A DNA stretch of 64,000 bases from an uncultured Alphaproteobacteria bacterium (GTDB lineage: Bacteria > Pseudomonadota > Alphaproteobacteria > Geminicoccales > Geminicoccaceae), in NCBI GenBank assembly GCA_963731495.1, contig CAVSVZ010000006.1:7178-71177 (forward strand), in the 5' to 3' direction. This document shows, one piece after another, positions 1 to 64,000 of this stretch. The notes under the pieces are model-generated. The model ran no database searches, had not been told where the DNA came from, and worked only from the letters and a program-made list of their open reading frames with translations. How positions within the stretch are numbered: the stretch's first letter is position 1; every line of letters starts with the position of its first letter. A program made the position numbers and the translations under genes.

Positions 1-825
1 ATGTAGCGCCAGAACGGCATCGATCAAGGCCAGCGGCAGCGGGCTCGGCGCGGCCGGATCGAATGCTGGCCACGAGGCACGCACGACCACGCCGCCGGCA
101 CCGGCGCCGGCCGGCGCCAGATCGATCGACAGGGGGCTCCTGGGGCTCGCGCAGCCAGCATGCAGGTCGACCAGGGTGGCCGCCAGGATACCGAGCCAGA
201 TCGGGTCGCCCGGCACCATCAACGACGCACCCTCGGGCGCCGCTTCGAGCAGGTGCGCCTCGCGTTGCGACCGATCCTGCCCCGGGCACGTGTCCCGGCG
301 AGACGCACCATCCGCGACCGCCTGCCGGATCAGCGCCAGGAGATCGATCGGCAGCCCGGTCCTGAGCGGCCCGCTGGTGCGCGCCTGAACCAGCAGAAAG
401 AGCGGCTGAAGCTGGCTCAGCAGCTGGCGGCTCGCGACCTGGATGTCGCCGATGCAGGCACGCACGGGCGCCGCGAGCGGCCCCGCCGAACCATCGAGCA
501 GGATCTCGATATTGCCCAGGATCGCATTCAGTGGGGTGCGCAGCTCGTGACTGAGCTGAAGCCAGTCACTGGACCAGGATGCATCGTCCCGGCCGCGAGC
601 GGCCGACCCATCGCCGGGGCAGGCCCCAGGGTAGGCCAAGCTGCTGCCATCGGGCGGGGGCGTCGGCCCGCGCGTTGCGCCAAGAGCGGCAACCGCCGTC
701 CCGATCCCGGGTCGACCGGCCGCGGGCCGCGCGGTGGCGGCGGCGCGCTGTTCGTGCACCCTCCGGGCCCCCTGCTCGTCGGGAGCGTCCGGCGTGCGCT
801 TGGCTGGATCGACGGGTTCGAGCAT
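1..825 (-). CDS. sensor histidine kinase, N-terminal part (gene runs off the left edge)
   Basis: Absent from the ORF track because there is no stop inside the window. My minus-strand translation from ATG 825 stays open to position 1 and contains the HisKA H-box ...DWLQLSHELRTPLNAILGNIEILLDG... Confidence 0.7.
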   Translation of the reverse strand, partial: MLEPVDPAKRTPDAPDEQGARRVHEQRAAATARPAAGRPGIGTAVAALGATRGPTPPPDGSSLAYPGACPGDGSAARGRDDASWSSDWLQLSHELRTPLNAILGNIEILLDGSAGPLAAPVRACIGDIQVASRQLLSQLQPLFLLVQARTSGPLRTGLPIDLLALIRQAVADGASRRDTCPGQDRSQREAHLLEAAPEGASLMVPGDPIWLGILAATLVDLHAGCASPRSPLSIDLAPAGAGAGGVVVRASWPAFDPAAPSPLPLALIDAVLALH

Positions 826-1183
826 GATCGCACTTCGGTTGCGCGTCACGGCCAGAGATTGGCCAGGAGTTGCGCCTGTCAGCGCACCCTTCATGGCGCC
901 CGTCACGGCCTCACATCCGTCCGCAGGGGCTAGCGGGTGCCTGATGCCACGATGATTCTGCCTCAACAGGACTAACGTATGGTTAACGGCCCTGCCCATG
1001 ATGGTACTCCGGACGCGCGTGGCGGCTGGCCGTCGGCGGAGCCGGACGGCGCTGGATCGGCAGGGTCGTGGGTCCGCCGGCCCTGCGTTCAGGGTTGACA
1101 AGCCTGGCACGCTGGTCCGGTATCGGCGGTCCGAGGCCAAGCCAACGCACGGGCTCGAGATCGCCCGGCCTCCCGGAGCGGGC

Positions 1184-1795
1184 ATGAGCAGCCATCACTA
1201 TCCGATCGGCACGTTGTCTTCCGACTACCTGCGGGTGACGATCGGCTTGACGCTCACGCTGGGACCGTTGCTGCTGCTCGATCTGGCATCGGTGATCGCC
1301 TGGTTGCTGTCGGCGCTGGCGGTGCTGTTCGTCTGGTTCGGCGTGCGGACCGGCCTGCGCCAGATGAGCTCGGTCGAGCTGTCGCCGCAGGAGATCGCGA
1401 TCCGCGGACCTTTCGGCCGCCATCTTGCCTGGGACGAGCTGACGCGGATGAAGCTCGCCTACTATGCGCCACGCGGCTGGAGCAGTGCCAGGCGGCGCGG
1501 CCGGCAGCATGAGCGCGCCGAGCGGGACGACAGCCAGCGCGGCTGGCTGCAGCTCACCTTGCAGGGTGCGGGCGGCAGGCCGATCCGGGTCGAGTCGACC
1601 CTCGAGGGGTTCGATCAGGTGCTACGCCGCACCATGGCCGCGGTCGCGCACCAACGGCTCGAGCTCGATCCGACCACCATGGCCAATCTGGCTGCGCTCG
1701 GCCTCGATCGCGACGATCCGGCGCACGGCCCGGTCATGCCGGCTGCATCCGGTCGCGGCCTTGCGGCAAGCCCGGGTCCCAGGGGCTCTCTTTGA
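1184..1795 (+). CDS. hypothetical membrane protein (two predicted TM helices)
   Basis: Internal ATG of ORF 998..1795, preceded by GGAG 5 nt upstream. Hydrophobic N-terminus LTLTLGPLLLLDLASVIAWLLSALAVLFVWF. No family recognised. The 3' end overlaps the convergent GGDEF-EAL gene by ~60 nt. Confidence 0.4.
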   Translation: MSSHHYPIGTLSSDYLRVTIGLTLTLGPLLLLDLASVIAWLLSALAVLFVWFGVRTGLRQMSSVELSPQEIAIRGPFGRHLAWDELTRMKLAYYAPRGWSSARRRGRQHERAERDDSQRGWLQLTLQGAGGRPIRVESTLEGFDQVLRRTMAAVAHQRLELDPTTMANLAALGLDRDDPAHGPVMPAASGRGLAASPGPRGSL

Positions 1796-4520
1796 GCCAG
1801 ACCATCAGCTGTTCGGATGTCATCGCCCGGCCCAGATAATAGCCCTGCATCTGATCGCAGCCGAGCGATTGCAGCCAGGCGAACGCGTCCTCGGTCTCGA
1901 CGCCCTCGGCGACCACCGTCAGACCCAGGCTCTTGGCGAGCTTGATCACCGAGCGCACGACCACGGCGGCGTTGTCGTCCTCGGTCATTTCGGCGACGAA
2001 CGACCGGTCGATCTTGAGCTCGTGGATCGGCAGCCGCTGCAGATAGGCGAGCGAGGAATAGCCGGTGCCGAAGTCGTCGAGCGACAGGCGGCAACCCAGA
2101 TCCGCGACCCGCTTGAGCACCATCATCGAGGTGTCGGGATCGGCCATCAGGGCACTCTCGGTGAGCTCGAGGGTCAGGCATCCGGCATCGGTCTGCCAAC
2201 GCTCGAACAGCAGGCCCAGGACGTTGGCCAGCTCGGGATCGTGCAGCGACTTGACCGAGAGATTGACCGCGGCGTTGATCTCGAAGCCGGCCTCGCGCCA
2301 GGTTCGCTGCGCGCGCAGCGCCGCGTTGACGACCCAAAGGGTCAAAGGCCGGATCAGACCGGTGTGCTCGGCGCCGGGCACGAATTCCTCGGGTGGAATC
2401 AGGCCGTGCTCGGGATGGTGCCAGCGCAGCAGGGCCTCGACCCCGGCGAGCGTGCCCTCGGCCAACTCGACCTTCGGCTGAAAGCTCAGGCTGAGCTGGT
2501 CGTTCTCGATCGCGCGCCGCAGCTCGCCGGTCAGGCTCAGCTTGCGCGCCCGATTGCCCTCGTCCTCGGCATTGTAGACCACGAAGCCGAAGCCGTTGCG
2601 CTTGGCGGCGTACATGGCGGCATCGGCATGCTGCAGCAGCAGCTCGGCGGCCTCGCCGTGCACGGGACAGAGCGCCACGCCGATGCTGATGCCGACCTCC
2701 AGCGCCATGTCGTCGACCGGGAACGGATCGCGGAACGCCTCGACGATGCGCTCGGCGATGCCGCAGGCGGCGGGAATGTCGATCGGCCCGGGCAGCAGGA
2801 TCGCGAACTCGTCGCCACCCAGGCGCGCCACCGTGTCGGCATCGCGCAACGGCTGGCGCAGGCGCGGGCCGATCATGGTCAGCAGGCGGTCGCCGACCAG
2901 GTGGCCGAGCGTGTCGTTGACCTCCTTGAAGCGGTCGAGATCGAGCAGCAGGATGGCCATGGTGTCGCCCGATCGCCGGGCGGCGCTGATCGCCTGCTCG
3001 ATGCGATCGTCGAGCAGGGTGCGGTTGGGCAGACCGGTCAGGGCGTCGTGCAGCGCCCTGCGCTCGAGTTCGGCATGCTGCGCCTTGCGCTGCGAGATGT
3101 CGCGCAGGATCGCGATGCCGACCCAGCGCGCGTCGACCTGCATGCGGCTGAGCGCGACGTCGACCGGCAGACGCGTGCCGTCGCCCCGGGCAGCGCTCAG
3201 CTCCCGCGAGGCGCCGTCCTGTGCCCAGGCGGCAAGCGCCCGGTGATGCTCGTCCGGCAAGAGCAGGGTCACCGGCTGGCCGACCAGCTCGGTCGCGGGC
3301 CGTTCAAACATCCGCTCGGCGGCACCGTTGCAGGACAGCACCATGCCGCTCGGGTCGAAGGTCACGATCGCATCGAAGCTGCTGTGGACCAGCTCGCGGG
3401 TCACCCGGTCGTCGATCGGCAGCGCGCAGCCCGATCCGGCCGAGCTGCGCGCCCGGCGATCGGTCCTGCCGAGCATGGCGCCGGCGAAGGCGAGCAACAG
3501 CCCGAATGCGGCCGCAGTGGTGTCCAGCACGACCGCAGCCCACGGCTGCAGGAGCGTCGCGAGGCCGACCAGCGCCACTATCAGGCCGACCAGCAGCGCC
3601 AGCCCACGGGGCCACGACGCACGCACGAACAGCGGTCCGGCAAGGATCACCGCCAACACGCTGGCGAGCGCGACCGGCCAGCCGCTGAGATGGGTGAGCG
3701 CGCGGTCCTGGCGCAACGTCTCGAAGGCGAGGCCCTGCACCATCGATCGCGGCAGCGCCCAGTGGCGCGGCACGCTGATCCAATCGCCGAGCTCGATCGC
3801 GCTGGCGCCGACCAGCACCCGCTTGCCGGCAATCTCGGCCGGATCGAAACGGCCGCTCAACAGATCGATGAAGCTCAGCTGCGGGATCGCACTCGGATCG
3901 ATGCTGTCGTCGATCAGGATCTGCCCGCCGGTCTCATCGGTCAGCGTGGCGCCGGCGGCCCCGCCGGCGTCGGCATCGAGCCAGGCCGCTGCGGTCGGCA
4001 GATCCTGGCCATGCCGGCGGGCGGAGCGGGAGATCCGACGCACGCTGCCGTCGCTGTCGGGCCGAAGATCGATCGCAACGGCGCTGACGTGATCGCGAAA
4101 CAGCGGCAGCGGTGCCGTGTCGAACGGCTCGATCCGGTTTTCGGGGGTCTGCCGAAGTTGGCGGAACACCGGCAGGGCGATGCGCTCGGGACCGGCGCGC
4201 GCCAGGGCCTCGGCGAGCGCCTGATCCTCGCCGGGCTGCGAGGGGGCGCTGAAGTCGACATCGTATACGATGCGCGCGGCGCCGGCCGCGAGCAGACGCT
4301 CGATCGCCTCGGCATGATAATGGCGCGGCCACGGCCAGCGCTCGAGCGCATGCAGGCTGACCGGATCGATCGCAACGATCGCCAGGTCCCCGGTTGCCGC
4401 CCGCTCGACCAGCCCGGCGCGCAGGTCCGAAAGCGCCCGCTCGATCGGATCGAACCAGCCTGCGAGATAGACCATCGCGACCAGGGCCCCCAGCAGCGCG
4501 AATGGTCGATAATGCTGCAT
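1734..4520 (-). CDS. CHASE2 sensor - PAS - GGDEF - EAL c-di-GMP turnover protein
   Basis: 928-aa ORF with an N-terminal CHASE2-like periplasmic region and TM helices, followed by a PAS segment. GGDEF motif RLGGDEFAILL has an RxxD I-site (RDAD) 5 residues upstream. EAL motifs are EALLRW, DDFGTGYSSL and EGVET. Confidence 0.9.
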   Translation of the reverse strand: MQHYRPFALLGALVAMVYLAGWFDPIERALSDLRAGLVERAATGDLAIVAIDPVSLHALERWPWPRHYHAEAIERLLAAGAARIVYDVDFSAPSQPGEDQALAEALARAGPERIALPVFRQLRQTPENRIEPFDTAPLPLFRDHVSAVAIDLRPDSDGSVRRISRSARRHGQDLPTAAAWLDADAGGAAGATLTDETGGQILIDDSIDPSAIPQLSFIDLLSGRFDPAEIAGKRVLVGASAIELGDWISVPRHWALPRSMVQGLAFETLRQDRALTHLSGWPVALASVLAVILAGPLFVRASWPRGLALLVGLIVALVGLATLLQPWAAVVLDTTAAAFGLLLAFAGAMLGRTDRRARSSAGSGCALPIDDRVTRELVHSSFDAIVTFDPSGMVLSCNGAAERMFERPATELVGQPVTLLLPDEHHRALAAWAQDGASRELSAARGDGTRLPVDVALSRMQVDARWVGIAILRDISQRKAQHAELERRALHDALTGLPNRTLLDDRIEQAISAARRSGDTMAILLLDLDRFKEVNDTLGHLVGDRLLTMIGPRLRQPLRDADTVARLGGDEFAILLPGPIDIPAACGIAERIVEAFRDPFPVDDMALEVGISIGVALCPVHGEAAELLLQHADAAMYAAKRNGFGFVVYNAEDEGNRARKLSLTGELRRAIENDQLSLSFQPKVELAEGTLAGVEALLRWHHPEHGLIPPEEFVPGAEHTGLIRPLTLWVVNAALRAQRTWREAGFEINAAVNLSVKSLHDPELANVLGLLFERWQTDAGCLTLELTESALMADPDTSMMVLKRVADLGCRLSLDDFGTGYSSLAYLQRLPIHELKIDRSFVAEMTEDDNAAVVVRSVIKLAKSLGLTVVAEGVETEDAFAWLQSLGCDQMQGYYLGRAMTSEQLMVWLKESPWDPGLPQGRDRMQPA

Positions 4521-4563
4521 GGTCAGCGCTTGTGACGTGCGCTCTCACCGGAAGCGGGCACGC

Positions 4564-5769
4564 TCACCTCCGATCGAGCTGGGCGCCCGACAGCTCGGCG
4601 GGCAGGAGACCATCGAGCAACCCCCGGGTCAGGCCCTCGAAGCGCCGCTGGATCTCCGCCTGCTCGGGATCGAGCGGCTGCGAGGCCGATGGCGGCGTCG
4701 TGAAGCCGGCCGGCACCAGCGTGGTCTCGGCCGACCCGGCAGGATCCGCCGAACTCGCGGCCGGGGTATTGGCAGGCTCGGGCGCGGGTGCGGCGATGGT
4801 CTGGTCCGGCGCGACCATGGCCGGCACGGCAGCTGCCATCGTGGTGGGGTCGGTAGGTGGTGGCAGCGTCGGGCTTGTCACGGCGGGCCGCTGCATGACC
4901 GTGAGCGCGATGGGCGAACCGAGTGCCTCGAGCGAAGGCTCGAAGATGAGGGCGCTCGGTGAGGCGGTCGCTGGCGCAGGCATGGCGCGGGCAGACGGAT
5001 CGGACGCCGGCGCGGTTGCCGGGATCACGGTTGGCGCCGGATCGGCTGCCGCCATCTCGCTTGCCGCCAGATCGGGCGATTGGGCGCTGCCGCTCGTCGC
5101 GCGATCCGGATGCAGAGCGGGCACGACGGTCGCCGGCACCTGTTCGAGGCGCTGGTCGGGGCCGCGACGGATCGCCAGCGAATCGCCCGCCATGCTCGCA
5201 TAGCCGGTATAGCCGGCATGCAGGTCGATCTGCCTGCGGCCGTCCAGAGTCTTGACCCGGACCCGGCCGCTGACCACCGCGACTTCGGTCTCGCTGTCGC
5301 CGACCGTCACGTCGAGCACCGCGTCGTTGACCAGAAGGTCGAGGAACGGGGTCTCGATGGCGAAGCTCGCGTCCGGTTCGCCCGCGATGCGATAGCGCAG
5401 CCATCCTTCGGTCTGCAGCATGCTGTCGCCGGACTCCCAGCCCGGCAGGACGAACCGGCTGTTGGTGCCCGCGCTCAACTGGTTGTCGTCCTGATGGACG
5501 ATCAGCCGGCCGCCGATGCCGGTAGCGATCTGGCTGCCGGCGGGGATCAGGCCGCGAGGGGTGATCTCTTCCCAGGCGGCCATGCTCGGCGCGAGATAGC
5601 GCGCCTCGCCGAGCCGCTCGACCACGCGCCAGGCTTCGACCTCCGGCTCAGCCGGTTGCTTGGACAGGGACTGCTGGGGCAAGAACTGGCAGGCGGCCAG
5701 CGATGCGGCCGCGCACAACGGCAGCCACGTTCCGGACCACGCGCTTGGTCGGGGCCTTTGCCGGTCCAT
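4564..5769 (-). CDS. FecR-domain protein with lipoprotein-like signal peptide
   Basis: 401-aa ORF 44 nt upstream of the CHASE2 gene on the same strand. Signal/lipobox is AAASLAAC. The central beta-rich region is typical of FecR domains, and the C-terminal tail is Pro/Ala-rich. Confidence 0.75.
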   Translation of the reverse strand: MDRQRPRPSAWSGTWLPLCAAASLAACQFLPQQSLSKQPAEPEVEAWRVVERLGEARYLAPSMAAWEEITPRGLIPAGSQIATGIGGRLIVHQDDNQLSAGTNSRFVLPGWESGDSMLQTEGWLRYRIAGEPDASFAIETPFLDLLVNDAVLDVTVGDSETEVAVVSGRVRVKTLDGRRQIDLHAGYTGYASMAGDSLAIRRGPDQRLEQVPATVVPALHPDRATSGSAQSPDLAASEMAAADPAPTVIPATAPASDPSARAMPAPATASPSALIFEPSLEALGSPIALTVMQRPAVTSPTLPPPTDPTTMAAAVPAMVAPDQTIAAPAPEPANTPAASSADPAGSAETTLVPAGFTTPPSASQPLDPEQAEIQRRFEGLTRGLLDGLLPAELSGAQLDRR

Positions 5770-6086
5770 CAGCCATCCTTCTGCTTCTGCCCCCAGGGCC
5801 GCCGCCCGGAAGCTGGTCGAGGGGGAGGAGCATCAGCAAAGCCGAGCGCGCCTAATTTCCCGTAAACGGCGCGTCATGTTGTCGCGACCGGACGTCAGAT
5901 CCGGGCGCGGCGGTATCGGGGGATGCCTGCGCGAGGCCCCGGCGGCGTCATGTCGCTTGGCAGCAAGCGAGCGTCGCCCTTGAGCGTACAGGGAGGCCGG
6001 ATCGTTCCTATCTGCCAGGGTGTTATCGAGGCTTTGCGGTGTTGGCCGGTGTGTCGGCACCAGGGGCGTTCTTGGAGCTGACCACC

Positions 6087-7031
6087 ATGTCCGTGACCAC
6101 TGTCCTGGCGCGCGATCTCGAGGCCCCGGCACCGCAGGCCAGCCCGCAGCAGATCATCGACCTGCTCGCCGATTTCTCGGTCGAGACCACGCCGTCGGCG
6201 GTCGTCCGCCTTGGCGGGCTCGGCCTGCTGCCGGCGTCGACCCGGGTGTACATCGCCTATGTGCCCGGCGAGGACTGGCGCAAGGTGGTCGACGCAGCGT
6301 GCCAGGTCCGCGCCGCCGATCTGACGCCGGTGCCGCATGTTCCGGCCAGGTCGATCTCCAGCCTGGCCGACTTCGACGCCTTCCTGCGCCAGCTGAACGA
6401 TCGGGCCGGAGTCGACCAGGTGCTGGTGATCGGCGGCGGCATCGACCAGCCGCTGGGGCCGTTCGCGAGCTCGCTCGCCCTGCTCGAGACCGGCCTGCTC
6501 GAGCGCTACGGCGTGCGTACCATCGGCATGGCCGGGCATCCCGAGGGCGAGCCCGCCCTGAGCCTGCCGGGCGTGACCACGACACATGCGCAGAAGCTCG
6601 CCTATGCCCGCAAGAGCCAGGCGGCGACGCGCCTGGTGACCCAGTTCGTGTTCGACACCTCCCCGCTGATCGCCTGGGAGCGCACGATTCGCGCCGATGG
6701 CCTGCCGATCCATGCCGGCGTACCCGGTCCGGCGACGCTCAAGACCCTGCTGACCTATGCCCGGATGTGCGGCATCGGCAACTCGATGCGCGTGCTGACC
6801 CGCCAGGCCGGCAACCTGCTGCGCCTCGCCCGTCTGTCCTATCCGGACGCGATGATCAGCGCGCTGGCCGCTCACCGCGCGGCCGATCCAGCGAGCCGGA
6901 TCGAGCGGCTGCACCTCTACCCGTTCGGCGGCCTCGCCCGCACCGCCCGCTGGATCGAGGGGATCCGCGCCGGCGCCTTCACGCTGCACGACGACGGCCT
7001 GGGCTTTACGGTCGACCCCGCGTACGGCTGA
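6087..7031 (+). CDS. methylenetetrahydrofolate reductase family protein
   Basis: ATG 6087 (MSVTTVL...) has GGAG ~9 nt upstream. It lies within ORF 6039..7031 and shows MTHFR-like sequence (...FSVETTPS...RVYIAYVPGE...VLVIGGG...GMAGHPEG...). Confidence 0.6.
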   Translation: MSVTTVLARDLEAPAPQASPQQIIDLLADFSVETTPSAVVRLGGLGLLPASTRVYIAYVPGEDWRKVVDAACQVRAADLTPVPHVPARSISSLADFDAFLRQLNDRAGVDQVLVIGGGIDQPLGPFASSLALLETGLLERYGVRTIGMAGHPEGEPALSLPGVTTTHAQKLAYARKSQAATRLVTQFVFDTSPLIAWERTIRADGLPIHAGVPGPATLKTLLTYARMCGIGNSMRVLTRQAGNLLRLARLSYPDAMISALAAHRAADPASRIERLHLYPFGGLARTARWIEGIRAGAFTLHDDGLGFTVDPAYG

Positions 7032-7044
7032 TCCGGTGTGCTCG

Positions 7045-7073
7045 TTGACAGTCCGACGGGCGAACTGTAGCGT
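7045..7073 (+). promoter_or_regulatory. possible sigma-70 promoter (TTGACA-N17-TAGCGT) upstream of the sugar ABC operon
   Basis: Perfect -35 TTGACA at 7045-7050, a 17-nt spacer, then -10 TAGCGT at 7068-7073, about 95 nt upstream of ATG 7168. Confidence 0.3.
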
Positions 7074-7167
7074 CGTCGGCTAGTCCTTCAGATCAAACGA
7101 AATTGCCGGTCCTGCCTCCCGCGGGCCTTCGGCGGACGGGTCGGGCCGCGCCGCTCGGGAGGGAATC

Positions 7168-8490
7168 ATGCGGACACCTAGGTCGCTTTGCCTGCTGCTG
7201 TTTCCGGCCATATTCACCTTCGGCGGCGCCGCTATCGCCCAAGACAAGCCATTCGACGGCGTCACCGTCCGCGTTGCCGCTCAGGCGAGCCAGTGGGCGG
7301 ACGCGTTCAAGCAGTACGTTCCACAGTTCACCGAAGAAACCGGCATCACACTGGAGTTCGACGATATTTCGTTTGATGTGATGTACGAGAAACTGAAGAC
7401 CGGTTTTATTGGCGGCGCTTCCAGTTACGATATGATCTGGTATGATTCGATGTACACGCCCGAATTTGCGCAGCGGGGCTGGGTCAAGGAACTAAGTGAT
7501 TATCTTAAGGATCCGGCGTTGACACCGGCAGATTTCGGCTATCCCGACGGCTTCTACGGCACGTTCATCACCGGCAACTACCCGGCCAACAATGAGTGGA
7601 AGCTACCCGAGGGCGTGTTTGGCATTCCCTGGATCGCTGGCTTTCGGCCGCTCTACTATCGTACCGATCTCTTGGAGAAAGCCGGCTTCGTGGATTCCTC
7701 AGGCAAGGCGAAGCCTCCTGAGACCATGGACGAGCTGCTGTCTTATGCTCAGAAGCTGAATGACCCGGACCACAAGGTTTACGGCTACGTCATGCCGGCA
7801 AAGCAGCCGCGCATCGTCTACGACTGGTCGGGTTTTCTGTGGACCTACGGCGGCGATTTCTTCGACGCCGATTTCAAGCCGATCTTCAACAGCGACGCCG
7901 GGCTGCGCGCGCTCGAGACCTACATCGCGCTCGGCAAGGTCGCACCCCCAGGTGTCGCCGCCTATCACATCACCGAAGCGTGGACTTCGTACATGCAGGG
8001 CCATGCCGCCCTGGCCTGGACTTGGCAGGATCTGGCCTCGGTGGCGCGCGCGCAGTCGGACATCATCGGCAAATTCGAATGCGCCCCGCCGCCGACCCAG
8101 GATGGCCGCCGGGTGTCGCTGCTCGGCGCGATCGTGGCGTCGATCCCGGACAACGCCCAGAATCCAGAAGCAGCCTTCAAGTTCATGACCTGGGCCCTGG
8201 AGGGCGAGCGAGCCAAGGCGGTCACCCTGGCCGGCGCCACCGTCTATAACAAGAGCGTCTGGGATGATCCGGAAGTCGAGGAGATGTACCCGTCGGCCGC
8301 CGGCGACCTCGAGCGGATCACCATCGAGTTGGCGCGGCCGGTGCCGATGATCCCGGAGTGGGCGGCGGTCGACCAGATCATGGGCGAGCAGCTGTCGGCC
8401 GCGTTCGCAGGCACCAAGTCCGCCAAGGAGGCGCTCGACACGGCGGCCGAGCGGGTCGAGGCGTTCATGAGCGAGGCGGGCTACTACTAG
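7168..8490 (+). CDS. ABC transporter substrate-binding protein (carbohydrate family)
   Basis: 440-aa ORF with RBS GGGAGGG and signal peptide LCLLLFPAIFTFGGAAIA. Sequence is typical of a family-1 extracellular solute-binding protein. Confidence 0.85.
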   Translation: MRTPRSLCLLLFPAIFTFGGAAIAQDKPFDGVTVRVAAQASQWADAFKQYVPQFTEETGITLEFDDISFDVMYEKLKTGFIGGASSYDMIWYDSMYTPEFAQRGWVKELSDYLKDPALTPADFGYPDGFYGTFITGNYPANNEWKLPEGVFGIPWIAGFRPLYYRTDLLEKAGFVDSSGKAKPPETMDELLSYAQKLNDPDHKVYGYVMPAKQPRIVYDWSGFLWTYGGDFFDADFKPIFNSDAGLRALETYIALGKVAPPGVAAYHITEAWTSYMQGHAALAWTWQDLASVARAQSDIIGKFECAPPPTQDGRRVSLLGAIVASIPDNAQNPEAAFKFMTWALEGERAKAVTLAGATVYNKSVWDDPEVEEMYPSAAGDLERITIELARPVPMIPEWAAVDQIMGEQLSAAFAGTKSAKEALDTAAERVEAFMSEAGYY

Positions 8491-8609
8491 CGCACGGCCG
8501 GCGCGCGTGCGGATCACGAGGGGCGTTCGATGCGCTGAGTTCGCGGGGCGGTGGTCGGGGGTGACCCGCGCCGCCCCGGCGGGCTTCCTGCACGACCGGT
8601 AGGCGGCCC

Positions 8610-9501
8610 ATGCCACGGCTGACCTTGCGCGACGCGGCGCTGTTCCTTTCGCCCGCGCTGCTGGTCATGCTTGTCATCACCCTGTACCCGTTCCTGTACA
8701 CGCTGGTCTTGAGCTTTCAGGACTGGAACCTCGCCGCCTTTCATGGCAAGCGCTTCGTTGGCCTCGCCAATTACGTCGAGTTCCTGACCAACCCCGACAT
8801 CTGGCATGCGCTGCAGGTGACCGCTTTCTACGTGGTCGCCTGCGTCACGATCGAGTTGGTCCTGGGCCTGTCGATCGCATTTCTGTTCGACACCACCTTT
8901 CGCGGTGCGCAGCTTGCCCGAAACCTCTTGTTGCTGCCGATGGTGATGTCGTCGGTGGTGGTCGGGCTGATCTGGCGCTGGATCTTCAACGCCGAGCTGG
9001 GCGTGCTCAACTATTTCGTCGAGTTCGATCGGGCTCACGCCGCTGGCGTGGCTCACCCAGCCCGGCCTCGCATTCCTGTCGGTCGTGGTTGCCGACATCT
9101 GGCAGTGGACGCCTCTGGTCTTCCTGGTCTGCCTGGCAGGCCTCCAGGCGGTGCCACCCGACAGTATCGAGTTGGCGCGCCTCGATGGCGCGTCCTGGTG
9201 GCAGATCCAGCGCTATGTCGCGCTGCCCGCGATCCAGCCCATCATCCTCACCGTGATCCTGATCCGCACGATCGACTGCCTGCGCTTCGTCGACAAGATC
9301 TTCATCATGACCTATGGCGGTCCGGCCGGTACGACCTCGACCCTCGGCTTCCATATCTACCTGAAGGGCTTCAAGTACTTCCAGATGGGCGCGACCGCCG
9401 CCTATTCGATCGTCTACATGGCGATCATCATCATCCTGGCAAAGCTGCTGATCGGCTCGTTCCGTCGCGCTGATTTGCGCGATTCGGAGCAAGAGACATG
9501 A
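8610..9501 (+). pseudogene. carbohydrate ABC transporter permease, interrupted by one frame change near 9030
   Basis: ORF 8610.. reads as a permease up to ...NAELGVLNYFVEFD. The sequence continues in the frame of ORF 9085..9501 as GLTPLAWLTQPGLAFLSVVVADIWQWTPLVF...DGASWWQ.... This looks like a single extra nucleotide around 9030. Confidence 0.75.
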
Positions 9502-10313
9502 GAGGCCTTCGTTTCGCTGCGAAATACATGGCGGTGGCCGCCGTTCTCCTGTTCTTCTGTTTTCCAATCTTCTGGACCGTGCTGACATCGATCAAGCCGC
9601 TCGAGCTGATTCCGAAGTCCCCGCCGGTCTGGCTGTTCAAGCCGACCCTCGAGCACTACTGGGCCACCCTGACGCAGGGGCTGTTGCTGTCGAGCCTGTG
9701 GAACAGCCTCTCGGTAGCCGCGCTTAGCACATTTTTCGCGCTGCTGGTTGGGGCGCCGGCCGCCTATGTGTTCGCCCGGTTTCGTTTCCGCGGCAAGGAA
9801 TCGCTGGCCTTCTATTTCCTGACCTCCCGCATGGCGCCGCCGATCGCCGTCATCCTGCCGTTCTTTCTGATTTCGCGCGACCTGGGATTGCTGGATACCA
9901 GGTTCATCCTGATCGTCGCCTACATGACGTTCAACTTCGCGTTCGTGATCTGGCTGCTGCGCGGCTTCTTCGCCGAGATCCCGCCTGAGATCGACGAAGC
10001 GGCGCTGATCGACGGCTGCTCGCGGTTCGGCGCTTTCGTGCGCGTCGTCTTGCCGCTGGCGGGACCGGGTCTGGCCGCCGCGGCGATCATCTGCTTTATC
10101 TTCTCCTGGAACGAGTTCCTGTTCGCGCTGATTCTGACCAATCTGTCCGCCAAAACCTTGCCGGTGCTCGCCTCCGGCTTCGTCACCGACCGATTGGTTC
10201 TCTGGGGCAAGCTGTGCGCTGCGTCGGTGATCATCTACGTCCCGGTTGTGTTGTTTGCGCTGGTGACCCGCCGTCACCTGGTGCGGGGCATGACCCTAGG
10301 TGCGATCCGCTAG
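9498..10313 (+). CDS. carbohydrate ABC transporter permease
   Basis: 271-aa ORF with an ATGA overlap with the previous gene. It has MalG/UgpE-like TM topology and the EAA-loop region IDEAALIDGCSRFGAF. Confidence 0.85.
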   Translation: MRGLRFAAKYMAVAAVLLFFCFPIFWTVLTSIKPLELIPKSPPVWLFKPTLEHYWATLTQGLLLSSLWNSLSVAALSTFFALLVGAPAAYVFARFRFRGKESLAFYFLTSRMAPPIAVILPFFLISRDLGLLDTRFILIVAYMTFNFAFVIWLLRGFFAEIPPEIDEAALIDGCSRFGAFVRVVLPLAGPGLAAAAIICFIFSWNEFLFALILTNLSAKTLPVLASGFVTDRLVLWGKLCAASVIIYVPVVLFALVTRRHLVRGMTLGAIR

Positions 10314-11603
10314 CGGCCGATCGGAGATCCTGCGCAGCAGCACCAGGGCGACCAGCGCCGTGATCGCGAGATAGAGGCCGGGCGACGCGCTCCAGCCGGT
10401 CAGCTTGACCAGCAGGGTCGCGACCAGCGGTGCGGTGCCGCCGAACAGCGCGACGGCGGCGTTGTAGCCGATCGCAAGGCCTGAGCAGCGCACCGTTGAC
10501 GGAAACTGGGAGGCGAACACCGCGGGCAGGCCACCGAGATAGCCGGCGACCAGCAAGGCGAGCGCGAGCTGCGCCGCCAATGCCGGCAGCGCGCCGCCGA
10601 CGTCCGCCATCAGCAGCAGCGGGATCGCGCCGATCGCCGTCAGCACGCTCACCACCGCGAGCAGCCGGCGCCGGCCGATACGATCCGAGAGATGGCCTGC
10701 CAGCGGCGTCCCGAGCGCGCCCGCAGCGAGCCCGAGCGTGCCGATCCCCAAGGCGACGTGCAAGGACAGGCCCGCGATCTCGGTCAAGTCGGTGACCAGC
10801 CACACGAACACGATGTAGTAGCCGGCAGATACCACCCCGTTCAGGCCGAACACTGTGGCCATCTGCGCCTTGTGCTCGCGAAAGGCGGTGCGCAGGGGCG
10901 CCTGCTCGAGCCCACCCTCGGCGCGCAGCGCGACGTAGGCGGGCGAATCCGGCACGCCCAGCCGGACCCAGACCCCGGCGAGCGTGACCAGCAGGCCGCC
11001 AAGGAAAGGAATCCGCCAGCCCCAGGCGTGCACCGCCTCGGCCGGCAGCAGGTCGGTCACCAGCCAGCCGGCCGCAGCACCCATCAGGCCGCCGATCACC
11101 GCGCCGAAATTGGCGAGGCTGCCATACAGCCCCTGGCGCGCCCGTGGCGCGTGCTCGACCAGGAAGGTGATCGAGCTGGTGAACTCGCCGCCGGCGGAGA
11201 TGCCCTGTACCAGCCGCAGCGCCACCAGCAGCACCGGCGCCAGCGCGCCGACCGTGGCGTAGGTCGGCAGCAGGCCCATCGCGAAGGTCGACGCCCCCAT
11301 CAGCCCGATCGACGTGATCAGCACCATCCGCCGTCCCGCACGATCGCCGAGGTGGCCGTAGACCAGGCCGCCGAGCGGCCGCGCCAAAAAACCCATCGCG
11401 AACACCGCGAAGGTGCTGATCAGCGAGGTCAGCGAATCGCTCGAGGGAAAGAACAGCTCGGCCGTGACCGGCGCCAGATAGCCGTACAGCGCGAAGTCGT
11501 ACCACTCGATCACGTTGCCGACGATGCCCGAGCCGATGATTCCGCCGGTGTCGGCGTCGGCGGGCACGCGCCCGGCCGCCAGCGATGCTCCGCGCCGGCT
11601 CAA
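10296..11603 (-). CDS. MFS transporter (metabolite:H+ symporter type)
   Basis: 435-aa ORF with the N-terminal motif GNVIEWYDFALYGYLA typical of MHS-family MFS proteins and 12 hydrophobic segments. The start codon is uncertain (TTG 11603). Confidence 0.85.
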   Translation of the reverse strand: MSRRGASLAAGRVPADADTGGIIGSGIVGNVIEWYDFALYGYLAPVTAELFFPSSDSLTSLISTFAVFAMGFLARPLGGLVYGHLGDRAGRRMVLITSIGLMGASTFAMGLLPTYATVGALAPVLLVALRLVQGISAGGEFTSSITFLVEHAPRARQGLYGSLANFGAVIGGLMGAAAGWLVTDLLPAEAVHAWGWRIPFLGGLLVTLAGVWVRLGVPDSPAYVALRAEGGLEQAPLRTAFREHKAQMATVFGLNGVVSAGYYIVFVWLVTDLTEIAGLSLHVALGIGTLGLAAGALGTPLAGHLSDRIGRRRLLAVVSVLTAIGAIPLLLMADVGGALPALAAQLALALLVAGYLGGLPAVFASQFPSTVRCSGLAIGYNAAVALFGGTAPLVATLLVKLTGWSASPGLYLAITALVALVLLRRISDRPLADRT

Positions 11604-12100
11604 GGATTCGCGCTCGACCTAGCCCCGGCGCCGCCGGTCAGGCCGAACCAGGGCCCTGCCGAAAACTGCTCGAAGAACAGCTTGCGATCGGCCGCGTCCG
11701 CGATCGCCTCGCCGCGCGCCCGGGCGTCGTCGCGGTGGCCCCGGGCGGCCTCGACCTGGCCGGCGAGCGCGAACGCCCGCGCCGCCAGCTCACTGGCGAA
11801 GGCGAGGTCGAAGTCCGCCAGCAGATCCTTGTGCCGCTCGGTAAGCTCCAGGGTTCGTTGCGCATAGCGCAGCGCCGGCCCGGCGATGCCGAGCTCGACA
11901 TAGACCCGGCCGACCAGCCAGGCGCCACGCTGATGATGGACGCCGGTGCCGGCCTGCAGCCAGTGCCACAGGCTGGCATGGGCGGCGTGCAGCATCTCGT
12001 CCGCCTGCCCGGCCGACCGGTCCGGCTGCTCGAGCAGCTGCCAGGTCCGCTGGTTGAGCAGGATGGCCAGCTGCCGGTGGTCGTGCTGCGCGCCTGTCAT
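11600..12100 (-). CDS. conserved hypothetical protein (helical)
   Basis: Internal ATG (MTGAQHDHRQLAILLNQRTW...) of ORF 11600..12286, with its stop overlapping the MFS start (TTGA). The motif LHAAHASLWHW recalls an uncharacterised family, but I cannot name the function. Confidence 0.5.
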   Translation of the reverse strand: MTGAQHDHRQLAILLNQRTWQLLEQPDRSAGQADEMLHAAHASLWHWLQAGTGVHHQRGAWLVGRVYVELGIAGPALRYAQRTLELTERHKDLLADFDLAFASELAARAFALAGQVEAARGHRDDARARGEAIADAADRKLFFEQFSAGPWFGLTGGAGARSSANP

Positions 12101-12303
12101 GGGGCCGACGCCGGCCTGGTATGCTCGGTCAGGGTCACGCTGTTCGTGTAGCACGGCGCGCGCACCCTGTCGTCTGACGCACCAGGCGGCCGATCTGCCG
12201 CGCCACTGGACTCGCGCACGCGTGGTGCTCATCCTACGGCAGCGCTTGCCTGCGACCGCTCGATCGCAGGGCGCGCGCCTCGCCATGGTCGGAGATCACG
12301 CCG

Positions 12304-13125
12304 ATGCCGCTTGCAGCCGCCGACATGATCACAGCTTCTCGCACCGAGCCACGTACCGATGCGCGGGCGTTTCGCGCCGAGGTCCGTCGCGGCGCGCACA
12401 CCCGCCATAGCGCCGGGGCGGCGGCCGGCATGGTCCAGGGCAACGTCGCGATCCTGCCAGCGGACGTCGCCGCCGACTTCCTCCGCTTCTGTCAGCGCAA
12501 CCCGAAACCCTGCCCGCTGATCGGCATGTCCGAGCCCGGCGATCCGCGCCTGCCGGAGCTGGGCGACATCGACATCCGGACCGACGTGCCGGCGTACCGC
12601 GTGTTCGAGCACGGCGAGCTGGTCGCCGAGCCGAGCGAGCTTTCGAAGTGGTGGCGCGCCGATCTGGTGGCGTTCGTGCTGGGCTGCTCGCTGTCGTTCG
12701 ACCAGGCGATGCTCGATGCCGGGCTGCGCCTGCGCCATGTCGAGTTGGACCAGGAGGTGCCGATGTACCGGACCTCGATCGAGACGGCGCCGGCCGGCCG
12801 GTTTCGCGGGCCGATGGTGGTCTCGATGCGCCCGTTCCTGCCCAAGGATGCGATCCGCGCCATCCAGATCACCTCGCGTTTTCCGCAGATGCACGGTGCG
12901 CCGGTCCATTTCGGCGACCCGGACGCGATCGGAATCGCCGACCTCACGCGTCCCGACTATGGCGAGCCGACCGTGATGGAGCCGGGCGAGGTGCCGGTGT
13001 TCTGGGCCTGTGGCGTCACCCCCCAGGCCGTGGTCGCGGCCTCGCGCCCGGCGCTCTGCATCACCCACAAGCCGGGCCACATGCTGGTGACCGACCGCCG
13101 GATCAGCGAGTTCGCCGCCTTCTGA
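12304..13125 (+). CDS. putative hydro-lyase, DUF1445/UPF0317 family
   Basis: 273-aa ORF with the family hallmarks [29 protein letters not shown] and [12 protein letters not shown]. Confidence 0.8.
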
Positions 13126-13271
13126 CACGCGGTCGGATCCAGGCTGATACACGCGGTTCGTCCCGGCCGATCCTGGAATCGCACCGGCCGGAGCTGCTGC
13201 CGCTGGACCTCGCGGCCGAGCTCAATGTGCGCGCCGACCGCACGGCCGTGATGTATCGCCGCTGGCTGCGC

Positions 13272-13476
13272 CAGCTGGGTCTCGGCTTCGGCACCGCCTG
13301 ATGCCGCGCGTACCGTCACCCCTCCGTCGAGACCTCGGGCCAGCCGGGCCTCGGCTTCGGCGCCGCCCGATGCCGCGCACCGTCATCCGTCCGTCGAGAC
13401 CTTGGGCCAGCCGGGCCTTGGCTTCGGCCGCCTGATGCCGCGCGCATCATCCTTCGGTCGGTCCGGGACCTTGGGC
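13272..13476. repeat. three imperfect tandem copies of a ~68-bp unit
   Basis: Units at 13272-13340, 13341-13407 and 13408-13476. Each runs CAGC(T/C)GGG(T/C)CT(C/T)GGCTTCGGC...GATGCCGCGC...GACCT(C/T)GGGC. Confidence 0.8.
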
Positions 13477-13833
13477 ATGCGCACCCGGCGGACGACCGAC
13501 CACACCGCTTCCGTTCAAATCGGCTGCTGCGCTCAACGCGCGCGTGGCGCGCGGCAACGGTCGCCGATCCTCGAGCAGTCCGGTGACCGGTACGGATACG
13601 AGCAACCTCAGCTGGAATCGACCGACGAGGCGCGAAACCGCACCGTCCGGTGACGGTGCCGCCGCTTGGGACGGCGGTATCTCGATCCAGGGCGCCCGTT
13701 CGAACGGCTGCGGCCCCTGGTTCATGACCCGGTCGAGCTGGCTCCGCAGCCGGCAGGCAGTGTCCGCATCATCGCGCAGGATCGCGGCGGCATAGCGACG
13801 CCGTAAGAAATCCACCGCCTGACGATCGGGCAT
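13447..13833 (-). CDS. hypothetical protein (weak call)
   Basis: 128-aa ORF with no recognisable family. Its 3' end runs into the tandem repeat. Confidence 0.25.
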   Translation of the reverse strand: MPDRQAVDFLRRRYAAAILRDDADTACRLRSQLDRVMNQGPQPFERAPWIEIPPSQAAAPSPDGAVSRLVGRFQLRLLVSVPVTGLLEDRRPLPRATRALSAAADLNGSGVVGRPPGAHAQGPGPTEG

Positions 13834-14113
13834 CGTCGCCTCCGCTCCTGCTGTCGCGGCATGATGCCGCTACGCGCGACGGGGATGCGCACGAGGCCGG
13901 ACAGGACCATCGAAGATCGTCGCGACCCGGCTCGCTGCAACCACCAGCAGTTGGGAGCCTGACATGCCTGTCCTAACAAAGGGTTAAGGCGGTTAGCACT
14001 GAAAGTTGTGTGAATTCGGCGAACTTCGCTTGATGCGCTAGAATGCAGAGGTTAGTCTCAGTGTGATGCAACGTGCTGCAGCTCGAGCGCCGAGAGAGCC
14101 GGGAGCCCTTGCC

Positions 14114-14443
14114 ATGAAGGCCAAGCACTGCACCTTTCGGAACGCGACCGTGCACGTCGACGGGCACCGCTATCACGGCTGCCGGTTCGAGCAATGCCGG
14201 CTGGTCTATTCCGGCGGCGATCTGCCGAGCCTGATCGACTGCGAGTTCGATCGCTGCCGCTGGACCCTGAACGGTGCCGCCGAGCGCACCCTGCGGCTGA
14301 TGAAGGCGATGGTCGAGCGCGGCGGCGCGATGCGCGGGCTGGTCGAGCGCTCACTCGGTCTTGCCAGCGCGCCTGCGATCCCCGAGCCCGCCGCGCCCGT
14401 GCGCGCTCCGGCCAAGACCCGGCCGGACAAGAACCTCCACTGA
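14114..14443 (+). CDS. hypothetical Cys/His-rich small protein
   Basis: ATG 14114 (MKAKHCTFRNATVHVDGHRYHGCRFEQCR...) has GGGAG ~8 nt upstream. It lies within ORF 14063..14443. No family recognised. Confidence 0.35.
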   Translation: MKAKHCTFRNATVHVDGHRYHGCRFEQCRLVYSGGDLPSLIDCEFDRCRWTLNGAAERTLRLMKAMVERGGAMRGLVERSLGLASAPAIPEPAAPVRAPAKTRPDKNLH

Positions 14444-14446
14444 GGT

Positions 14447-14633
14447 CGTGCAACCGGGCCCCAGGCATTGGGACGTCTTTGTCGGCTTGTGCCGCAAGGC
14501 ATCAGCCCGCGGCAATCCGATCCCGGATGCGTTCTTCGCCGCCCTGGCCATCGAAGCCGGCTGCGAATGGATCACCACGGACCGCGACTTCGCCCGCTTC
14601 GAAGGACTCCGCTGGCGCCATCCCCTGCACTGA
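14447..14633 (+). pseudogene. vapC: 3' fragment of a PIN-domain (VapC) toxin gene
   Basis: The translation ...HWDVFVGLCRKASARGNPIPDAFFAALAIEAGCEWITTDRDFARFEGLRWRHPLH* matches the C-terminal ~60 aa of VapC toxins. The N-terminal half, including the first acidic residues, and any antitoxin are missing. Confidence 0.6.
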
Positions 14634-14716
14634 GCGGTGGCTTCCTGCCGCCAGCCCCCTGGACATCATGTGCCAAATCGCCGACTAGACCGGTGGCGCA
14701 GTAAGGGGAGGGCGAC

Positions 14717-15871
14717 ATGACCGAGCGGCGGATCGGCATCATCATGCACGGCGTGACCGGCCGGATGGGCACCAACCAGCATCTGGTCCGCTCGATCCTG
14801 GCGATCCGTGATCAGGGCGGCGTCGCGCTCGCCGACGGCACGCGCGTGATCCCCGAGCCGATCCTGGTCGGCCGCGACCCAGGAAAGATCGAGCAGCTGG
14901 TCGACACCTACGGCCTGACCCGCTGGACCCTGGACCTCGAGGCCGCACTCGCCGAGACTGATGCCGAGATCTTTTTCGATGCCGCCTCGACCAAGCTGCG
15001 CGCCGGCCTGATCGAGCGCGCGATCGCCGCCGGCAAGCACGTCTATTGCGAAAAACCGACCGCCGAGAATCTCGACGACGCGCTGCGCATCTGGCGCGCC
15101 GCGCGCGACGCCGGGATCAAGCACGGCGTGGTCCAGGACAAGCTCTGGCTGCCCGGCCTGCAGAAGCTCAAGATGCTGATCAGCGCCGGCTTCTTCGGGC
15201 GCATCCTGTCGGTCAAGGGCGACTTCGGCTACTGGGTGTTCGAGGGCGACTGGCAGCCGGCGCAGCGGCCGTCCTGGAACTACCGCAAGGATCAGGGCGG
15301 CGGCATCAGCCTGGACATGCTCTGCCACTGGCGCTACGTGCTCGACAACCTGTTCGGCGAGGTCCAGGCGGTCGCGTGCCTGGGCGCCAACCACATCCCC
15401 GAGCGCTTCGACGAGCAGGGTCGCCGCTATCGGGCCGACGCCGACGACGCGGCCTACGCGATCTTCCAGCTGCAAGGCGGCATCGTCGCCCAGTTCAACA
15501 GCTCCTGGTGCACGCGCGTGCGCAAGGACGATCTGTTGACCATCCAGGTCGACGGCACCCACGGCTCGGCGGTCGCGGGCCTGACCCGCTGCCTCACGCA
15601 AAGCAATGTCAACACGCCGCGCCCGGTCTGGAACCCCGACGCCGGCCTGACCCCCGATTTTCGCGCCGACTGGCAGGAGGTGCCGGACACGCGCACCTAT
15701 GACAACGCCTTCAAGGCGGAATGGGAGCTGTTCCTGCGCCACGTCTGCGGCGATGCGCAACCCTTCCCCTGGGACCTGCACGCGGCCGCCAAGGGGGTGC
15801 AGCTGGCCGAGCTGGGCTACCGGAGCTGGCACGAGCGCCGCTGGCTCGACGTGCCGCCGCTCGGGGCCTGA
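14717..15871 (+). CDS. Gfo/Idh/MocA family oxidoreductase
   Basis: 384-aa ORF with the N-terminal Rossmann motif IGIIMHGVTGRMG and EKP in YCEKPTA. Confidence 0.85.
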   Translation: MTERRIGIIMHGVTGRMGTNQHLVRSILAIRDQGGVALADGTRVIPEPILVGRDPGKIEQLVDTYGLTRWTLDLEAALAETDAEIFFDAASTKLRAGLIERAIAAGKHVYCEKPTAENLDDALRIWRAARDAGIKHGVVQDKLWLPGLQKLKMLISAGFFGRILSVKGDFGYWVFEGDWQPAQRPSWNYRKDQGGGISLDMLCHWRYVLDNLFGEVQAVACLGANHIPERFDEQGRRYRADADDAAYAIFQLQGGIVAQFNSSWCTRVRKDDLLTIQVDGTHGSAVAGLTRCLTQSNVNTPRPVWNPDAGLTPDFRADWQEVPDTRTYDNAFKAEWELFLRHVCGDAQPFPWDLHAAAKGVQLAELGYRSWHERRWLDVPPLGA

Positions 15872-16066
15872 CCCGATCCAGAGCGCATAGCCGGCCGACC
15901 CGGCGGCGGGCCATTGCGCGATTGATTCCGCCGGGTCGACGAGGGGTGGCGATCGCTCCGAGGCCTCCCGACCTCCGCAACACGAAATCCCTGACGTACG
16001 TCCAGCAACCCGGTGGCCCCGCGCCGCATGCTTGGTGCAGCGTAGAGAACCTACGAAGATGAAACC

Positions 16067-16219
16067 ATGATGGGCGCGACCATCGTCAACTATCTGCCGC
16101 TCCTGGGCGTCGGCGTGCTGTTCCTGGGCGAGCAGCTGAAGGGGGCGGAGATTGTCGCTCTTGCGCTGATCATCCTGGGCCTGGCGGCGACACACCCTGC
16201 CGTCCAAAAAGCTCGCTAA
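16067..16219 (+). pseudogene. possible C-terminal remnant of an EamA/DMT transporter
   Basis: A 50-codon ORF below the track cutoff: MMGATIVNYLPLLGVGVLFLGEQLKGAEIVALALIILGLAA.... It resembles the last two helices of DMT permeases, with no upstream remainder. Confidence 0.3.
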
Positions 16220-16325
16220 GGGCCATGCCGCGGCTGTCTGACCAGCAGCGCCAGCGCCGATCTCGGTTTGCCCCCGCCGTACCGTCCTGATCGGTCCCGG
16301 CGTGCTCTGATGGCGACCGGAACCG

Positions 16326-17039
16326 TCAGCGCCGGCGCTTCTCCGCCGACAGCTCGTTCATCAGCTCGAGCTGGATCTGCTGGATCTCCATCAGGCGCTC
16401 CCACTGGTGCTGCAGCAGGTGGTCGAGCTTCTCGTGCAGATGCCGGATCTCGAGCTCCGCCTTGAGGTTGACGCGGTAGTCGTTCTCCGAGCGCAGACGG
16501 TCGCGCGCCTCCTGCCGGTTCTGGCTCATCATGATGATCGGCGCCTGGAGCGCCGCCAGGCACGACAGGAACAGGTTCAGCAGGATGAACGGGTAAGGGT
16601 CGAACGGCCGCACGATCAGCACCAGGGTGTTGATCAGCACCCAGACCACGATGAAGCCGCCGAACGCGCAGATGAAGGTCCAGCTACCGCCGAAGTCGGC
16701 GATCTGGTCGGCCAGCCGCTCGCCGAGCCTGAGCTTCTTCTGAAACGCGGCGTCGACGTTCTCGGACAGGGTCTCGTGGCGCGCCAGGCTGTCGACCACC
16801 GAGCGCTCGAGCGAGGTCAGATCGCCCCGCTCCTGCTCCAGGAGCGACTGCACGTACTCGCCGCGAAACCGGTTCAGATCGGTGGTGCAGATGAAGCCCT
16901 GCGCCGACCACGCCGGAACAGCCCCGGTGATCCGCTCGGCCAGTGCGGCGCGCACCACCGCCGCCGGCACCAGCTTCACCTGCTTGCCGTTCTTGCCGCA
17001 GATCTGGCAGGTCGGAATGGCAGATCGATCAGCGCGCAT
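16326..17039 (-). CDS. DUF1003 domain membrane protein
   Basis: 237-aa ORF with the hallmark segment FGGSWTFICAFGGFIVVWVLINT...DPYPFILLNLFLSCLAALQAPIIMMSQNRQ. Confidence 0.8.
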   Translation of the reverse strand: MRADRSAIPTCQICGKNGKQVKLVPAAVVRAALAERITGAVPAWSAQGFICTTDLNRFRGEYVQSLLEQERGDLTSLERSVVDSLARHETLSENVDAAFQKKLRLGERLADQIADFGGSWTFICAFGGFIVVWVLINTLVLIVRPFDPYPFILLNLFLSCLAALQAPIIMMSQNRQEARDRLRSENDYRVNLKAELEIRHLHEKLDHLLQHQWERLMEIQQIQLELMNELSAEKRRR

Positions 17040-17101
17040 CGGCGTTGGCCCTCACGCCCGCCCGGCCGCGGTGCTGGGTCGGCCGAACCTGGTCCTCGAA
17101 G

Positions 17102-17848
17102 CTACCGCTCAAGCAGATATTCGATCGTCGAGACCACCCGGATCTTCTTGTCGACCTGACTGGCTTCGCTGATGCCGGGCGCGGCGTCGCGTGGCAGGAT
17201 CTCGAAGATTCCCTGGGACGCGCGCCGGATGCCGCCGAGCGTGCTGTCGACGTCGGCGGCGAACTGGTCGGCGGCAGCACGGGCGTTGGCGCTGGCTTCC
17301 GCCAGCATCTGCGGCTTGATCGCGTTCAGGTCGGTGAACACGTAGGTCGGGCCGCCGGTGTCGACCAGCACCACGCCGCGGCTGACCAGCTCGCCGGTCG
17401 CGCGGCTGAGCGAGGTGACCAGGTCGACCTGCCCGGTGCGCACCAGGATGGTCTGGGCGACGATGAAACGGCTCTCTGCGGCGCCCTCGGGCCGGTACGC
17501 CTGGGCCAACAGGTCGGTGACCTCGACCCGCTGCGGCTGGATCGCCTCGGCGGCGATGCCCTGGCGGACCAGAAAGGCCGTGATCTCGGCGCCGTCGGCA
17601 TCGATCTTGGCCTGGACCTGGTTGAGATCGTCGCCGGTCGCGGTGTAGCGCAGCGGCCAGATCGCCAGATCGGCCTCGACGAAGGTTTCCGCCAGCCCCT
17701 TGACCGTGACGTAGTGCTCGCTGCTGCGCCCGCGCTGAAAACCGTCGCCGACAAGCCAGCCCGCGCCGACCAGCCCCGCCGCGATCAACGCGGCAGCGAT
17801 CAGGCTCGATCTAGGGTCCAGGGAGGGCATAAGTGCGGCACCGCTCAA
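17102..17848 (-). CDS. SIMPL (DUF541) domain protein
   Basis: 248-aa ORF with a signal/TM segment followed by SIMPL-like sequence (...VTVKGLAE...QTILVRT...IRVVSTIEYLLE). The start is either TTG 17848 or ATG 17830. Confidence 0.8.
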   Translation of the reverse strand: MSGAALMPSLDPRSSLIAAALIAAGLVGAGWLVGDGFQRGRSSEHYVTVKGLAETFVEADLAIWPLRYTATGDDLNQVQAKIDADGAEITAFLVRQGIAAEAIQPQRVEVTDLLAQAYRPEGAAESRFIVAQTILVRTGQVDLVTSLSRATGELVSRGVVLVDTGGPTYVFTDLNAIKPQMLAEASANARAAADQFAADVDSTLGGIRRASQGIFEILPRDAAPGISEASQVDKKIRVVSTIEYLLER

Positions 17849-18133
17849 TCGCCAACAAGCTTGTCACCCTTGCCCTCAAACAGATCGAGAAGATCGTCGG
17901 GCAAGGGATCGTCGAAGTCGTCGTGTATGACGAACTGGCCTTTGGCGCTCCCTGGCCGACGGGGCTCACGCCTGGCGCCGCCGGGCTGACGAGGCGTCTG
18001 GGACTTCTCCGGTACCAGTCGCGCCAGCGGCTCGCCCGCCTCGGCGATGACGATCTCCTCGCCGAGCCTGCACGCGCTCGATTAGCTCGGACAGATGGGT
18101 CTTGGCTTCGTGAATGTTGACGGTCGCTGTCAT
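17845..18133 (-). pseudogene. Phd/YefM-type antitoxin, one frame change, no cognate toxin
   Basis: My translation from ATG 18133 gives MTATVNIHEAKTHLSELIERVQA. After one extra base near 18063-18068 the reading continues as GEEIVIAEAGEPLARLVPEKSQ...FVIHDDFDDPLPDDLLDLFEG*. The 289-nt span is not a multiple of 3. Confidence 0.6.
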
Positions 18134-18184
18134 GGTTGCTGCTCCTCGACGAGCATATCGACCAGGCAGTGGAGTAAGTCAACT

Positions 18185-19971
18185 TCACAGCGGCCAGACC
18201 ACCAGGATCATCGGGAGCGCGACCGCCGACGATCAGGAGCTCGAGCGGCAGGCCCATGCGCCAGTAGTCGCCGAAGCGATAGCCGCCCGGGCCCATGATC
18301 AGGGTGTTGTTCTTGTGGCCGATCGGCGTCAGGAAGGCGCAGGACGCGGCCACCGCCACGGCCATCAGGAACGGGTCCGGGCTGGCGCCGAGGCGCTCGG
18401 CGACCTCGAGCGCGATCGGCGCCGCGATCACCGCGGTCGCCGTGTTGTTCATGACGTCCGAGAGCGTCATGGTCACGACCATCAGCACGGCCAGCACGAC
18501 CACCGAGCGAAGCGCCCGCCGAGACCGCCACCAGGCCGTCGGCGATCAGCGCGGTGCCGCCGCTGGTCTCCAGCGCCTCGCCGATCGGGATCAGGCGAGC
18601 CCAGCAGCACGATCACCGGCCACTCGACCGAATTCGTAGAGCTGGCGCAGCGGCACGATGTTGAGCAGCACATAGAGCGCCGCGACGCCGGCCAGCGCCA
18701 CGGACAGATCGAGCAGGCCGAAGCTCGCCAGCGCGATCGCCGCGGCGAACACGCCGACGGCGAGGCCCGCCTTGTGCGCGCTGCACGACCTGGCAGGCCG
18801 CGCTCGGCGAGCGGCAGGCAGCCCAGCCAGGTGGCGACCTCCGGCAGCCGCTCGGCGGGCCCAGCAGCAGCAGGATGTCGCCGGCCTGGATCTCGAGCCG
18901 GCGCACGCGCTCGCGAAACCGCGTGCCCTGGCGCGACACGCCGAGCAGGTTGACGCCGTGGCGGTAGAGCAGGCGCAGCGATTGCGCCGAGCGGCCCTCG
19001 ATCCGGGCACCCTGTGGCACCACGACCTCCAGCAGGCCCAGATCCTCGCCTTCCAGCACGCTGCGCTCGCGCTTCTGGCCGGCATATTCGAGGCCGAGCG
19101 CGCCGACCATCTTGTCGATCGCGGCCGGGCTCGCCTCGACCACCAGCACGTCGCCCTTCTGGATCTACCGTGCGCCGCGCCAGACCGGGCAGCCGCTGGC
19201 CGCGCCGCACCAGCCCGAGCACCGCGACCTCGGCCTCATCGGCGACCTCGTCCAGCTCGCGCATGTTCTTGCCGATCGCCGTGGAGCCCTCGGCCACCGT
19301 GACCTCGGCGATGAAGTCGGCGAGATCGCGCAGCTCGCGTCGGGCTGTCCTGCTCGCGGCGCGCCGCCGGGATCAGCCGCCAGCCGACCAGGGCGACGAA
19401 GGCGACGCCGGCCAGCGCGCAGACCGCGCCGACCGGGGTGAAGTCGAACATGCCGAACGGCGCGCCCAGCGCCTGCTCGCGAAACGCCGCCACGATGATG
19501 TTGGGCGGCGTGCCGATCAGCGTGACCAGGCCGCCCAGGATCGTGGCGAACGACAGGGGCATCAGGGTCAGCGCCGGGCTGCGCTTGGCCTTGCCCGCGG
19601 CCTCGAGGTCCACCGGCATCAGCAACGCCAGCGCCGCGACGTTGTTCATGACCGCCGAAAGCGCCGCCGCGGCCCCGGCCATGACCGCGATGTGGCGGGA
19701 CAGGCTGGCGCGAGGCAGTCGCGACGCGGCGTGCGATCAGGTCGATCACGCCGGAGTTGGACAGCCCGCGGCTGATGATCAGGACCAGCGCGATGATCAC
19801 GGTGGCCGGATGGCCGAAGCCCGAGAACGCCTCCCTGGCCGGCACCACGCCGGCGAACAGCGCGACCACCAGCGCGCCGAACGCCACCAGGTCGTAGCGC
19901 CAGCGCCCCCAGATCAGGAACGCGAACACGCCAAACAGCAGCGCGAAGAGGATGATCTGGTCGGTGGTCAC
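18185..19971 (-). pseudogene. SLC13/DASS-type permease with two TrkA-C domains, heavily frameshifted
   Basis: Recognisable pieces lie in successive frames. These are VTTDQIILFALLFGVFAFLIWGRW... (GTG 19971), MNNVAALALLMPV..., the TrkA-C pieces AEVTVAEGSTAIGKNMREL... and LLEVVVPQGARIEGRSAQSL..., ...VEWPVIVLLG..., ...MNNTATAVIAAPIALEVAE..., and the C-terminus AVALPMILVVWPL* (stop 18185). At least 7 frame changes. Confidence 0.8.
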
Positions 19972-20145
19972 GCGGAGCCCTCGATCGTGTCGCCGCCTTT
20001 GTGCATCAGCGGGCGGCCGGTGGCCAAGCGCTTGACCAGCGGTGCCCATCATGGCGGACATTTCGACCACGCCGCCACCATGCTAGGTTGTGAGATCAAC
20101 GCGCCCGCGCAGGGCACCATCACCAAGCAGCGTGAGGGGGTTCTC

Positions 20146-21761
20146 ATGGTGCTCGATCGACTGACAGCCAGGCAGACCGCGCTCGGCGCGGCCCTGGTGC
20201 TCGGCATGGCCCTGGCCAGCTTCGGCGCGCCCGACGCCCTCGCCCAGAACGTGCTGCGGATCGGCAATTCCGGCGAGCCCGACAGCCTCGATCCGCATCA
20301 GGTCTCGGGCAACTGGGAGGACCGCATCGTCGGCGACATGTTCATGGGCCTGACCACCGAGGCGGCCGACGGCACGGTGGTCCCGGGCGCCGCCGAGAGC
20401 TGGACGATCTCCGACGACGGCCTGACCTATACCTTCAAGCTGCGCGACCACACCTGGTCGGACGGCACGCCGGTCACCGCCGACGACTTCGTGTTCGCGC
20501 TCAGGCGGATCCTCGATCCCGCGACCGCGGCCGAATACGCTTACATTCTCTATCCGATCAAGAATGCCGAAGCGATCAACAGCGGCAATCTCGCCGACCT
20601 CGACGCGCTCGGCGTGCGCGCGATCGACCCCAAGACCCTCGAGATCACGCTCGAGCGGCCGACCTCGTATTTCGTCGAGCAGCTGACCCACTACACCGCC
20701 TACCCGGTGCCCAAGCACAAGGTCGACGAGCTCGGCGACGACTGGGTCAAGCCCGACAACATCGTCGGCAACGGCCCCTATACCGTGGTCGAATGGGTGC
20801 CCAACAGCCACGTCAAGATGGTCAAGAACCCGAACTTCTACGACGCCGACAACGTCGCGATCGACGAGGTCGTCTACTTCCCGACCGAGGAGCGCAACGC
20901 CGGCACCAAGCAGTTCCGCGCCGGCGAGCTCGACGTCCAATACGACTTCGCCTCCGAGCAGATCGACCTGCTCAAGGAGAACTTGCCGGAAGCCACCCAC
21001 ATCTCGCCCGAGCTCGCCGCCTACTACTACGTGTTCAACACCAAGGCAGCCGCCGTTCGACGACGTCCGGGTGCGCGAGGCCCTGGCCATGGCGATCGAC
21101 CGCAAGGCGATCACCGAGAAGGTGCTGCGCACCGGCGAGGTGCCGGCCTACAGCCTGGTGCCGCCGAACACCGGCGCCTACGGCGAGCCGCCGCAGGGTC
21201 GAGTGGGCGGACATGCCCTACGCCGAGCGGGTCGAGCAGGCCAAGGAGCTGCTGGCCGAGGCCGGCTACGGCCCCGACAACCCGCTGAAGTTCACCCTGC
21301 GCTACAACACCTCGGAGAACCACAAGAAGATCGCGATCGCGATCGCCGCGATGTGGAAGCAGCTGGGCGTCGAGGCGGAGCTGTTCAACACCGAGGTCAA
21401 GGTCCATTACAACGACCTGCAGGAGCACGATTTCCAGGTGGCGCGCGCCGGCTGGGTCGCCGACTACAACGACCCGGAGAATTTCCTGTCCCTGCTGCGC
21501 GTCAAGACCGGCCCGATGAACTACGGCCAGTACGAGAATGCCGAGTACGACCGGCTGATGGACGAGTCGGACGCGATCACCGATTCGGCCAAGCGCAACG
21601 AGCTGATGCACGAGGCCGAGACCATCATGCTGGCCGACATGCCGGTGATCCCGATCTATCACTACGTCTCCAAGAACCTGGTCTCGCCGAAAATCCAGGG
21701 CTGGGTCGACAACGCCAAGAACAAGCACCGCACCCGCTGGCTCAGCCTGGCCGAAGAGTGA
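20146..21761 (+). pseudogene. peptide/oligopeptide ABC substrate-binding protein (family 5), two frame changes
   Basis: Starts MVLDRLTARQ... with RBS GAGGGGG. The frame changes near 21050 (...YYYVFNTKA | PFDDVRVREALAMAIDRK...) and near 21196 (...GAYGEPP | VEWADMPYAERVEQAKELL...). It ends ...HRTRWLSLAEE*. Confidence 0.8.
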
Positions 21762-21769
21762 GCGTGCCC

Positions 21770-21795
21770 GAGGCGGCGGCTGCGGCCGCCGCCTC
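21770..21795 (+). terminator. GC hairpin between oppA-like and oppB-like genes (attenuator or partial terminator)
   Basis: GAGGCGGCGGC-TGCG-GCCGCCGCCTC gives an 11-bp perfect stem 9 nt after the stop. There is no clear U-tract. Confidence 0.35.
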
Positions 21796-21840
21796 TGTCT
21801 GCCAAAAGCACCAGCGCGGGGCCGGCTGAGCGGCTGCGCC

Positions 21841-22764
21841 ATGAGCGGCTATCTGCTGCGTCGCCTGCTGATCAGCGTGCCGACGCTGCTGGTGATCATC
21901 ACCATCGCGTTCTTCATGATGCGGGTGGCGCCGGGCGGGCCGTTCGACCAGGAGCGCGCGCTGCCGCCCGAGATCGAGCGCAACATGCTGGCGGCCTACA
22001 ATCTCGATGCGCCGCTGGTCGTGCAGTACTGGGACTACCTGAAGGGCGTGCTGCACGGCGACTTCGGGCCGTCGTTCAAATATCGCGACTTCACGGTCGC
22101 CGAGCTGCTGCTGTCCGGCTTTCCGGCGAGCCTCAAGGTCGGCGGCCTGGCGATCGCGCTGGCCGTGGTGATCGGCATCACGCTCGGCACGATCGCGGCC
22201 CTGCGCCAGAACAGCGGCATCGACTACGCGGTGATGGCCACGGCGATGACCGGGATCACGATCCCCAACTTCGTCATGGCGCCGCTGCTGGCGCTGGTCC
22301 TGGGGGTGTATCTCGGCTGGCTGCCGGTCGCCGGCTGGGGCGGTGGTGCGCCGCGCTTCCTGATCCTGCCGGTGATCGCGCTCGCCTTGCCGCAGATCGC
22401 CTACATCGCGCGCCTGACCCGCGGCAGCATGATCGAGACGCTGAGCGCCAATTTCGTGCGCACCGCGCGCGCCAAGGGGCTGCGCGAGCAGATCGTGGTG
22501 GTGCGCCACGCGCTCAAGGGCGCGCTGCTGCCGGTGGTCTCCTATCTCGGGCCGGCCGCCGCCCAGGTCATGACCGGCTCGGTGGTGATCGAGACCATCT
22601 TCGGCATCCCGGGCATCGGCCGCTACTTCGTGCAGGGCGCCTTGAACCGCGACTACACCCTGGTGATGGGCACGGTGATCGTCTACGCGGTGCTGATCAT
22701 CGCGCTCAATCTGGTGGTCGACCTGCTGTACGGCCTGCTCGATCCGAAGGTGAAGCAGCGATGA
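21841..22764 (+). CDS. peptide ABC transporter permease (OppB/DppB type)
   Basis: Intact 307-aa ORF with the typical N-terminus MSGYLLRRLLISVPTLLVIITIAFFMMR and the EAA region. Confidence 0.9.
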   Translation: MSGYLLRRLLISVPTLLVIITIAFFMMRVAPGGPFDQERALPPEIERNMLAAYNLDAPLVVQYWDYLKGVLHGDFGPSFKYRDFTVAELLLSGFPASLKVGGLAIALAVVIGITLGTIAALRQNSGIDYAVMATAMTGITIPNFVMAPLLALVLGVYLGWLPVAGWGGGAPRFLILPVIALALPQIAYIARLTRGSMIETLSANFVRTARAKGLREQIVVVRHALKGALLPVVSYLGPAAAQVMTGSVVIETIFGIPGIGRYFVQGALNRDYTLVMGTVIVYAVLIIALNLVVDLLYGLLDPKVKQR

Positions 22765-23659
22765 GCATCGCTGCCCGCCGGGACCTGCTGGAGCGCGGCC
22801 GCCGAGGTCAAGGGCCGCTCGCTCTGGCAGGACGCGCGCCGCCGGCTGTTCCGCAACAAGGCGGCCGTGGTCTCGATGGTCCTGCTGGCGATCATCGCGA
22901 CCTGGCGCTGCTGGCGCCGTTGCTGAGCCCGCACCCCTATGACGAGGTCTACTGGGAGCGGATCGCGGCGCCGCCGGACTTCGCCAACGCGCACTGGTTC
23001 GGCACCGACGGCAATGGCCGCGATCTGTTCGTGCGCACGCTCTACGGCGCGCGCGTGTCTCGCTGATGGTCGGCATCCTGGCGACCGCGGTCAGCCTGCT
23101 GATCGGGGTCACCTGGGGCGCGATCGCCGGCTATTTCGGCGGCCACCTCGACAACCTGATGATGCGCTTCGTCGACATCATGTACTCGCTGCCGTTCATG
23201 TTCTTCGTGATCCTGCTGATGGTCGTGTTCGGCCGCAACATCTTCCTGATCTTCATCGCGATCGGCGCGGTCGAGTGGCTGACCATGGCGCGCATCGTGC
23301 GCGGCCAGACCCTGTCGATCAAAGGCAAGGAGTTCATCGAGGCGGCGCGCGCCGCGGGCGTCGCCAACCGAAAAATCATCCGCCGCCACATCATCCCGAA
23401 CCTTCTGGGGCCGGTGGTGGTCTACGTCACCCTGACCGTGCCGCAGGTGATCCTGATCGAGAGCTTTCTGTCGTTCCTGGGCCTGGGCGTGCAGGAGCCG
23501 CTGACCAGCTGGGGCGTGCTGATCGAGGACGGCGCCGCCAACATGGAGCAGTCGCCCTGGATGCTGATCTTCCCGGCGACCTTTCTGGCGGTGACCCTGT
23601 TCTGCTTCAACTTCATCGGCGACGGCCTGCGCGACGCGCTGGACCCGAAGGATCGGTAG
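22761..23659 (+). pseudogene. peptide ABC transporter permease (OppC/DppC type), about three frame changes
   Basis: ATGA overlap with oppB. The expected reading ...AAEVKGRSLWQDARRRLFRNKAAVVSMVLLAIIAT / ALLAPLLSPHPYDEVYWE...LYGARVS / LMVGILATAVSLLIG... requires shifts near 22800, 22900 and 23060. The last 197 aa (ORF 23066..23659) are intact. Confidence 0.8.
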
Positions 23660-23670
23660 GCTGCTGATCG

Positions 23671-24318
23671 TCATCGTGGGGCCACGGGATAGATCCTTGA
23701 TGCCCCATGCTGCCAGCCACCCAGCCACTCCAATGTTCTCTTTAGATGAGCGAAGGACCGCGAGTGCCGATCCAAGATATCCCAATCCAATGCCGTAACA
23801 AATCTTACTTGATCTTGCGTTTCCTTGTAGGTTCTTGATCTCATCAAGCCCGAGATCTCCTCCTTGGCGCCTCGAATTTGCTCCGCCTGTGTTAGGTAGT
23901 CTCTCCTGTTGTCCGCCCAATCATATTCCGGGAATCGAACTCGTAAACTTGAAAGAGAAAAGAGGAAAAGGCTTTCAAACTCGCGGACCAAAAGCACCAT
24001 CCCAAGTGGTTTCTCAAAATGCAATGCTTCTAACCGCCCCGAAAAGGCCACCGCCACATCAACTGCACAGTCGTCATCACAATCCAGCAACAACAAGGCA
24101 GAGTCACCGTCATCCCTACTCATAGCATATGCCACAAATCGCTCCAGCATTCCCTCCCTACTCAATTTCTTTATGTCTCCAGCCTTGATGGGTCGCCCGG
24201 CAGGAACGATGTGAGACAGATTGTTGTTTGCTGCCACGCGACGGATTAATTCTGGTACCGCTTTCTGGTCTCCATCACCTTCAACGAGCAAAACCGGCCG
24301 CCACACTCTCGCAATCAT
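23671..24318 (-). CDS. DUF4276 family protein (Toprim-like motif pattern)
   Basis: 215-aa ORF in the low-GC cassette. It has N-terminal VLLVEGDGDQKAVPELI and a later LLLLDCDDDCA, which is the Glu ... DxD pattern. Its start overlaps the ATPase stop (ATGA). Confidence 0.7.
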   Translation of the reverse strand: MIARVWRPVLLVEGDGDQKAVPELIRRVAANNNLSHIVPAGRPIKAGDIKKLSREGMLERFVAYAMSRDDGDSALLLLDCDDDCAVDVAVAFSGRLEALHFEKPLGMVLLVREFESLFLFSLSSLRVRFPEYDWADNRRDYLTQAEQIRGAKEEISGLMRSRTYKETQDQVRFVTALDWDILDRHSRSFAHLKRTLEWLGGWQHGASRIYPVAPR

Positions 24319-25536
24319 TCACTCACGAGCCCCTCAACTGTCATCAACTCTCCTAAAGTGAACAATCTCTCACGAACCGCATCTTTCTGATTTTGGCCGA
24401 CGAACCCCACTTTAGAGTGTCCCTCATGCATTTCCACTGCTACAATCTGATCTGGCGTGAAGTAGTCTACGAGATTCGGGCTGTGAGTAGTGACCAGTAT
24501 TTGCGATCTATGAGCTCGCCTCCCGAATAGCATCAGCCAGCACGGCGAGGACGCCTGGATTAACATTTTGCTCCGGCTCTTCCAATGCAATAGTCTCGGG
24601 TGCATTCGGTTGATAGAGAGAGACCAAAATGCCTAGCACTCTTAGCGTACCATCCGATATCTGAGAGACATTGAAATCATGCGTTTTGCTGCCGGGCTCT
24701 CGCACCCGAAAAGTAGGGACAGCAAGGCCGCCAATACTCTGAATTGTAATATTCTCAAGATTAGGAATAATAAGACGCAGCGCCGCAATAACTTCAGACC
24801 GGCCATACATGCCTCGACGACTTCGAGGCATTGATTTGAACACAGAGGTAAGATTGTTGCCGCTTGAACTAAGTCTTTGATCGTTCGATGGTGTTTGAGG
24901 TGTGCGGAGCGTGTTCGAAAAGATGGAGTAGGCCTCGAATGAAGTAAGAGCACGACGAAGCCCTAGCAGACCTCTAATAGGAAGGCCACGGACCGAGGAT
25001 CGGGTTGACTGGATAAAAAGCTCGTCCCGATCGTCGATTTGGTATTCTTGAGCACGAGCAGTACGGAAGTTGCGATCGTATCGTAAATTGACGCGACCTT
25101 CTCGGTCCCGTGTGTAGGACGTGGTTTCGACGGTACCTTCGGATGGGTTGATACCCGCGGTATCCTCGTCATTATCACCTGAAAGATAGTGAACAGTCTC
25201 AGACCAAACTGCCTCCTCTCGGATTATCCGATAGTGTCCCTTTGCCGACCCCAAGGTCACCGAAAAATGACCCGTACCGGCGCGGCTGTCCATGTTGAGC
25301 GAAATGGAAACATGATATGGACGCGACGGGGACCACTGACGGATGCTATCTATGCCATGTCTATCTGAAACCGCGCGGTCTAGATCGTAGGACACGGCAT
25401 CCTTGATGAAGCGGATGGCATCTATCACATTGCTCTTTCCGGAGCTGTTCGGTCCGACGAGGAGCATCATTCTGCCCAGAGGGAGGTCGAGGCGCTCGAT
25501 GCTCTTGAAGTGCTCGACAGTCAGGCGCCGGATCAT
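24315..25536 (-). pseudogene. ABC-type (AAA_21/OLD-like) ATPase, single frame change near 24511-24525
   Basis: Likely start is MIRRLTVEHFKSIERLDL (ATG 25536). Motifs are Walker A GPNSSGKSN, signature-like QISDGTLRVL, Walker B/D-loop IALEEPEQNVNPG, and H-loop HRSQILVTTHSPN after the shift. The track splits it into ORFs 24508..25596 and 24315..24605. Confidence 0.75.
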
Positions 25537-25598
25537 GAGGTTGCAGTCCACAGGTCCATCGGCGGGGGCCGGGTCAAGTTGAAGCGGTAGATCCATAG

Positions 25599-25661
25599 CA
25601 CCAACGCAACGAATGCGTAAGGGTGGTGGCCAGCCACGCAGAGTTCGCTGACTACCACTAA
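25599..25661 (+). pseudogene. higB: possible 3' relic of higB (RelE/ParE-fold killer protein)
   Basis: 20 codons, ...ECVRVVASHAEFADYH*, ending 12 nt before the higA start. A ...DYH* C-terminus directly upstream of higA is characteristic of HigB. An in-frame stop at 25596-25598 marks where the cassette begins. Confidence 0.3.
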
Positions 25662-25673
25662 AGGAGAGGGACG

Positions 25674-26039
25674 ATGAGCATCCCGATCGAGGACGTGGCC
25701 GCGGGGCGGGTCGATTTCACCGACCTCGAGCGGCCGGGCCACAAGCGCCTGCCGCCCTTGCACCCTGGCGAGGTCCTGCGCGAGGAGTTTCTGGGGCCGC
25801 TCGATATGTCCGCCTATGCGCTCGGCAAAGCACTGCATGTGCCGCTCACCAGGATCACTGCGATCCTGGCCGGCGAGCGCGCGGTCAGCGCCGACACCGC
25901 GCTGCGGCTCGCCCGATTCTTCGGCACCACGCCGGAGTTCTGGATTCGCCTGCAGGGCACCTACGACCTGGAGGTGGCACGGTCCGAGCGCGGTGCCGCG
26001 ATCGCGGCGGAGGTACCGGAGCGGGTGCAGGTGGCCTGA
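25674..26039 (+). CDS. higA: HigA-family antitoxin (XRE-type HTH)
   Basis: 121-aa ORF with RBS AAGGAGAGGG. The sequence HPGEVLREEFLGPLDMSAYALGKALHVPLTRITAILAGERAVSADTALRLARFFGTTPEFWIRLQ is classic HigA/VapI. Confidence 0.85.
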   Translation: MSIPIEDVAAGRVDFTDLERPGHKRLPPLHPGEVLREEFLGPLDMSAYALGKALHVPLTRITAILAGERAVSADTALRLARFFGTTPEFWIRLQGTYDLEVARSERGAAIAAEVPERVQVA

Positions 26040-26594
26040 GGGTGTCGATCGGTCGAGCGGCCGGCCGCAACGACGCCATCTGTTGGCGACCCGGGCGAGG
26101 CCATCAACTCAAAGAGTGGTCGCCCCCCCTCACCGATGGAGTCGATGGAGAATCAGCCTGGATTGATGTGAAAAATCAATCCACGGAACGTCCGTCGAGT
26201 TCGAGACGACCGTATGTTATCATGGGAAAACCTCGTCTAAAAACCATAACAAGGTCCGCCGATCATCGTGAATTCATCCAATCCACAGATGCCTTTTCAT
26301 CCGGGTGATGGAGAATGATCAATAGCTATAACTGAATTCGTGATCGCCGATATCAGCGATGCGCCGGCCATGCGTCGCAAATGGCGCAGATATGCGTCGG
26401 CTTAGATTGGAAGTGTCGCATCTCATCGCATGGCGAAGCAAAGTAAAACACATGCATCAGTACGATCAGCTTCCAGTAAGCCAGGATCAGCATGGAGATG
26501 CTGGAGGCAACAATCGCCGCGTGCAGTTAGCATGCTGTTTTCGCTATTCTTTTCTGGAAGCACGGCATTCGATCGATTGATGCAAAAGGGGCCT

Positions 26595-26638
26595 CGACGC
26601 TGACTGGAGATATCGCTGATCCGGAGCGTCGCTTTTTT
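26595..26638 (+). terminator. intrinsic-terminator-like hairpin followed by T6
   Basis: CGACGCT (26595-26601) pairs with AGCGTCG (26625-26631), extended by CTGGA/TCCGG, followed by C-TTTTTT (26633-26638). An A-run lies upstream, so it could act in both directions. Confidence 0.4.
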
Positions 26639-26738
26639 GCCCCCTGGAGGGCAGCGCAGATATGCGTCGCCTGTAGCATCGAAGGCTTGAAATCAGGGCA
26701 CAGAATTCGATAGCGTGATATCGTATTGGGAGGCCGCG

Positions 26739-26987
26739 ATGGCGCAGTTGCTGGTTCGCAATCTCGATGAGGACGTGAAGGCACGCTTGCAGAGGCGGGC
26801 GCGGCGGCACGGACGTAGCACCGAGGCGGAGGTGCGCGAGATCCTCCGCAATGCGGTGCGCGACGAGGCGGAGGACCCCAGGCCCCTCGGCAGTCGGATC
26901 CGCGCCCGCTTCGCCGGCATCGGCCCGGACGACGACTTGCCGGATCTGCACGGCGGACCGGCCCGGCCTGCGGCCTTCGAGAGGTGA
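26739..26987 (+). CDS. vapB: ribbon-helix-helix antitoxin (FitA/VapB-like)
   Basis: MAQLLVRNLDEDVKARLQRRARRHGRSTEAEVREILRNAV... with RBS GGGAGG. It has a GTGA overlap with the PIN gene. Confidence 0.8.
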   Translation: MAQLLVRNLDEDVKARLQRRARRHGRSTEAEVREILRNAVRDEAEDPRPLGSRIRARFAGIGPDDDLPDLHGGPARPAAFER

Positions 26988-27406
26988 TCGTCCTCGACAC
27001 CGATGTCGTGTCGGCCCTGATGCGGCGCGAGATCGATCCGGTCGTGGTCGCGTGGCTCGACACGCAGCCCTCGGAGTCGATCTGGACGACCGCCGTGGCC
27101 GTGTGGGAGATCCGCTCGGACCTGGAGGCGCTGGCCGAAGGGCGCAGCCGGCGGCATCTCGAGGCGGCGTTGGAGGTCATGCTGAGGGACGATCTCGAAG
27201 GCCGCGTCCTGCCGTTCGAGCAGATCGCGGCGTGGCAGGCGGCCTTGATCGCGGACCGCCGCAAGCGGGCCGGCCAGGCGATTGTGATGCGAGATGCGCA
27301 GATCGCCGGGATCGTCGCCGCCAGGCGCGGCACCTTGGCGACCCGCAACACGCGGCATTTCAGCGATCTTGGCATAGCGCTGGTCGACCCTTGGGCGGTC
27401 CCTTGA
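26984..27406 (+). CDS. vapC: PIN-domain toxin VapC/FitB-like
   Basis: 140-aa ORF starting MIVLDTDVVSALMRRE... and ending ...DAQIAGIVAARRGTLATRNTRHFSDLGIALVDPW. The acidic residues are in the expected places. Confidence 0.85.
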   Translation: MIVLDTDVVSALMRREIDPVVVAWLDTQPSESIWTTAVAVWEIRSDLEALAEGRSRRHLEAALEVMLRDDLEGRVLPFEQIAAWQAALIADRRKRAGQAIVMRDAQIAGIVAARRGTLATRNTRHFSDLGIALVDPWAVP

Positions 27407-27720
27407 ATGCGGTCGGAGGCTCCTTTGGCCGATCCGTCTCCCTCCATCGTGAACGGGAAGCAACCGGGGAACGCTCATGGGCCGCGATGGCTGGTCAACC
27501 GTTCGCTCCGGCTCTCGACGGCTCGCCCTGATCGCCGAGGGAAATCGCAGGCTGTTTTTGAACACACAGAGCCGACGCGGCGTCCACCGCCAGCCCGGTT
27601 CGAGGGCCGCGCTGCCCCTGGCCGGCATGGGTGTGCTGGCCTATGGTGGCCCGCGGCAATGGGAGTAGTTGCCCGTCGTCGTCCCGATCAACCGCAAAGA
27701 ACCACGCGAAGACCGATCCG

Positions 27721-28635
27721 ATGAAAGCCAAGTTTTTCGACTGCCCGCCGTTCCTGCACGCGCTCTACCGGGGTGACCTGGCCGCGATCGTGCCGGACCT
27801 GGAGATCAACGTCGGCAGCCCGTCGCGTGACGAGGCGATCGCGCTGCTGGCGGACGCCGCGTTCGCGATGAACGACCATACCAAGATGGACGAGGCCTTT
27901 CTGGCGGCCTGCCCGAACCTGAAATCGATCGTGTTCCTGGGCACCGGCGCTGCCAGCTACATCGACCTCGCCGCCGCCGAGCGCCTGGGGGTCCGCGTGC
28001 GCGCCTATGGCGGCTATGGCGACCAGAGCGTGGCCGAGCATGCGATCGCGCTGATGTTCGCGGCCGCGCGGCAGGTCGCAACCATGGACCGGGCGCTGCG
28101 GCGCGGCCATTGGGAGACCCTGAACGGCATGGAGCTGGCCGGCAAAGTTCTGGGGGTGGTCGGCACCGGCGGCATCGGCAAGGCGATGGTGCGGCTCGGC
28201 CACGGCCTCGGCATGCGGGTGATCGCCTGGAACCGGAGCGGCGTGCCTGCAGACGTGCCGTGCCGGGCGGCCGTGCTCGACGACCTGCTGGCGCAGGCCG
28301 ATGTGGTCTCGCTGCACCTGGCGCTGAACGAGGGCAGCCGCGGCATGATCGATCGCCGCCGGATCGGCCTGATGCGGCCGGATACCATCCTGATCAACAC
28401 CGCGCGCGGTGCGATCCTCGACGAGGCGGCCCTGGTCGACGCGCTGCGCGCGGGGCGGATCGGCCATGCCGGTCTCGACGTGTTCGCCGACGAGCCGCTG
28501 GCGGCGGACCATCCGCTGACCCGGCTCGACAACGTCACCCTGACCGCGCATGCCGCGTTCATGACCGACCAGGCATCGGAGCGCCTGCTGCGCATGGCGC
28601 TCGAGATTCTGGCCGAGGAGCGCGCCGCCGGCTGA
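27721..28635 (+). CDS. D-2-hydroxyacid dehydrogenase family protein (NAD-binding)
   Basis: ATG 27721 (MKAKFFDCPP...) within ORF 27631..28635. It has the GVVGTGGIGKAM nucleotide-binding motif and ...NTARGAILDE...HAAF.... Confidence 0.85.
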   Translation: MKAKFFDCPPFLHALYRGDLAAIVPDLEINVGSPSRDEAIALLADAAFAMNDHTKMDEAFLAACPNLKSIVFLGTGAASYIDLAAAERLGVRVRAYGGYGDQSVAEHAIALMFAAARQVATMDRALRRGHWETLNGMELAGKVLGVVGTGGIGKAMVRLGHGLGMRVIAWNRSGVPADVPCRAAVLDDLLAQADVVSLHLALNEGSRGMIDRRRIGLMRPDTILINTARGAILDEAALVDALRAGRIGHAGLDVFADEPLAADHPLTRLDNVTLTAHAAFMTDQASERLLRMALEILAEERAAG

Positions 28636-29093
28636 GCTGTCGGGGGACGCTGCCGGCTTTCGCTGCGTCCGGCGGGACGCGTTACGGGACCTTAACCCTG
28701 TGGCCGTAAACCCTGGGCGGCAATCATAAGTCCGCGCGGGCACCATCGTTGGTTGGACGAGCCGGGACCGCGCGGCGCGGTCGGGACGGTCCATGCGTTC
28801 GGGTGCCCAGTCCTCGAAGGCGGTCTTGTGGCCGCACGTCATCGCGCACTCGAAGGGCGTGCGCGCGGGCGCGATCACGGTAAGCGCGCTGGTCTCCTTG
28901 CTGGTCGCCGCCTGCGCCGGGCAGCCGGGCCAGGGCGCCATGACGCCGACCGCGGAGCCGCCCCGGGTGCTGGCGCCCGGGCAGACCACGCCGCAAAGGG
29001 CGTTGCGATCCGTGTTCCTGTGCCTCGTTTCAAGCCGGCGCGCACCAAGTCTGCCAGGCCGAGCCCAAGCGCCTGGTCTCGCCTGCGCCGCGG

Positions 29094-30406
29094 GTGATCC
29101 GGGAGGTGCTCCGGGTACGCCTCGATGCCGTGGATCTGGCCGAGCAACAGATCGCGGCTGCCTGGCCGGCGCCGGCGGCCGGGCCGCCCGATGCGGCGCC
29201 GATCCTGGTCTGGCCTTCGCCCCCGCGCCCGGATGTCGCGGCTAGCGGTGAGATTCCGTCCGAGGGGCGTGCGGCGCCGGGGGGTGCGGCTGGATCGACC
29301 GCCCGGGCGCGGGCCGATGTGCCGGCCGTGATCTGGCCGTCGCCGGCGCGGCCGGATGTCGCGGCCGGCAGCGGGATTCCGTCCGAGGGCGTGCGGCACC
29401 GGATGGTGCGGCTGGATCCGGCGCCAGGGTACTGGCCGATGTGCCGGCCGTGATCTGGTCGTCGCCGGTGCGATCGGATGTCGCGGCCGGCAGTGAGGTT
29501 TCGTCCGAGGGGCGTGCAGCGTCGGAGGGTGCTGCTGGATCCGGCGCCAAGGTGCTGGCCGATGTGCCGGCCGTGATCTGGCCGTCGCCGGCGCGGGCGG
29601 ATGTTGCGGCCGGCAGCGGGCCTCCGCCCGAGGAGCGTGCGGCGCAGGACGGTGCGGCGCGATCCGGCGCCAGCGTGGCGGCCGATCTTGGCGCGCCACC
29701 CGATGACGACGCTGGGTCCCGGACCGGCACTCCTTCCGAGACTGTGGCGACGCCACGGGTCGAGCGCGCGGACGGCGGGCAGGCGCCGGCCGCGGAGGTT
29801 GCGGACGGCGTCGGCATCAGCGTGTCGCGCGGCCTGGAGCCCGAGGGCGAGGCGCTGGCCCAGGTGGTCTGGGTGACCGATCGCACCGAGGATCTGCGCG
29901 CCGCCAGCCGCGCCGCCGGCGAGGCGCTGCGGGCCGGGCAGCCCGCGCGCGCGCTCGCGATCTATCAGGAGATCCTGACGCTCCTGCCCGGCGAGCGCTC
30001 GACCCTGCTCGGGGCGGCAGCGGCGTTGCGGCAGCTCGGACGGGCTGCCGAGACCGAGCACATCTACCGGCTGTTGCTGCGCAAGAATCCGCATGACCGG
30101 TTCGTCGAGACGGCGCTTTGGGGCCTGCTCGGCGAGCGTGAGCCACAGGCGGCGCTCGCGCAGCTCCGGCGGCTGGCCTGGCAGGATCGCGGTGACGGGC
30201 GGGTACGCGCGCAGATAGGCCTGATCCTGGCACGGCAGGGGCAGCTCGATCGGGCGATCGCCGAGCTGCAGGCGGCGCTGCGCCTCGATCCGGCCAATGC
30301 CCGCTACCGGGCCGATCTGCTCGCGCTGCGCGAGGCGATGGCCCGAGGCCCCCGCGCTGCCGACGGTTCCGAGCCGATCAGGGCGCTGGCGCCGACGCAC
30401 GAATGA
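29094..30406 (+). pseudogene. repeat-containing TPR protein (possible pilus accessory/pilotin-like), one frame change near 29387
   Basis: ORFs 29094..29453 and 29441..30406 join if one G is restored in a G-run. The N-terminal part carries four 41-aa repeats. The C-terminal ~170 aa are TPR-like (ALAIYQEILTLLPG..., AETEHIYRLLLRKNP..., LDRAIAELQAALRLDPANARY). The true start is uncertain. Confidence 0.55.
29199..29689. repeat. four tandem ~123-bp coding repeats
   Basis: Peptide units follow P(I/A)(L/V)(V/I)W(P/S)SP(P/A/V)R(P/S/A)DVAA(S/G)(G/S)..(P/S)SEGRAA(P/S).GAAGS.A...ADV. Unit 2 has GGG where unit 1 has GGGG. Confidence 0.85.
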
Positions 30407-30561
30407 GGCCGCTGGCAGAGGCGGCCGGACCAGCCGCCCTTTTTCGCGCCGGTCGGGCTCGCTGGCCACGCGCCTTCACCGAATCTTCACCAGCAGACAG
30501 CTTGATGAACCCTGCCCGAGGGCTGGCACCTCGAAGCGACGATCGGCGGGAAGAACGGTTC

Positions 30562-31654
30562 ATGGATATCGACAGGCTGCTGCAGCAGGCGATCGAGCTG
30601 GGCGCGTCGGATCTCCATCTGTCTGGCGGCACCCGCCGACCGTCCGGATCGATGGCGACATCCAGCGGCTCGATGCGCCACCGCTGGCGGGCGCCGAGAT
30701 CGGCACCATGCTGGCCGCGCTGCTCGCCGAGCCCCAGCGCGCCCAGCTCGAAGCCGACCTCGAGCTGGACCTTGCGATCGAGCACCGGAGCGGTGTGCGC
30801 TTTCGCGTCAATGCGTTCACGAACCGGGCCGGGCCCGCCGCGGTCTTCCGCGTGATCCCGCAGGGCATTCCGGCGCTGGCGGAGCTGGGCGCGCCGCCCG
30901 CGGTCGAGCGCGTCACCGTGCTGCAAAAAGGTCTGGTGCTGGTCACCGGCCCGACCGGCAGCGGCAAGTCGACCACCCTGGCGGCCCTGATCGACCACAT
31001 CAACACGACCGCCGCCCGCCACATTCTCACGATCGAGGATCCGATCGAGTTCACCCATCGCTCGAAGCGCTCGCTGATCAACCAGCGCGAGATCGGACGC
31101 GACAGCCGTTCCTTCGCCCGCGCCCTGCGCAGCGCGCTGCGCGAGGACCCGGACGTCATTCTGGTCGGCGAGCTGCGCGACCTCGAGACCATCAGCCTGG
31201 CGCTCACCGCCGCCGAGACCGGCCATCTGGTGCTCGGGACGCTGCATACGACCTCGGCCGCCAAGACCATCGATCGGCTGATCGATGTGTTCCCCTCGGC
31301 CGACAAGGCGATGGTCCGGACCATGCTCAGCGGCTCCCTGCGGGCGGTGATCGCCCAGACCCTGCTGCGGCGCAGGGACGGTGCCGGCCGCGTTGCCGCC
31401 TTCGAGATCCTGATCGGGACGCCGGCGGTCGCCAATCTGGTCCGCGCGACGAATCCCAGATCAGCGCAGATCAGACGCCGATGGGGCTGATCGACGCCGC
31501 CGAAGCGGTGCGCGGATCGGCCGCATGGACCGGCGAAGGACAGTCGAGCCGCAGCTCCCTGGCGCTCGACCTCGCATCGGCGGCTGGCGTCGGTCCCGAC
31601 AAGCGGGCCGGGCCCCGCCTGGCCGCCGCGGCCGAGCCGGACTATGCATTCTAG
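30562..31654 (+). pseudogene. pilT: PilT-type twitching-motility (retraction) ATPase, two frame changes
   Basis: Starts MDIDRLLQQAIELGASDLHLS (frame of ORF 30403..), then shifts near 30623. The core then reads PPTVRIDGDIQRL...GPTGSGKSTTLAA...ILTIEDPIEF...ILVGELRD...GHLVLGTLHT (ORF 30297..31490). After a shift near 31450 the tail reads RDESQISA..MGLIDAAEAV...DYAF* and ends at TAG 31652-31654, overlapping the secretin start. Confidence 0.8.
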
Positions 31655-33494
31655 CCAGCCGGACCAAGGGCCGAGCCCCAAATCGCGTCGGGGTGGCAGG
31701 AAACGCCGCGGCCGGGTCGCCGCGGCGCTGCTGCTGGCCGGCGTGCTGGTTGCGTGCGAGTCGGACCCGTTCGGCGAGCAGGATCGCTACGCCCATCTCA
31801 GCCGTGACGATTTCCGTGAGGCGCTCGAGCCCCGTCCCGTGCCGACCAAGGCCGAGGCGCCGGACGGGCCGCTCTCGCTGGCGCCCGAGCTCGAGCCGCT
31901 GCTCGATCTGCCCGAGGGGCCCTCGGCGATCGAAGGCAAGCTGGTCTCGATCTCGGTCAACGAGACGGTGCCGCTCAAGGACGTGCTGATCGAGCTTGCC
32001 CGCAAGGCGGAGGTCGACCTCGAGCTCGACCCGCGGATCGAGGGCGGCATCATCCTGACCATGCGCGATCGCCCGTTGCGCGACGTGATCGACCGGATCG
32101 CCGCGCTCGCCGGGCTACGTTATGAGTTCAGCGAGCAGGGCGTGCGCATCGCGCTCGACGAGCCCTACTATGCCAACTATCGGCTCGACTATCTGCATCT
32201 GACCCGGCAGTCGACCAGCTCGATCGAGACGTCGACCAGTATCACCGGCGGCGGCGCGGTCGAGGGCAACGCGTCGTCGAGCCAGGTCGGTGGCCAGAGC
32301 GAGAGCAACTTCTGGGCCGAGGTCGAGACCAGCCTCACCCAGATCCTGGCCAATTCCGCACCACAAAAACCGGTGATGCGCACGGTTGCCGCCGCGTCCG
32401 CCACCGAGACGCAGGTCGAGGGGCCGGGCATTGCGCAGGCGCTCAGCCCGACGCCCGAGGTCGCGACGGCGGGCGCAGAGACCGACACGGCGACGGTGTC
32501 GGGCCAGGTCGACGAGGAGGTCGGCGAGTTCACGATCAACCGCCAGGCGGGCATCATCTCGGTGTTCGGCAATCAGCGCCAGCATCGCCTGGTCGCGGAC
32601 TACCTGGCCGCGCTCCACCGCTCGGTCAGCCGCCAGGTCCTGATCGAGGCCAAGATCATGGACGTGGCGCTGTCCGACGAGTTCAACTCGGGCATCAATT
32701 GGCGCGCAGTGTTCGACAACATGTACAGCATCGGCGCGCCGCTCGGGAATCTGGTGGCGCCGGGACCCTTCTCCGGGCCGTTCGATGCCACGCCGGAGGT
32801 AGTCACCCTGGCGGTCGACAACAGCGATCTCGACGTCATCTTCAACTTCGTCCAGAAGTTCGGCACGGTGCGGACCCTGTCGAGCCCGCGCATTGCGGTG
32901 TTGCAGAACCAGACCGCGGTCCTCAAGGTCGCCGAGAACCAGGTGTTCTTTCAGCTGTTTTTCGAGCGCGTCGAGCGCGACAACGGCGACGACGTGGTCA
33001 ACATCAGCAGCGAGATCAAGACCGTTCCGGTCGGTGTGGTGATCACGGTCCAGCCCTCGATCAATGAGAGGTCCGGAGCGATCAGCCTGGCGCTGCGGCC
33101 GAGCATCACGAGGGTCACCGAGGTGGTCAACGATCCGGCGGTAGCGATCGCCTCCAACAACACGGTGGAGTCGCAAGTTCCGGTGATCGGGGTTCAGGAG
33201 ATCGATTCGGTCGTGACCATGCAATCCGGCCAGGTCGTGGTCATGGGCGGGCTGATGCGCAACATCGCCGAGAGCGAGGATCAGGGCGTGCCGGTGCTCG
33301 GTCAGCTGCCGTGGCTCGGCTATCTGTTCAAGGGACACAGCGACACGTATCGCAAGAGCGAGCTGGTGATCTTCCTGCGCGCCACGATTCTCGAGGATGG
33401 CGCGGACGGCGGCATCGATCCCGTCGACGCCGAGTTCTACCGCCGCTTCGGCGGTGATCGTCATCCCTTCCCGATGCCGAGCCTCGCGCCATGA
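31644..33494 (+). CDS. secretin, lipoprotein type (MshL/PilQ-like)
   Basis: 616-aa ORF with lipobox LLAGVLVAC. The C-terminal secretin domain reads ...QVLIEAKIMDVALSDEF...VRTLSSPRIAVLQNQTAVLKV...GVPVLGQLPWLGYLFKGHSDTYRKSELVIFLRATI. Confidence 0.85.
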   Translation: MHSSQPDQGPSPKSRRGGRKRRGRVAAALLLAGVLVACESDPFGEQDRYAHLSRDDFREALEPRPVPTKAEAPDGPLSLAPELEPLLDLPEGPSAIEGKLVSISVNETVPLKDVLIELARKAEVDLELDPRIEGGIILTMRDRPLRDVIDRIAALAGLRYEFSEQGVRIALDEPYYANYRLDYLHLTRQSTSSIETSTSITGGGAVEGNASSSQVGGQSESNFWAEVETSLTQILANSAPQKPVMRTVAAASATETQVEGPGIAQALSPTPEVATAGAETDTATVSGQVDEEVGEFTINRQAGIISVFGNQRQHRLVADYLAALHRSVSRQVLIEAKIMDVALSDEFNSGINWRAVFDNMYSIGAPLGNLVAPGPFSGPFDATPEVVTLAVDNSDLDVIFNFVQKFGTVRTLSSPRIAVLQNQTAVLKVAENQVFFQLFFERVERDNGDDVVNISSEIKTVPVGVVITVQPSINERSGAISLALRPSITRVTEVVNDPAVAIASNNTVESQVPVIGVQEIDSVVTMQSGQVVVMGGLMRNIAESEDQGVPVLGQLPWLGYLFKGHSDTYRKSELVIFLRATILEDGADGGIDPVDAEFYRRFGGDRHPFPMPSLAP

Positions 33495-34258
33495 CCAGCC
33501 TGCGTCCGCTGATCGCCTATCTGCTCCGCTCCGCGCTGGGGGACCGGCTGCTCACGGTGCTGGCGCTGGCGACCGTGGCCGGCGCGGCGCTCGCCGCCTT
33601 CGTCGGCAGCACGGCACTGGTGGAGAAGAGCGAGCTCACCACCGTCTATGCCGCCACCGCCGGCCGGTTCGTCGTGGTGGTCTGCCTGGTGCTGTTCACC
33701 TGCTTCCATGTGCGGCGGGCCTTCGAGACCCGTGAGGTCGATCTCCTGCTGTCGCGTCCGATCTCGCGCTTCGGCTTCGTCCTGGCCGAGATCGCGAGCC
33801 TGGTGCTGCTGGCCGGGCTCGGTGCGCTGCTGGCGGGCATCATGGTGGGCGCGACGGGTCGGCCCGAGCTGCCGGCACTCGGCTTTTGGACCCTGAGCCT
33901 GGCGGTCGAGGCGGCGATCGTCGCCAGCGCGGCTCTGTTCTTCGCCCTGATGCTGAGCAGCGGCGTCGCCAGCGCGCTCGCCTGTCTGGGCTTCTACGTG
34001 CTGTCCCGGATGATCGGCCTGTTGAGCGGCATCGCAGCCGCCCATGCCGGCGCCGGAGCGCTTGCCTGGCTGACCGATCAGGTGGTGTTCCTGCTCGGCC
34101 TGGTGCTGCCCCGGCTCGACCTGCTGGCCCGTACCAGCTGGCTGGTGCATGGCGCGGCGGAGCCTGCCGGTATCGGACTGGTGCTCGCCCAGGGCGTGGC
34201 CTATCTGGCCCTGCTGAGCGCGGTCGCCTGCATCGATTTCGAGCGCCGGGCGCTATGA
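33491..34258 (+). CDS. ABC-2-type permease-like membrane protein
   Basis: 255-aa ORF with an ATGA overlap with the secretin stop and ~6 hydrophobic helices. The segment FETREVDLLLSRPISRFGFVLAE resembles the E..E..LLLS.P.SR motif of ABC-2 permeases. Confidence 0.55.
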   Translation: MTSLRPLIAYLLRSALGDRLLTVLALATVAGAALAAFVGSTALVEKSELTTVYAATAGRFVVVVCLVLFTCFHVRRAFETREVDLLLSRPISRFGFVLAEIASLVLLAGLGALLAGIMVGATGRPELPALGFWTLSLAVEAAIVASAALFFALMLSSGVASALACLGFYVLSRMIGLLSGIAAAHAGAGALAWLTDQVVFLLGLVLPRLDLLARTSWLVHGAAEPAGIGLVLAQGVAYLALLSAVACIDFERRAL

Positions 34259-34974
34259 GCAGAGCCCGGCGGCGCGCCCTGATCGTGCTGGCCGCGGCGC
34301 TTGCTCTGCATGCCGCGCTGGCGCTGCATCATCGCGCGCTGCGCGCCGACTGGACGGGCGTGCCACCGGCGCCGCCGGTCCTGATCGCCCCGGCGATGGC
34401 GTTGGGGGACTCTCAGCTGTTCTACCGTGCTGCCGCCTTTGCCCTGCAGAACATGGGCGACGAGGGCGGCCGGATGACGCCGCTGGGCGACTACGACTAT
34501 GGCCGACTGGGCGACTGGCTCGATCTGCTCGATCTGCTCGATCCGCAGGCGCGCTACGCGCCGACCCTGGCCGCCTACTATTTCGGCCAGACGCCCAACC
34601 CGCATGACCTGCGACGTATCATCGCATATCTGAGCCGCGTCGGCGCGCGTGATCCAGCCCACAACTGGCGCTGGCTGACCCATGCCGCCTATCTGGCGCG
34701 GCACCGGCTGAAGGATCTGCCGCTGGCGCTCGAGGTGGCGCGCCACCTTGCCGGGCTGCCCGAAGGCGACGTGCCGCTCTGGGTGCGCCAGATGCCGGCC
34801 TTCGTGATGGCCGAGGTCGGCGAGCGCGAGGCGGCGCGCGATCTGATGGCGACGATTCGCGCGACCGACACCAACCTTTCGCCCGATGAGGTCGCCCTGA
34901 TCGATCGGTTCATCGAGGCTCAGGATCCGGCGCGGCAGCCGAATGCCCAGGCCGATGACGGCGAGCGCCGGTGA
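34255..34974 (+). CDS. hypothetical protein with N-terminal TM/signal anchor (cluster-specific)
   Basis: ATG 34255 (MSRARRRALIVLAAALALHAALAL...) has an ATGA overlap with the permease stop. No family recognised. Confidence 0.5.
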   Translation: MSRARRRALIVLAAALALHAALALHHRALRADWTGVPPAPPVLIAPAMALGDSQLFYRAAAFALQNMGDEGGRMTPLGDYDYGRLGDWLDLLDLLDPQARYAPTLAAYYFGQTPNPHDLRRIIAYLSRVGARDPAHNWRWLTHAAYLARHRLKDLPLALEVARHLAGLPEGDVPLWVRQMPAFVMAEVGEREAARDLMATIRATDTNLSPDEVALIDRFIEAQDPARQPNAQADDGERR

Positions 34975-35001
34975 CCGCGAGCATTCACGTATCGTTATCG
35001 A

Positions 35002-35017
35002 ATGGCAGGCATGTTGC
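35002..35017 (+). promoter_or_regulatory. sigma-54 (RpoN) -24/-12 promoter upstream of the pilin genes
   Basis: TGGCAGgcatgTTGCA versus consensus TGGCAC-N5-TTGCW. GG and GC have the correct spacing, with one mismatch. It lies 83 nt upstream of pilin ATG 35100. Confidence 0.55.
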
Positions 35018-35099
35018 AGCCACAACAACGGGGCAGGCTGTCCGATCTCGAGGGCGGCAGAGCCCCGGCATCAGACCAGAAACCGGGACCGAGGATGCC

Positions 35100-35822
35100 A
35101 TGAAGACAGTTCGATCGATCGGTGGCGCTTCGCCAAGTGCGGGCAGGCGCGAGTCGCAGCAAGGCTTCACCCTGGTCGAACTGGCGATTGTGCTCGTGAT
35201 CATCGGTCTGATCATCGGCGGCATCCTGAAGGGACAGGAGCTGATCGCCAGCGCGCGTCTCAAGTCGACGCTGACCGACGTCGACGCGATCCGGGCGGCC
35301 TCGGCGACCTTTCAGGACAAGTATGGCGGCTTTCCCGGCGACTATTTCCAGGGCCAGGCCCAGCTCGGCACGCCCAACGGCATCACCTGGACCTCGCCGC
35401 GCTGCAACGGCGGCAACCAGCTGTGCGACGGCGACGGCATCATCGAAGGCAACGGGCGGACCAACGAGACCTTGCTGTTCTGGCAACATCTCACCCTCGG
35501 CAACCTGATCTCGGGCATCGAGGTCGCGGCCTCGGTCGACGATTCGATCGGCGCCGGCCTGCCCTCGGCCGCGATCGGCGGCGGCCTTGCGGTGCAGTAC
35601 CAGGCGATCAGCGGCCGCACCACGCACTGGTTGCGGCTCGGCACAGGCGCAGCACTGACCACCGGCGTCGCGACCGGCGTCCAGGCGGACGGCATCGACA
35701 GCAAGATCGACGACGGCCGTCCCGGCACCGGCTCCGTGCGGGTCACGACCTCGGCATGCATCGACCGCGGCGACTACAATCCCAACGGCGACCAGTGCCT
35801 GATGTACTACGAGCTCAACTAG
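35100..35822 (+). CDS. type IV pilin / pseudopilin with prepilin N-terminal methylation motif
   Basis: MKTVRSIGGASPSAGRRESQQG|FTLVELAIVLVIIGLIIGG, with G-1, F+1, E+5 and a 22-aa leader. RBS is GAGGA. It has a C-terminal Cys pair (...TSACIDRGDYNPNGDQC...). Confidence 0.8.
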   Translation: MKTVRSIGGASPSAGRRESQQGFTLVELAIVLVIIGLIIGGILKGQELIASARLKSTLTDVDAIRAASATFQDKYGGFPGDYFQGQAQLGTPNGITWTSPRCNGGNQLCDGDGIIEGNGRTNETLLFWQHLTLGNLISGIEVAASVDDSIGAGLPSAAIGGGLAVQYQAISGRTTHWLRLGTGAALTTGVATGVQADGIDSKIDDGRPGTGSVRVTTSACIDRGDYNPNGDQCLMYYELN

Positions 35823-35851
35823 CCCACATGGTGGCTCCGGGGCGGCGGCCG

Positions 35852-36757
35852 ATGTCCCGCCTTCCGCTCCCCGCGCGCCGGGGGCGCTCGATCCGACCGG
35901 CGCGCAGCAACCGCTCGCCGTCGATCGGCGGCCCCGGCAGGCCCGTGCCGGCTGAGTCCGGCTTCACGCTGATCGAGCTGGCGATCGTGATGGCGGTGGT
36001 CGGCATCATCCTGGGCGGTGCGGTCCAGCTGCTCGGCGGCCAGCTCGACCATCAGCATGCCAAGATCACGCGCGAGCGCCTGCAGATCGCCTATGACGCG
36101 CTGGTCGCGTTCTACGCAACCAATACCTACCTTCCCTGTCCGGCCGACGGCTCGCTCGAGCGCGGCGACGCGAACTTCGGGCGCGCCCAGCCCGAAGGCA
36201 GCGGCGCCTGCACTGGCGGCGCGGTCGCCCCGAACGAGCGGGTGCTGCCCTGGCGCACGCTCGGTCTGCAGGACGGGCAATCCTACGATGGCTGGTATCG
36301 GCGCCTGAGCTACCATGTCAGCGATCCGCTCACCACGGCTGGCACCACCGGACCGGGCACGCTGGCGGTGCGCGACGGCGCGGCCGGCACGCCCGGCAGC
36401 AGCGAGCTGAGCGCGAATGCCGCCTTCGTGATCCTGAGCCACGGCGAGAATGGCTTGGGCGGCTGGCTCGAGAGCGGGCAGCGCATGAGCACCAGCGGCA
36501 TTCCGACCGATGAGGCCGAGAACGCCGACGGCGCGGAGCCGTTCGTCGACCGGCCGATCAGCGAGCTGGACGATGACGCGTTCGACGACGTGACGCTGTG
36601 GCGCGAGAAGCCGGCCCTGGCGCAAGCCGCGGGCGCGGTGTTCTCGGGCGCGATCTGCGGGGCGGCGGACACGCTCTGGGCCGACAACGGCTGTGCCCTC
36701 GGCAGCACGGACGAAGCGTGCGTCGCCGCCGGCGCGATCCGTTCGCGCTGCGGCTGA
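35852..36757 (+). CDS. second prepilin-type protein
   Basis: MSRLPLPARRG...PVPAESG|FTLIELAIVMAVVGIILGG, with a ~37-aa leader. The 301-aa protein has several Cys residues in the C-terminal region. Confidence 0.75.
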   Translation: MSRLPLPARRGRSIRPARSNRSPSIGGPGRPVPAESGFTLIELAIVMAVVGIILGGAVQLLGGQLDHQHAKITRERLQIAYDALVAFYATNTYLPCPADGSLERGDANFGRAQPEGSGACTGGAVAPNERVLPWRTLGLQDGQSYDGWYRRLSYHVSDPLTTAGTTGPGTLAVRDGAAGTPGSSELSANAAFVILSHGENGLGGWLESGQRMSTSGIPTDEAENADGAEPFVDRPISELDDDAFDDVTLWREKPALAQAAGAVFSGAICGAADTLWADNGCALGSTDEACVAAGAIRSRCG

Positions 36758-36904
36758 GCGCGTGGCCGGTCAGGCCGGCTCGATGGTTCACCAATTCTCA
36801 AAAACTCCGGGGTCCAATGCCCTTGTCGGGTGGTGGGCCGATGCTGCCCGGCGCCCGTCCCCGAGGCAGCGACCCTGCAGGAGGCCAGTCGGAAGCCCGT
36901 GACC

Positions 36905-38659
36905 ATGAGCCCGAATTCCGGTCTGCTCGAAGATCCTGCCGCGGTCGCGGAGGCCGACCTGGCGCCTGACGGGAGCAAGCCCGCCACGCGGATCGGCGAT
37001 CGCGTGCTCCAGCTCGGCCTGATCTCGCCCGACCAGCTCGAGGTCGCGCTGTTCGAGCAGAAGCGCTCGGGCGGGATGCTCGGCACGGTCCTGGTCGATC
37101 TCGGCTTCATCACCCAGGACATCCTGGCATCCCTGCTGGCCGAGGCATCGGGCTATCAACAGTTCGATCCGAAGACCGCGATGCTCGATCCCGAGGTGGT
37201 CGCGAAGGTCAGCAAGAGCATCGCAGCGCGCTATCGCGTCGTGCCGTTGTCGATCGAAGGCAACACCGTGTTCGTTGCCATGTGCGACCCCTATGACGTG
37301 CTCGCCCTCGACCAGCTCAGGCGTCAGTTCGGGATCGGCCTGGCAGTGGTGCCGCGGATCTGCTCGCCGCGCGACGTGGGCGAGCTGATCGACCGCGCCT
37401 ATGGCTACACCATGTCCTTCGACGGCATCGTCAAGGAGCTCGAGACCGGCGAGGTCGATCTCGACAGCATGGACAAGCCGGACGCCGCCTATGCCCACCC
37501 GCTGGTGCGTCTGGTCGATGCGATCCTTCTGGATGCGGTCAAGGTCGGCGCCTCCGACATCCACTTCGAGCCCGAAGAGCTGTTCCTGCGGCTGCGCTAC
37601 CGGGTCGATGGCGTGATGGCCCAGATCCGATCGTTCCATCGCGAGCATTGGTCGCCGATCTCACACCGCCTGAAGATCATGGCCGGCATGAACATCGCCG
37701 ACAAGCTGCACCCGCAGGACGGCCGGATCAGCCTCAATCTCGGCAATCGCGAGATCGACTTCCGGGTCGCCTCGCTGCCGACCGTGCATGGCGAGAACAT
37801 CGTCCTGCGCGTGCTCGACAAGACCCATTCCCAGGTCGAGCTCCACCAGCTCGGCATCAGCGCTCCCAATCTCGCCCTGGTCGAGCGCTCGCTCAAGCGG
37901 CCCGAGGGCGTGGTCGTGGTCACCGGCCCGACCGGCAGCGGCAAGACGACCACGCTGTACGCCATGCTCAGCCAGATCAGCTCGGTCGAGATCAACATCA
38001 TGACCCTCGAGGACCCGATCGAGTACCGCCTGCCGATGCTGCGCCAGACCCAGGTGCGCGAGCAGTCCGCCCTGGGCTTCGCCGAGGGTGTGCGCGCGAT
38101 CTTGCGGCAGGACCCGGATGTGGTGCTGATCGGCGAGGTGCGCGATCGGGACACCGCGGTCATGGCGCTGCGCGCGGCCATGACCGGCCATCTGGTGTTC
38201 ACGACACTGCACACCAACGACGCGATCGGGGCGGTGCCGCGGATGATGGATCTCGGCCTCGACCCGAGCATGATCGCCGGCAATGTCGTCGCCGTGCTCG
38301 CCCAGCGCCTGGTGCGCAGGCTCTGTCCGCGCTGCAAGACCTCGCGCCCGGCGAGCGCCGAGGAGTGCCGCATCCTCGGCGTCGATCCGGCTGCGCCGCC
38401 CTCGATCGGCGAGCCGGTGAGCTGTGAGCACTGCCGCTCGACCGGCTACCGGGGACGGCTGCCGCTGGTCGAGATCCTGATCATGGACGAAGAGCTCGAC
38501 GAGATCGTCGCATCGGGCGGCACCCGGGCCAAGCTGAAGGCGGCGGCGCTGCTCAAGGGCTATCGGACCATGGCCGACGACGGCATCGCCCGGGTGCTCT
38601 CGGGCGAGATCTCGCTCGCGTCCCTGATCCGCACGGTCGACCTGACCACGCGGCTGTAG
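36905..38659 (+). CDS. GspE/PilB/MshE-type assembly ATPase with MshEN-like N-terminal domain
   Basis: Walker A GPTGSGKTTTLYA, plus MTLEDPIEY, LIGEVRD, GHLVFTTLHTN and the tetracysteine CPRC...CEHC. N-terminal RIGDRVLQLGLISPDQLEVALFEQ matches the MshEN motif. Start ATG 36905 is preferred over 36830. Confidence 0.9.
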   Translation: MSPNSGLLEDPAAVAEADLAPDGSKPATRIGDRVLQLGLISPDQLEVALFEQKRSGGMLGTVLVDLGFITQDILASLLAEASGYQQFDPKTAMLDPEVVAKVSKSIAARYRVVPLSIEGNTVFVAMCDPYDVLALDQLRRQFGIGLAVVPRICSPRDVGELIDRAYGYTMSFDGIVKELETGEVDLDSMDKPDAAYAHPLVRLVDAILLDAVKVGASDIHFEPEELFLRLRYRVDGVMAQIRSFHREHWSPISHRLKIMAGMNIADKLHPQDGRISLNLGNREIDFRVASLPTVHGENIVLRVLDKTHSQVELHQLGISAPNLALVERSLKRPEGVVVVTGPTGSGKTTTLYAMLSQISSVEINIMTLEDPIEYRLPMLRQTQVREQSALGFAEGVRAILRQDPDVVLIGEVRDRDTAVMALRAAMTGHLVFTTLHTNDAIGAVPRMMDLGLDPSMIAGNVVAVLAQRLVRRLCPRCKTSRPASAEECRILGVDPAAPPSIGEPVSCEHCRSTGYRGRLPLVEILIMDEELDEIVASGGTRAKLKAAALLKGYRTMADDGIARVLSGEISLASLIRTVDLTTRL

Positions 38660-38668
38660 CACGCCGTC

Positions 38669-39877
38669 ATGCCGCACTATGCTTATCGCGCGGTCAACGC
38701 CAACGGGCGCCAGGTGCGTGGCTCGCTGGCGGCGGCCAACGAGATGGACCTGCAGAGCGCGCTGTTCGAGATCGGCCTCGAGCTGGTCGACTGCCGGACC
38801 GCCCGTGCCAGGCGCGGCCTCCTGGCGCTGCGTGATCGCATCACGACGCAGGATCTGATCCAGCTGTGCATTCACCTCGAGCAGATGCAGCGCGCCGGCG
38901 TGCCGCTCCTGCAGTGCCTGGCCGATGTTCGCGATTCCACGGGATCGCCGCGCCTGCGCGACCTGACCGCCGAGATCTACCGGGATGTCAGCGAGGGCCA
39001 GGTCCTGTCGGCCGCGTTCGCCGCGCATCCGCGGGTATTCGGCAACGTGTTCACGGCCCTGATCGCCGCCGGCGAGGCCACCGGCAACCTGGCCGAGAGC
39101 TTTCGCTACCTGGTGCGTCATCTCAAGTGGACCGACACGATGACCGCCAAGGTGCGCAAGGCGACCCGCTATCCGGCGGTGGTCGCGTTCGTGGTGCTGA
39201 GCGTGACCATCTTCCTGATGGCCGGCGTGGTGCCCCAGGTGGTCGACTTTCTGACCTCCAGCAATCAGGCCCTGCCGATCTGGACGACCGCGCTGATCGT
39301 CACCTCGGCGGTGGTGCAGGTCTACTGGCCGATCATCGTCGGCCTGCCGGTCGCCACGGCGGTCGCGATCCGGATCATGAAGCGCCGCTCGGAGGACGTG
39401 GCCTATCGGGTCGATGCGCTGATCCTGCGTCTGCCGGTCGTGGGCTCGGTCGTGCGCAAGATCGCGCTCGCCCGCTTCGCGCAGATGTTCGCGGTGATGT
39501 TCCAAAGCGGCATCGACATCCTGGCCTGCCTCGATTCCAGCCGCCGGGTGCTCGGCAACCGTGCGCTGGCGGAGGCGATGGCGCTGGTCAAGCAACAGGT
39601 CCAGGCGGGCAGCACGCTGTCGACCGCGATGGCCGCCTCGGGCGAATTCCCGACCAGGGTCACCCGCATGGTCAAGGTCGGCGAGGATACCGGCAATCTC
39701 GGACAGACCTTGCAGGAGGTCGCGGTGCTCTACGACCAGGACGTCGATCGGGCGATCGATAGTCTGATCGGCATGGTCGAGCCGATGCTGACCGCGGTGC
39801 TGGGGCTGATCATGGCATGGATCGCGCTCGCGGTGTTCGGGCCGATCTATGACAGCCTGGGTCAGATCGGCGCCTGA
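38669..39877 (+). CDS. GspF/PilC-type platform protein
   Basis: 402-aa ORF with duplicated T2SSF-like halves (...QDLIQLCIHLEQMQRAGVPLL... and ...ARFAQMFAVMFQSGIDIL...) and three TM segments. Confidence 0.9.
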   Translation: MPHYAYRAVNANGRQVRGSLAAANEMDLQSALFEIGLELVDCRTARARRGLLALRDRITTQDLIQLCIHLEQMQRAGVPLLQCLADVRDSTGSPRLRDLTAEIYRDVSEGQVLSAAFAAHPRVFGNVFTALIAAGEATGNLAESFRYLVRHLKWTDTMTAKVRKATRYPAVVAFVVLSVTIFLMAGVVPQVVDFLTSSNQALPIWTTALIVTSAVVQVYWPIIVGLPVATAVAIRIMKRRSEDVAYRVDALILRLPVVGSVVRKIALARFAQMFAVMFQSGIDILACLDSSRRVLGNRALAEAMALVKQQVQAGSTLSTAMAASGEFPTRVTRMVKVGEDTGNLGQTLQEVAVLYDQDVDRAIDSLIGMVEPMLTAVLGLIMAWIALAVFGPIYDSLGQIGA

Positions 39878-39878
39878 C

Positions 39879-41573
39879 ATGCTCGGCCGCCTGCTCGCTC
39901 CAAGCCCGCGCTTCGTGCTGACCATCGGCAACGAAGGCGGACTGCTGGCCCAGGTCGCGGGCGGCCGCGTGATCGAGGCCCGGCAAGTCGGCACCGACGA
40001 GGCGGCCTTCGCTGAGCTTGGCGCGGTGCTCGGCAAGCGTGCGCGCCGGCCGCTGGTCGTGCTGATCGACCTGCTGGAGCAGTCCTACCGCCAGGAGAGC
40101 GTGCCCAAGGTCAACCGGATGGATCGCTCGAAGGTCCTGGCGCGCAGGCTCGAGCGCGCGTTTCCGGATGCCGAGCTCAGGGCGGCGCTCGAGCGCGGCG
40201 ACGATCCGAACCAGCGCAGCACCCGGCGTTATCTGCTCGCCGCCGTGCCGCCCGCGCCCGACTGGACGCGATGGGTCGAGTTCCTGCGCACCATCGAGAA
40301 CCCGATCGTCGCCCTGACCCTGCTGCCGGTCGAGGTGGTGACCATGGTGACGCGCCTGGCCCGCCACCTGACGCCGGCGGACGCCGAGCCCCATCCCTGG
40401 ACGATCCTGATCAGCCGGCAGTCGACCGGCGGCGTGCGTCAGATCGTGGTCAATCGCGGTGAGCTCGCCTTGACCAGGCTGACCCCGAGTCTCACGCCCG
40501 AAGCGTCTCGGGCGCTCTCGCCGGGACGGCGGGGTTCGGCAGCCGAACCGGCGCACGAGCAGCCGGCCGGGCGGTCGGCGGAGGCCGAACCGACCGCGAG
40601 CGCCGCTGCCGGCACAGGCTCGATTGACGTGGTCGCCGCGACCCAGCACGAGCTGCGCGCGACCTTGGGCTACATGACCCGGCTCGGCTATCGCGCCGAC
40701 GCCGGCCTCGACATCATCGTGCTCGGCGATGACGTGCTGCGGCGCCAGTGGGCCGAAGCCATCCCGGGCGGCGCCAGGCTGCACATGCTGAGCGCGACCG
40801 AGGCAGCGGCCGCGCTCGGTCTCGGCCAGATCGGCGATCCCGAACACGGAACGCTGCTGTGCGCCGCCTGGACCGCACGCAGGCGCCAGCCCGCGATCCA
40901 GCTGCTGCCGGCCGACCTGCGCCGGCGCATGGTCGAGGAAGTGAGCCTGCGCTGGGCAGGCACGGGCCTCGGCGTCTCGGCCATCGGCCTGGCCAGCTAT
41001 GCTGCTTTCCTGGCGGTCACCGGCCTCGAGCTGGAGCATGAGATCGACTGGCTGCGCGCCTGGCAGGCGACGGCCCGGAGCCATCTCGAGCGCGACGGCG
41101 TGGACGCGGCGGCCGGCGCGGCATCGGCCGACGTGATGCGCGCGGTGCTGCAGGCGTACCGGCGCCTGCAAGGCGACCGGCTCGACCCGATCGCGCCGCT
41201 GCAGGCGCTGCGCGCGGCGATGGCGCGCGACGAGCAGCTGCTCAGTGTCGGCTGGCAGGTCGATCTCGGCAACGCCAGCGGGCGCGCCGAGCCTGACGAC
41301 GGATCCGGGCGCCAGGAGAGTGACGACTACACCATCGATCTGGTGCTCGATCTCGGCCGAGGCGACGAGCCGAGCACGGCGGTCGCCGCGACCGATCGCT
41401 TCGCCGCCAGGCTGGTCGACGGCTTTCCCGACCGGCCGATCCTGATCAAGCGTCAGGCGGTCAGCATCCTGCCGAACGAGAACTTCGTCGGCGGCGCGGG
41501 TCTGGTGCGCGAGCCCACGTCCGCAGAAGCCGAGATGAGCGCCGACCTGCGGATCGGCAGACGTCGGCGATGA
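39879..41573 (+). CDS. PilM-like / PilN-like fusion protein (MshI-like), tentative
   Basis: ATG 39879 lies 1 nt after the gspF stop. The N-terminal ~330 aa is cytoplasmic. It is followed by IQLLPADLRRRMVEE, a TM helix (AGTGLGVSAIGLASYAAFLAV) and a coiled segment as in PilN, then a periplasmic C-terminus. Confidence 0.5.
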   Translation: MLGRLLAPSPRFVLTIGNEGGLLAQVAGGRVIEARQVGTDEAAFAELGAVLGKRARRPLVVLIDLLEQSYRQESVPKVNRMDRSKVLARRLERAFPDAELRAALERGDDPNQRSTRRYLLAAVPPAPDWTRWVEFLRTIENPIVALTLLPVEVVTMVTRLARHLTPADAEPHPWTILISRQSTGGVRQIVVNRGELALTRLTPSLTPEASRALSPGRRGSAAEPAHEQPAGRSAEAEPTASAAAGTGSIDVVAATQHELRATLGYMTRLGYRADAGLDIIVLGDDVLRRQWAEAIPGGARLHMLSATEAAAALGLGQIGDPEHGTLLCAAWTARRRQPAIQLLPADLRRRMVEEVSLRWAGTGLGVSAIGLASYAAFLAVTGLELEHEIDWLRAWQATARSHLERDGVDAAAGAASADVMRAVLQAYRRLQGDRLDPIAPLQALRAAMARDEQLLSVGWQVDLGNASGRAEPDDGSGRQESDDYTIDLVLDLGRGDEPSTAVAATDRFAARLVDGFPDRPILIKRQAVSILPNENFVGGAGLVREPTSAEAEMSADLRIGRRRR

Positions 41574-42202
41574 TCCCGCGACGCCGCTCGATCAGGCGGG
41601 TGCTTGCGCTGCTCGCCATCAATGGGCTGCTCGGCGGGCTGAGCGTGGCGATCGCCCAGGGCTATACCGACGGGCGCGAGGCGACCCGCGACCGGCTGTC
41701 CCGCCAGCTGCGCAACCTGAGCAGCGAGCGCTCGTTGAGCGAGGAGGAGCGGGCATATCTGGAGTCGAACCGCGCCACCTACCAGGCGCTGGTCGAGCGG
41801 GGCCTGCTGACACCACCCGATCGGCTGGCGGCTGCGGCGCTGCTCGAGCACCTGCAGGCAGCGCACGGCCTGAACGCGATCCGCTACAGCTTCAGCCCCC
41901 AGCTCGAGCGTGCGTCGGAGCCCGGCGACGGTCGCCTGTCGGTGCTCTCGACCAACGTCACGATCGAGATGTTCGGCATCACCGACAACGACATGCTCGG
42001 CTTCGCCGAAGCGGTTCTCAGCGACTTTCCGGGCGATGTCCGGGTCACCGGCCTGCGCCTGAGCCGGCGCGAAACGGTCGATGCCAGCGTGCTCAATCGC
42101 CTGCGGGCGGGCGAGGCGATCGATCTGGTCGAGGGCCTGCTGACCTTCGAGTGGCGCAGCTTTCAGTGGCGCGAACGAGCCCATGCGCCGGCCAACTCGT
42201 GA
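41570..42202 (+). CDS. PilO/MshJ-like bitopic membrane protein, tentative
   Basis: ATGA overlap with the previous gene. It has an N-terminal TM helix (VLALLAINGLLGGLSVAIA), a coiled region and a periplasmic domain. Confidence 0.4.
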   Translation: MIPRRRSIRRVLALLAINGLLGGLSVAIAQGYTDGREATRDRLSRQLRNLSSERSLSEEERAYLESNRATYQALVERGLLTPPDRLAAAALLEHLQAAHGLNAIRYSFSPQLERASEPGDGRLSVLSTNVTIEMFGITDNDMLGFAEAVLSDFPGDVRVTGLRLSRRETVDASVLNRLRAGEAIDLVEGLLTFEWRSFQWRERAHAPANS

Positions 42203-42741
42203 TGCGCGGCCTGCCGGCATGGCTCGCCAGCGCGCTGCTCGCTCTGGCGCCCGCAGCCGCGGCCGGGCCCGACCAGCAGACGGCGCCAGGCGTGTCCGTC
42301 GAGCGCAAGCAGGCTCAGGACTCGCTGCTGTTCTCGCGCCGCATCCAGGACCTGCTCGAGGCGGCGCGCCGCGCGCGCGGCGCGGCGGTGAGTGCAGCGC
42401 CTGCCGATCCGGCGTCGCCGCTGCCGGTCGCCGGCCCCGGCGCGCTGCATCTGTCGGCGATCCTCTACGAGGGCCCGAGCGACTGGCAGATCTGGCTGAA
42501 CGGTCGCAGCTTTGCGCAAAGCGGCGTTGCCGGCGCGGTCGAGGTGCTGCGCGTGCAGCGCGATTCAGTGCGACTGAAATGGCGCGGCGCCGGCGCACGG
42601 CGGCCGGCCGAGATCACCCTACGACCCAACCAGACCTACATCGTGGCCACCGGCGAGATCGTCGAGGGTCCGCCCGATCGTGCCTGGCGCGCGCCCCGGC
42701 GAGCCGAGGAACGGGCGGAGCGAAGTGCCGCGACGCCATGA
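42202..42741 (+). CDS. secreted hypothetical protein (cluster-specific)
   Basis: TGATG overlap with the previous gene. Signal peptide is MRGLPAWLASALLALAPAAAAG. No family recognised. Confidence 0.45.
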   Translation: MRGLPAWLASALLALAPAAAAGPDQQTAPGVSVERKQAQDSLLFSRRIQDLLEAARRARGAAVSAAPADPASPLPVAGPGALHLSAILYEGPSDWQIWLNGRSFAQSGVAGAVEVLRVQRDSVRLKWRGAGARRPAEITLRPNQTYIVATGEIVEGPPDRAWRAPRRAEERAERSAATP

Positions 42742-42753
42742 GGAGCGATAAGC

Positions 42754-43488
42754 ATGACCGACGCCATTGAGATCGCCGGCCTGTGCAGCCGCTACGGACG
42801 TACCGACGTGCTGGAGGACATCACCCTGAACGTCCGCCAGGGCGAGATCCTCGGCCTGATCGGCCTCAACGGCGCCGGCAAGAGCACGCTCTTGAAGTCG
42901 ATCCTGACGCTGGTCGTGCCCACCGCAGGCGTGGTCCATCTGTTCGGCGTCGCGCACGACCAGCCGAGCAGCCGGGCACAGCTCGCCTATCTGCCCGAAA
43001 AATTTCAGCCGCCCAGCCACCTGTGCGGCCACGATTTCGTGCGGCTGTCGCTCGCGTTCTACCGCCAGCGGGTGACCCGCGCGGTCGCCTGCCTGAAGGC
43101 CGAGGAGCTCGATCTCGACCCGGCCGCGTTGCGCCGCCCGATTCGCAGCTACTCCAAAGGCATGGCGCAAAAGCTCGGGATCCTGGCGACCCTGCTGACC
43201 GACCGGCCGCTGCTGATCCTGGACGAGCCGATGAGCGGGCTCGATCCCAAGGCGCGGATCCTGCTCAAACGGCAGCTGGTCGAGGCGCGTGCGCGCGGCC
43301 GCACGGTGTTCATGAGCTCGCACATCCTGGCCGACCACGACGAGCTGTGCGATCGGGTCGCGGTCCTGCACGACGGCCGGCTCGGCTATGTCGGCTCGCC
43401 GGCCGGGCTCAAGGAGAGCCAGGGCGCGCCGACCCTCGAGACGGCGTTCCTCGCGTCGATCGAGCGGCCTCGCCGGGCCACCGCCTGA
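42754..43488 (+). CDS. ABC transporter ATP-binding protein (ABC-2 exporter type)
   Basis: Walker A GLNGAGKSTLL, signature YSKGMAQKL, Walker B LLILDEPMSGLD and H-loop SSHIL. Confidence 0.9.
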   Translation: MTDAIEIAGLCSRYGRTDVLEDITLNVRQGEILGLIGLNGAGKSTLLKSILTLVVPTAGVVHLFGVAHDQPSSRAQLAYLPEKFQPPSHLCGHDFVRLSLAFYRQRVTRAVACLKAEELDLDPAALRRPIRSYSKGMAQKLGILATLLTDRPLLILDEPMSGLDPKARILLKRQLVEARARGRTVFMSSHILADHDELCDRVAVLHDGRLGYVGSPAGLKESQGAPTLETAFLASIERPRRATA

Positions 43489-43496
43489 GCCCGCGC

Positions 43497-44159
43497 TCAG
43501 GCCAGCTGGAGCGCCAGGCTGTCCAGATGGTCCTTGGCGTGCTCCAGGCTGCAGGCATCCGCCTCGTCGGCGGCGGGTGCCTCGAGCACGATGTGCGTGA
43601 GATGGTCGATCTCGGTGAGCAGAGGGGCAAGCTCCTCCGTCGAGCCGGCGTCGAGCGCCTGTCTGCCGAGGCTCGCCATCCGATCGACCCGCTCGAGCGT
43701 CTCCTCGGCGCAGGAGGTGACCAGCCCGGCCTGCTCGACCACGGTCGCGCGCGCGCCGTGCCGGCTGCTGACCGAGCGCATCTGATCGGCGATGTCCTCG
43801 ACCGACCGGCGTAGGCCGTAGCCGGTGCCCGGCCAGAACAAGGCGATCCCGGTCGACGTGACTGTCGGCGTCGGCGGATACGACGGATCGATCGCATAGA
43901 GCAGGTTGTTGATCTGCTGCTTGGCCTCGGCGGGCTCGTCGGCGGCCAACGCGAAGCCGGCGCTCTGCAACGCCGTCTGGGCATCCTGCATGGCCATGTA
44001 CAGGAGGCCCTGCCTGGCCGGCACGTCGCTGTCGCTGACCAGTACGCGATCGAGACTGGGATCGCTCTGCCGGTCGCCGCCGATCAGGCCGGGCGCGCAG
44101 CCCGCCAGAAGCCCGATCGAGAAGATCACGCCCATCAACCTCTGTAGTGTCCTGGTCAT
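43497..44159 (-). CDS. hypothetical lipoprotein
   Basis: ATG 44159 with RBS AGGAGA. The N-terminus MTRTLQRLMGVIFSIGLLAGC contains a lipobox. Confidence 0.55.
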   Translation of the reverse strand: MTRTLQRLMGVIFSIGLLAGCAPGLIGGDRQSDPSLDRVLVSDSDVPARQGLLYMAMQDAQTALQSAGFALAADEPAEAKQQINNLLYAIDPSYPPTPTVTSTGIALFWPGTGYGLRRSVEDIADQMRSVSSRHGARATVVEQAGLVTSCAEETLERVDRMASLGRQALDAGSTEELAPLLTEIDHLTHIVLEAPAADEADACSLEHAKDHLDSLALQLA

Positions 44160-44336
44160 CTCTCCTACGCCTCGATTGCGTTTGTGCTCGACGCCGCCAG
44201 CTCCCGGCGGCATCTATTAACGGAAACGGGCTGGCCAAACCAGTGATCATCGTCCTTGCACGGCGGCCCGCAGCATGCCGGGCTTGCGGCCGCCGGCAAG
44301 CCCGCCTCGGGACCAACGGAACGCCAGGAGTGATCG

Positions 44337-45065
44337 ATGGACAATCGGGAGCGGGTCGGACGCGTCGAGCTGGCGGCGGCCTTTCGCATGGCGGCGCGGC
44401 TCGGGCTGCACGAGGGCATCTGCAACCACTTCAGCCTGGCGCTGACCGACGACGGTCGCGAGTTCCTGGTCAATCCGCACGGCTTCCAGTTCGGCGAGCT
44501 GCGGGCGCGCGATCTGCTGCGGGTCGAGGTCGGCGGCCGGGTGCTGTCCGGCGAGGGCGTGGTCGAGCCGTCCGCCCTATACATCCATGGCCGCATGCAT
44601 CTGGCGCGACCGGACAGCCGCTGCATCCTGCACAGCCACATGCCCTACGCGACTGCGCTGACCTCGATCGAGGGTGGCCGGCTCGAGCCGATCAACCAGA
44701 ATGCCCTGCGTTTCACCGATCAGGTTGCCTACGACGACGACTATGGCGGCCTGGCGCTCGATGCCGGCGAGGGCGATCGGATCGCGGCGGCGCTGGCCGA
44801 CCGGCGGATCCTGTTCATGGCCAATCACGGCGTGGTCACGGTGGGGCCATCGGTCGCCTCGGCGTTCGACGATCTCTACTATCTCGAGCGCGCCTGTCAG
44901 AACCAGGTGCTGGCGATGTCGACCGGCCGGCCGCTCAAGCGCGTGCCGGACGACGAGATCGCGCGTACCAGCGCCGAGTTCGCGCGCTATCCCGATCAGG
45001 CCGACCTGCATTTTGCGGCGCTGCGCCGGATTCTCGAGCGCGAGGAGCCGGAATACGCCGACTGA
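44337..45065 (+). CDS. class II aldolase/adducin family protein
   Basis: 242-aa ORF with ...ICNHFSL...YIHGRMH...ILHSHMPYATAL...MANHGVVTVG.... Confidence 0.85.
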   Translation: MDNRERVGRVELAAAFRMAARLGLHEGICNHFSLALTDDGREFLVNPHGFQFGELRARDLLRVEVGGRVLSGEGVVEPSALYIHGRMHLARPDSRCILHSHMPYATALTSIEGGRLEPINQNALRFTDQVAYDDDYGGLALDAGEGDRIAAALADRRILFMANHGVVTVGPSVASAFDDLYYLERACQNQVLAMSTGRPLKRVPDDEIARTSAEFARYPDQADLHFAALRRILEREEPEYAD

Positions 45066-45250
45066 GGGCTCGTCGACAGGCCGCGGATGAAGCCACCCAT
45101 CCGGCCGAGGTCGACCGGCCGGGCCGTCCTGCGGGTCCCGCGCCAGTCGCCTCCGCACGGCTCCTGCAAACCACGAAAAGCGCCCTGGCACCACGCGCCG
45201 GTTGGGGTATGTTGAGCGCCGTTTGCTCGAGCAGTGCGGGGGGAAGCATC

Positions 45251-47590
45251 ATGGCGAAGTTCGGGGTCGGACAGTCGGTGCGGCGGGTCGAGGATCAGCG
45301 GTTCATCACCGGTGCCGGCCGCTACACCGACGACATCAATCTGCCTGGACAGGCCTACGGCGTTGCCGTGCGCTCGCCCGAGGCGCACGCCAGGATCGTC
45401 TCGATCGACATCGACGAGGCCAGGCTCGCCCCCGGTGTGCTGGCGGTGATCACCGGCGCCGAGATCGAGGCCAACGGCAGCAATGCCCTCCCCTGCCTGA
45501 TCCCGATGATCAATCGCGACGGCTCGGACGGCATCAACCCCCTGCGCCCCGTACTGTGCACCGACCGCGTGCGCCATGTCGGCGACCATGTCGCGTTCGT
45601 GGTGGCGGAGACGCTGAGCCAGGCCAAGGACGCCGCCGAGCTGATCGCGGTCGAGTACGAATCCCTGCCTGCAGTGGTCGACACCGAGAGCGCAGCCGAC
45701 GCCGGCCGGCCGCTAGTCCACGACAACGTGCCGAGCAACCTCGCCTTCGACTGGCAGCACGGTGATCCCGACGCGGTCGAGCAGGCGCTCGCCGGCGCGG
45801 CCCACGTCACCAAGGTGCGGATCATCAACAACCGGCTGGTCTCCAACCCGATGGAGCCGCGCGCCGCGATCGGCGAGGTTGCCGGCGACCAGATCACGCT
45901 GCATGCCTGCACCCAGGGCGGCTGGCTGTTCACCGGCCCGCTCGCCGAGGTGCTCAAGGTCCCTCCCGAGACGGTGCGCGTGCTGACCCCCGACGTCGGC
46001 GGCGGCTTCGGCACCAAGGCGTTCTTCTATCCCGAATATGCGCTCGCGGTCTGGGCGGCGCGCCTGCTCCGCCGCCCGGTCAAATGGACCGGCGAGCGCT
46101 CGAGCGACGGGTTTCTGTCGGACGTCATGGGCCGCGACCACGTCACCGAGGCCGAGCTCGGCTTCGATGCCGACCACAGGATCGTCGGCATGCGCGTGCT
46201 GACCACCGCCAACATGGGGGCGTACTGCAACCTGTTCGCGCCGTTCATTCCGACGGGCGCAGCGCTCAAGGTTCTGCCCGGCGTGTATGACATCAAGAAC
46301 ATGGTCTACCGGGTCAAGGGCGTGCTTACCAATACCACCCCAGTCGATGCCTACCGCGGCGCCGGCCGGCCGGAATCGATCTATCTGATGGAGCGGCTGA
46401 TCGACGCCGCGGCGCGCGAGCTGGGCGAGCACCCGGCCGAGCTGCGGCGCAAGAACTTCGTCGACGCCGCCGCCATGCCATACAAGACCGCCGCCGGCGA
46501 GATCTACGATTCCGGCGAGTTCGCCAGGGTCATGGATGCTGCGCTGGAGGAGGCGGACTGGTCGGGCTTCGCTCAGCGGTGCTCCGAGGCGCAGGCGCAC
46601 GGCGTATGGCGCGGCATCGGCATGGCGTATTACATCGAATCGACCATGGGCGATCCGCAGGAGATGGCGGCGATCAAGTTCGAGACCGACGGCACGGTCA
46701 GCGTGGCCGTGGGCACCCAGTCGAACGGCCAGGGCCACGAGACCGCCTTTGCCCAGGTGCTGCACGTTCGGCTCGGCGTGCCGTTCGAGAAGATCCGGAT
46801 CGTCCAGGGCGACACCGCCACCCTCAAGCTGGGCGGCGGCACCGGCGGCTCGCGCTCGCTGACCGCCGAGGGCATGGCGATTCGCGATTGCGCTGATAAC
46901 GTGATCGAGCGCGGCCGCCACTATGCGGCGCAGGAGCTGGAAACCGCGGTCGCCGACATCGAGTACGACCGCGGCACCGCCGAGTTCGGTGTGATCGGCA
47001 CCGATCGCCGGATCGGCCTGCTGGATCTGGCCGAGAAGGCGCGTGCGTCGACCTCACCGCCCGAGGGCTTCGAGGGCGGCCTCGACGCCGAGGCAACCGC
47101 CCAGATCGACGCCTACACCTTTCCCAATGGCTGCCACGTCGCCGAGGTCGAGGTCGATCCCGACACCGGCGTGGTCCAGATCGTGAACTACGTCGCGGTC
47201 GACGACTTCGGCGTGGTGCTCAACCCGATGCTGGTCGCCGGCCAGGTCCATGGCGGGGTGGTCCAGGGCATCGGCCAGGCGCTCTACGAGCACGCGATCT
47301 ACGACGACAACGGCCAGCTGCTGTCGGGCTCGTTCATGGACTACTGCATGCCGCGCGCCGACGGTGTGCCGGCGATGAAGGTCTCGACCATCGAGGTGCC
47401 GTGCCAGAACAATCCGATGGGCGTGAAGGGCTGCGGCGAGGCGGGCTCGGTGGCATCGCCTGCCGCGGTGATCAATGCGATCATCGACGCTTTGGCGGAT
47501 CTCGGCGTGACCAGCGTCGACATGCCGGCGACGCCGCAGAGCCTGTGGCGGCTGATCCAGCAGCACCAGCAGCCGATCGCAGCCGAGTAG
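45251..47590 (+). CDS. xanthine dehydrogenase family protein, molybdopterin-binding (CoxL-like) subunit
   Basis: Starts at ATG 45251, MAKFGVGQSVRRVEDQRFITGAGRYTDDI.... 779 aa, with a typical aldehyde oxidase/XDH large-subunit sequence through to ...GCGEAGSVASPAAVINAI.... The upstream part of track ORF 44147..47590 is not part of the gene. Confidence 0.9.
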   Translation: MAKFGVGQSVRRVEDQRFITGAGRYTDDINLPGQAYGVAVRSPEAHARIVSIDIDEARLAPGVLAVITGAEIEANGSNALPCLIPMINRDGSDGINPLRPVLCTDRVRHVGDHVAFVVAETLSQAKDAAELIAVEYESLPAVVDTESAADAGRPLVHDNVPSNLAFDWQHGDPDAVEQALAGAAHVTKVRIINNRLVSNPMEPRAAIGEVAGDQITLHACTQGGWLFTGPLAEVLKVPPETVRVLTPDVGGGFGTKAFFYPEYALAVWAARLLRRPVKWTGERSSDGFLSDVMGRDHVTEAELGFDADHRIVGMRVLTTANMGAYCNLFAPFIPTGAALKVLPGVYDIKNMVYRVKGVLTNTTPVDAYRGAGRPESIYLMERLIDAAARELGEHPAELRRKNFVDAAAMPYKTAAGEIYDSGEFARVMDAALEEADWSGFAQRCSEAQAHGVWRGIGMAYYIESTMGDPQEMAAIKFETDGTVSVAVGTQSNGQGHETAFAQVLHVRLGVPFEKIRIVQGDTATLKLGGGTGGSRSLTAEGMAIRDCADNVIERGRHYAAQELETAVADIEYDRGTAEFGVIGTDRRIGLLDLAEKARASTSPPEGFEGGLDAEATAQIDAYTFPNGCHVAEVEVDPDTGVVQIVNYVAVDDFGVVLNPMLVAGQVHGGVVQGIGQALYEHAIYDDNGQLLSGSFMDYCMPRADGVPAMKVSTIEVPCQNNPMGVKGCGEAGSVASPAAVINAIIDALADLGVTSVDMPATPQSLWRLIQQHQQPIAAE

Positions 47591-47615
47591 CGGTCGCCGG
47601 GCGCCGCAGGAGGGC

Positions 47616-48220
47616 GTGGTGGCCAAGGATCTGGGGGCCAGGGACCTGAGCAGGCTGCCGGCGGATCTGCCGGTGCCGGTCGACGATGGCGGGTGCGATC
47701 ATCTGGCAGGCCAGGCGGTGCCGGTGATCGCGCTGCCGTCGACCGCGGGCCGCCAGCGTCGTGCTCGCCGAGACCGGCCGGCCGCGCACCGTGGTCTACG
47801 CCTATCCGCGCACCGGCGAGCCGGACAAGCCCTCGCCCGAGGGCTGGGACATGATCCCGGGCGCGCGCGGCTGCACGCCGCAGTCCTGCAGCTTTCGCGA
47901 TCATCACCAGGAGCTGCTGGAGCTCGGCGCCGAGGTCTTTGGGCTGTCGAGCCAGACCACCGCCTACCAGCAGGAAATGGTGGCACGGCTGCATCTGCCG
48001 TTCGAGGTGCTGAGCGATGCCGATCTTCGGTTCGCCAAGGCGCTGCGCCTGCCGACCTTCGAGGTGCCAGGCGAGGACGGGGTCATGACCCTGATCAAGC
48101 GCCTGACCCTGATCCTGCACGGCTGGTCGGATCGAGCACGTCTTCTATCCGGTGTTCCCGCCCGACCAGAGCGCGGAGGACACCATCGCCTGGCTGCGCG
48201 CGCACCCGATCCTCGCCTAG
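47616..48220 (+). pseudogene. peroxiredoxin-like (AhpC/TSA-BCP type) protein, two frame changes
   Basis: ...LPADLPVPVDDGGCDHLAGQAVPVIALPSTAGRQ | VLAETGRPRTVVYAYPRTGEPD...GARGCTPQSCSF...LIKRLTLILH | GRIEHVFYPVFPPDQSAEDTIAWLRAHPILA*. The shifts are near 47757 and 48120. Confidence 0.75.
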
Positions 48221-48305
48221 AGACTTGCAGGACGCAAACCTTGCAATCTAGGGCTCGAGCGCCTAAATGCCTTCAATGCAGGCGCAAGCATTGAAGGCAT
48301 GCCGC

Positions 48306-48545
48306 ATGGCACAGCTGACCGTCCGCAACCTTGATGACCAGGTGGTTCGCGCCTTGAAACAGCGCGCGGCGGCGCATGGCCGGTCGGCCGAGGCGGAGCA
48401 CCGGGAGATTCTACGGACAGTGTTGCTGCAAGGCGGCGCAAAGGAGAGTGTTGCCGCGCGTGCGGCGCGCTTGCGTAGGCGGCTGCGCTCTGACATCGAC
48501 AGTGCAACGCTGATCCGCGCCGATCGTGACCGTGACACCGCATGA
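48306..48545 (+). CDS. vapB: ribbon-helix-helix antitoxin (FitA/VapB-like)
   Basis: MAQLTVRNLDDQVVRALKQRAAAHGRSAEAEHREILRTVL.... It has an ATGA overlap with the PIN gene. Confidence 0.8.
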   Translation: MAQLTVRNLDDQVVRALKQRAAAHGRSAEAEHREILRTVLLQGGAKESVAARAARLRRRLRSDIDSATLIRADRDRDTA

Positions 48546-49003
48546 CGGGCTTCGTGGTCGATGCCAGCGTTGCGATCAAATGGCTGATTGATGAGCCGCT
48601 GTCCGAGCAGGCGGCCAGGCTCCTCGATGCCGACCTGCCGCTCCTGGCGCCTGAGCTGATGTACGCCGAGGCGGCGAACGCGCTTTGGGCGATCGCGCGT
48701 CGCGGCCAGATCCGCGCCACTGACGTCCGCAAGGCTCTCGACGTGTTGGCCGACGTGCCCATTGCAGTACCGAGCTCCATGAAGCAGCTCATGGCGGCGG
48801 CAGCACGGTTGGCAGGCGACCTCGACCATCCGGTGTACGACTGCATGTATCTTGCGCTGGCGCTCCAGGAGCAGCGTCCCGTCATCACGGCCGATCGTCG
48901 TTTCGTCGCCGTCGTGCAGGGCCACCCGTATCTTGCCGGTCAGGTCGTGAGCCTCGAGAACCCTGACCGCATAGGGTGGTTGGAAACCTCTGGGGAGGCA
49001 TCG
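48542..49003 (+). CDS. vapC: PIN-domain toxin VapC (no stop codon before the next gene)
   Basis: MTGFVVDASVAIKWLIDEP...DHPVYDCMYLALALQEQRPVITADRRFV.... The frame stays open into the GFA gene, which is why the track shows ORF 48542..49690. Confidence 0.7.
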
Positions 49004-49427
49004 ATGAGCGAACAGGTCCTGACCGGGAGGTGTCTTTGCGGTGCCGTGCGTTACCGCGCGAAGGGGCCGCCGCTGCGGGTCACGCCCTGCCATTGCGAGC
49101 AATGCCGGCGGGCGGGCGGCGGTGTCGCCCTGACCTTCGCCGGGTTCGAGGCAGACAAGGTGACCTTCGAGGGCACGCCGATGAAACGCGTCCGCTCGAC
49201 CGATTTCGCCAGCCGCGAGTTCTGTCCCGAATGCGGCAGCCCGATCACCTTCCGCTTCGACGCAAGGCCCGAATATGTCGGCGATCACCGTGGGCACGCT
49301 CGACGAGCCGGAAAAGACGCCAGCGACCCGGCACAACTTCACCTCGGAAAAGATCTCCTGGGTCCATCTGGATCCGCATCTGGCGGGCGAGCCGCGCTGG
49401 TGGAACCCGCCGCCGGGAAAAAGCTGA
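49004..49427 (+). pseudogene. GFA (glutathione-dependent formaldehyde-activating/CENP-V) family protein, one frame change near 49265
   Basis: RBS GGGGAGG. MSEQVLTGRCLCGAVRY...TPCHCEQCRR...FCPECGSPITFRFDARPE | SAITVGTLDEPEKTPATRHNFTSEKISWVHLDPHL...*. The 424-nt span is not a multiple of 3. Confidence 0.75.
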
Positions 49428-49434
49428 GGGGCGG

Positions 49435-50460
49435 TCAGCCCAGAGCCCTCATAAGCCAGCGCAGCGCGAAGGCCAGCGCGATCGCCCAGATCGCGATGAA
49501 CAGCGCGCCTACCCGCCAGTCCGTGGGTTTTTCGGCCATCGCCGCAGCCTCACGGCGATGTTCCGCGAGCAGATCGTCCGGAATCAGCCGGGCCGCCAGC
49601 AGCACGCCGAGCGGCACCAGGATCACGTCGTCGAGGTGGCCGACGATCGGGATGAAGTCGGGGATCAGGTCGATCGGGCTCAGCGCATAACCGGCGACCA
49701 GCAGCGCCACTGCCTTGGCATACCACGGCACGCGCGGATCGCGCGCCGCCAGAGAGATCGCAAGGACGTCGCGCCGCAGGCTGCGCGCCCAGCCACGCAG
49801 GCGCGCGCCGAGCGAGCCGCCGGCGAGCACACGCCAGACATAGACCACGACGATCAGGCCGATGATCACCTTGGAGACCTGGTCGACATAGCCCGCGACC
49901 CGCTGATACTCCGATTGCAGCAGAAAGCCGGAGGCGGTCAGTGCCGCGGTCCATGCCAGCGTGCCGATCGAGGAGTAGAGCAGGAAGGGGGCAAGCGGCA
50001 TGCGCGCCATGCCGGCCGGCAGCGAGATCAGGGTGCGCACGGTCGGCACCAGGCGGCCGATCAGCACGGCGATCCGGCCGTGGCGCTCGAACCAGCGGAT
50101 CGCCTGGCCGATCTCCTTCTCGCCGAGCGTCAGCCAGCGGCCGTGGCGGGCAGCAAAGGCGCAGACCCGCTGCGCGCCGAGCCACCGGCCGGCATAGTAC
50201 CAGGGCAGCGCGCCAAGCACCGAGCCGAGCGTGCCGGCCAGCACCACCAGCGCGGGGCTCAGCCGGCCCTGCGCGGCGACGAAGCCGGCGAGCGGCATGA
50301 TCAGCTCCGAGGGAATCGGCGGAAACAGGTTCTCGGCGAACATCATCGCCACGATGCCGATATAGCCGCCCTGGGAGACGATGCTGGTGATCGCGTCGAA
50401 CACCTGCGCTTCCGTGTGCGGGATCGGCGCCGGCTCGGTGCCAACGCGCCCGCCATCCAA
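49435..50460 (-). CDS. DedA (VTT domain) - DUF1232 fusion membrane protein
   Basis: The N-terminal half is DedA-like (GYIGIVAMMFAENLFPPIPSELIMPLAGF...RLVPTVRTLISLPAG). The C-terminal part carries the DUF1232 hallmark YALSPIDLIPDFIPIVGHLDDVILV. Confidence 0.8.
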   Translation of the reverse strand: MDGGRVGTEPAPIPHTEAQVFDAITSIVSQGGYIGIVAMMFAENLFPPIPSELIMPLAGFVAAQGRLSPALVVLAGTLGSVLGALPWYYAGRWLGAQRVCAFAARHGRWLTLGEKEIGQAIRWFERHGRIAVLIGRLVPTVRTLISLPAGMARMPLAPFLLYSSIGTLAWTAALTASGFLLQSEYQRVAGYVDQVSKVIIGLIVVVYVWRVLAGGSLGARLRGWARSLRRDVLAISLAARDPRVPWYAKAVALLVAGYALSPIDLIPDFIPIVGHLDDVILVPLGVLLAARLIPDDLLAEHRREAAAMAEKPTDWRVGALFIAIWAIALAFALRWLMRALG

Positions 50461-50506
50461 CGTCGCGGCTGCACTTCGAGTTCCGTAGATCCCGCGCGCT
50501 CGGGCG

Positions 50507-50629
50507 TCAGAAGCGCCCGGTCGCCAGGGTGAACATCAACAGCATGAGCACCCCGCCGATCGCGATGCCTGCGATCCACGCCCAGGGTCCGTATTCGTCG
50601 GACGCCTTGCGGTCCTCCTGGTCCAGCAT
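50507..50629 (-). CDS. unannotated 40-aa single-TM small protein
   Basis: Below the track cutoff. MLDQEDRKASDEYGPWAWIAGIAIGGVLMLLMFTLATGRF*, with GAGGAG 5 nt upstream and overlapping the panE-like stop. 37 of 40 third codon positions are G/C, like the surrounding genes. Confidence 0.45.
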   Translation of the reverse strand: MLDQEDRKASDEYGPWAWIAGIAIGGVLMLLMFTLATGRF

Positions 50630-50631
50630 GG

Positions 50632-51612
50632 CTACTCCTCGCCGGCAGCGATGCGCGCCTCCCAGGCATCATAGTCCAGGTTCGGCTGGTGGACACGCCG
50701 CTGCTGATGCAGCTCGCGCCCCTTGAGCAGCGCCACCAGCGCCTCATTGTTCGGCATCGGGATGCCCAGCGCCTTAGCCTCGCGGATCAAGGCACCGTTC
50801 AGCGCCTCGATCTCGGTCCGGCGGCCCGCCTCGACATGCTGCAGCATCGAGGGCTTGTTGAATTTCTTGTGGCACTGGGCCTTGATCTTGGCGGCAATCT
50901 CGGGATTGGGCAGCCGGATCTGCTTGGCTTTGGTGACCGCCATGATCTCGTCGAGCACGCGGTCCTGGAAGGCGTCGAGCTCGGGCAGGCGCACGATCTC
51001 GCCGCCCCGCAGCCCGGTGGTCGCGGCGATCGCGTTGACCGCGCAGTTGACCACGAATTTCTGCCAGATCAGTCCCATGACATTGGGCTCGTGCTCGGCC
51101 TCGAAGCCGGCGCCGCGCAACGCCTCGATCATCGCCTGGACCCGCCCGCTCTGGTCGGCGGTGCTGGTCTCACCGACCGAGGTGATGCCCATGTGGGTGA
51201 GCGTGACATGGCCCGGGCCGCGGCTAGCAGCGCTGCACATGGAAGAGCCGCCCAGCACGCGCTCAGGCCCCAGCGCCGCCTGTAGCTTCTCGACATTGCC
51301 GATGCCGTTCTGGAAGGTGATCGCAAAGCCCTCCGGCTCGAGCAGGCCGCCCAAACTCCCGGCGGCTTTGGCGGTGTTGTTGGCGTCGACGAACACGATC
51401 GCGACGTCGGCCGGACGGACGTCCAACGCGGCGCTGGCCGGCAGCCCGATCCGATGATCGCCGAGCACGCCGTCGACATGCAGGCCGTCCCCGTTGATCG
51501 CATCGACATGGTCCTGCCAGGTGTCGAGCAGCGCCACGTCGTGGCCCGAGCGGGCCAGATGCCCGCCATAGCTCGCCCCCATCGCACCCGCACCGACCAC
51601 CGTGATCTTCAT
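50632..51612 (-). CDS. panE: 2-dehydropantoate 2-reductase (ApbA/PanE family)
   Basis: ATG 51612, MKITVVGAGAMGASYGGHLARSGHDVALLD.... 326 aa, with the typical C-terminal domain. Confidence 0.85.
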   Translation of the reverse strand: MKITVVGAGAMGASYGGHLARSGHDVALLDTWQDHVDAINGDGLHVDGVLGDHRIGLPASAALDVRPADVAIVFVDANNTAKAAGSLGGLLEPEGFAITFQNGIGNVEKLQAALGPERVLGGSSMCSAASRGPGHVTLTHMGITSVGETSTADQSGRVQAMIEALRGAGFEAEHEPNVMGLIWQKFVVNCAVNAIAATTGLRGGEIVRLPELDAFQDRVLDEIMAVTKAKQIRLPNPEIAAKIKAQCHKKFNKPSMLQHVEAGRRTEIEALNGALIREAKALGIPMPNNEALVALLKGRELHQQRRVHQPNLDYDAWEARIAAGEE

Positions 51613-51717
51613 GTCCGTCCTCCCTGACTTCTGGCCTTTCCTACCGCACACCGTCGGCCCAAGCCAAGCAGCAGTGCGCATCTGGCATCTGTGTTACAAC
51701 CGACCGCGGAGAGGACG

Positions 51718-51957
51718 ATGGCGAAGCTCGAACCTCATGATTGGGTGATTGTCGGTGCCGGTGCCGCCGGTCTGGCCAGCGTGCTCGCGCTGACCGGGCG
51801 GTTGCCGGGCCATGATCCGGTCGCGGGATCGATCCTGCTGCTGGAGCGAGCAACGGCCGGGCATGGCTCGAGTCTGCACAATCCGGGCCGCGGCCAGGGT
51901 GGCTTCCACTACCCCGACGTGGCCACCGCCGAGGCCCTGCAGGACCTGCTCGCCCAC
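51718..51957 (+). pseudogene. N-terminal fragment (~80 aa) of an FAD-dependent oxidoreductase
   Basis: RBS GAGAGGA. MAKLEPHDWVIVGAGAAGLASVLAL...LLLERATAGHGSSLHNPG.... Similarity stops at ~51957, where the opposite-strand fragment begins. Confidence 0.45.
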
Positions 51958-52610
51958 CAGCCCTGCTCCTCCGCCTCGATCAGGGTGGTCTGGTCGACGT
52001 CGCCGTCATCGGGTGACGCGAAACGCGCAACCACGGCCACCAGCCGGTCGTGTGCGCAACACCTGGCGCCATTCCTGAGGGCCAGGACCGACGCGCGGCC
52101 GCTGGCATCGATCGCGAAGCTCGCCTCGATGATGCGAAGCACGCCGCTCGTGCTGTGCAGCTCGAACCGCCAGCCGCGGGCCGAGGCGTGAGCCTGGATC
52201 CGGCCCCGGGCCGGGCAATGCGCCACGCCCCGTGCTTTGGCAGCATCGCGCAGCAGTGCGTCGAAGGCAGGGCGATCCAAAAGCCACGCGTGGCCGTGGG
52301 CCCTCGGATCAGATCCATCGCCTCGATCTGGTCGCTGCGCCAGGCGGCGCGGTTGGCCAGGATCGGCAGATGGGGCCCGGCACGGAAGGCGTCGGTGAGA
52401 CCCAGCGCGCGCATCCAGGTCGAACCTTGCGCGGGAAGACATTGACTGGTTCGCGCGGCAGCGGCGGTATCATGCCGTGCGCCCAGCAGCATGACCCGCG
52501 CGCCGCTCTCCGCCAGCGACAGCGCGGCGACCGAGCCGGCCGGACCATCACCCAGGATGGCCACGTCGAACCAGGCATCGGGGCGCTCCGGTTCGCGTGT
52601 CGGGATGCTC
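51954..52610 (-). pseudogene. frameshifted, 3'-truncated FAD-dependent monooxygenase/halogenase-like gene
   Basis: ...DAWFDVAILGDGPAGSVAALSLAESGARVMLLGAR... is in the frame of ORF 51980..52792. Then ...WLLDRPAFDALLRDAAKARGV...FAIDASGRASVLA...TTLIEAEEQGWW follows in the frame of ORF 51909..52442. There is no obvious start codon and the C-terminal third is missing. Confidence 0.5.
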
Positions 52611-52666
52611 GGTCTCCTGCGACGCTGCCTTCCATGCCATAAGAGCACGAAGACCTGGAGGTCGCG

Positions 52667-53218
52667 ATGACCGAAGCTGACGAGAGGCACTGGACGTTCG
52701 AGCAGTTTCTGGACTGGGACGACGGCACGGATCGCCGCTACGAGCTGGTCGACGGCCGGATCGTCGCCATGGCGCCGCCGAGCGAGGCGCATGCGACGAT
52801 CGTCTCCAACCTGGCTTACGCAATCGGCGATCAGCTACAGCCACCCTGCCGCGTCCTCGGCGCGTTCGGCGCCAGGCTCATGGCGCGCGCTGACAGTCTT
52901 TATCAGTTCGATCTGGCGGTCACCTGCGCACCGGCCGAGGGAGGGCGGCGCTATGTCGCCGACCCGATCCCGATCGTCGAGGTGCTGTCGCTATCGACAC
53001 AGCTGCATGACCGCAGCCGTAAGCTCGACGACTACCGCCAGCTGCCAACGGTCCAGGAGATTCTGCTGGTCGCCAGCGAGCAAAGGCGGGTGCAGCACTG
53101 GCGGCGCGACGGCGCGCGCTGGATTATCGAGGATCTGATCGCCGATGCCGACCTGCGCCTGACCGCGGTTCCCGATCCCATCCCGCTTGGCGCCGTCTAC
53201 CAGGGCAGCGGCGTGTGA
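52667..53218 (+). CDS. Uma2 family endonuclease (DUF820)
   Basis: 183-aa ORF with ...RYELVDGRIVAMAPPSEAHA...PIVEVLSLSTQLHDRSRKLDDYRQLPTVQEILLV.... Confidence 0.8.
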   Translation: MTEADERHWTFEQFLDWDDGTDRRYELVDGRIVAMAPPSEAHATIVSNLAYAIGDQLQPPCRVLGAFGARLMARADSLYQFDLAVTCAPAEGGRRYVADPIPIVEVLSLSTQLHDRSRKLDDYRQLPTVQEILLVASEQRRVQHWRRDGARWIIEDLIADADLRLTAVPDPIPLGAVYQGSGV

Positions 53219-53285
53219 GCCTCGAGGGAATCCGCACCGCACGACCCGAACGCATTCCCTGGCCTGATAGAGGTGCGCCTCGGTC

Positions 53286-53819
53286 TCAGACCGGCGTTGT
53301 CTTGGCGGGGATCTTGTCCTCGATGCTGTGGCCGCGCTTGGGGATCAGCATGGTCCGCTTGAACGCCATCACCAGGGTGCCGTCGGCTTTGTAGGCGCGG
53401 GTCGCGATGGTTACGATGCCCTGGGTCGGGCGCGATTTGCTGGGGCGCTTATCCAGCACCTCGGATTCGGCATACAGGGTGTCGCCGTTGAACACCGGTG
53501 CCGGCATGCGGATGTCGGTCCAGCCCAGATTGGCGATCGCCTTCTGGCTGACGTCGGACACGCTCATGCCGGTGACCACGGCTAGGGTCAGGGCGCTGTT
53601 GACGATCGGCTGGCCGAACTCGGTGTGGCGCGCATATTCGCGGTCGAAGTGCAGCTGGTGCTGGTTCATGGTCAGGAGCGTGAACCAGGTGTTGTCGGCC
53701 TCGGTGATCGTGCGTCCGGGCCGGTGCTCGTAGACGTCGCCGACCGCAAAATCCTCGAAGCAGCGGCCGTAGGATTCCCGGTAGCGCTGCTTTCCGACCT
53801 CGACCGCCCGCGCCACCAT
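53286..53819 (-). CDS. MaoC family (R-specific enoyl-CoA hydratase-like) dehydratase
   Basis: 177-aa ORF with ...FAVGDVYEHRPGRTITEADNTWFTLLTMNQHQLHFD...VFNGDTLYAESEV.... Confidence 0.85.
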   Translation of the reverse strand: MVARAVEVGKQRYRESYGRCFEDFAVGDVYEHRPGRTITEADNTWFTLLTMNQHQLHFDREYARHTEFGQPIVNSALTLAVVTGMSVSDVSQKAIANLGWTDIRMPAPVFNGDTLYAESEVLDKRPSKSRPTQGIVTIATRAYKADGTLVMAFKRTMLIPKRGHSIEDKIPAKTTPV

Positions 53820-53880
53820 GTCTGCTCTCCCCCTTGAGATATGCTCGGGACCCGCGTGGCTTCGCGAAGGTCGAACCTGG

Positions 53881-54309
53881 CTAGCGTGGGGTCTTGGTGA
53901 GATCGCTCATCGCCTTGCGCGCCTCGGGCAAGGCGCCGGCGCAAAAGCCGAGCACCGCGGCGAGCACCGCGGACTGGCCCGGATGACGCTGCACCCAGGC
54001 GATCGCTTCGGCGGTCGCATCGCCCCCTCCCGTCACCGGCCGTCTGGGCGGTGACAGCGGACGGCTCAGGCGACCGGCGATCAGGCAGAGCACGCCGGCC
54101 AGCAGTAGCAGGACCAGCCCGACCAGCAGCGCCGCGACCGGCGGGCTGAGATGGCGCAGGAGGTAGAGGTGGAGCGCGTCGATCAGCCCGATGAAGCCGG
54201 CGATACCCAGTCCCACCGCGACCACCAGCAGGCCAAAGGCCATCGCGAGTCGAGCCAGGCTGAAGCGAGGCAGCCCGAGCAGTGCGACCAGCTGTGGGAC
54301 CGGGATCAA
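53881..54309 (-). CDS. membrane protein downstream of DUF883 gene (YqjE/holin-family-like), tentative
   Basis: TTG 54309 lies 4 nt after the DUF883 stop. The protein has three hydrophobic helices. The longer track ORF (to 54441) overlaps the upstream gene. Confidence 0.4.
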   Translation of the reverse strand: MIPVPQLVALLGLPRFSLARLAMAFGLLVVAVGLGIAGFIGLIDALHLYLLRHLSPPVAALLVGLVLLLLAGVLCLIAGRLSRPLSPPRRPVTGGGDATAEAIAWVQRHPGQSAVLAAVLGFCAGALPEARKAMSDLTKTPR

Positions 54310-54313
54310 GGCG

Positions 54314-54607
54314 CTATCGGCGGTCGAACAGTTTCCCGAGCACAAGGCCCACAGCAAAGGCGACCGCGACGCTGACCAGGGGCTTGTCGCCGATCTGGCC
54401 TTCGACGGCCCGCAGGCTGTCGCGGCCCGAGCTCTGGACATCGGTCGCGATCTGGTTCAGGCGCTTTTGCAGGGCGTCGATCTCGGACTCCGCGCGGTTC
54501 TTCGCGGTGCCTTTGACGGTCTCTACGATGCTCGCGAGGTCTTTGCGCAGAGCATCGAGATCGGACTTGATCGCGTCGACATCCTTGTTGAGGTCACGTT
54601 CGGCCAT
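54314..54607 (-). CDS. DUF883 (ElaB/YqjD) family membrane-anchored protein
   Basis: ATG 54607, MAERDLNKDVDAIKSDLDALRKDLASIVETVKG...DKPLVSVAVAFAVGLVLGKLF. 97 aa. Confidence 0.8.
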   Translation of the reverse strand: MAERDLNKDVDAIKSDLDALRKDLASIVETVKGTAKNRAESEIDALQKRLNQIATDVQSSGRDSLRAVEGQIGDKPLVSVAVAFAVGLVLGKLFDRR

Positions 54608-54849
54608 GCTGGGCTCCCGCTGCTGCCGCTCCCTATCGTCACCCGAAAGGCGAGCGAGTTCAACTCCGCTGAACTCGTGCAAAGGGCTGCACGCTGCAAA
54701 ACCCGAGTATAACGGCACGGCACCGACTTTGTTCCCGTGACGGTTGACGCCCGCCGGTTCTCCCGCGCTCGGCCCTCTTCGACCAGGCTTGACAAGCGAA
54801 CACATCGCTTCGAACAAGGAATCAGAAAAAAGTTGATGGAGGGACTATC

Positions 54850-55692
54850 GTGCGCAATCACGCCCTGATCGCGGCGGCCGCCTTGGCGGTCGGTCTGGCG
54901 ACCGGCACTGCGATGGCCAAGGACTGGACCTCGGTTCGGATCGCGACCGAAGGCGCCTACCCCCCGTGGAACTCGACCAACTCGTCGGGTCAGCTGATCG
55001 GCTTCGAGCTCGACCTGGCCAAGGATCTGTGCCAGCGCATGCAGGCCGAGTGCGAGATCGTGGCGCAGGACTGGGAGGGCATTATCCCGGCGCTGACCGC
55101 GGGCAAGTATGATGCCATCATGGCCGGCATGTCGATCACCGACGAGCGCAAGGAGGTGATCAATTTCACCGACAGCTACGCCAACGAGCCGGCCTATTTC
55201 GCGGTCCGCAAGGACAGCGACCTCGCGAGCTACCAGACCGACATGAACCTCGCCGACCTTGACGAGGTCGACAGCCAGGAGCAGGCGGCGATCGATGCCT
55301 TGAAGGAGGCGCTCGACGGCAAGTCGGTCGGCGTCCAGGTCGCCACCACGCACGCCAACTTCCTCGACCAATATATGAGCGATGCGGTCGATGTGCGCAC
55401 CTACGACACCCAGGAGAATCTCGACCTCGACCTGCAGGCCGGTCGGGTCGACGCGGCGCTCGCCTCGGCGAGCTATTGGTTCCCGATCATGGAGACCGAG
55501 AAGGGCGCCGACTTCACCCTGATCGGGCCTGGCCTCGACGGCGGGCCGTTCGGCGCAGGCGTCGGCGTCGGCATTCGCCAGGAGGACACCGATCTGGTGG
55601 AGATGTTCAACAAGGCGATCGCCGGGGCCAAAGAGGACGGCACCATCAACAGCCTCGCCCAGAAGTGGTTCGGCTTCGACGTGACCTCGTGA
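54850..55692 (+). CDS. polar amino acid ABC transporter substrate-binding protein (Lys/Arg/Orn/His/octopine type)
   Basis: GTG start with RBS GGAGGG. Signal peptide is followed by KDWTSVRIATEGAYPPWN...GFELDL.... Confidence 0.9.
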   Translation: MRNHALIAAAALAVGLATGTAMAKDWTSVRIATEGAYPPWNSTNSSGQLIGFELDLAKDLCQRMQAECEIVAQDWEGIIPALTAGKYDAIMAGMSITDERKEVINFTDSYANEPAYFAVRKDSDLASYQTDMNLADLDEVDSQEQAAIDALKEALDGKSVGVQVATTHANFLDQYMSDAVDVRTYDTQENLDLDLQAGRVDAALASASYWFPIMETEKGADFTLIGPGLDGGPFGAGVGVGIRQEDTDLVEMFNKAIAGAKEDGTINSLAQKWFGFDVTS

Positions 55693-55766
55693 TCCTCGCG
55701 TCCGATCGCACCGGGCCGCGCCGCGCGGCCCCGTCTGATCTGGTGAGCCTGGTCGGGACCTGAGCC

Positions 55767-56468
55767 ATGGAGTTGCTGAGCTTCGGCGACGCGGGCTGGG
55801 GCGACGAGATGCTGCGCGCGACGCTGATGACGCTCGCGGTCAGCCTGTCGTCGGTGGCGCTCGGCCTGGTGATCGGGACGCTCGGTGCGGCCGCCAAGCT
55901 GTCGGTGGTCGCGCCGCTGCGGTGGCTGGCGGAAGGCTACACGACGGTCGCGCGGGGCGTGCCGGAGCTCCTGATCATCTACCTTTTCTTCTTCGGCGGC
56001 AGTGGCACGGTGATGTTCCTCGCCGGGCTGTTCGGCTATCACGGCTACATTGAGATCAATGCGTTCACCATCGGCACCGTCGCGATCGGCATCATCTCCG
56101 GCGCCTATTCGACCGAGGTGATCCGCGGCGCGGTGCTGGCGGTGCCGGTCGGGCAGATCGAGGCAGCGAAGGCGATCGGCATGCCGCGCCGGCTGATGTT
56201 TCGCCGGATCATGCTGCCGCAGGTCGCGCGCTTCGCCCTGCCGGGTCTCGGCAATGTCTGGCAGTTCACGCTCAAGGACACCGCTTTGATCTCGGTCACC
56301 GGGCTGGTCGAGATCATGCGCCAAGCGCACGTCGCCTCCGGCTCGACCCGCCAGCCGTTCACCTTTTACGTGGTGGCGGGGGCGCTCTATCTGCTGCTGA
56401 CCACCTTCTCCAACTACGGCTTCCGGCGCGCCGAGGGCTGGGCCAATCGCGGCGTGAGGCGCGCCTGA
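55767..56468 (+). CDS. amino acid ABC transporter permease (HisQ-like)
   Basis: 233-aa ORF with ...AYSTEVIRGAVLAVPVGQIEAAKAIGM.... Confidence 0.9.
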   Translation: MELLSFGDAGWGDEMLRATLMTLAVSLSSVALGLVIGTLGAAAKLSVVAPLRWLAEGYTTVARGVPELLIIYLFFFGGSGTVMFLAGLFGYHGYIEINAFTIGTVAIGIISGAYSTEVIRGAVLAVPVGQIEAAKAIGMPRRLMFRRIMLPQVARFALPGLGNVWQFTLKDTALISVTGLVEIMRQAHVASGSTRQPFTFYVVAGALYLLLTTFSNYGFRRAEGWANRGVRRA

Positions 56469-57190
56469 TGAACCTCGCGCTGATGTGGGACAGTATCCCG
56501 CGGCTGCTGGCTGGGCTGCCCCTGACCCTGGAGCTGGTGACCCTGTCGCTGTTCGTGGGCTTCTTCGTCGCGATCGGCGTGGCGCTGATGCGGCTGTCGT
56601 CCTATCGCGTGGTGTCCGGCTTCGCCTATGTTTACGTGTTCGTGTTTCGTGGCACGCCGCTCCTCTTGCAGATCTACCTGATCTATTACGGCCTCGGCCA
56701 GTTCGAGGCGGTGCGCGACAGCTTCCTGTGGATCTTCTTTCGCGAGCCGTTCTGGTGCGCGATCCTTGCCTACACCCTCAATACCGGCGCCTATACCAGC
56801 GAGATCATTCGCGGCGGCATCCTGTCGGTGCCGTTTGCTCAGATCGAGGCGGCGCGCGCCTGCGGCATGGGCCGGGTTCTGATGTTCCGGCGCATCGTCT
56901 TCCCGCTCGCCATCCGACAGGCTCTGCCGGCTTACAGCAACGAGATCATGCTGATGGTCAAGGGCAGCTCGCTGGCCTCGACCATTACCCTGATGGAGGT
57001 GACCGGGATCGCGCGCAGCATCATCTCGAAGAGCTTCGCGCCGGTAGAGATCTTCATCGTGGCCGGCTCGATCTACCTGCTGATCAATTTCGCGGTGAGC
57101 CGCGCCGTCCGCTATGTCGAGTTCCGTCTGTCGGCTCATCTGCGGCAGCCGCCGCAGCCGATCGCCGCCGAACCGGTGGGCGCCCACTAA
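56468..57190 (+). CDS. amino acid ABC transporter permease (HisM-like)
   Basis: 240-aa ORF whose start overlaps the previous stop. It has ...AYTSEIIRGGILSVPFAQIEAARACGM.... Confidence 0.9.
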   Translation: MNLALMWDSIPRLLAGLPLTLELVTLSLFVGFFVAIGVALMRLSSYRVVSGFAYVYVFVFRGTPLLLQIYLIYYGLGQFEAVRDSFLWIFFREPFWCAILAYTLNTGAYTSEIIRGGILSVPFAQIEAARACGMGRVLMFRRIVFPLAIRQALPAYSNEIMLMVKGSSLASTITLMEVTGIARSIISKSFAPVEIFIVAGSIYLLINFAVSRAVRYVEFRLSAHLRQPPQPIAAEPVGAH

Positions 57191-57474
57191 GCGAGCTGGC
57201 GCCGAGATGGCCACAACAATCCTCGAGCCTGCACGCCACCGGTCGGACCATCATCGGGCTCCGGGCCACGCCGATGCGTGAATCCGCACACAAACGGGAA
57301 CAGGTGAGGCCGCCGACTGTTCCTACAGGCAGCCGAGCCCGGCAGAATGTGGTACCGGGGTCGCTGGAAGAGGGAGCGGCCCGGCCCATGAAAACAAAGG
57401 CGCGTTAACGCCTCATCGGCTAACATGACCAGTGGCGCCGATGGTGTTGTGATCGCCTGTTGAGGAGTTGCCCC

Positions 57475-58842
57475 TTGTCGAAGCCTGTTACCGCCCGCAA
57501 GCTGTTCGGTACCGATGGGATCCGCGGCACCGCCAACCGTCCGCCGATGACGGCCGAGACGGCGCTCCGGCTCGGTCTTGCAGCTGGCGGCTACTTCACC
57601 CGCGGCGACCACCGTCACCGGGTGGTGATCGGCAAGGACACCCGGCTGTCGGGCTACATGCTCGAGCCGGCGCTGACCGCGGGCTTCGTCGCCATGGGCA
57701 TGGACGTGATCCTGCTGAGCCCCTTGCCGACGCCGGGCGTCGCTCTGCTGACCCGCTCGCTGCGCGCCGACATCGGCGTGATGGTCTCGGCCTCGCACAA
57801 TCCCTATCAGGACAACGGCATCAAGCTGTTCGGCCCGGACGGCTACAAGCTGTCCGACGAGATCGAGCTGGCGATCGAGCAGCGCATGCGCGAAGGCGGC
57901 GACGAGGGACTGGCGGCGCCCGACATGCTGGGTCGCGCGACCCGCATGGACAGCGCGCGCGAGCGCTATGTCGAGGCGCTCAAGATGACCCTGCCCAAGG
58001 GCATGACCCTGGACGGTCTGCGCATCGTGATCGACTGTGCGCACGGCGCGGCCTATGGCGTCGCGCCCAAGGTGCTGTGGGAGCTCGGCGCCGAAGTGAT
58101 CCCGATCGGCGTCCAGCCGAACGGCTTCAACATCAACGCCGAGTGCGGCTCGACCGCGCCCCAGGCGATGCAGGAAGCGGTGCGCGAGCATGGCGCCCAT
58201 CTCGGCGTGGCGCTGGACGGCGATGCCGATCGCCTGGTGCTGGCGGATGAGCGCGGCGAGCTGATCGACGGCGATCAGCTCCTGGCCCTGCTCGCTGGCC
58301 ACTGGCAGGCCGAGGGGCAGCTGCGCGGCAATGCTGTGGTCGCGACGGCCATGTCGAACCTCGGGCTCGAGCGCCATCTCGAGAGCCTTGGCCTGCAGCT
58401 GCAGCGCACCCAGGTCGGCGATCGTTATGTGGTCGAGCGGATGCGCCGCAGCGGTTGCAATCTCGGCGGCGAGCAGTCCGGCCACATCGTCATGACCGAC
58501 TTCGCGACCACCGGCGACGGCCTGCTGGCCGCGCTGCAGATCCTCGCCATCATGTGCCGCCAGGATCGGCCGCTCAGCGAGTTCGGCCGGGTTTTCACGC
58601 CGCTGCCGCAGCGCCTGCGCAACTGCCGCCTGGGCGGTAGCGGGCGGCCGCTCGAGCTGTCGTCGGTGCAGGCTTGCATCGATGCCGCGCATGCCCGGCT
58701 GGGCGATCGCGGCCGGCTGCTGGTCCGCCCGTCGGGCACCGAGCCCGTGATTCGCGTGATGGTCGAGGCCGACGACGACATGCTGCTCGATCTGGTGCTG
58801 AACGACGTCGCCGGCGCCATCGAACGCCACGCCCAGGCATAG
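57475..58842 (+). CDS. glmM: phosphoglucosamine mutase
   Basis: ...[19 protein letters not shown]...[19 protein letters not shown]...[10 protein letters not shown].... TTG 57475, with GAGGAG 7 nt upstream, is preferred over the track start 57460. Confidence 0.9.
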
Positions 58843-59444
58843 GCCGGCGCGCCGGCACTGGACCAACGCGGCGGCGCTGTCGTCGGTCTGGAGCGCTTCC
58901 CGCAATCAGCGAACCGGCCCGCTCCCCTTCGCAACCACCCGCAGGGTACCAAGGCTGGGTGGTTGGGAGGCGGGCGGTGCCAGAGGCGCGCCTGGCTCCC
59001 AGCCGACGGCGGTTGGTCCCCCGGCTCCACTCAGTGGAACGTGCTCGAACGCTGCCTCACCGAAATCGGTCGGAACCCTGGCGAACGCTCAGCCGATGAT
59101 CGGCAACATGGTCGCGTTGGAACGCTCCACCGAGCGCCCTGTTCGCCGGCTGATCGGTGACGAGCTCAAGGACGTGGGCGCCGAGAGCTGCTCTCGACCG
59201 GCCCGCAGCCCCTCTGCCGGTGCGCCGCGTCACGGGCGACCCGTTACCGAGCTATCAACGACCTGATCTGGCGCACGGAGCGATGGAACGCAGGCGCCAG
59301 GCCCGCGCACGAGCCGTTTGCGCGCCCGCACGGACCAGCAACGTCCTGTGGGGCCAGCGAGGCGGCCGTGGATGCGTTGAAGCGTGCGCAGCCTGCCCGC
59401 CTTGCCGGCCCCGGCCAGGGCCAGCGTCGGAATGGAAAGGTATG

Positions 59445-60053
59445 CTACTTGCCGCCGCTCGCCCGCTCGGTGCCCCCGAGTGGCGACGGCTTCGCCTCAT
59501 AGCCGGCCCCGTGGCCTGCGCCGCTGCCGGTGGCGTTCAACACGCTGATGTTGCCGGCGATCTGACCGCCGCGCTCGAGTTCCAGCTCGCCGTAGCGCAC
59601 CGTGCCGGTGAGCTTGCCGGTGCCGCGCACGAACAGTCGCTTGCGCACCGTCAGATCACCCTCGTAGACGCCGCTGATGTCGGCTTCCTCGACCTCGCAG
59701 CCGCCGGTAAACCGCCCGGATTCGGCAATCTCGAGGGCCAGCGTGTCGTTCAGGGTCGCCTCGACCGCACCTTCGACCACCAGGCGGTCGCAGGAGCTGA
59801 TCTCGCCGCTCAGCCGGATGCCCTGGCCGACGATCAGCCGCTTGCCGGCGGCATCCCGGTCCGGGTCCGACATCCGGGTCTGCGACGAGCTGCTCGAAGG
59901 CTCGACGGCACCCGGCTTCGGGCCCGCTTCGACGCTCGGAAGCTCGACCTTGCGAGGCGGCAGCTCGGTCGACGCACCTTCACCCACCGAGCGGCGAAGG
60001 ATGCCCTCACCGCCGGTCGAACCTTCGCTATCCGTATCTTTCTTGCGGAACAT
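59445..60053 (-). CDS. bactofilin family protein
   Basis: ATG 60053 (MFRKKDTDS...). The central beta-helical repeat region is LIVGQGIRLSGEISSCDRLVVEGAVEATL...GVYEGDLTVRKRLFVRGTGKLTGTVRYGELELERGGQIAGNI. Confidence 0.8.
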   Translation of the reverse strand: MFRKKDTDSEGSTGGEGILRRSVGEGASTELPPRKVELPSVEAGPKPGAVEPSSSSSQTRMSDPDRDAAGKRLIVGQGIRLSGEISSCDRLVVEGAVEATLNDTLALEIAESGRFTGGCEVEEADISGVYEGDLTVRKRLFVRGTGKLTGTVRYGELELERGGQIAGNISVLNATGSGAGHGAGYEAKPSPLGGTERASGGK

Positions 60054-60260
60054 GCTGACCGACCCCCAGGTTGTAAGGCCTCCTTGCGGAGATCTTACCG
60101 TGGAACCATGACGATGCACGCCTTAATGCCGATTAACGGTAAAGAAACCATGAACGCCACCCACGCCGCCCGCGTGTCCAATGCCCACACCGCCCGGCAG
60201 TTCTTCGGACTGATCTCGCCCCCCTTCCGCCCGGCCTCGCCAACGAGCGCAAGCCCCGTT

Positions 60261-61046
60261 CTAGCCGGCGCCGGCCGGGCCGACCCGCAGCCGCTCCGCC
60301 GCGCCCGCCCGCCGGCGCAGGCCCTCGAACAGATGGACCATGAAGCAGATCGCGATCACCGGCGCGATCAGATTGAGCACCGGCACGGTCAGCAGTGCCG
60401 CGATCCAGACGCCGGCCCACCACAGCCGTCCCCGCGCCGCCCGGCGCAACGTCGCGACCGAGCGCCAACCCAGCCGGCGCTGCGCCACCAGCTCGAAATA
60501 CTCGCGCCCCAGCAGGTAGCCGTTGAGCGCGACATAGACGATCACATTGGGGCCCGGCAGCAGATACAGCGGCAGGACCAGCAAATTCAGCACAAGCGCG
60601 ACCATGGCGAAGTGGACAGCACCCCAGCTGCTCTGCGCAAAGCCCATGCCCGGCGCCGGCGGCAGATCCGGATAGTATCGCCGCTCGACCGCCTCGATCA
60701 CCTCTTCGGCGAACAGGCCCAGGGTGGTCGCGATCGCGATCGGAAACAGCAGCCACGCCAGCACCAGCGCGCCGACCGAGCCGAGCACCGCGAGCGTGCC
60801 GTCGAGCCAGGCGAAGCCGGTCGGGTCGAGCGCGCCGAGGCCGAACCCGACACCGGCGATCAGCAGCGCGAAGGTCACCAGCGCCAACCCGACGCAGCGC
60901 ACCAGGACGCGCCGGACCGGCGGGTCGAACAGCTGTCGGATGCTGAGAATCAGGGCTTTGAGCAAGACCAGGCCCGTTATGCGGTTTCGCCCAGATATGG
61001 GCACCGCCACGCCACACGCCAAGCCGCCGCTCCACACGGTGGCCAA
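60261..61046 (-). CDS. EI24/CysZ-like membrane protein
   Basis: ...LILSIRQLFDPPVRRVL... followed by 4-5 TM helices. The real start is probably internal (e.g. TTG 60965), because the first ~25 aa of the maximal ORF look non-native. Confidence 0.6.
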   Translation of the reverse strand: MATVWSGGLACGVAVPISGRNRITGLVLLKALILSIRQLFDPPVRRVLVRCVGLALVTFALLIAGVGFGLGALDPTGFAWLDGTLAVLGSVGALVLAWLLFPIAIATTLGLFAEEVIEAVERRYYPDLPPAPGMGFAQSSWGAVHFAMVALVLNLLVLPLYLLPGPNVIVYVALNGYLLGREYFELVAQRRLGWRSVATLRRAARGRLWWAGVWIAALLTVPVLNLIAPVIAICFMVHLFEGLRRRAGAAERLRVGPAGAG

Positions 61047-61153
61047 GTCTCGTACGGCAAACCTATACTCGGTGCGTCTAGGCTTTCGACGCCAGACACC
61101 AGGCGCCTCTTCGTGTCGGCGCCGCCACCCGCTCGATTGGAGGTTGCTGCTTC

Positions 61154-62161
61154 ATGACCACGCCTACGGATGCGACCGAGCTCGACGTGCTCGGCCTCGG
61201 CAATGCCATCGTCGACGTCCTGTACGAGGCCGACGATCGCATGCTCGACCGGCTCGATCTGGCCAAGGGCACGATGACGCTGGTCGATCAGGCGCGCATG
61301 GCCGAGCTGTACGGCGGCATCGGGCCGGCGGTCGAGATGTCGGGCGGCTCCTGCGCCAACACGATGGCCGCGCTGGCATCGCTCGGCGCGCGCGCCGCCT
61401 ATGTCGGCAAGGTCCAGCGCGACCAACTGGGCGAGGTGTTTGGCCACGATATCCGCGCCACCGGCGTGACCTTCGACAGCCGGCCGCTGGAGGGTGGCCC
61501 ACCGACCGCGCGCTGCCTGGTGCTGGTCACGCCGGACGCCCAGCGCACCATGGCGACCTATCTCGGCGCCTGCGTCGAGCTGGGGCCGGACGACGTCGAC
61601 GAAGCCCGCGTCGCGGCCGCCCAAATCGTCTATCTCGAGGGCTATCTGTGGGACCGGCCGAACGCCAAGCAAGCCTGCCTGAAAGCCGCCGAGATCGCCC
61701 ATCGCCACGGCCGGCAGGTCGCGCTCACCCTGTCCGATCCGTTCTGCGTCGCGCGCTGGCGCGCCGAGTTCGCCGACCTGATCGCCCACCACGCCGACAT
61801 CGTGATCGCCAACGAGGTGGAGATCTGCAGCCTGTACGGCGCCAACAGCTTCGACGACGTGGTCGACGTCGTGCGCGGCCAGATCGGCGTCGCAGCGCTC
61901 ACCCGCGGCGCCGAGGGTTCGGTGATCGTCGCCGGCGACGAGGTCCACGTGATCGAGGCGGCGCCGATCGAGAAGCTGGTCGATACCACCGGCGCGGGCG
62001 ATCTGTATGCGGCCGGCCTGCTCTATGGCCTGACCCACGATCTGCCGCTGGCCACCTGCGGCCACCTTGCGAGCCTCTCGGCCGGCCATATTCTCGGCCA
62101 CTACGGCGCGCGCGCCGCGGGCCCGCTCAAGCCGCTGGTTGCGGCCGCCCACACCGCCTGA
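61154..62161 (+). CDS. adenosine kinase / PfkB family carbohydrate kinase
   Basis: 335-aa ORF with ...LGLGNAIVDVL...GGSCANT... and the C-terminal DTTGAGDLYAAGLLYGL motif. Confidence 0.8.
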   Translation: MTTPTDATELDVLGLGNAIVDVLYEADDRMLDRLDLAKGTMTLVDQARMAELYGGIGPAVEMSGGSCANTMAALASLGARAAYVGKVQRDQLGEVFGHDIRATGVTFDSRPLEGGPPTARCLVLVTPDAQRTMATYLGACVELGPDDVDEARVAAAQIVYLEGYLWDRPNAKQACLKAAEIAHRHGRQVALTLSDPFCVARWRAEFADLIAHHADIVIANEVEICSLYGANSFDDVVDVVRGQIGVAALTRGAEGSVIVAGDEVHVIEAAPIEKLVDTTGAGDLYAAGLLYGLTHDLPLATCGHLASLSAGHILGHYGARAAGPLKPLVAAAHTA

Positions 62162-62224
62162 CACGCCACTCCTGCGGCCGCCAAGGGCGAGGCGCCAACT
62201 GCGATTCGGGCGCTCCCGGTCCGA

Positions 62225-64000
62225 TCAGCTGTCGAACCAGAAGGTGTCGGGGTGGTAGATGCCGAACTGCGCGCCCGGCTCCCAATTGTAGACCGCCTCG
62301 TCCGGCAGGTTGTGGAGCGTGGTGCGTGCCGCGACCGGCTGCATGATGCCGCTGATCAGGCCGATCGAATAGACCTGGTCGCTGTAGGTCGCGAGCATCG
62401 CGTCCCAGATCTTGCGTCGCTCCTCCTTGGTGCGCGCGCCCCGCCACTGCTCGAACAGGTCCAGGAGCTTGGTCGCCTCCGGCAAGTCGGGCGCCGCGCC
62501 GGCCTCGCCCCTGGTCTCGTAGTACTGGCCCCACTTCGGCCACTGCAGCTGTTGCTGGTTGGTCGGCGCGAACTCCTGCGGGCTCATGTCCGCTGTCGGA
62601 ATCCCGTTCTCGAGACCGTACCAGATCGACATCAGGGTCTCGCCGGAGAAGATCCGGTTGCGGAACACCTCGCGCTGCGAGGGCCGGGTCAGGATCTTGA
62701 TGCCGAGCGCCAGCCAGTCCTCGGCTACCAGCTCGAGGATGTCGGACTGCTCGGTGTCCTCACCCGCCGTCTCGACTACCAGCTCCATCGGGCGGCCGTC
62801 GGGCAGCAGTCGCAGGCCGTCCGCGGAGCGCTCCGTCAGACCGATCTCGTCGAGCAGGGCGTTGGCGCGCTCGGGGTCGTGCGTGGCCCAGGTGTCGCGA
62901 TATTCCGGCTTGTAGAGCGGGCTTTGCGGCAGCACCGTGTTGTTGCCACCCGTGCCGAGCCCGTAATACATGATCTGATTGATCTCGTCGCGATCCACCC
63001 CAAGCGACAGGGCGCGCCGGAAACGCACGTCGCGGAACAGATCGCGCCAGACCTCGTCCTGGGCGTTGAGATTGGGATAGACCGCCAGATGCGCGCCCTG
63101 GGCGGTGGTCCACAGGTGGGTTGCCAGCTTGCTGCGCTCCTCGCTCTCCTTCAAGAACGTGTAGTGCTTGAAGAACAGGCCGCGCGACTGCAGGTCGGTC
63201 TCGCCCGCGCCCGTCTTGATCGGGATCAGCTTGTCGTCGACCACGTCGAACACGACCTCGTCGATATAGGGCAGCTGCTGTCCGTCCGGGTCGACCCGAT
63301 GAAAGTACGGGTTGCGCTTGAAGATGAATCGCGTGGCGGGTGGCGCGTTGGTCAGCATCCACGGCTGCAACGTCGGCAGATCCGGATTGTCGAACTTGTA
63401 CATGCCGTCCTTGCGGCCGTGCAGCTGCGCCCAGTCGCGTGCCTGGGTCTCCTCGATCATGGCCGCCAGCTTGTCCGGATCGGCGTACTTCTCGTGAAAC
63501 TGCTTGAGATAGTGCGCCGGCATGTAGATGAACAACGGCGTCGCCTGCGCCAGCAGCGGCAGGAAGAACGGATTGGGCTTCGACCAGCTGTAACGCACGG
63601 TCAGCTCGTCGAGAATTTCGACCTTGGCGGGCTCACCATCTACGAACAGGTCGACCGGGGGACCGACCGGGTACAGCGCCTCGTTGTTGGCGACGTCCTC
63701 CCACCAGTAGCGGAAGTCCTCGCTGGTGAACGGCTGGCCGTCGGACCATTTGTGTCCCTCGCGCAGATGCAGGGTGAAGATCCGGCCATCCTCGACCTCG
63801 ACGTCCTTCAGGATGTCGGGCACCAGCTCGAGGTTCTCGTCGTAGCCGACCAGGCGGGCATAGCCGTAGACCACCATCAAGCGGGTATCTCTGGGCCGAG
63901 CCACCAGCATGTGCAGCGTGCCGCCTGGTTTGCCGATGGTCTTGCCGGTCGCATCGAAGTCGACGACCTTCGGTTCCTCGGGCGGCTCGGCGAAAACCGG
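62225..64000 (-). CDS. ABC transporter substrate-binding protein, peptide/nickel family 5 (5' end beyond the window)
   Basis: ORF 62225..63910 continues open upstream of its first Met to the window edge (...KVVDFDATGKTIGKPGGTLHMLVARP...). The sequence is typical of family 5 SBPs. Confidence 0.85.
   Translation of the reverse strand, partial: PVFAEPPEEPKVVDFDATGKTIGKPGGTLHMLVARPRDTRLMVVYGYARLVGYDENLELVPDILKDVEVEDGRIFTLHLREGHKWSDGQPFTSEDFRYWWEDVANNEALYPVGPPVDLFVDGEPAKVEILDELTVRYSWSKPNPFFLPLLAQATPLFIYMPAHYLKQFHEKYADPDKLAAMIEETQARDWAQLHGRKDGMYKFDNPDLPTLQPWMLTNAPPATRFIFKRNPYFHRVDPDGQQLPYIDEVVFDVVDDKLIPIKTGAGETDLQSRGLFFKHYTFLKESEERSKLATHLWTTAQGAHLAVYPNLNAQDEVWRDLFRDVRFRRALSLGVDRDEINQIMYYGLGTGGNNTVLPQSPLYKPEYRDTWATHDPERANALLDEIGLTERSADGLRLLPDGRPMELVVETAGEDTEQSDILELVAEDWLALGIKILTRPSQREVFRNRIFSGETLMSIWYGLENGIPTADMSPQEFAPTNQQQLQWPKWGQYYETRGEAGAAPDLPEATKLLDLFEQWRGARTKEERRKIWDAMLATYSDQVYSIGLISGIMQPVAARTTLHNLPDEAVYNWEPGAQFGIYHPDTFWFDS

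What the first reader, a model, noticed from the sequence alone, without database searches (positions are those of the whole stretch)
23660..25661. Low-GC two-gene cassette: ABC-type ATPase coupled to a DUF4276 (Toprim-like) protein, a candidate defence/conflict module
About 1.9 kb lies between the oppC-like stop (23659) and a higB relic (25599-25661). Its G+C drops to about 52-53% in my 60-nt spot counts (24001-24060, 24661-24720, 24781-24840), against ~68% at 22001-22060. It holds two minus-strand genes with an ATGA stop/start overlap at 24315-24318. (i) A ~405-aa P-loop ATPase has Walker A GPNSSGKSN, signature-like QISDGTLRVL, IALEEPEQNVNPG and VTTHSPN, which is the SMC/OLD/AAA_21-like ABC ATPase type. 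(ii) A 215-aa protein I recognise as DUF4276 carries LLVEGDGDQ and LLLLDCDDD, the Glu ... DxD pattern of Toprim nucleases. An ATPase with a separate Toprim-like partner is the architecture of OLD-derived anti-phage modules (PARIS AriA/AriB, AbiL; Gabija GajA is the fused form). I am not aware of an experimentally characterised ATPase/DUF4276 pair. The context fits an addiction/defence islet: orphan higA, an AT-rich spacer and vapBC follow, and the cassette sits where oppD/oppF would be expected. Caveat: the ATPase is broken by a 1-nt frame change near 24511-24525 (...LADAIREA / HRSQILVTTHSP...), so this copy may be dead or miscalled.
Basis: partly seen in the sequence, partly recalled or inferred. 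Interest (0 to 1): 0.8.

Follow-up and report, generated by a model that had tools for sequence, protein, structure and literature searches.

The report
Frameshifted HEC-01 ATPase–Toprim defence gene pair
This low-GC, horizontally acquired two-gene cassette (an ABC ATPase plus a DUF4276/Toprim nuclease-like protein) belongs to HEC-01, a candidate anti-phage system that is already catalogued and has been tested, so it is an ordinary member of a known kind, and its single frame break sits in a stretch of sequence full of similar one-base insertions.

Summary
A 1.94-kb block (23660-25598) has 51.6% G+C against 68.6% for the rest of the window. It carries two minus-strand genes joined by an ATGA overlap. 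One is an SMC/OLD-type ABC ATPase (24315-25536, one extra base near 24513). The other is an intact 215-aa DUF4276 protein (23671-24318) whose confident model best matches OLD-nuclease Toprim regions.

The pair is not new. Both proteins match PADLOC HEC-01A (5e-66) and HEC-01B (8.7e-36). HEC-01 was described by Payne et al. 2024 and gave no protection in E. coli. A cold-seep study reported that one representative protected against at least one of T4/T5/T7. MADS Mad3/Mad4 is a related pair. It is not PARIS, AbiL, Gabija or MADS proper.

In 53 of 53 metagenome loci the ATPase sits directly upstream of the DUF4276 gene. Synteny with Geminicoccales relatives ends exactly at the oppC stop; oppD/oppF are absent and higB is cut to about 20 codons.

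The ATPase frameshift is one of 17 frame lesions between 18.2 and 25.5 kb. Fifteen are insertions, and there are no in-frame stops. This pattern favours local assembly error slightly over true decay. Verdict: new member of a known kind, low interest.

The parts
23660..25598 (.). Low-GC block (51.6% G+C, GC3 about 0.52) holding the two-gene cassette. It is bounded by the oppC stop on one side and the higB 3' relic on the other.
   Evidence: Synteny with relatives ends at 23656-23686.
24315..25536 (-). HEC-01A-type ABC ATPase gene, 406 codons once one base is removed. It reads in two frames: 24514-25536 (residues 1-341) and 24315-24512 (residues 342-406 plus the stop). Walker A is GPNSSGKS, the signature is SQISDGT, Walker B is IALEEPE and the H-loop is TTHSP.
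   Evidence: PADLOC HEC-01A PDLC04178: 5e-66 (profile positions 7-316/399) and 1e-15 (315-381/399). Pfam AAA_21 1.6e-20, plus SMC_N and AAA_15. PDB sequence hits to OLD 6p74, SMC, PtuA and GajA. Frameshift-aware alignment to the intact L001 ATPase covers residues 1-408 of 409 at 58% identity, with one +1 event and no stops.
24506..24516 (-). Frame-breaking lesion in the ATPase. The most parsimonious reading is one inserted base (T at 24513 on the coding strand, AGC|T|CAT). It is not in a homopolymer.
23671..24318 (-). HEC-01B / DUF4276 Toprim-like protein, 215 aa and intact. Its ATG overlaps the ATPase TGA (ATGA at 24315-24318). Conserved residues are E13, D79, D81, D82, D83, C84, E113, F114, E115, R149, K152 and Y164.
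   Evidence: PADLOC HEC-01B 8.7e-36. Pfam DUF4276 2e-5, below the gathering score. Alignment A1. AF2 model with pLDDT 92.4. The three best Foldseek matches are OLD C-terminal Toprim regions 6njv, 6njw and 6nk8.
25599..25661 (+). Probable 3' remnant of higB: 20 codons ending ...ADYH*, lying 12 nt upstream of higA.
   Evidence: the ending and spacing match annotated higBA pairs. There is no profile hit.
25674..26039 (+). higA antitoxin, left as an orphan.
   Evidence: NCBIfam antidote_HigA, 101.9 bits against a cutoff of 47.7. Pfam HTH_3.
26040..26714 (.). Second low-GC stretch (53%) with no recognisable gene or RNA.
26715..27406 (+). vapBC-type toxin-antitoxin pair: a FitA-like RHH antitoxin (26715-26987) and a PIN toxin (26984-27406).
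   Evidence: Pfam FitA-like_RHH 9.2e-19 and PIN 3.6e-10.
20083..23659 (+). oppA (2 frame lesions, near 21043 and 21197), oppB (21841-22764, intact) and oppC (22761-23659, 3 lesions near 22797, 22904 and 23049-23061). No oppD or oppF follows.
   Evidence: Relatives L004-L008 carry oppABC...oppDF.
18188..19965 (-). SLC13/CitMHS-TrkA_C permease gene with about 11 frame lesions. It is syntenic with intact genes in L005 and L008.

Best explanation
The block 23660-25598 is a horizontally acquired HEC-01-type cassette. HEC-01A is an SMC/OLD-like ABC ATPase, translationally coupled (ATGA) to HEC-01B, a stand-alone DUF4276 protein with a Toprim nuclease fold.

Proposed mechanism, by analogy with OLD, Gabija and PARIS (inferred, not shown): the ATPase binds the nuclease and holds it inactive while acting as a sensor. 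A phage-derived cue changes the ATPase's ATP cycle and releases or activates the Toprim protein. The metal site of that protein (E13 after strand 1; D79/D81-D83 after strand 3) then cuts nucleic acid and blocks infection. The substrate could be DNA, as for OLD and Gabija, or tRNA, as for PARIS.

What is shown: the domain identities, intact catalytic motifs in both proteins, strict conservation of the gene pair, and the foreign composition. What is inferred: complex formation, the trigger, the substrate and the phenotype.

In this genome the cassette lies at a breakpoint where oppD/oppF and the 5' part of higB are missing. The ATPase frame is interrupted by one extra base. That lesion belongs to a local cluster of 17 frame lesions (18.2-25.5 kb), almost all of them single-base insertions, with no nonsense codons. 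I therefore judge an assembly or consensus error in a poorly supported stretch slightly more likely (about 0.55) than genuine inactivation. Either way it is an ordinary member of an already catalogued candidate defence family. Sub-confidences: identity as a HEC-01-type pair about 0.9; horizontal origin about 0.85; defence-nuclease function about 0.6.
For: Identity. The matches are PADLOC HEC-01A 5e-66 and 1e-15, and HEC-01B 8.7e-36. AAA_21, SMC_N and AAA_15 also match. PDB sequence neighbours are OLD, SMC, PtuA and GajA. The DUF4276 model has pLDDT 92.4, and its top three PDB fold matches are OLD Toprim regions with probability 0.90-0.98. The Glu and Dx(D)DD motifs are invariant or nearly so across homologues. 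The literature already assigns HEC-01B/DUF4276 to Toprim.

Pairing. The ATPase lies directly upstream in L001, L003, L084 and L085-L088 and in 53 of 53 metagenome loci with enough upstream DNA.

Defence association. Some relatives are embedded in Hma or lie next to type I RM, Dsr2 or MzaA genes. One HEC-01 representative protected E. coli B.

Horizontal origin. The block has 51.6% G+C and GC3 0.52, against 68.6% and about 0.9 for the window. The closest homologues have 44-47% G+C. In L001 the same kind of cassette sits as a low-GC insert between serC-like and serA-like genes whose flanks are 63% G+C. Synteny with Geminicoccales relatives stops at the oppC stop, and no oppD/F remnant exists in the window.

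State of the copy. The frameshift-aware alignments give 17 lesions: 13 of +1, 2 of +2 and 2 of -1. There are no in-frame stops. Alignments to relatives are end to end at 58-84% identity, and GC3 of 0.94-1.0 is preserved. The relative divergence of frame-corrected OppC is no higher than that of intact OppB.
Against: Function is unproven. Payne et al. found no protection by HEC-01 against their phage panel, and the cold-seep result is a single spot assay. The fold match to OLD Toprim is modest (TM about 0.4, E 4e-3 to 8e-3), and the Pfam DUF4276 score is below the gathering score. Many relatives sit among housekeeping genes rather than in defence islands.

On the state of the copy, several points favour real decay. 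The lesions are strongly clustered: at least 17 in 7.3 kb against one detected in the other roughly 56 kb. They fall in genes made useless by the loss of oppD/F. They are not in long homopolymers. The 80-kb source contig gives no platform information. No reads are available.
Confidence: 0.6

Rival explanations
1. The cassette is a genuinely dead relic. The +1 insertion in the ATPase is real, and the whole 18.2-25.6 kb stretch (SLC13 permease, oppA, oppC, HEC-01A, truncated higB) is a decaying, dispensable region. Decay would have followed a rearrangement that removed oppD/oppF. The intact DUF4276 ORF survives only by chance.
For: The lesions are confined almost entirely to this stretch. oppD/F are absent and higB is truncated, so oppABC would be under relaxed selection. 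One lesion looks like a TC tandem duplication, a natural slippage type. The sites are not long homopolymers. At about 2.3 lesions per kb, a 648-nt ORF stays intact by chance with a probability of about 0.2.
Against: The 15:2 excess of insertions over deletions runs opposite to the deletional bias established for bacterial pseudogenes. There are zero in-frame stop codons where several would be expected if substitutions had accompanied 17 indels. There are no larger deletions. Codon bias is undiminished (GC3 0.94-1.0). Frame-corrected OppC shows no excess divergence relative to intact OppB. The most heavily hit gene, the SLC13 permease, is not explained by the loss of oppD/F.
Confidence: 0.4
2. 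The pair is not an anti-phage system. It would instead be a housekeeping or selfish nucleic-acid-processing module, for example a repair or recombination OLD-like nuclease or an addiction-type module, which merely co-occurs with defence genes.
For: HEC-01 gave no protection in the first test. Several relatives lie next to aceE, leuS, secY, lepA or dnaG, with composition close to that of the host. There were no hits on plasmids or phages.
Against: Relatives are embedded within Hma and lie next to RM and other defence genes. A positive spot assay has been reported. The closest characterised architectures (OLD, Gabija, PARIS, MADS Mad3-4) are all defence systems. The distribution is patchy and the composition foreign both here and in L001.
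Confidence: 0.15
3. The pair is a member of PARIS (AriA/AriB), AbiL, Gabija or MADS rather than HEC-01.
For: There are weaker ATPase hits to AriA (2.5e-20), AbiLi (5.7e-13), GajA (3.8e-10), mad3 (7.5e-14) and NCBIfam MAD3 (2.7e-34).
Against: The HEC-01A hit is far stronger (5e-66). The partner protein's significant PADLOC hits (E 8.7e-36 and 8.5e-32) are both to HEC-01B. Its only other listed hits are marginal (E 0.003-0.007): two further HEC-01B models and PDC-M38B. No AriB, AbiLii or mad4 model appears. The MAD3 score of 119 bits is far below the cutoff of 420. There is no fused Toprim, no GajB helicase, and no methyltransferase or other mad gene nearby.
Confidence: 0.03
4. The frame break is a programmed frameshift or a phase-variable switch that regulates the ATPase.
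For: None beyond the existence of the break itself.
Against: All homologous ATPases examined are single ORFs. There is no slippery run or repeat tract at 24506-24516. Similar breaks litter unrelated neighbouring genes.
Confidence: 0.02

Closest known systems
HEC-01 (Hma-embedded candidate 01; PADLOC-DB v2; Payne et al., bioRxiv 10.1101/2024.01.29.577857)
   Same: It is a two-gene unit of an ABC ATPase (HEC-01A) followed by a stand-alone Toprim-like protein (HEC-01B). Both window proteins match these profiles best (5e-66 and 8.7e-36). They share the same gene order, strand and overlapping stop/start.
   Different: The window copy is stand-alone between oppC and a higB remnant, not embedded in an Hma system. 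Its ATPase frame is interrupted as assembled. It belongs to a rare sub-branch: the nearest B protein is 52% identical, and only 24 of 1091 family clusters score at E<=1e-30.
MADS Mad3/Mad4 (methylation-associated defence system; Maestri et al. 2024, cited in PMC12065111 and PMC11464382)
   Same: It pairs an AAA_15/21 ABC ATPase with a DUF4276 Toprim protein. The window ATPase hits mad3 and NCBIfam MAD3.
   Different: The MAD3 score of 119 bits is far below the equivalog cutoff of 420. The DUF4276 protein matches no NCBIfam or PADLOC mad4 model. There is no methyltransferase or other mad gene nearby.
PARIS (AriA ABC ATPase + AriB DUF4435 Toprim; PMC11464382)
   Same: It has a split ABC ATPase/Toprim architecture. 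This is the best mechanistic template: the ATPase scaffold releases the nuclease on sensing a phage protein.
   Different: AriB is DUF4435, not DUF4276. The partner protein gives no AriB hit, and the AriA hit is much weaker than the HEC-01A hit.
OLD-family nucleases and Gabija GajA (classes 1-2)
   Same: The ABC ATPase N-terminus is similar (PDB 6p74 OLD at 8.8e-8, plus GajA). The DUF4276 model's best PDB fold matches are OLD Toprim regions 6njv, 6njw and 6nk8.
   Different: In OLD and GajA the ATPase and Toprim are fused in one polypeptide, and Gabija also needs the GajB helicase. Here there are two separate proteins and no helicase.
Menshen NsnC variants with a DUF4276 C-terminal domain (PMC12065111)
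   Same: They carry the same DUF4276 Toprim effector domain. The window ATPase hits NsnB at 9.1e-15.
   Different: Menshen is a three-gene system (NsnA/B/C). There is no NsnA- or NsnC-type gene here.

Membership tests
HEC-01 (PADLOC candidate system) | A protein that matches a HEC-01A (ABC ATPase) profile | tested here: met
   PDLC04178: 5e-66 for the N-terminal 362-aa ORF (profile 7-316/399) and 1e-15 for the C-terminal ORF (315-381/399).
HEC-01 (PADLOC candidate system) | A protein that matches a HEC-01B (Toprim-like) profile | tested here: met
   PDLC04196 8.7e-36 (6-190/197) and PDLC04200 8.5e-32.
HEC-01 (PADLOC candidate system) | A and B are adjacent on the same strand, with A upstream | tested here: met
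   There is an ATGA overlap at 24315-24318. The same arrangement holds in 53 of 53 related loci.
HEC-01 (PADLOC candidate system) | Both genes are intact | tested here: not met
   The ATPase has a +1 insertion at about 24513 as assembled. Whether this is real could not be tested.
HEC-01 (PADLOC candidate system) | Embedded within an Hma (helicase-methylase-ATPase) system. This is the discovery context, not a requirement. | tested here: not met
   The neighbours are oppC, a higB remnant, higA and vapBC. Some relatives are Hma-embedded.
HEC-01 (PADLOC candidate system) | Anti-phage activity | not testable with these tools
   The literature is mixed: negative and positive for one representative.
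Toprim superfamily | A three-layer alpha/beta fold with a four-stranded parallel sheet, similar to known Toprim domains | tested here: met
   The AF2 model (pLDDT 92.4) has strands at 8-12, 40-45, 73-80 and 105-111 with helices between them. The top three Foldseek PDB matches are OLD Toprim regions (probability 0.90-0.98), but TM is only about 0.4.
Toprim superfamily | A conserved Glu after strand 1 and a DxD motif after strand 3 | tested here: met
   E13 lies in LVEGDGD, directly after strand 8-12. D79-C-D81-D82-D83 lies at the end of strand 73-80. D79, D81, D82 and D83 are invariant across 12 homologues.
Pfam PF14103 DUF4276 | Score at or above the gathering threshold | tested here: not met
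   The score is 25.3 bits against 30.2, although the alignment is full length (1-192/192, E 2e-5). The identical protein P0001 and 9 of the 11 other homologues listed carry a precomputed PF14103 annotation.
SMC/OLD-type ABC ATPase (AAA_21/AAA_15) | Walker A, ABC signature, Walker B and H-loop in the correct order | tested here: met
   GPNSSGKS, SQISDGT, IALEEPE and TTHSP are read directly. Pfam gives AAA_21 1.6e-20, SMC_N 8.1e-10 and AAA_15 9.2e-8. PDB sequence hits are to OLD, SMC, PtuA and GajA.
PARIS | An AriB (DUF4435 Toprim) partner | tested here: not met
   The partner protein gives no AriB hit. AriA scores only 2.5e-20 against 5e-66 for HEC-01A.
MADS | Mad3 equivalog score, plus Mad4 and the methyltransferase and other mad genes | tested here: not met
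   NCBIfam MAD3 scores 119 bits against a cutoff of 420. The DUF4276 protein matches no NCBIfam family. No such genes lie nearby.
Gabija | A fused ATPase-Toprim GajA plus the GajB helicase | tested here: not met
   The two proteins are separate and there is no helicase. GajA hits are confined to the Walker A region.
HigBA toxin-antitoxin | A HigA antitoxin together with an intact upstream HigB toxin | tested here: not met
   HigA is met (101.9 bits against 47.7). Of HigB, only a remnant of about 20 codons remains, and it gives no profile hit.

The most novel reading that the evidence does not exclude
The sub-branch formed by the window cassette, L001 and L003 may be a compact low-GC HEC-01 cassette that moves without any recombinase gene. 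It would land at gene junctions in high-GC Alphaproteobacteria: between serC and serA in L001, and at the oppC end here. In this genome its arrival would have replaced oppD/oppF and the 5' part of a higB toxin gene. If so, it would show a defence cassette displacing part of a toxin-antitoxin module, and would offer a tractable minimal ATPase/Toprim system whose target (DNA or tRNA) is still unknown.
Probability: 0.12. Interest if true: 0.4.

Novelty: new member of a known kind. Interest (0 to 1): 0.2.

Why it matters
It matters little beyond annotation. The cassette should be labelled as a HEC-01-type candidate defence pair (ABC ATPase plus DUF4276/Toprim), not as a new system.

Two points are of practical use. 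First, HEC-01 remains mechanistically uncharacterised, with conflicting phenotype reports, so diverse natural members such as this sub-branch are candidates for testing. Second, the stretch 18.2-25.5 kb of this assembly carries 17 frame lesions of an error-like type. Pseudogene calls there, including the 'dead ATPase' and the opp genes, should not be trusted without the reads.

Tried and rejected
- **Source contig.** Exact look-up of the window's DUF4276 protein and of its identical database twin P0001 found no encoding contig on record. Cluster look-up gave no names or accessions. The source organism is therefore inferred only from OppB relatives (Geminicoccales/Geminicoccaceae MAGs, 79-82% identity).
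- **Metagenome scan.** A scan with the single protein found nothing. The profile scan found 80 loci.
- **Mobile elements.** DNA and protein searches of plasmids and phages with the cassette, the DUF4276 protein and the 26040-26714 spacer found no match. There is thus no evidence that this sub-branch rides known mobile elements.
- **Insertion signatures.** There are no tRNA genes, no Rfam families, no flanking direct or inverted repeats beyond chance-level GC-rich matches, and no promoter or terminator signal above shuffled expectation. The insertion mechanism is unresolved.
- **higB relic.** A Pfam scan of the 20-aa relic and of small ORFs in the spacer found nothing.
- **PDB by sequence.** A profile search with the DUF4276 alignment found nothing. 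Only fold comparison links it to OLD Toprim.
- **Rejected: membership of other systems.** PARIS, AbiL, Gabija, MADS and Menshen membership are rejected.
- **Rejected: programmed frameshift.** Homologues are single ORFs.
- **Rejected: simple insertion.** A simple insertion into an otherwise intact opp operon is rejected because no oppD/F remnant exists and there is no downstream synteny.
- **Relative-rate test.** The OppA/OppC against OppB comparison showed no clear acceleration. It is too insensitive to distinguish recent decay from error.
Full report
**Observation**

- The oppC-like ORF ends at 23659.
- A 215-aa minus-strand ORF spans 23671-24318.
- Its ATG overlaps the TGA of an upstream ORF, giving ATGA at 24315-24318.
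- The upstream ATPase is split between ORFs 24315-24605 and 24508-25596.
- All quoted motifs are present.

G+C falls to 0.47-0.56 across 23700-25500, against 0.62-0.72 upstream and 0.64-0.70 just downstream. The block 23660-25598 is 51.6% G+C with GC3 of about 0.52. The window background is 68.6% with GC3 of about 0.9.

**What the two genes are**

Pfam places the long ORF in AAA_21 (1.6e-20), SMC_N and AAA_15. It places the 215-aa protein in DUF4276 over the full profile, but below the gathering score (25.3 against 30.2 bits).

PADLOC profiles are decisive. The ATPase fragments match HEC-01A model PDLC04178 at 5e-66 (profile 7-316/399) and 1e-15 (315-381/399). The small protein matches HEC-01B at 8.7e-36. 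Hits to AriA, AbiLi, GajA, mad3, NsnB and PtuA are many orders of magnitude weaker. The small protein's significant hits are both to HEC-01B; its remaining listed hits are marginal (E 0.003-0.007), to two further HEC-01B models and PDC-M38B.

NCBIfam gives a sub-threshold MAD3 hit (119 bits against a cutoff of 420) for the repaired ATPase and nothing for the DUF4276 protein. By sequence, the ATPase's nearest solved relatives are an OLD nuclease (6p74), SMC heads, PtuA and GajA.

An AlphaFold2 model of the DUF4276 protein is confident (pLDDT 92.4, pTM 0.88). Its three best PDB fold matches are the C-terminal Toprim regions of Xanthomonas and Burkholderia OLD (6njv, 6njw, 6nk8). Probabilities are 0.90-0.98, though TM is only about 0.4.

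E13 follows strand 1, and D79/D81/D82/D83 end strand 3. The four Asp residues are invariant among homologues. This is the Toprim Glu...DxD arrangement.

**Literature**

The pair is already named.
- Payne et al. (bioRxiv 10.1101/2024.01.29.577857) defined HEC-01 as an ABC ATPase with a Toprim protein found embedded in Hma systems. They showed by structure prediction that HEC-01B shares the OLD metal site. They found no protection in E. coli against their phage panel.
- A cold-seep metagenome study (bioRxiv 10.1101/2024.09.26.614923) reported that one HEC-01 representative protected E. coli B against at least one of T4, T5 or T7.
- The Menshen study (PMC12065111) assigns DUF4276 to the Toprim superfamily and equates it with Mad4 of MADS.
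- The PARIS paper (PMC11464382) lists MADS3-4 and AbiL among ABC-ATPase/Toprim systems.

Its own refutation criterion ('already belongs to a named system') is met, although mechanistic characterisation is still lacking.

**Conservation of the pair**

Intact close homologues exist. L001 carries a 409-aa ATPase plus a 218-aa DUF4276 protein with a 4-nt overlap, and L003 carries 429 and 214 aa. Actinobacterial relatives show the same arrangement.

Among 80 metagenome loci found with the family profile, all 53 with at least 1250 nt of upstream DNA carry an ATPase homologue directly upstream on the same strand.

The family is widespread: 1091 50%-identity clusters at E<=1e-3. The window protein's sub-branch is rare, with only 24 clusters at E<=1e-30 and a nearest relative at 50-52% identity.

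Neighbourhoods of 14 long loci are mixed. Some include HmaA/B/C, type I RM, Dsr2 and MzaA. Others include leuS, secY, lepA and dnaG.

**Genomic setting**

The nearest genomes are Geminicoccales/Geminicoccaceae MAGs (OppB 79-82% identical). They carry an SLC13 permease (in L005 and L008), then oppA, oppB, oppC, a variable junction, oppD and oppF.

In the window, synteny runs from the SLC13 permease through oppC and stops at the oppC stop codon. No oppD or oppF remnant exists anywhere nearby.

On the other side the block abuts a 20-codon remnant ending ...ADYH*, 12 nt upstream of a bona fide higA. This matches the end and spacing of annotated higB genes, but it gives no profile hit. A 675-nt low-GC spacer without recognisable content follows, and then a FitA-like/PIN vapBC pair.

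The cassette therefore marks a replacement or rearrangement breakpoint rather than a clean insertion.

In L001 a homologous cassette of 44-45% G+C lies between serC-like and serA-like genes whose flanks are 63% G+C. This is a second, independent, compositionally foreign placement. I found no repeats, tRNA, integrase or plasmid or phage matches that would explain the mobility.

**The frame break**

Against L001 and L003, the ATPase aligns from ATG 25536 (not 25596) to its stop. There is one +1 event between 24506 and 24516, and the simplest reading is an extra T at 24513. There are no stops, and all catalytic motifs are intact.

The break is not isolated. A frameshift-aware alignment to relatives gave these counts:

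| Gene | Frame lesions |
|---|---|
| SLC13 permease | about 11 |
| oppA | 2 |
| oppC | 3 |
| oppB | 0 |
| DUF4276 gene | 0 |
| ATPase | 1 |

That is 17 lesions in 7.3 kb: 13 of +1, 2 of +2 and 2 of -1. Outside this stretch, the GC3 frame analysis and Pfam revealed only one more, another +1, in a sugar ABC permease at about 9.02 kb.

After frame correction, the proteins align end to end with relatives at 68-84% identity. They have no in-frame stop codon, no large deletion and undiminished codon bias (GC3 0.94-1.0). OppC is no more diverged relative to OppB than in comparisons among relatives.

The strong excess of insertions runs opposite to the well-established deletional bias of bacterial pseudogenes. 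So many indels without any nonsense codon are also unexpected under natural decay. Both features suggest consensus errors in a poorly supported, possibly strain-variable, part of the assembly.

Against this, the lesions are clustered in genes that the loss of oppD/F would have made dispensable, and they are not in long homopolymers.

I put assembly error at about 0.55 and genuine decay at about 0.4. Only the reads can decide.

**Mechanism**

The domain content, intact motifs, strict pairing and translational coupling are shown. The rest is inferred by analogy with OLD, Gabija and PARIS.

On this model the ABC ATPase binds and restrains the Toprim nuclease and senses a phage cue. ATP-dependent release or activation then lets the nuclease cut DNA or tRNA and abort infection. 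I give the defence-nuclease reading about 0.6, in view of the mixed experimental record.

**Verdict**

This is a correctly spotted but already catalogued candidate defence pair. It is a new member of a known kind, possibly inactivated, in a breakpoint region of doubtful sequence quality. Interest is low (0.2).

Noticed in passing
window 18188-23659: There is a dense cluster of frame lesions in conserved genes: about 11 in an SLC13/CitMHS-TrkA_C permease (18188-19965, minus strand), 2 in oppA (near 21043 and 21197) and 3 in oppC (near 22797, 22904 and 23049-23061). Nearly all are +1 insertions, and none is accompanied by a stop codon. oppB, which lies between them, is intact.
   Followed up: yes
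window 8616-9462: A sugar-type ABC permease (BPD_transp_1) is split between two frames by an apparent +1 insertion at about 9015-9025 (...NYFVEF|G|IGLTPLAW...). This is the only frame break noticed outside the 18-25.5 kb stretch.
   Followed up: partly
window 18200-23650: Genes in this segment have GC3 of 0.94-1.0, clearly above the 0.89-0.92 of the other genes in the window. The SLC13-oppABC block may have a different history (or a different source population in the assembly) from the rest of the contig.
   Followed up: no
window 26040-26714: A second low-GC (53%) stretch lies between higA and the vapB-like gene. It has no Pfam, Rfam or plasmid DNA match and no convincing ORF. It may be the remnant of another foreign insert.
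   Followed up: partly
L001 1-2224 (also L002): The closest intact homologous cassette (44-45% G+C) sits between the 3' end of a serC-like gene and the start of a serA-like gene (both identified by eye only), in flanks of 63% G+C. This is an independent, compositionally foreign placement of the same cassette type, seen in two separate assemblies.
   Followed up: partly
L004 11812-13240; L006 11950-13526; L007 12017-12440: The oppC-oppD junction is variable in the closest relatives. L004 and L006 carry an insert of about 1.4-1.6 kb (a PPK2-like ORF by eye in L004). L007 has a 424-nt gap, and L005 and L008 have none. This junction may be a recurrent insertion site in the clade.
   Followed up: partly
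L085, L086, L087: In three actinobacterial contigs the ATPase-DUF4276 pair lies directly downstream of the pyruvate dehydrogenase E1 gene, with composition only slightly below that of the host. This suggests long residence at a conserved chromosomal site rather than in a defence island.
   Followed up: no
window 25674-26039 and 26715-27406: An orphan higA (its toxin reduced to about 20 codons) sits next to an apparently intact FitA-like/PIN vapBC pair with a 4-nt overlap (26984-26987). Together they form a small toxin-antitoxin islet beside the cassette.
   Followed up: partly

Follow-up and report, generated by a model that had tools for sequence, protein, structure and literature searches.

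What does an ABC-type pump do inside a type IV pilus operon? This question is raised by a type IV pilus cluster at 29094-43488 on the + strand of a 64,000-nucleotide stretch of DNA (the window) from a high-GC uncultured alphaproteobacterium, which includes the genes of such a pump and of a membrane-anchored helper. There is a precedent, rightly named by the earlier note on this DNA, in Myxococcus xanthus, where PilG/PilH/PilI are an ABC transporter that is encoded in the type IVa pilus (T4aP) cluster and is reported to be required for piliation (PMC3724824; PMC6060248).

Gene content and order of the cluster

The genes were identified by profile searches (Pfam, NCBIfam) and by two AF2 structure models, those of an unknown membrane protein (UnkTM) and of the 39879-41573 protein, and these bore out the gene order and the identities that had been proposed for the cluster. 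The features are, in order:

29094..30406, + strand, TPR-repeat protein gene in an MshN-like position, frame-broken (TPR_19, TPR_14 and TPR_2 matches on 29441-30406)
30562..31490, + strand, pilT (retraction ATPase), interrupted (TIGR01420, 393.5 bits, cutoff 319)
31644..33494, + strand, MshL-like lipoprotein secretin (PF00263, 117.8 bits; lipobox)
33491..34258, + strand, ABC-2-type permease, polytopic, about 6-7 hydrophobic segments (homologues' PF12679/PF12698, PmtD profile match, hydropathy)
34255..34974, + strand, UnkTM, predicted single-pass inner-membrane protein with a periplasmic all-alpha TPR-like domain (AF2 pLDDT 91.6; Foldseek)
35003..35018, + strand, candidate sigma-54-like -24/-12 element TGGCAGGCATGTTGCA (one mismatch)
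35100..35822, + strand, prepilin 1, 22-residue leader, G|FTLVE cleavage site, C-terminal Cys pairs (N_methyl, 29.6 bits)
35852..36757, + strand, prepilin 2, ~37-residue leader, G|FTLIE (N_methyl, 29.2 bits)
36905..38659, + strand, MshE-like assembly ATPase of the GspE/PilB/MshE type, MshEN domain and c-di-GMP-binding motif (T2SSE 407.8 bits, MshEN 70.2 bits)
38669..39877, + strand, GspF/PilC-type platform protein (T2SSF, 174 bits; TIGR02120 GspF 296 bits, cutoff 424)
39879..41573, + strand, PilM/GspL-like fusion, predicted PilM-like actin-fold cytoplasmic domain, TM helix and periplasmic ferredoxin-like domain (AF2 model, Foldseek)
41570..42202, + strand, PilO/GspM-like bitopic protein, N-terminal TM, coiled coil and C-terminal domain (weak GspM match, E = 0.004)
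42202..42741, + strand, SecUnk, small secreted protein with a conserved C-terminal segment (alignment of 19 orthologues; synteny)
42754..43488, + strand, ABC ATPase of a pilus-linked subfamily (ABC_tran, 87.9 bits; DrrA/GldA/NodI-type matches)

ATGA start/stop overlaps were found at 33491, 34255 and 41570, a TGATG at 42202, and a 1-nt gap at 39877/39879 between the GspF-type and the PilM/GspL-like genes, every one of them where it had been reported. The start of the permease gene overlaps the stop codon of the secretin gene and the start of UnkTM overlaps that of the permease gene, and these ATGA overlaps couple the translation of the three genes. The translated secretin has a lipobox near its N-terminus (...GVLVAC), and its best NCBIfam score is that for TIGR02519 MshL, 224 bits against a cutoff of 250, followed by GspD with 120 bits and PilQ with 87 bits.

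That the permease is ABC-2-like is upheld by its homologues, which carry PF12679/PF12698 and several of which are named NosY-type permease by JGI, and by PmtD, the nearest solved relative of the permease profile (E = 5e-4, a remote match), but the permease itself has no direct Pfam match. The model of UnkTM found generic TPR proteins alone in Foldseek, such as YfgM, BamD and MamA (best E ~0.03), and by this model UnkTM is predicted to be a single-pass protein with a TPR-like periplasmic domain; its family has 647 representatives. YfgM and BamD are membrane or periplasmic TPR chaperones. In the ABC ATPase the Walker A (GLNGAGKST), signature (YSKGMAQK), Walker B (LLILDEP) and H-loop (SSHIL) motifs are present and are invariant across orthologues.

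Among the assembly genes, the ORF of the assembly ATPase opens at 36830 and its likely ATG is at 36905; the protein matches the MshE-type c-di-GMP motif NF053729 with 59.9 bits (cutoff 38), whereas its GspE (498 bits) and PilB (491 bits) scores are both under cutoff. Three proteins had been described as belonging to no family that could be named, and this holds for UnkTM and SecUnk, for which neither Pfam nor NCBIfam gave a match, but not for the 39879-41573 protein. The latter has no family at the sequence level in Pfam or NCBIfam, but its model (N-terminal domain pLDDT ~85-90, overall 68.6) matches PilM (5eoy, E = 1.5e-9), FtsA and the cytoplasmic domains of EpsL/GspL, and the predicted architecture is GspL-like, that is, a PilM-PilN fusion. 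The PilO/GspM-like protein, whose TM is at residues 11-29, gave coiled-coil noise alone in a PDB profile search, and its place after the PilM/GspL-like gene is conserved. SecUnk, in which W98, N100 and G101 are conserved among the 19 orthologues, had no PDB match either and adjoins the ABC ATPase on its upstream side in most loci. The claim that the window holds no PilP-like protein is not secure because SecUnk occupies the PilP/GspC/MshK position. Prepilin peptidase, MshM-like and PilS/PilR-like genes were not found by a Pfam scan of the window's ORFs that passed a GC3 filter, in agreement with the reported lack of a peptidase and of a PilS/PilR-type regulator; in a related locus, L084, genes for a prepilin peptidase, an AAA_22 (MshM-like) protein and a TPR protein adjoin this system.

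The proposed sigma-54 promoter, 82 nt upstream of pilin 1, is retained as a candidate: the one-mismatch match is present and is the sole such match in the window, but it is not a perfect match and it is not conserved among relatives sharing ~60% identity. In the distant locus L003, TGGCATGCGATTTGCT is found upstream of the pilin gene.

Interrupted genes at the start of the cluster

The TPR gene and pilT had been taken to be intact, and while their family identities are confirmed, both are broken in this copy. The two parts of the TPR gene, 29094-29453 and 29441-30406, are in different frames because of a 1-nt frame break which lies inside a tandem repeat (123-bp x 3.9 at 29209-29686, TRF), an identical repeat peptide being present in two frames, whereas the L004 orthologue is a single intact ORF of 410 aa. 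When the break in pilT was mapped by tblastn with the intact PilT of L004, residues 1-23 were found in frame +1 (30562-30630) and residues 24-295, where the match ends, in frame +3 (30630-31445); DNA alignments place a 1-nt deletion at ~30630, the A missing in GGCGGC(A)ACCCGCC. Several indels follow after 31445, and the C-terminal ~84 residues of PilT are lost and irrecoverable. Since pilT and the TPR gene are both interrupted, retraction may be lost in this organism or the assembly may have indel errors, and the latter is possible because at least one unrelated gene, an SBP_bac_5 gene near 21 kb, is also frame-broken. These breaks, together with the deletion of the assembly block in close relatives, where a remnant of the 5' end of pilin 2 is left, could mean that the locus is decaying and that a working retractile pilus is no longer made, which is compatible with every other explanation considered below. 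We regard such decay as a real but doubtful prospect, as the stretch of twelve genes that runs from the secretin through the ABC ATPase is intact and GC3-rich, and the whole downstream order is retained in L167, the closest relative.

Type of machine

The equivalog scores for GspD, GspE, GspF, PilB and PilQ in NCBIfam are all under cutoff and that for MshL is just under, which agrees with the earlier note that the layout is unlike the canonical systems. Like the MSHA system of the Vibrio cholerae type (MshL, MshE, MshM, MshN, MshI/J/K), the cluster has a lipoprotein MshL-like secretin, an MshEN/c-di-GMP ATPase, a TPR protein and, in L084, the MshM-like protein; it differs in gene order, in the MshL score being under the family cutoff, in the GspL-style fusion of PilM and PilN, in having PilT within the cluster and in the presence of the ABC-2 module. 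To our knowledge, an ABC-2 module is not part of msh operons. The likeness to the T2SS platform (GspE/F/L/M) lies in the GspL-like fusion, the weak GspM match and the best NCBIfam matches of the ATPase and the platform protein, and as GspE, GspF, GspG/H and GspM are best or near-best matches for several parts, the machine could be a secretion system of the T2SS kind that builds a pseudopilus and no surface pilus, the ABC module then serving secretion. We consider this improbable: every Gsp score is under its equivalog cutoff, the secretin is MshL-like and not GspD-like, GspC and GspI/J/K were not found in the cluster, a PilT family gene belongs to the cluster in most lineages and often in two copies, and the pilin genes number only two, each coding for a large protein with Cys pairs at its C-terminus. 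The machine is type IV pilus-like, intermediate between MSHA and T2SS layouts, and is widespread in Alphaproteobacteria.

Conservation of the ABC genes with the pilus genes

Neighbourhood surveys of the kind that the earlier note had proposed, run from both ABC genes, support its view that these are integral to the pilus operons and do not lie there by chance. In the permease-anchored survey (79 GTDB genome loci and 4 others) UnkTM is directly 3' of the permease in 83/83 loci and the secretin directly 5' in at least 63 of 73; practically all related loci retain the Secretin-Permease-UnkTM triad. The 83 loci are labelled Alphaproteobacteria or unclassified, save for a few odd bin labels, the bins including Micavibrio, Rhodospirillales, Rickettsiales, Midichloriaceae and Holosporaceae, and altogether the pairing is found again in some ninety related loci of Micavibrio-like, free-living and Rickettsia-like bacteria.

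The ATPase subfamily is sharply bounded, orthologues scoring at least 249 bits and generic ABC ATPases at most 185 bits. Among 21 orthologues from metagenomes, 16 are pilus-linked in three different gene orders: twelve show GspE-GspF-PilMN-PilO-SecUnk-ATPase or whatever part of it the contig covers, two adjoin a divergently oriented secretin/GspE/GspF cluster, and the other two have Perm-UnkTM-pilin-ATPase (L101) and pilin-ATPase (L105). The order of L101 is also found in L111, which is more divergent (39% identity) and outside the 21, and in the close relatives L165 and L166, where the assembly block is deleted and the ATPase is 90% identical. The association of the ABC module with pilus genes thus outlasts rearrangement. 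On the ATPase side, however, the linkage is not universal, as the ATPase stands alone among housekeeping genes in L088 and is absent within 10 kb in 24 of 26 loci, mostly Rickettsiales-labelled, whose permease is at most 37% identical to that of the window. Because L165 and L166 keep the ABC genes with no adjacent assembly operon, the module may not need the machine, or a second copy of the latter may be elsewhere.

Possible function of the ABC module

The recurring pairing points to a probable accessory part of pilus assembly, and from the adjacency of UnkTM and secretin and the linkage of the ATPase subfamily we therefore propose, with a probability of about 55%, that a dedicated ABC-2 module is a conserved accessory of this MSH/T2SS-like pilus lineage, in which it would handle a component of the machine at the expense of ATP, most likely the secretin. 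No description of such an ABC accessory of pilus assembly was found in the literature that we searched. The module consists of three parts, the permease of 6-7 segments, UnkTM and an ATPase that is encoded separately and whose catalytic motifs are intact. In the inner membrane, dimers of the permease and of the ATPase would make up an ABC-2 half-transporter, on which UnkTM would dock, extending into the periplasm, and ATP hydrolysis would move or release a membrane-embedded component on the periplasmic side; by analogy, the module may be the functional counterpart of Myxococcus PilGHI. Our guess as to the client is the lipidated secretin, favoured by adjacency, with UnkTM serving as a TPR dock akin to a pilotin or chaperone.

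The main alternative client is the hydrophobic N-terminal helix of the (pre)pilin, which the module would extract from or deliver into the inner membrane. A pilin gene lies next to the ABC genes in L101, L105, L111, L165 and L166, a prepilin gene comes after UnkTM in the window and in many related loci, and the permease is similar to PmtD, which exports amphipathic helical peptides. Pilin insertion and extraction are normally carried out by Sec/SRP and by PilB/PilC, and a TPR partner has no evident role in such a mechanism. Extraction or delivery of pilins has been proposed for PilGHI, which is reported to be essential for pilin translocation across the inner membrane (PMC3724824). Since the coupling of secretin, permease and UnkTM is far more widespread than pilin adjacency, we think it unlikely that pilins, rather than the secretin, are the client.

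Lastly, the module could be an ordinary exporter of separate cargo, such as a surface polysaccharide, a lipid or a small peptide, that is co-regulated with the pilus and lies outside the machine. This would fit the ATPase, whose best family matches are exporters of drugs, lantibiotics and Nod factors and those of gliding systems, and the permease, whose nearest relative exports peptides. It would also fit the loci in which the ATPase is unlinked and those that have lost the assembly operon but keep the ABC genes, and PilGHI-like genes in Geobacter have been linked to exopolysaccharide export. We hold an exporter of separate cargo to be rather unlikely, as glycosyltransferase, polymerase or peptide-precursor genes are not conserved alongside the module, start/stop overlaps tie its genes to the secretin and to PilO/SecUnk, it stays with the pilus genes through three different rearrangements, and UnkTM is beside the permease in every locus and in no other context.

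An accessory of the pilus machine, as we prefer to read the module, resembles PilG/H/I in gene content, as a type IV pilus cluster contains the genes for an ABC ATPase, for a permease in the membrane and for an accessory, and in that the ABC genes come right after a pilin gene in several loci. It differs in that the host pilus is MSH/T2SS-like and no canonical T4aP, in having a single-pass TPR-like protein as its accessory, and in being split, with Perm-UnkTM after the secretin and the ATPase after the alignment-complex genes. With PmtABCD, GldAFG, NosDFY and CcmAB, several of which act on membrane-embedded or periplasmic clients and not on soluble substrates, it shares a separately encoded NBD and a small 6-TM ABC-2-type permease, and GldA, PmtA and PmtD are among the matches; the similarity to these systems is remote, the partner is an unrelated protein and the context is a pilus machine.

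Composition and classification of the cluster

When the open reading frames of the window were listed and searched with profiles, the gene order described in the earlier note was recovered, with every gene of the 29.1-43.5 kb cluster on the plus strand, in a window of about 69% G+C. The junctions that had been said to chain these genes together were all found as well, namely ATGA overlaps at 33491, 34255 and 41570, a TGATG overlap at 42202 and a one-base gap at 39877/39879. The genes, in order and all on the plus strand, are:

Upstream of pilT: TPR-repeat gene, frame-broken
30562-31643: PilT-family retraction ATPase (TIGR01420, 393.5 bits, above the cutoff of 319.1), frame-broken and C-terminally truncated in the window copy
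31644-33494: secretin with an N-terminal lipobox (VLVAC); the MshL model TIGR02519 fits far better than any other secretin model (224.2 bits; GspD 120, PilQ 87) but stays just below its curated cutoff of 250.2
33491-34258: probable ABC-2-type permease (Perm)
34255-34974: single-pass TPR-like protein (UnkTM)
Downstream of UnkTM: two prepilins, G|FTL(V/I)E with long leaders; GspG/H matches confined to the N-terminal motif
Downstream of the prepilins: GspE/PilB-type assembly ATPase, MSHA-like in its MshEN domain (PF05157, 70.2 bits, cutoff 23.1) and MshE-type c-di-GMP motif (NF053729, 59.9 bits, cutoff 38)
Ending before the one-base gap: GspF-type platform protein, 296 bits against the GspF cutoff of 424
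39879-41573: PilM-PilN fusion, GspL-like (PilMN)
41570-42202: PilO/GspM-like protein (PilO)
42202-42741: secreted protein (SecUnk)
42754-43488: ABC ATPase (PF00005, 87.9 bits), best matches DrrA-, GldA-, NodI- and PmtA-type exporters

That this mix is unlike the canonical layouts, as had been proposed, is borne out by the NCBIfam scores. For T4aP, PilB reached 491 bits (cutoff 676) and PilQ 87 (cutoff 284), and PilM and PilN are fused; for T2SS, GspD reached 120 (cutoff 351), GspE 498 (cutoff 630) and GspF 296 (cutoff 424), and neither GspC nor GspI-K was found among the profile matches. As judged by these cutoffs, the cluster is placed outside the T4aP, T2SS and MshL equivalogs. Its order, secretin-Perm-UnkTM-pilins-E-F-(PilM/N fusion)-O-SecUnk-ABC, also does not match the msh order with separate MshI/J/K. 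What it shares with MSHA is the MshEN ATPase and, more tentatively, the lipoprotein secretin and TPR/AAA accessories (a frame-broken TPR gene in the window, AAA_22 in the relative L084), with T2SS the fused GspL-like protein and the similarity to GspF and GspM, and with T4aP the PilT. Among the window ORFs that had passed a GC3 filter, none was recognised as a prepilin peptidase or as MshM-like (AAA_22) or PilS/PilR-like, and tblastn with the prepilin peptidase and MshM of relatives gave no match in the window; this agrees with the earlier note, which had reported neither a prepilin peptidase nor a PilS/PilR-type regulator. The sigma-54 promoter that had been placed ahead of the pilins is the sole one-mismatch match in the window (35003-35018), but the site is not conserved in the ~60% relatives; a good sigma-54 consensus does lie upstream of the pilin in a distant locus, L003.

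Proteins without a recognised family

Neither Perm nor UnkTM (239 residues) matches a family, and the 564-, 210- and 179-residue proteins PilMN, PilO and SecUnk gave no significant family match, the 210-residue protein having a weak match to GspM (E = 0.004). PDB profile searches with UnkTM, PilMN, SecUnk and PilO also gave nothing significant. Perm lacks a direct Pfam match, but it is tentatively assigned to the ABC-2 type because eight of its homologues, 29-59% identical, carry PF12679 or PF12698, because its profile matches PmtD, the permease of the PSM exporter (E = 5e-4), and because it has 6-7 hydrophobic segments. All of its 75 database relatives are either unnamed or carry generic ABC-permease names only.

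UnkTM is modelled with confidence (pLDDT 91.6): a transmembrane helix at the N-terminus leads into an all-alpha domain of repeats, which is predicted by the positive-inside rule to be periplasmic. Foldseek returned generic TPR proteins only, among them YfgM, BamD and MamA, at E ~0.03-0.1. UnkTM forms a discrete family: when 1.84 billion representatives were searched, 647 matched with E <= 1e-3, and of the 150 matches listed almost all were 190-290 residues long. Two members have an unusual architecture in a family that is otherwise uniform at ~230-290 residues: a 2009-residue protein (P0353) is matched by the profile in 27 separate stretches, and a 423-residue protein (P0319) has an extra C-terminal half.

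The product of 39879-41573 is modelled with a well-folded N-terminal domain (pLDDT ~85-90) that a long helix, containing the transmembrane segment, joins to a C-terminal alpha/beta domain. Its description as a PilM-N-like fusion is supported at the level of the fold because Foldseek pairs the N-terminal domain with PilM (5eoy, E = 1.5e-9), with FtsA and with cytoplasmic domains of EpsL/GspL, the architecture being that of GspL. The protein at 41570-42202 has a PilO/GspM topology along with its weak GspM match. The secreted SecUnk is conserved in a C-terminal segment, 19 of its orthologues were without a Pfam match, and by position it lies where PilP, GspC or MshK would be.

Conservation of the ABC genes with the pilus genes

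When one genome per GTDB species was scanned with a narrowed Perm alignment, 79 loci were obtained. Most are in MAGs labelled Alphaproteobacteria, Micavibrio, Rhodospirillales/Rhodospirillaceae, Rickettsiales, Midichloriaceae or Holosporaceae, and the rest carry Proteobacteria/Pseudomonadota labels only or, in three cases, Bdellovibrionales or Actinomarina. The unlikely bin labels of L059, L069, L040 and L045 (a 'Rickettsia typhi' MAG, 'Candidatus Actinomarina', 'Bdellovibrionales') are probably binning or labelling errors and not occurrence outside Alphaproteobacteria.

When the window proteins were mapped onto these 79 loci and four others, UnkTM lay directly 3' of Perm in 83 of 83, mostly abutting or overlapping it, and the secretin lay directly 5' of Perm in at least 63 of 73, several of the apparent exceptions being partial tblastn matches. 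The window order is shared by L076 and, to the end of its contig, by L004. A group of loci that includes Micavibrio-labelled bins has instead GspF-PilMN-PilO-SecUnk-ABC ATPase-(gap)-TPR-PilT-PilT2-Secretin-Perm-UnkTM-pilins. L084, a JGI contig, reads TPR-AAA_22-prepilin peptidase-Secretin-Perm-UnkTM-AraC-pilin-MshE-GspF-PilMN-PilO-SecUnk-ABC ATPase-(PilT, opposite strand), and its order therefore ties the lineage to MSHA-type accessories. A gene with an adenylate/guanylate cyclase domain adjoins Perm-UnkTM in two distant loci (L003 6881-8167, L101 6778-8163) and may be a recurring regulatory neighbour.

In the ABC ATPase, as in the NBD of an ABC-2 exporter, the Walker A, Walker B, signature and H-loop motifs are all intact, and they do not vary among 14 orthologues. 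A metagenome scan with the alignment of ATPase orthologues gave 21 loci at 43% identity or more, all others being at 40% or less, and the HMM likewise separated orthologues (at least 249 bits) from everything else (185 bits at most). In 12 of the 21, SecUnk is immediately upstream of the ATPase and is preceded by GspE-GspF-PilMN-PilO where the contig extends. Other arrangements are Perm-UnkTM-(cyclase)-pilin-pilin-ATPase in L101, pilin-ATPase in L105, an ATPase beside a divergently oriented secretin in L102 and beside a divergent Secretin/GspE/GspF/PilMN/PilO cluster in L103, and, in the more divergent L111 (39% identity, outside the 21), Perm-UnkTM-pilin-ATPase. L085 is a 2.1-kb contig of a close relative with only 180 nt upstream of the ATPase, too little to bear on linkage. 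Four of the 21 are without a pilus gene; three of these are short contigs, and in the fourth, L088, whose genome has 40% G+C, an orthologue of 315 bits (9983-10702) is on its own amid housekeeping genes, its neighbours being Obg, PurQ-like, response-regulator and Fic genes, which suggests that in low-GC lineages the ATPase can lie apart from the pilus genes. The weak point of the association is the group of loci, mostly Rickettsiales-labelled, in which Perm is at most 37% identical to that of the window: 24 of the 26 with enough flank have no ATPase orthologue within 10 kb, and the ATPase may be unlinked there as in L088.

The association of the ATPase with pilus genes is thus kept across at least three gene orders, which makes chance or simple vertical inertia hard to sustain as the explanation, and chance adjacency of the ABC and pilus genes is rejected on synteny. 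The survey of neighbourhoods accordingly upholds the view that the ABC pair is part of the pilus system and did not come to lie there by chance. The earlier observation is real, with corrections.

Rearrangement in close relatives and broken genes

In the closest relative, L167, in which PilMN is 91% identical, the window order continues through the ATPase and is followed by a minus-strand lipoprotein, an aldolase and a molybdopterin oxidoreductase. In two independent contigs at ~77-84% identity, L165 (1105-2596) and L166 (1929-3467), the order is Perm-UnkTM-pilin 1-ABC ATPase-lipoprotein-aldolase, with an ATPase 90% identical to that of the window. The block pilin 2-GspE-GspF-PilMN-PilO-SecUnk is missing from both and pilin 1 is now directly upstream of the ATPase. 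Just before its ATPase, L166 retains a remnant of about 70 nt with homology to where pilin 2 begins in the window, and therefore a block of 6.9 kb that runs from pilin 2 through SecUnk (window 35.83-42.74 kb) has been deleted there. Throughout this clade Perm, UnkTM, pilin 1 and the ATPase are together and conserved.

When the intact PilT of L004 was aligned to the window it matched in two frames, residues 1-23 at 30562-30630 and residues 24-295 at 30630-31445, and beyond residue 295 no alignment was found in the window past 31445. The DNA alignment shows that one A is gone from the AA pair in GGCGGC(A)ACCCGCC near 30630 and that the C-terminal ~84 residues are lost to a series of indels downstream of 31445. 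The TPR gene is present and frame-broken: a 123-bp (41-codon) tandem repeat, 3.9 copies at 29209-29686, occupies its N-terminal part, a single-base break lies inside repeat copy 2, and the repeat peptide (...DVPAVIWPSPARPDVAAGSG.PSEG...) is readable in two frames. Since the gene shifts frame within the repeat, the start at 29094 given in the earlier note and the TPR ORF at 29441 are in different frames. The pilT and TPR breaks are either pseudogenes or assembly indels. A frame break also occurs at ~21000-21120 in an unrelated SBP_bac_5 gene (19315-21288), whose Pfam match spans 211 of the 368 positions in the profile and whose GC3 phase changes frame, and this bears on whether the assembly carries indel errors. 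The broken pilT together with the block deletion hints that the pilus machine is decaying or reorganising in this clade.

A possible role for the ABC module

In the favoured reading the module is an accessory of the pilus machine: Perm and the ATPase would form an ABC-2 half-transporter dimer, UnkTM would be its periplasm-facing partner, and ATP hydrolysis would act on a membrane-embedded component of the pilus machine. The lipidated secretin is favoured as the client because the Secretin-Perm-UnkTM triad is near-universal and translationally coupled, because UnkTM resembles TPR docks that handle outer-membrane proteins, and because no recognisable pilotin is present. The main alternative is that the client is the N-terminal helix of the pilin, for which speak the likeness of Perm to PmtD, the adjacency of ABC genes and pilins in some arrangements, and the statement that PilGHI is needed for pilin translocation (PMC3724824). 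It is also possible that the module exports a cargo and is merely co-regulated with the pilus. A role in exporting glycan for pilin glycosylation was discounted, since the module has no glycosyltransferase conserved beside it. A further reading, to which we give a probability of roughly 0.3, is that Perm-UnkTM-ATPase is an unrecognised core subcomplex of the whole pilus lineage, in which an ABC-2 motor would act through a membrane-anchored TPR arm to extract the lipidated secretin (or pilins) from the inner membrane or hand them over. If this core-subcomplex reading is true, this would be a dedicated assembly motor without a described counterpart, and it would also explain the unresolved role of PilGHI.

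By analogy, the nearest functional precedent for the ABC part is Myxococcus PilGHI, where an ABC ATPase, a permease and an accessory protein likewise lie inside a T4P cluster. The PilGHI system is known in Myxococcales and related clusters (PMC6060248), and no NCBIfam model named for PilG, PilH or PilI was among the matches of the cluster. A split and rearranging yet persistent association offers a comparative handle on what PilGHI does, a question first raised in 1998. Attachment to host or prey has been ascribed to the type IV pili found in basal Rickettsiales, in Midichloriaceae and in Micavibrio-like predators, and these pili are inferred to be ancestral (PMC9352585, PMC10847448). The passages on pili in these two studies list the machines by standard parts only, with no mention there of an ABC component. 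By published reconstructions the Rickettsiales ancestor is inferred to have had a type IV pilus, and the present lineage is found in Micavibrio-labelled bins as well. The literature searched, with incomplete coverage, held no description of this ABC module, and as far as we can tell a pilus machine with an integrated ABC module conserved across related lineages has not been described before. In almost all loci of the survey the secretin is translationally coupled to a permease and a TPR protein, and the pilus machine would thereby gain an accessory that is conserved and driven by ATP; UnkTM, without a Pfam model and with 647 representative clusters, is a clean sequence marker of the lineage.

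Other genes of the window

The remaining ORFs of the GC3-filtered scan encode metabolism and transport proteins, plus one large CHASE2-PAS-GGDEF-EAL protein (1734-4544, minus strand), 25 kb from the pilus ATPase with its c-di-GMP-binding MshEN motif. Between 24000 and 26000 the G+C falls to 0.55 from ~0.69 elsewhere, with a small HTH_3 gene at 25662-26039, and this stretch is possibly of foreign or mobile origin. A lipoprotein-like gene without a family match (43497-44213, minus strand; lipobox LLAGC) is convergent with the ABC ATPase, and its position is not kept in distant lineages and is kept in L076, L085 and L165-L167 at 41-70% identity.
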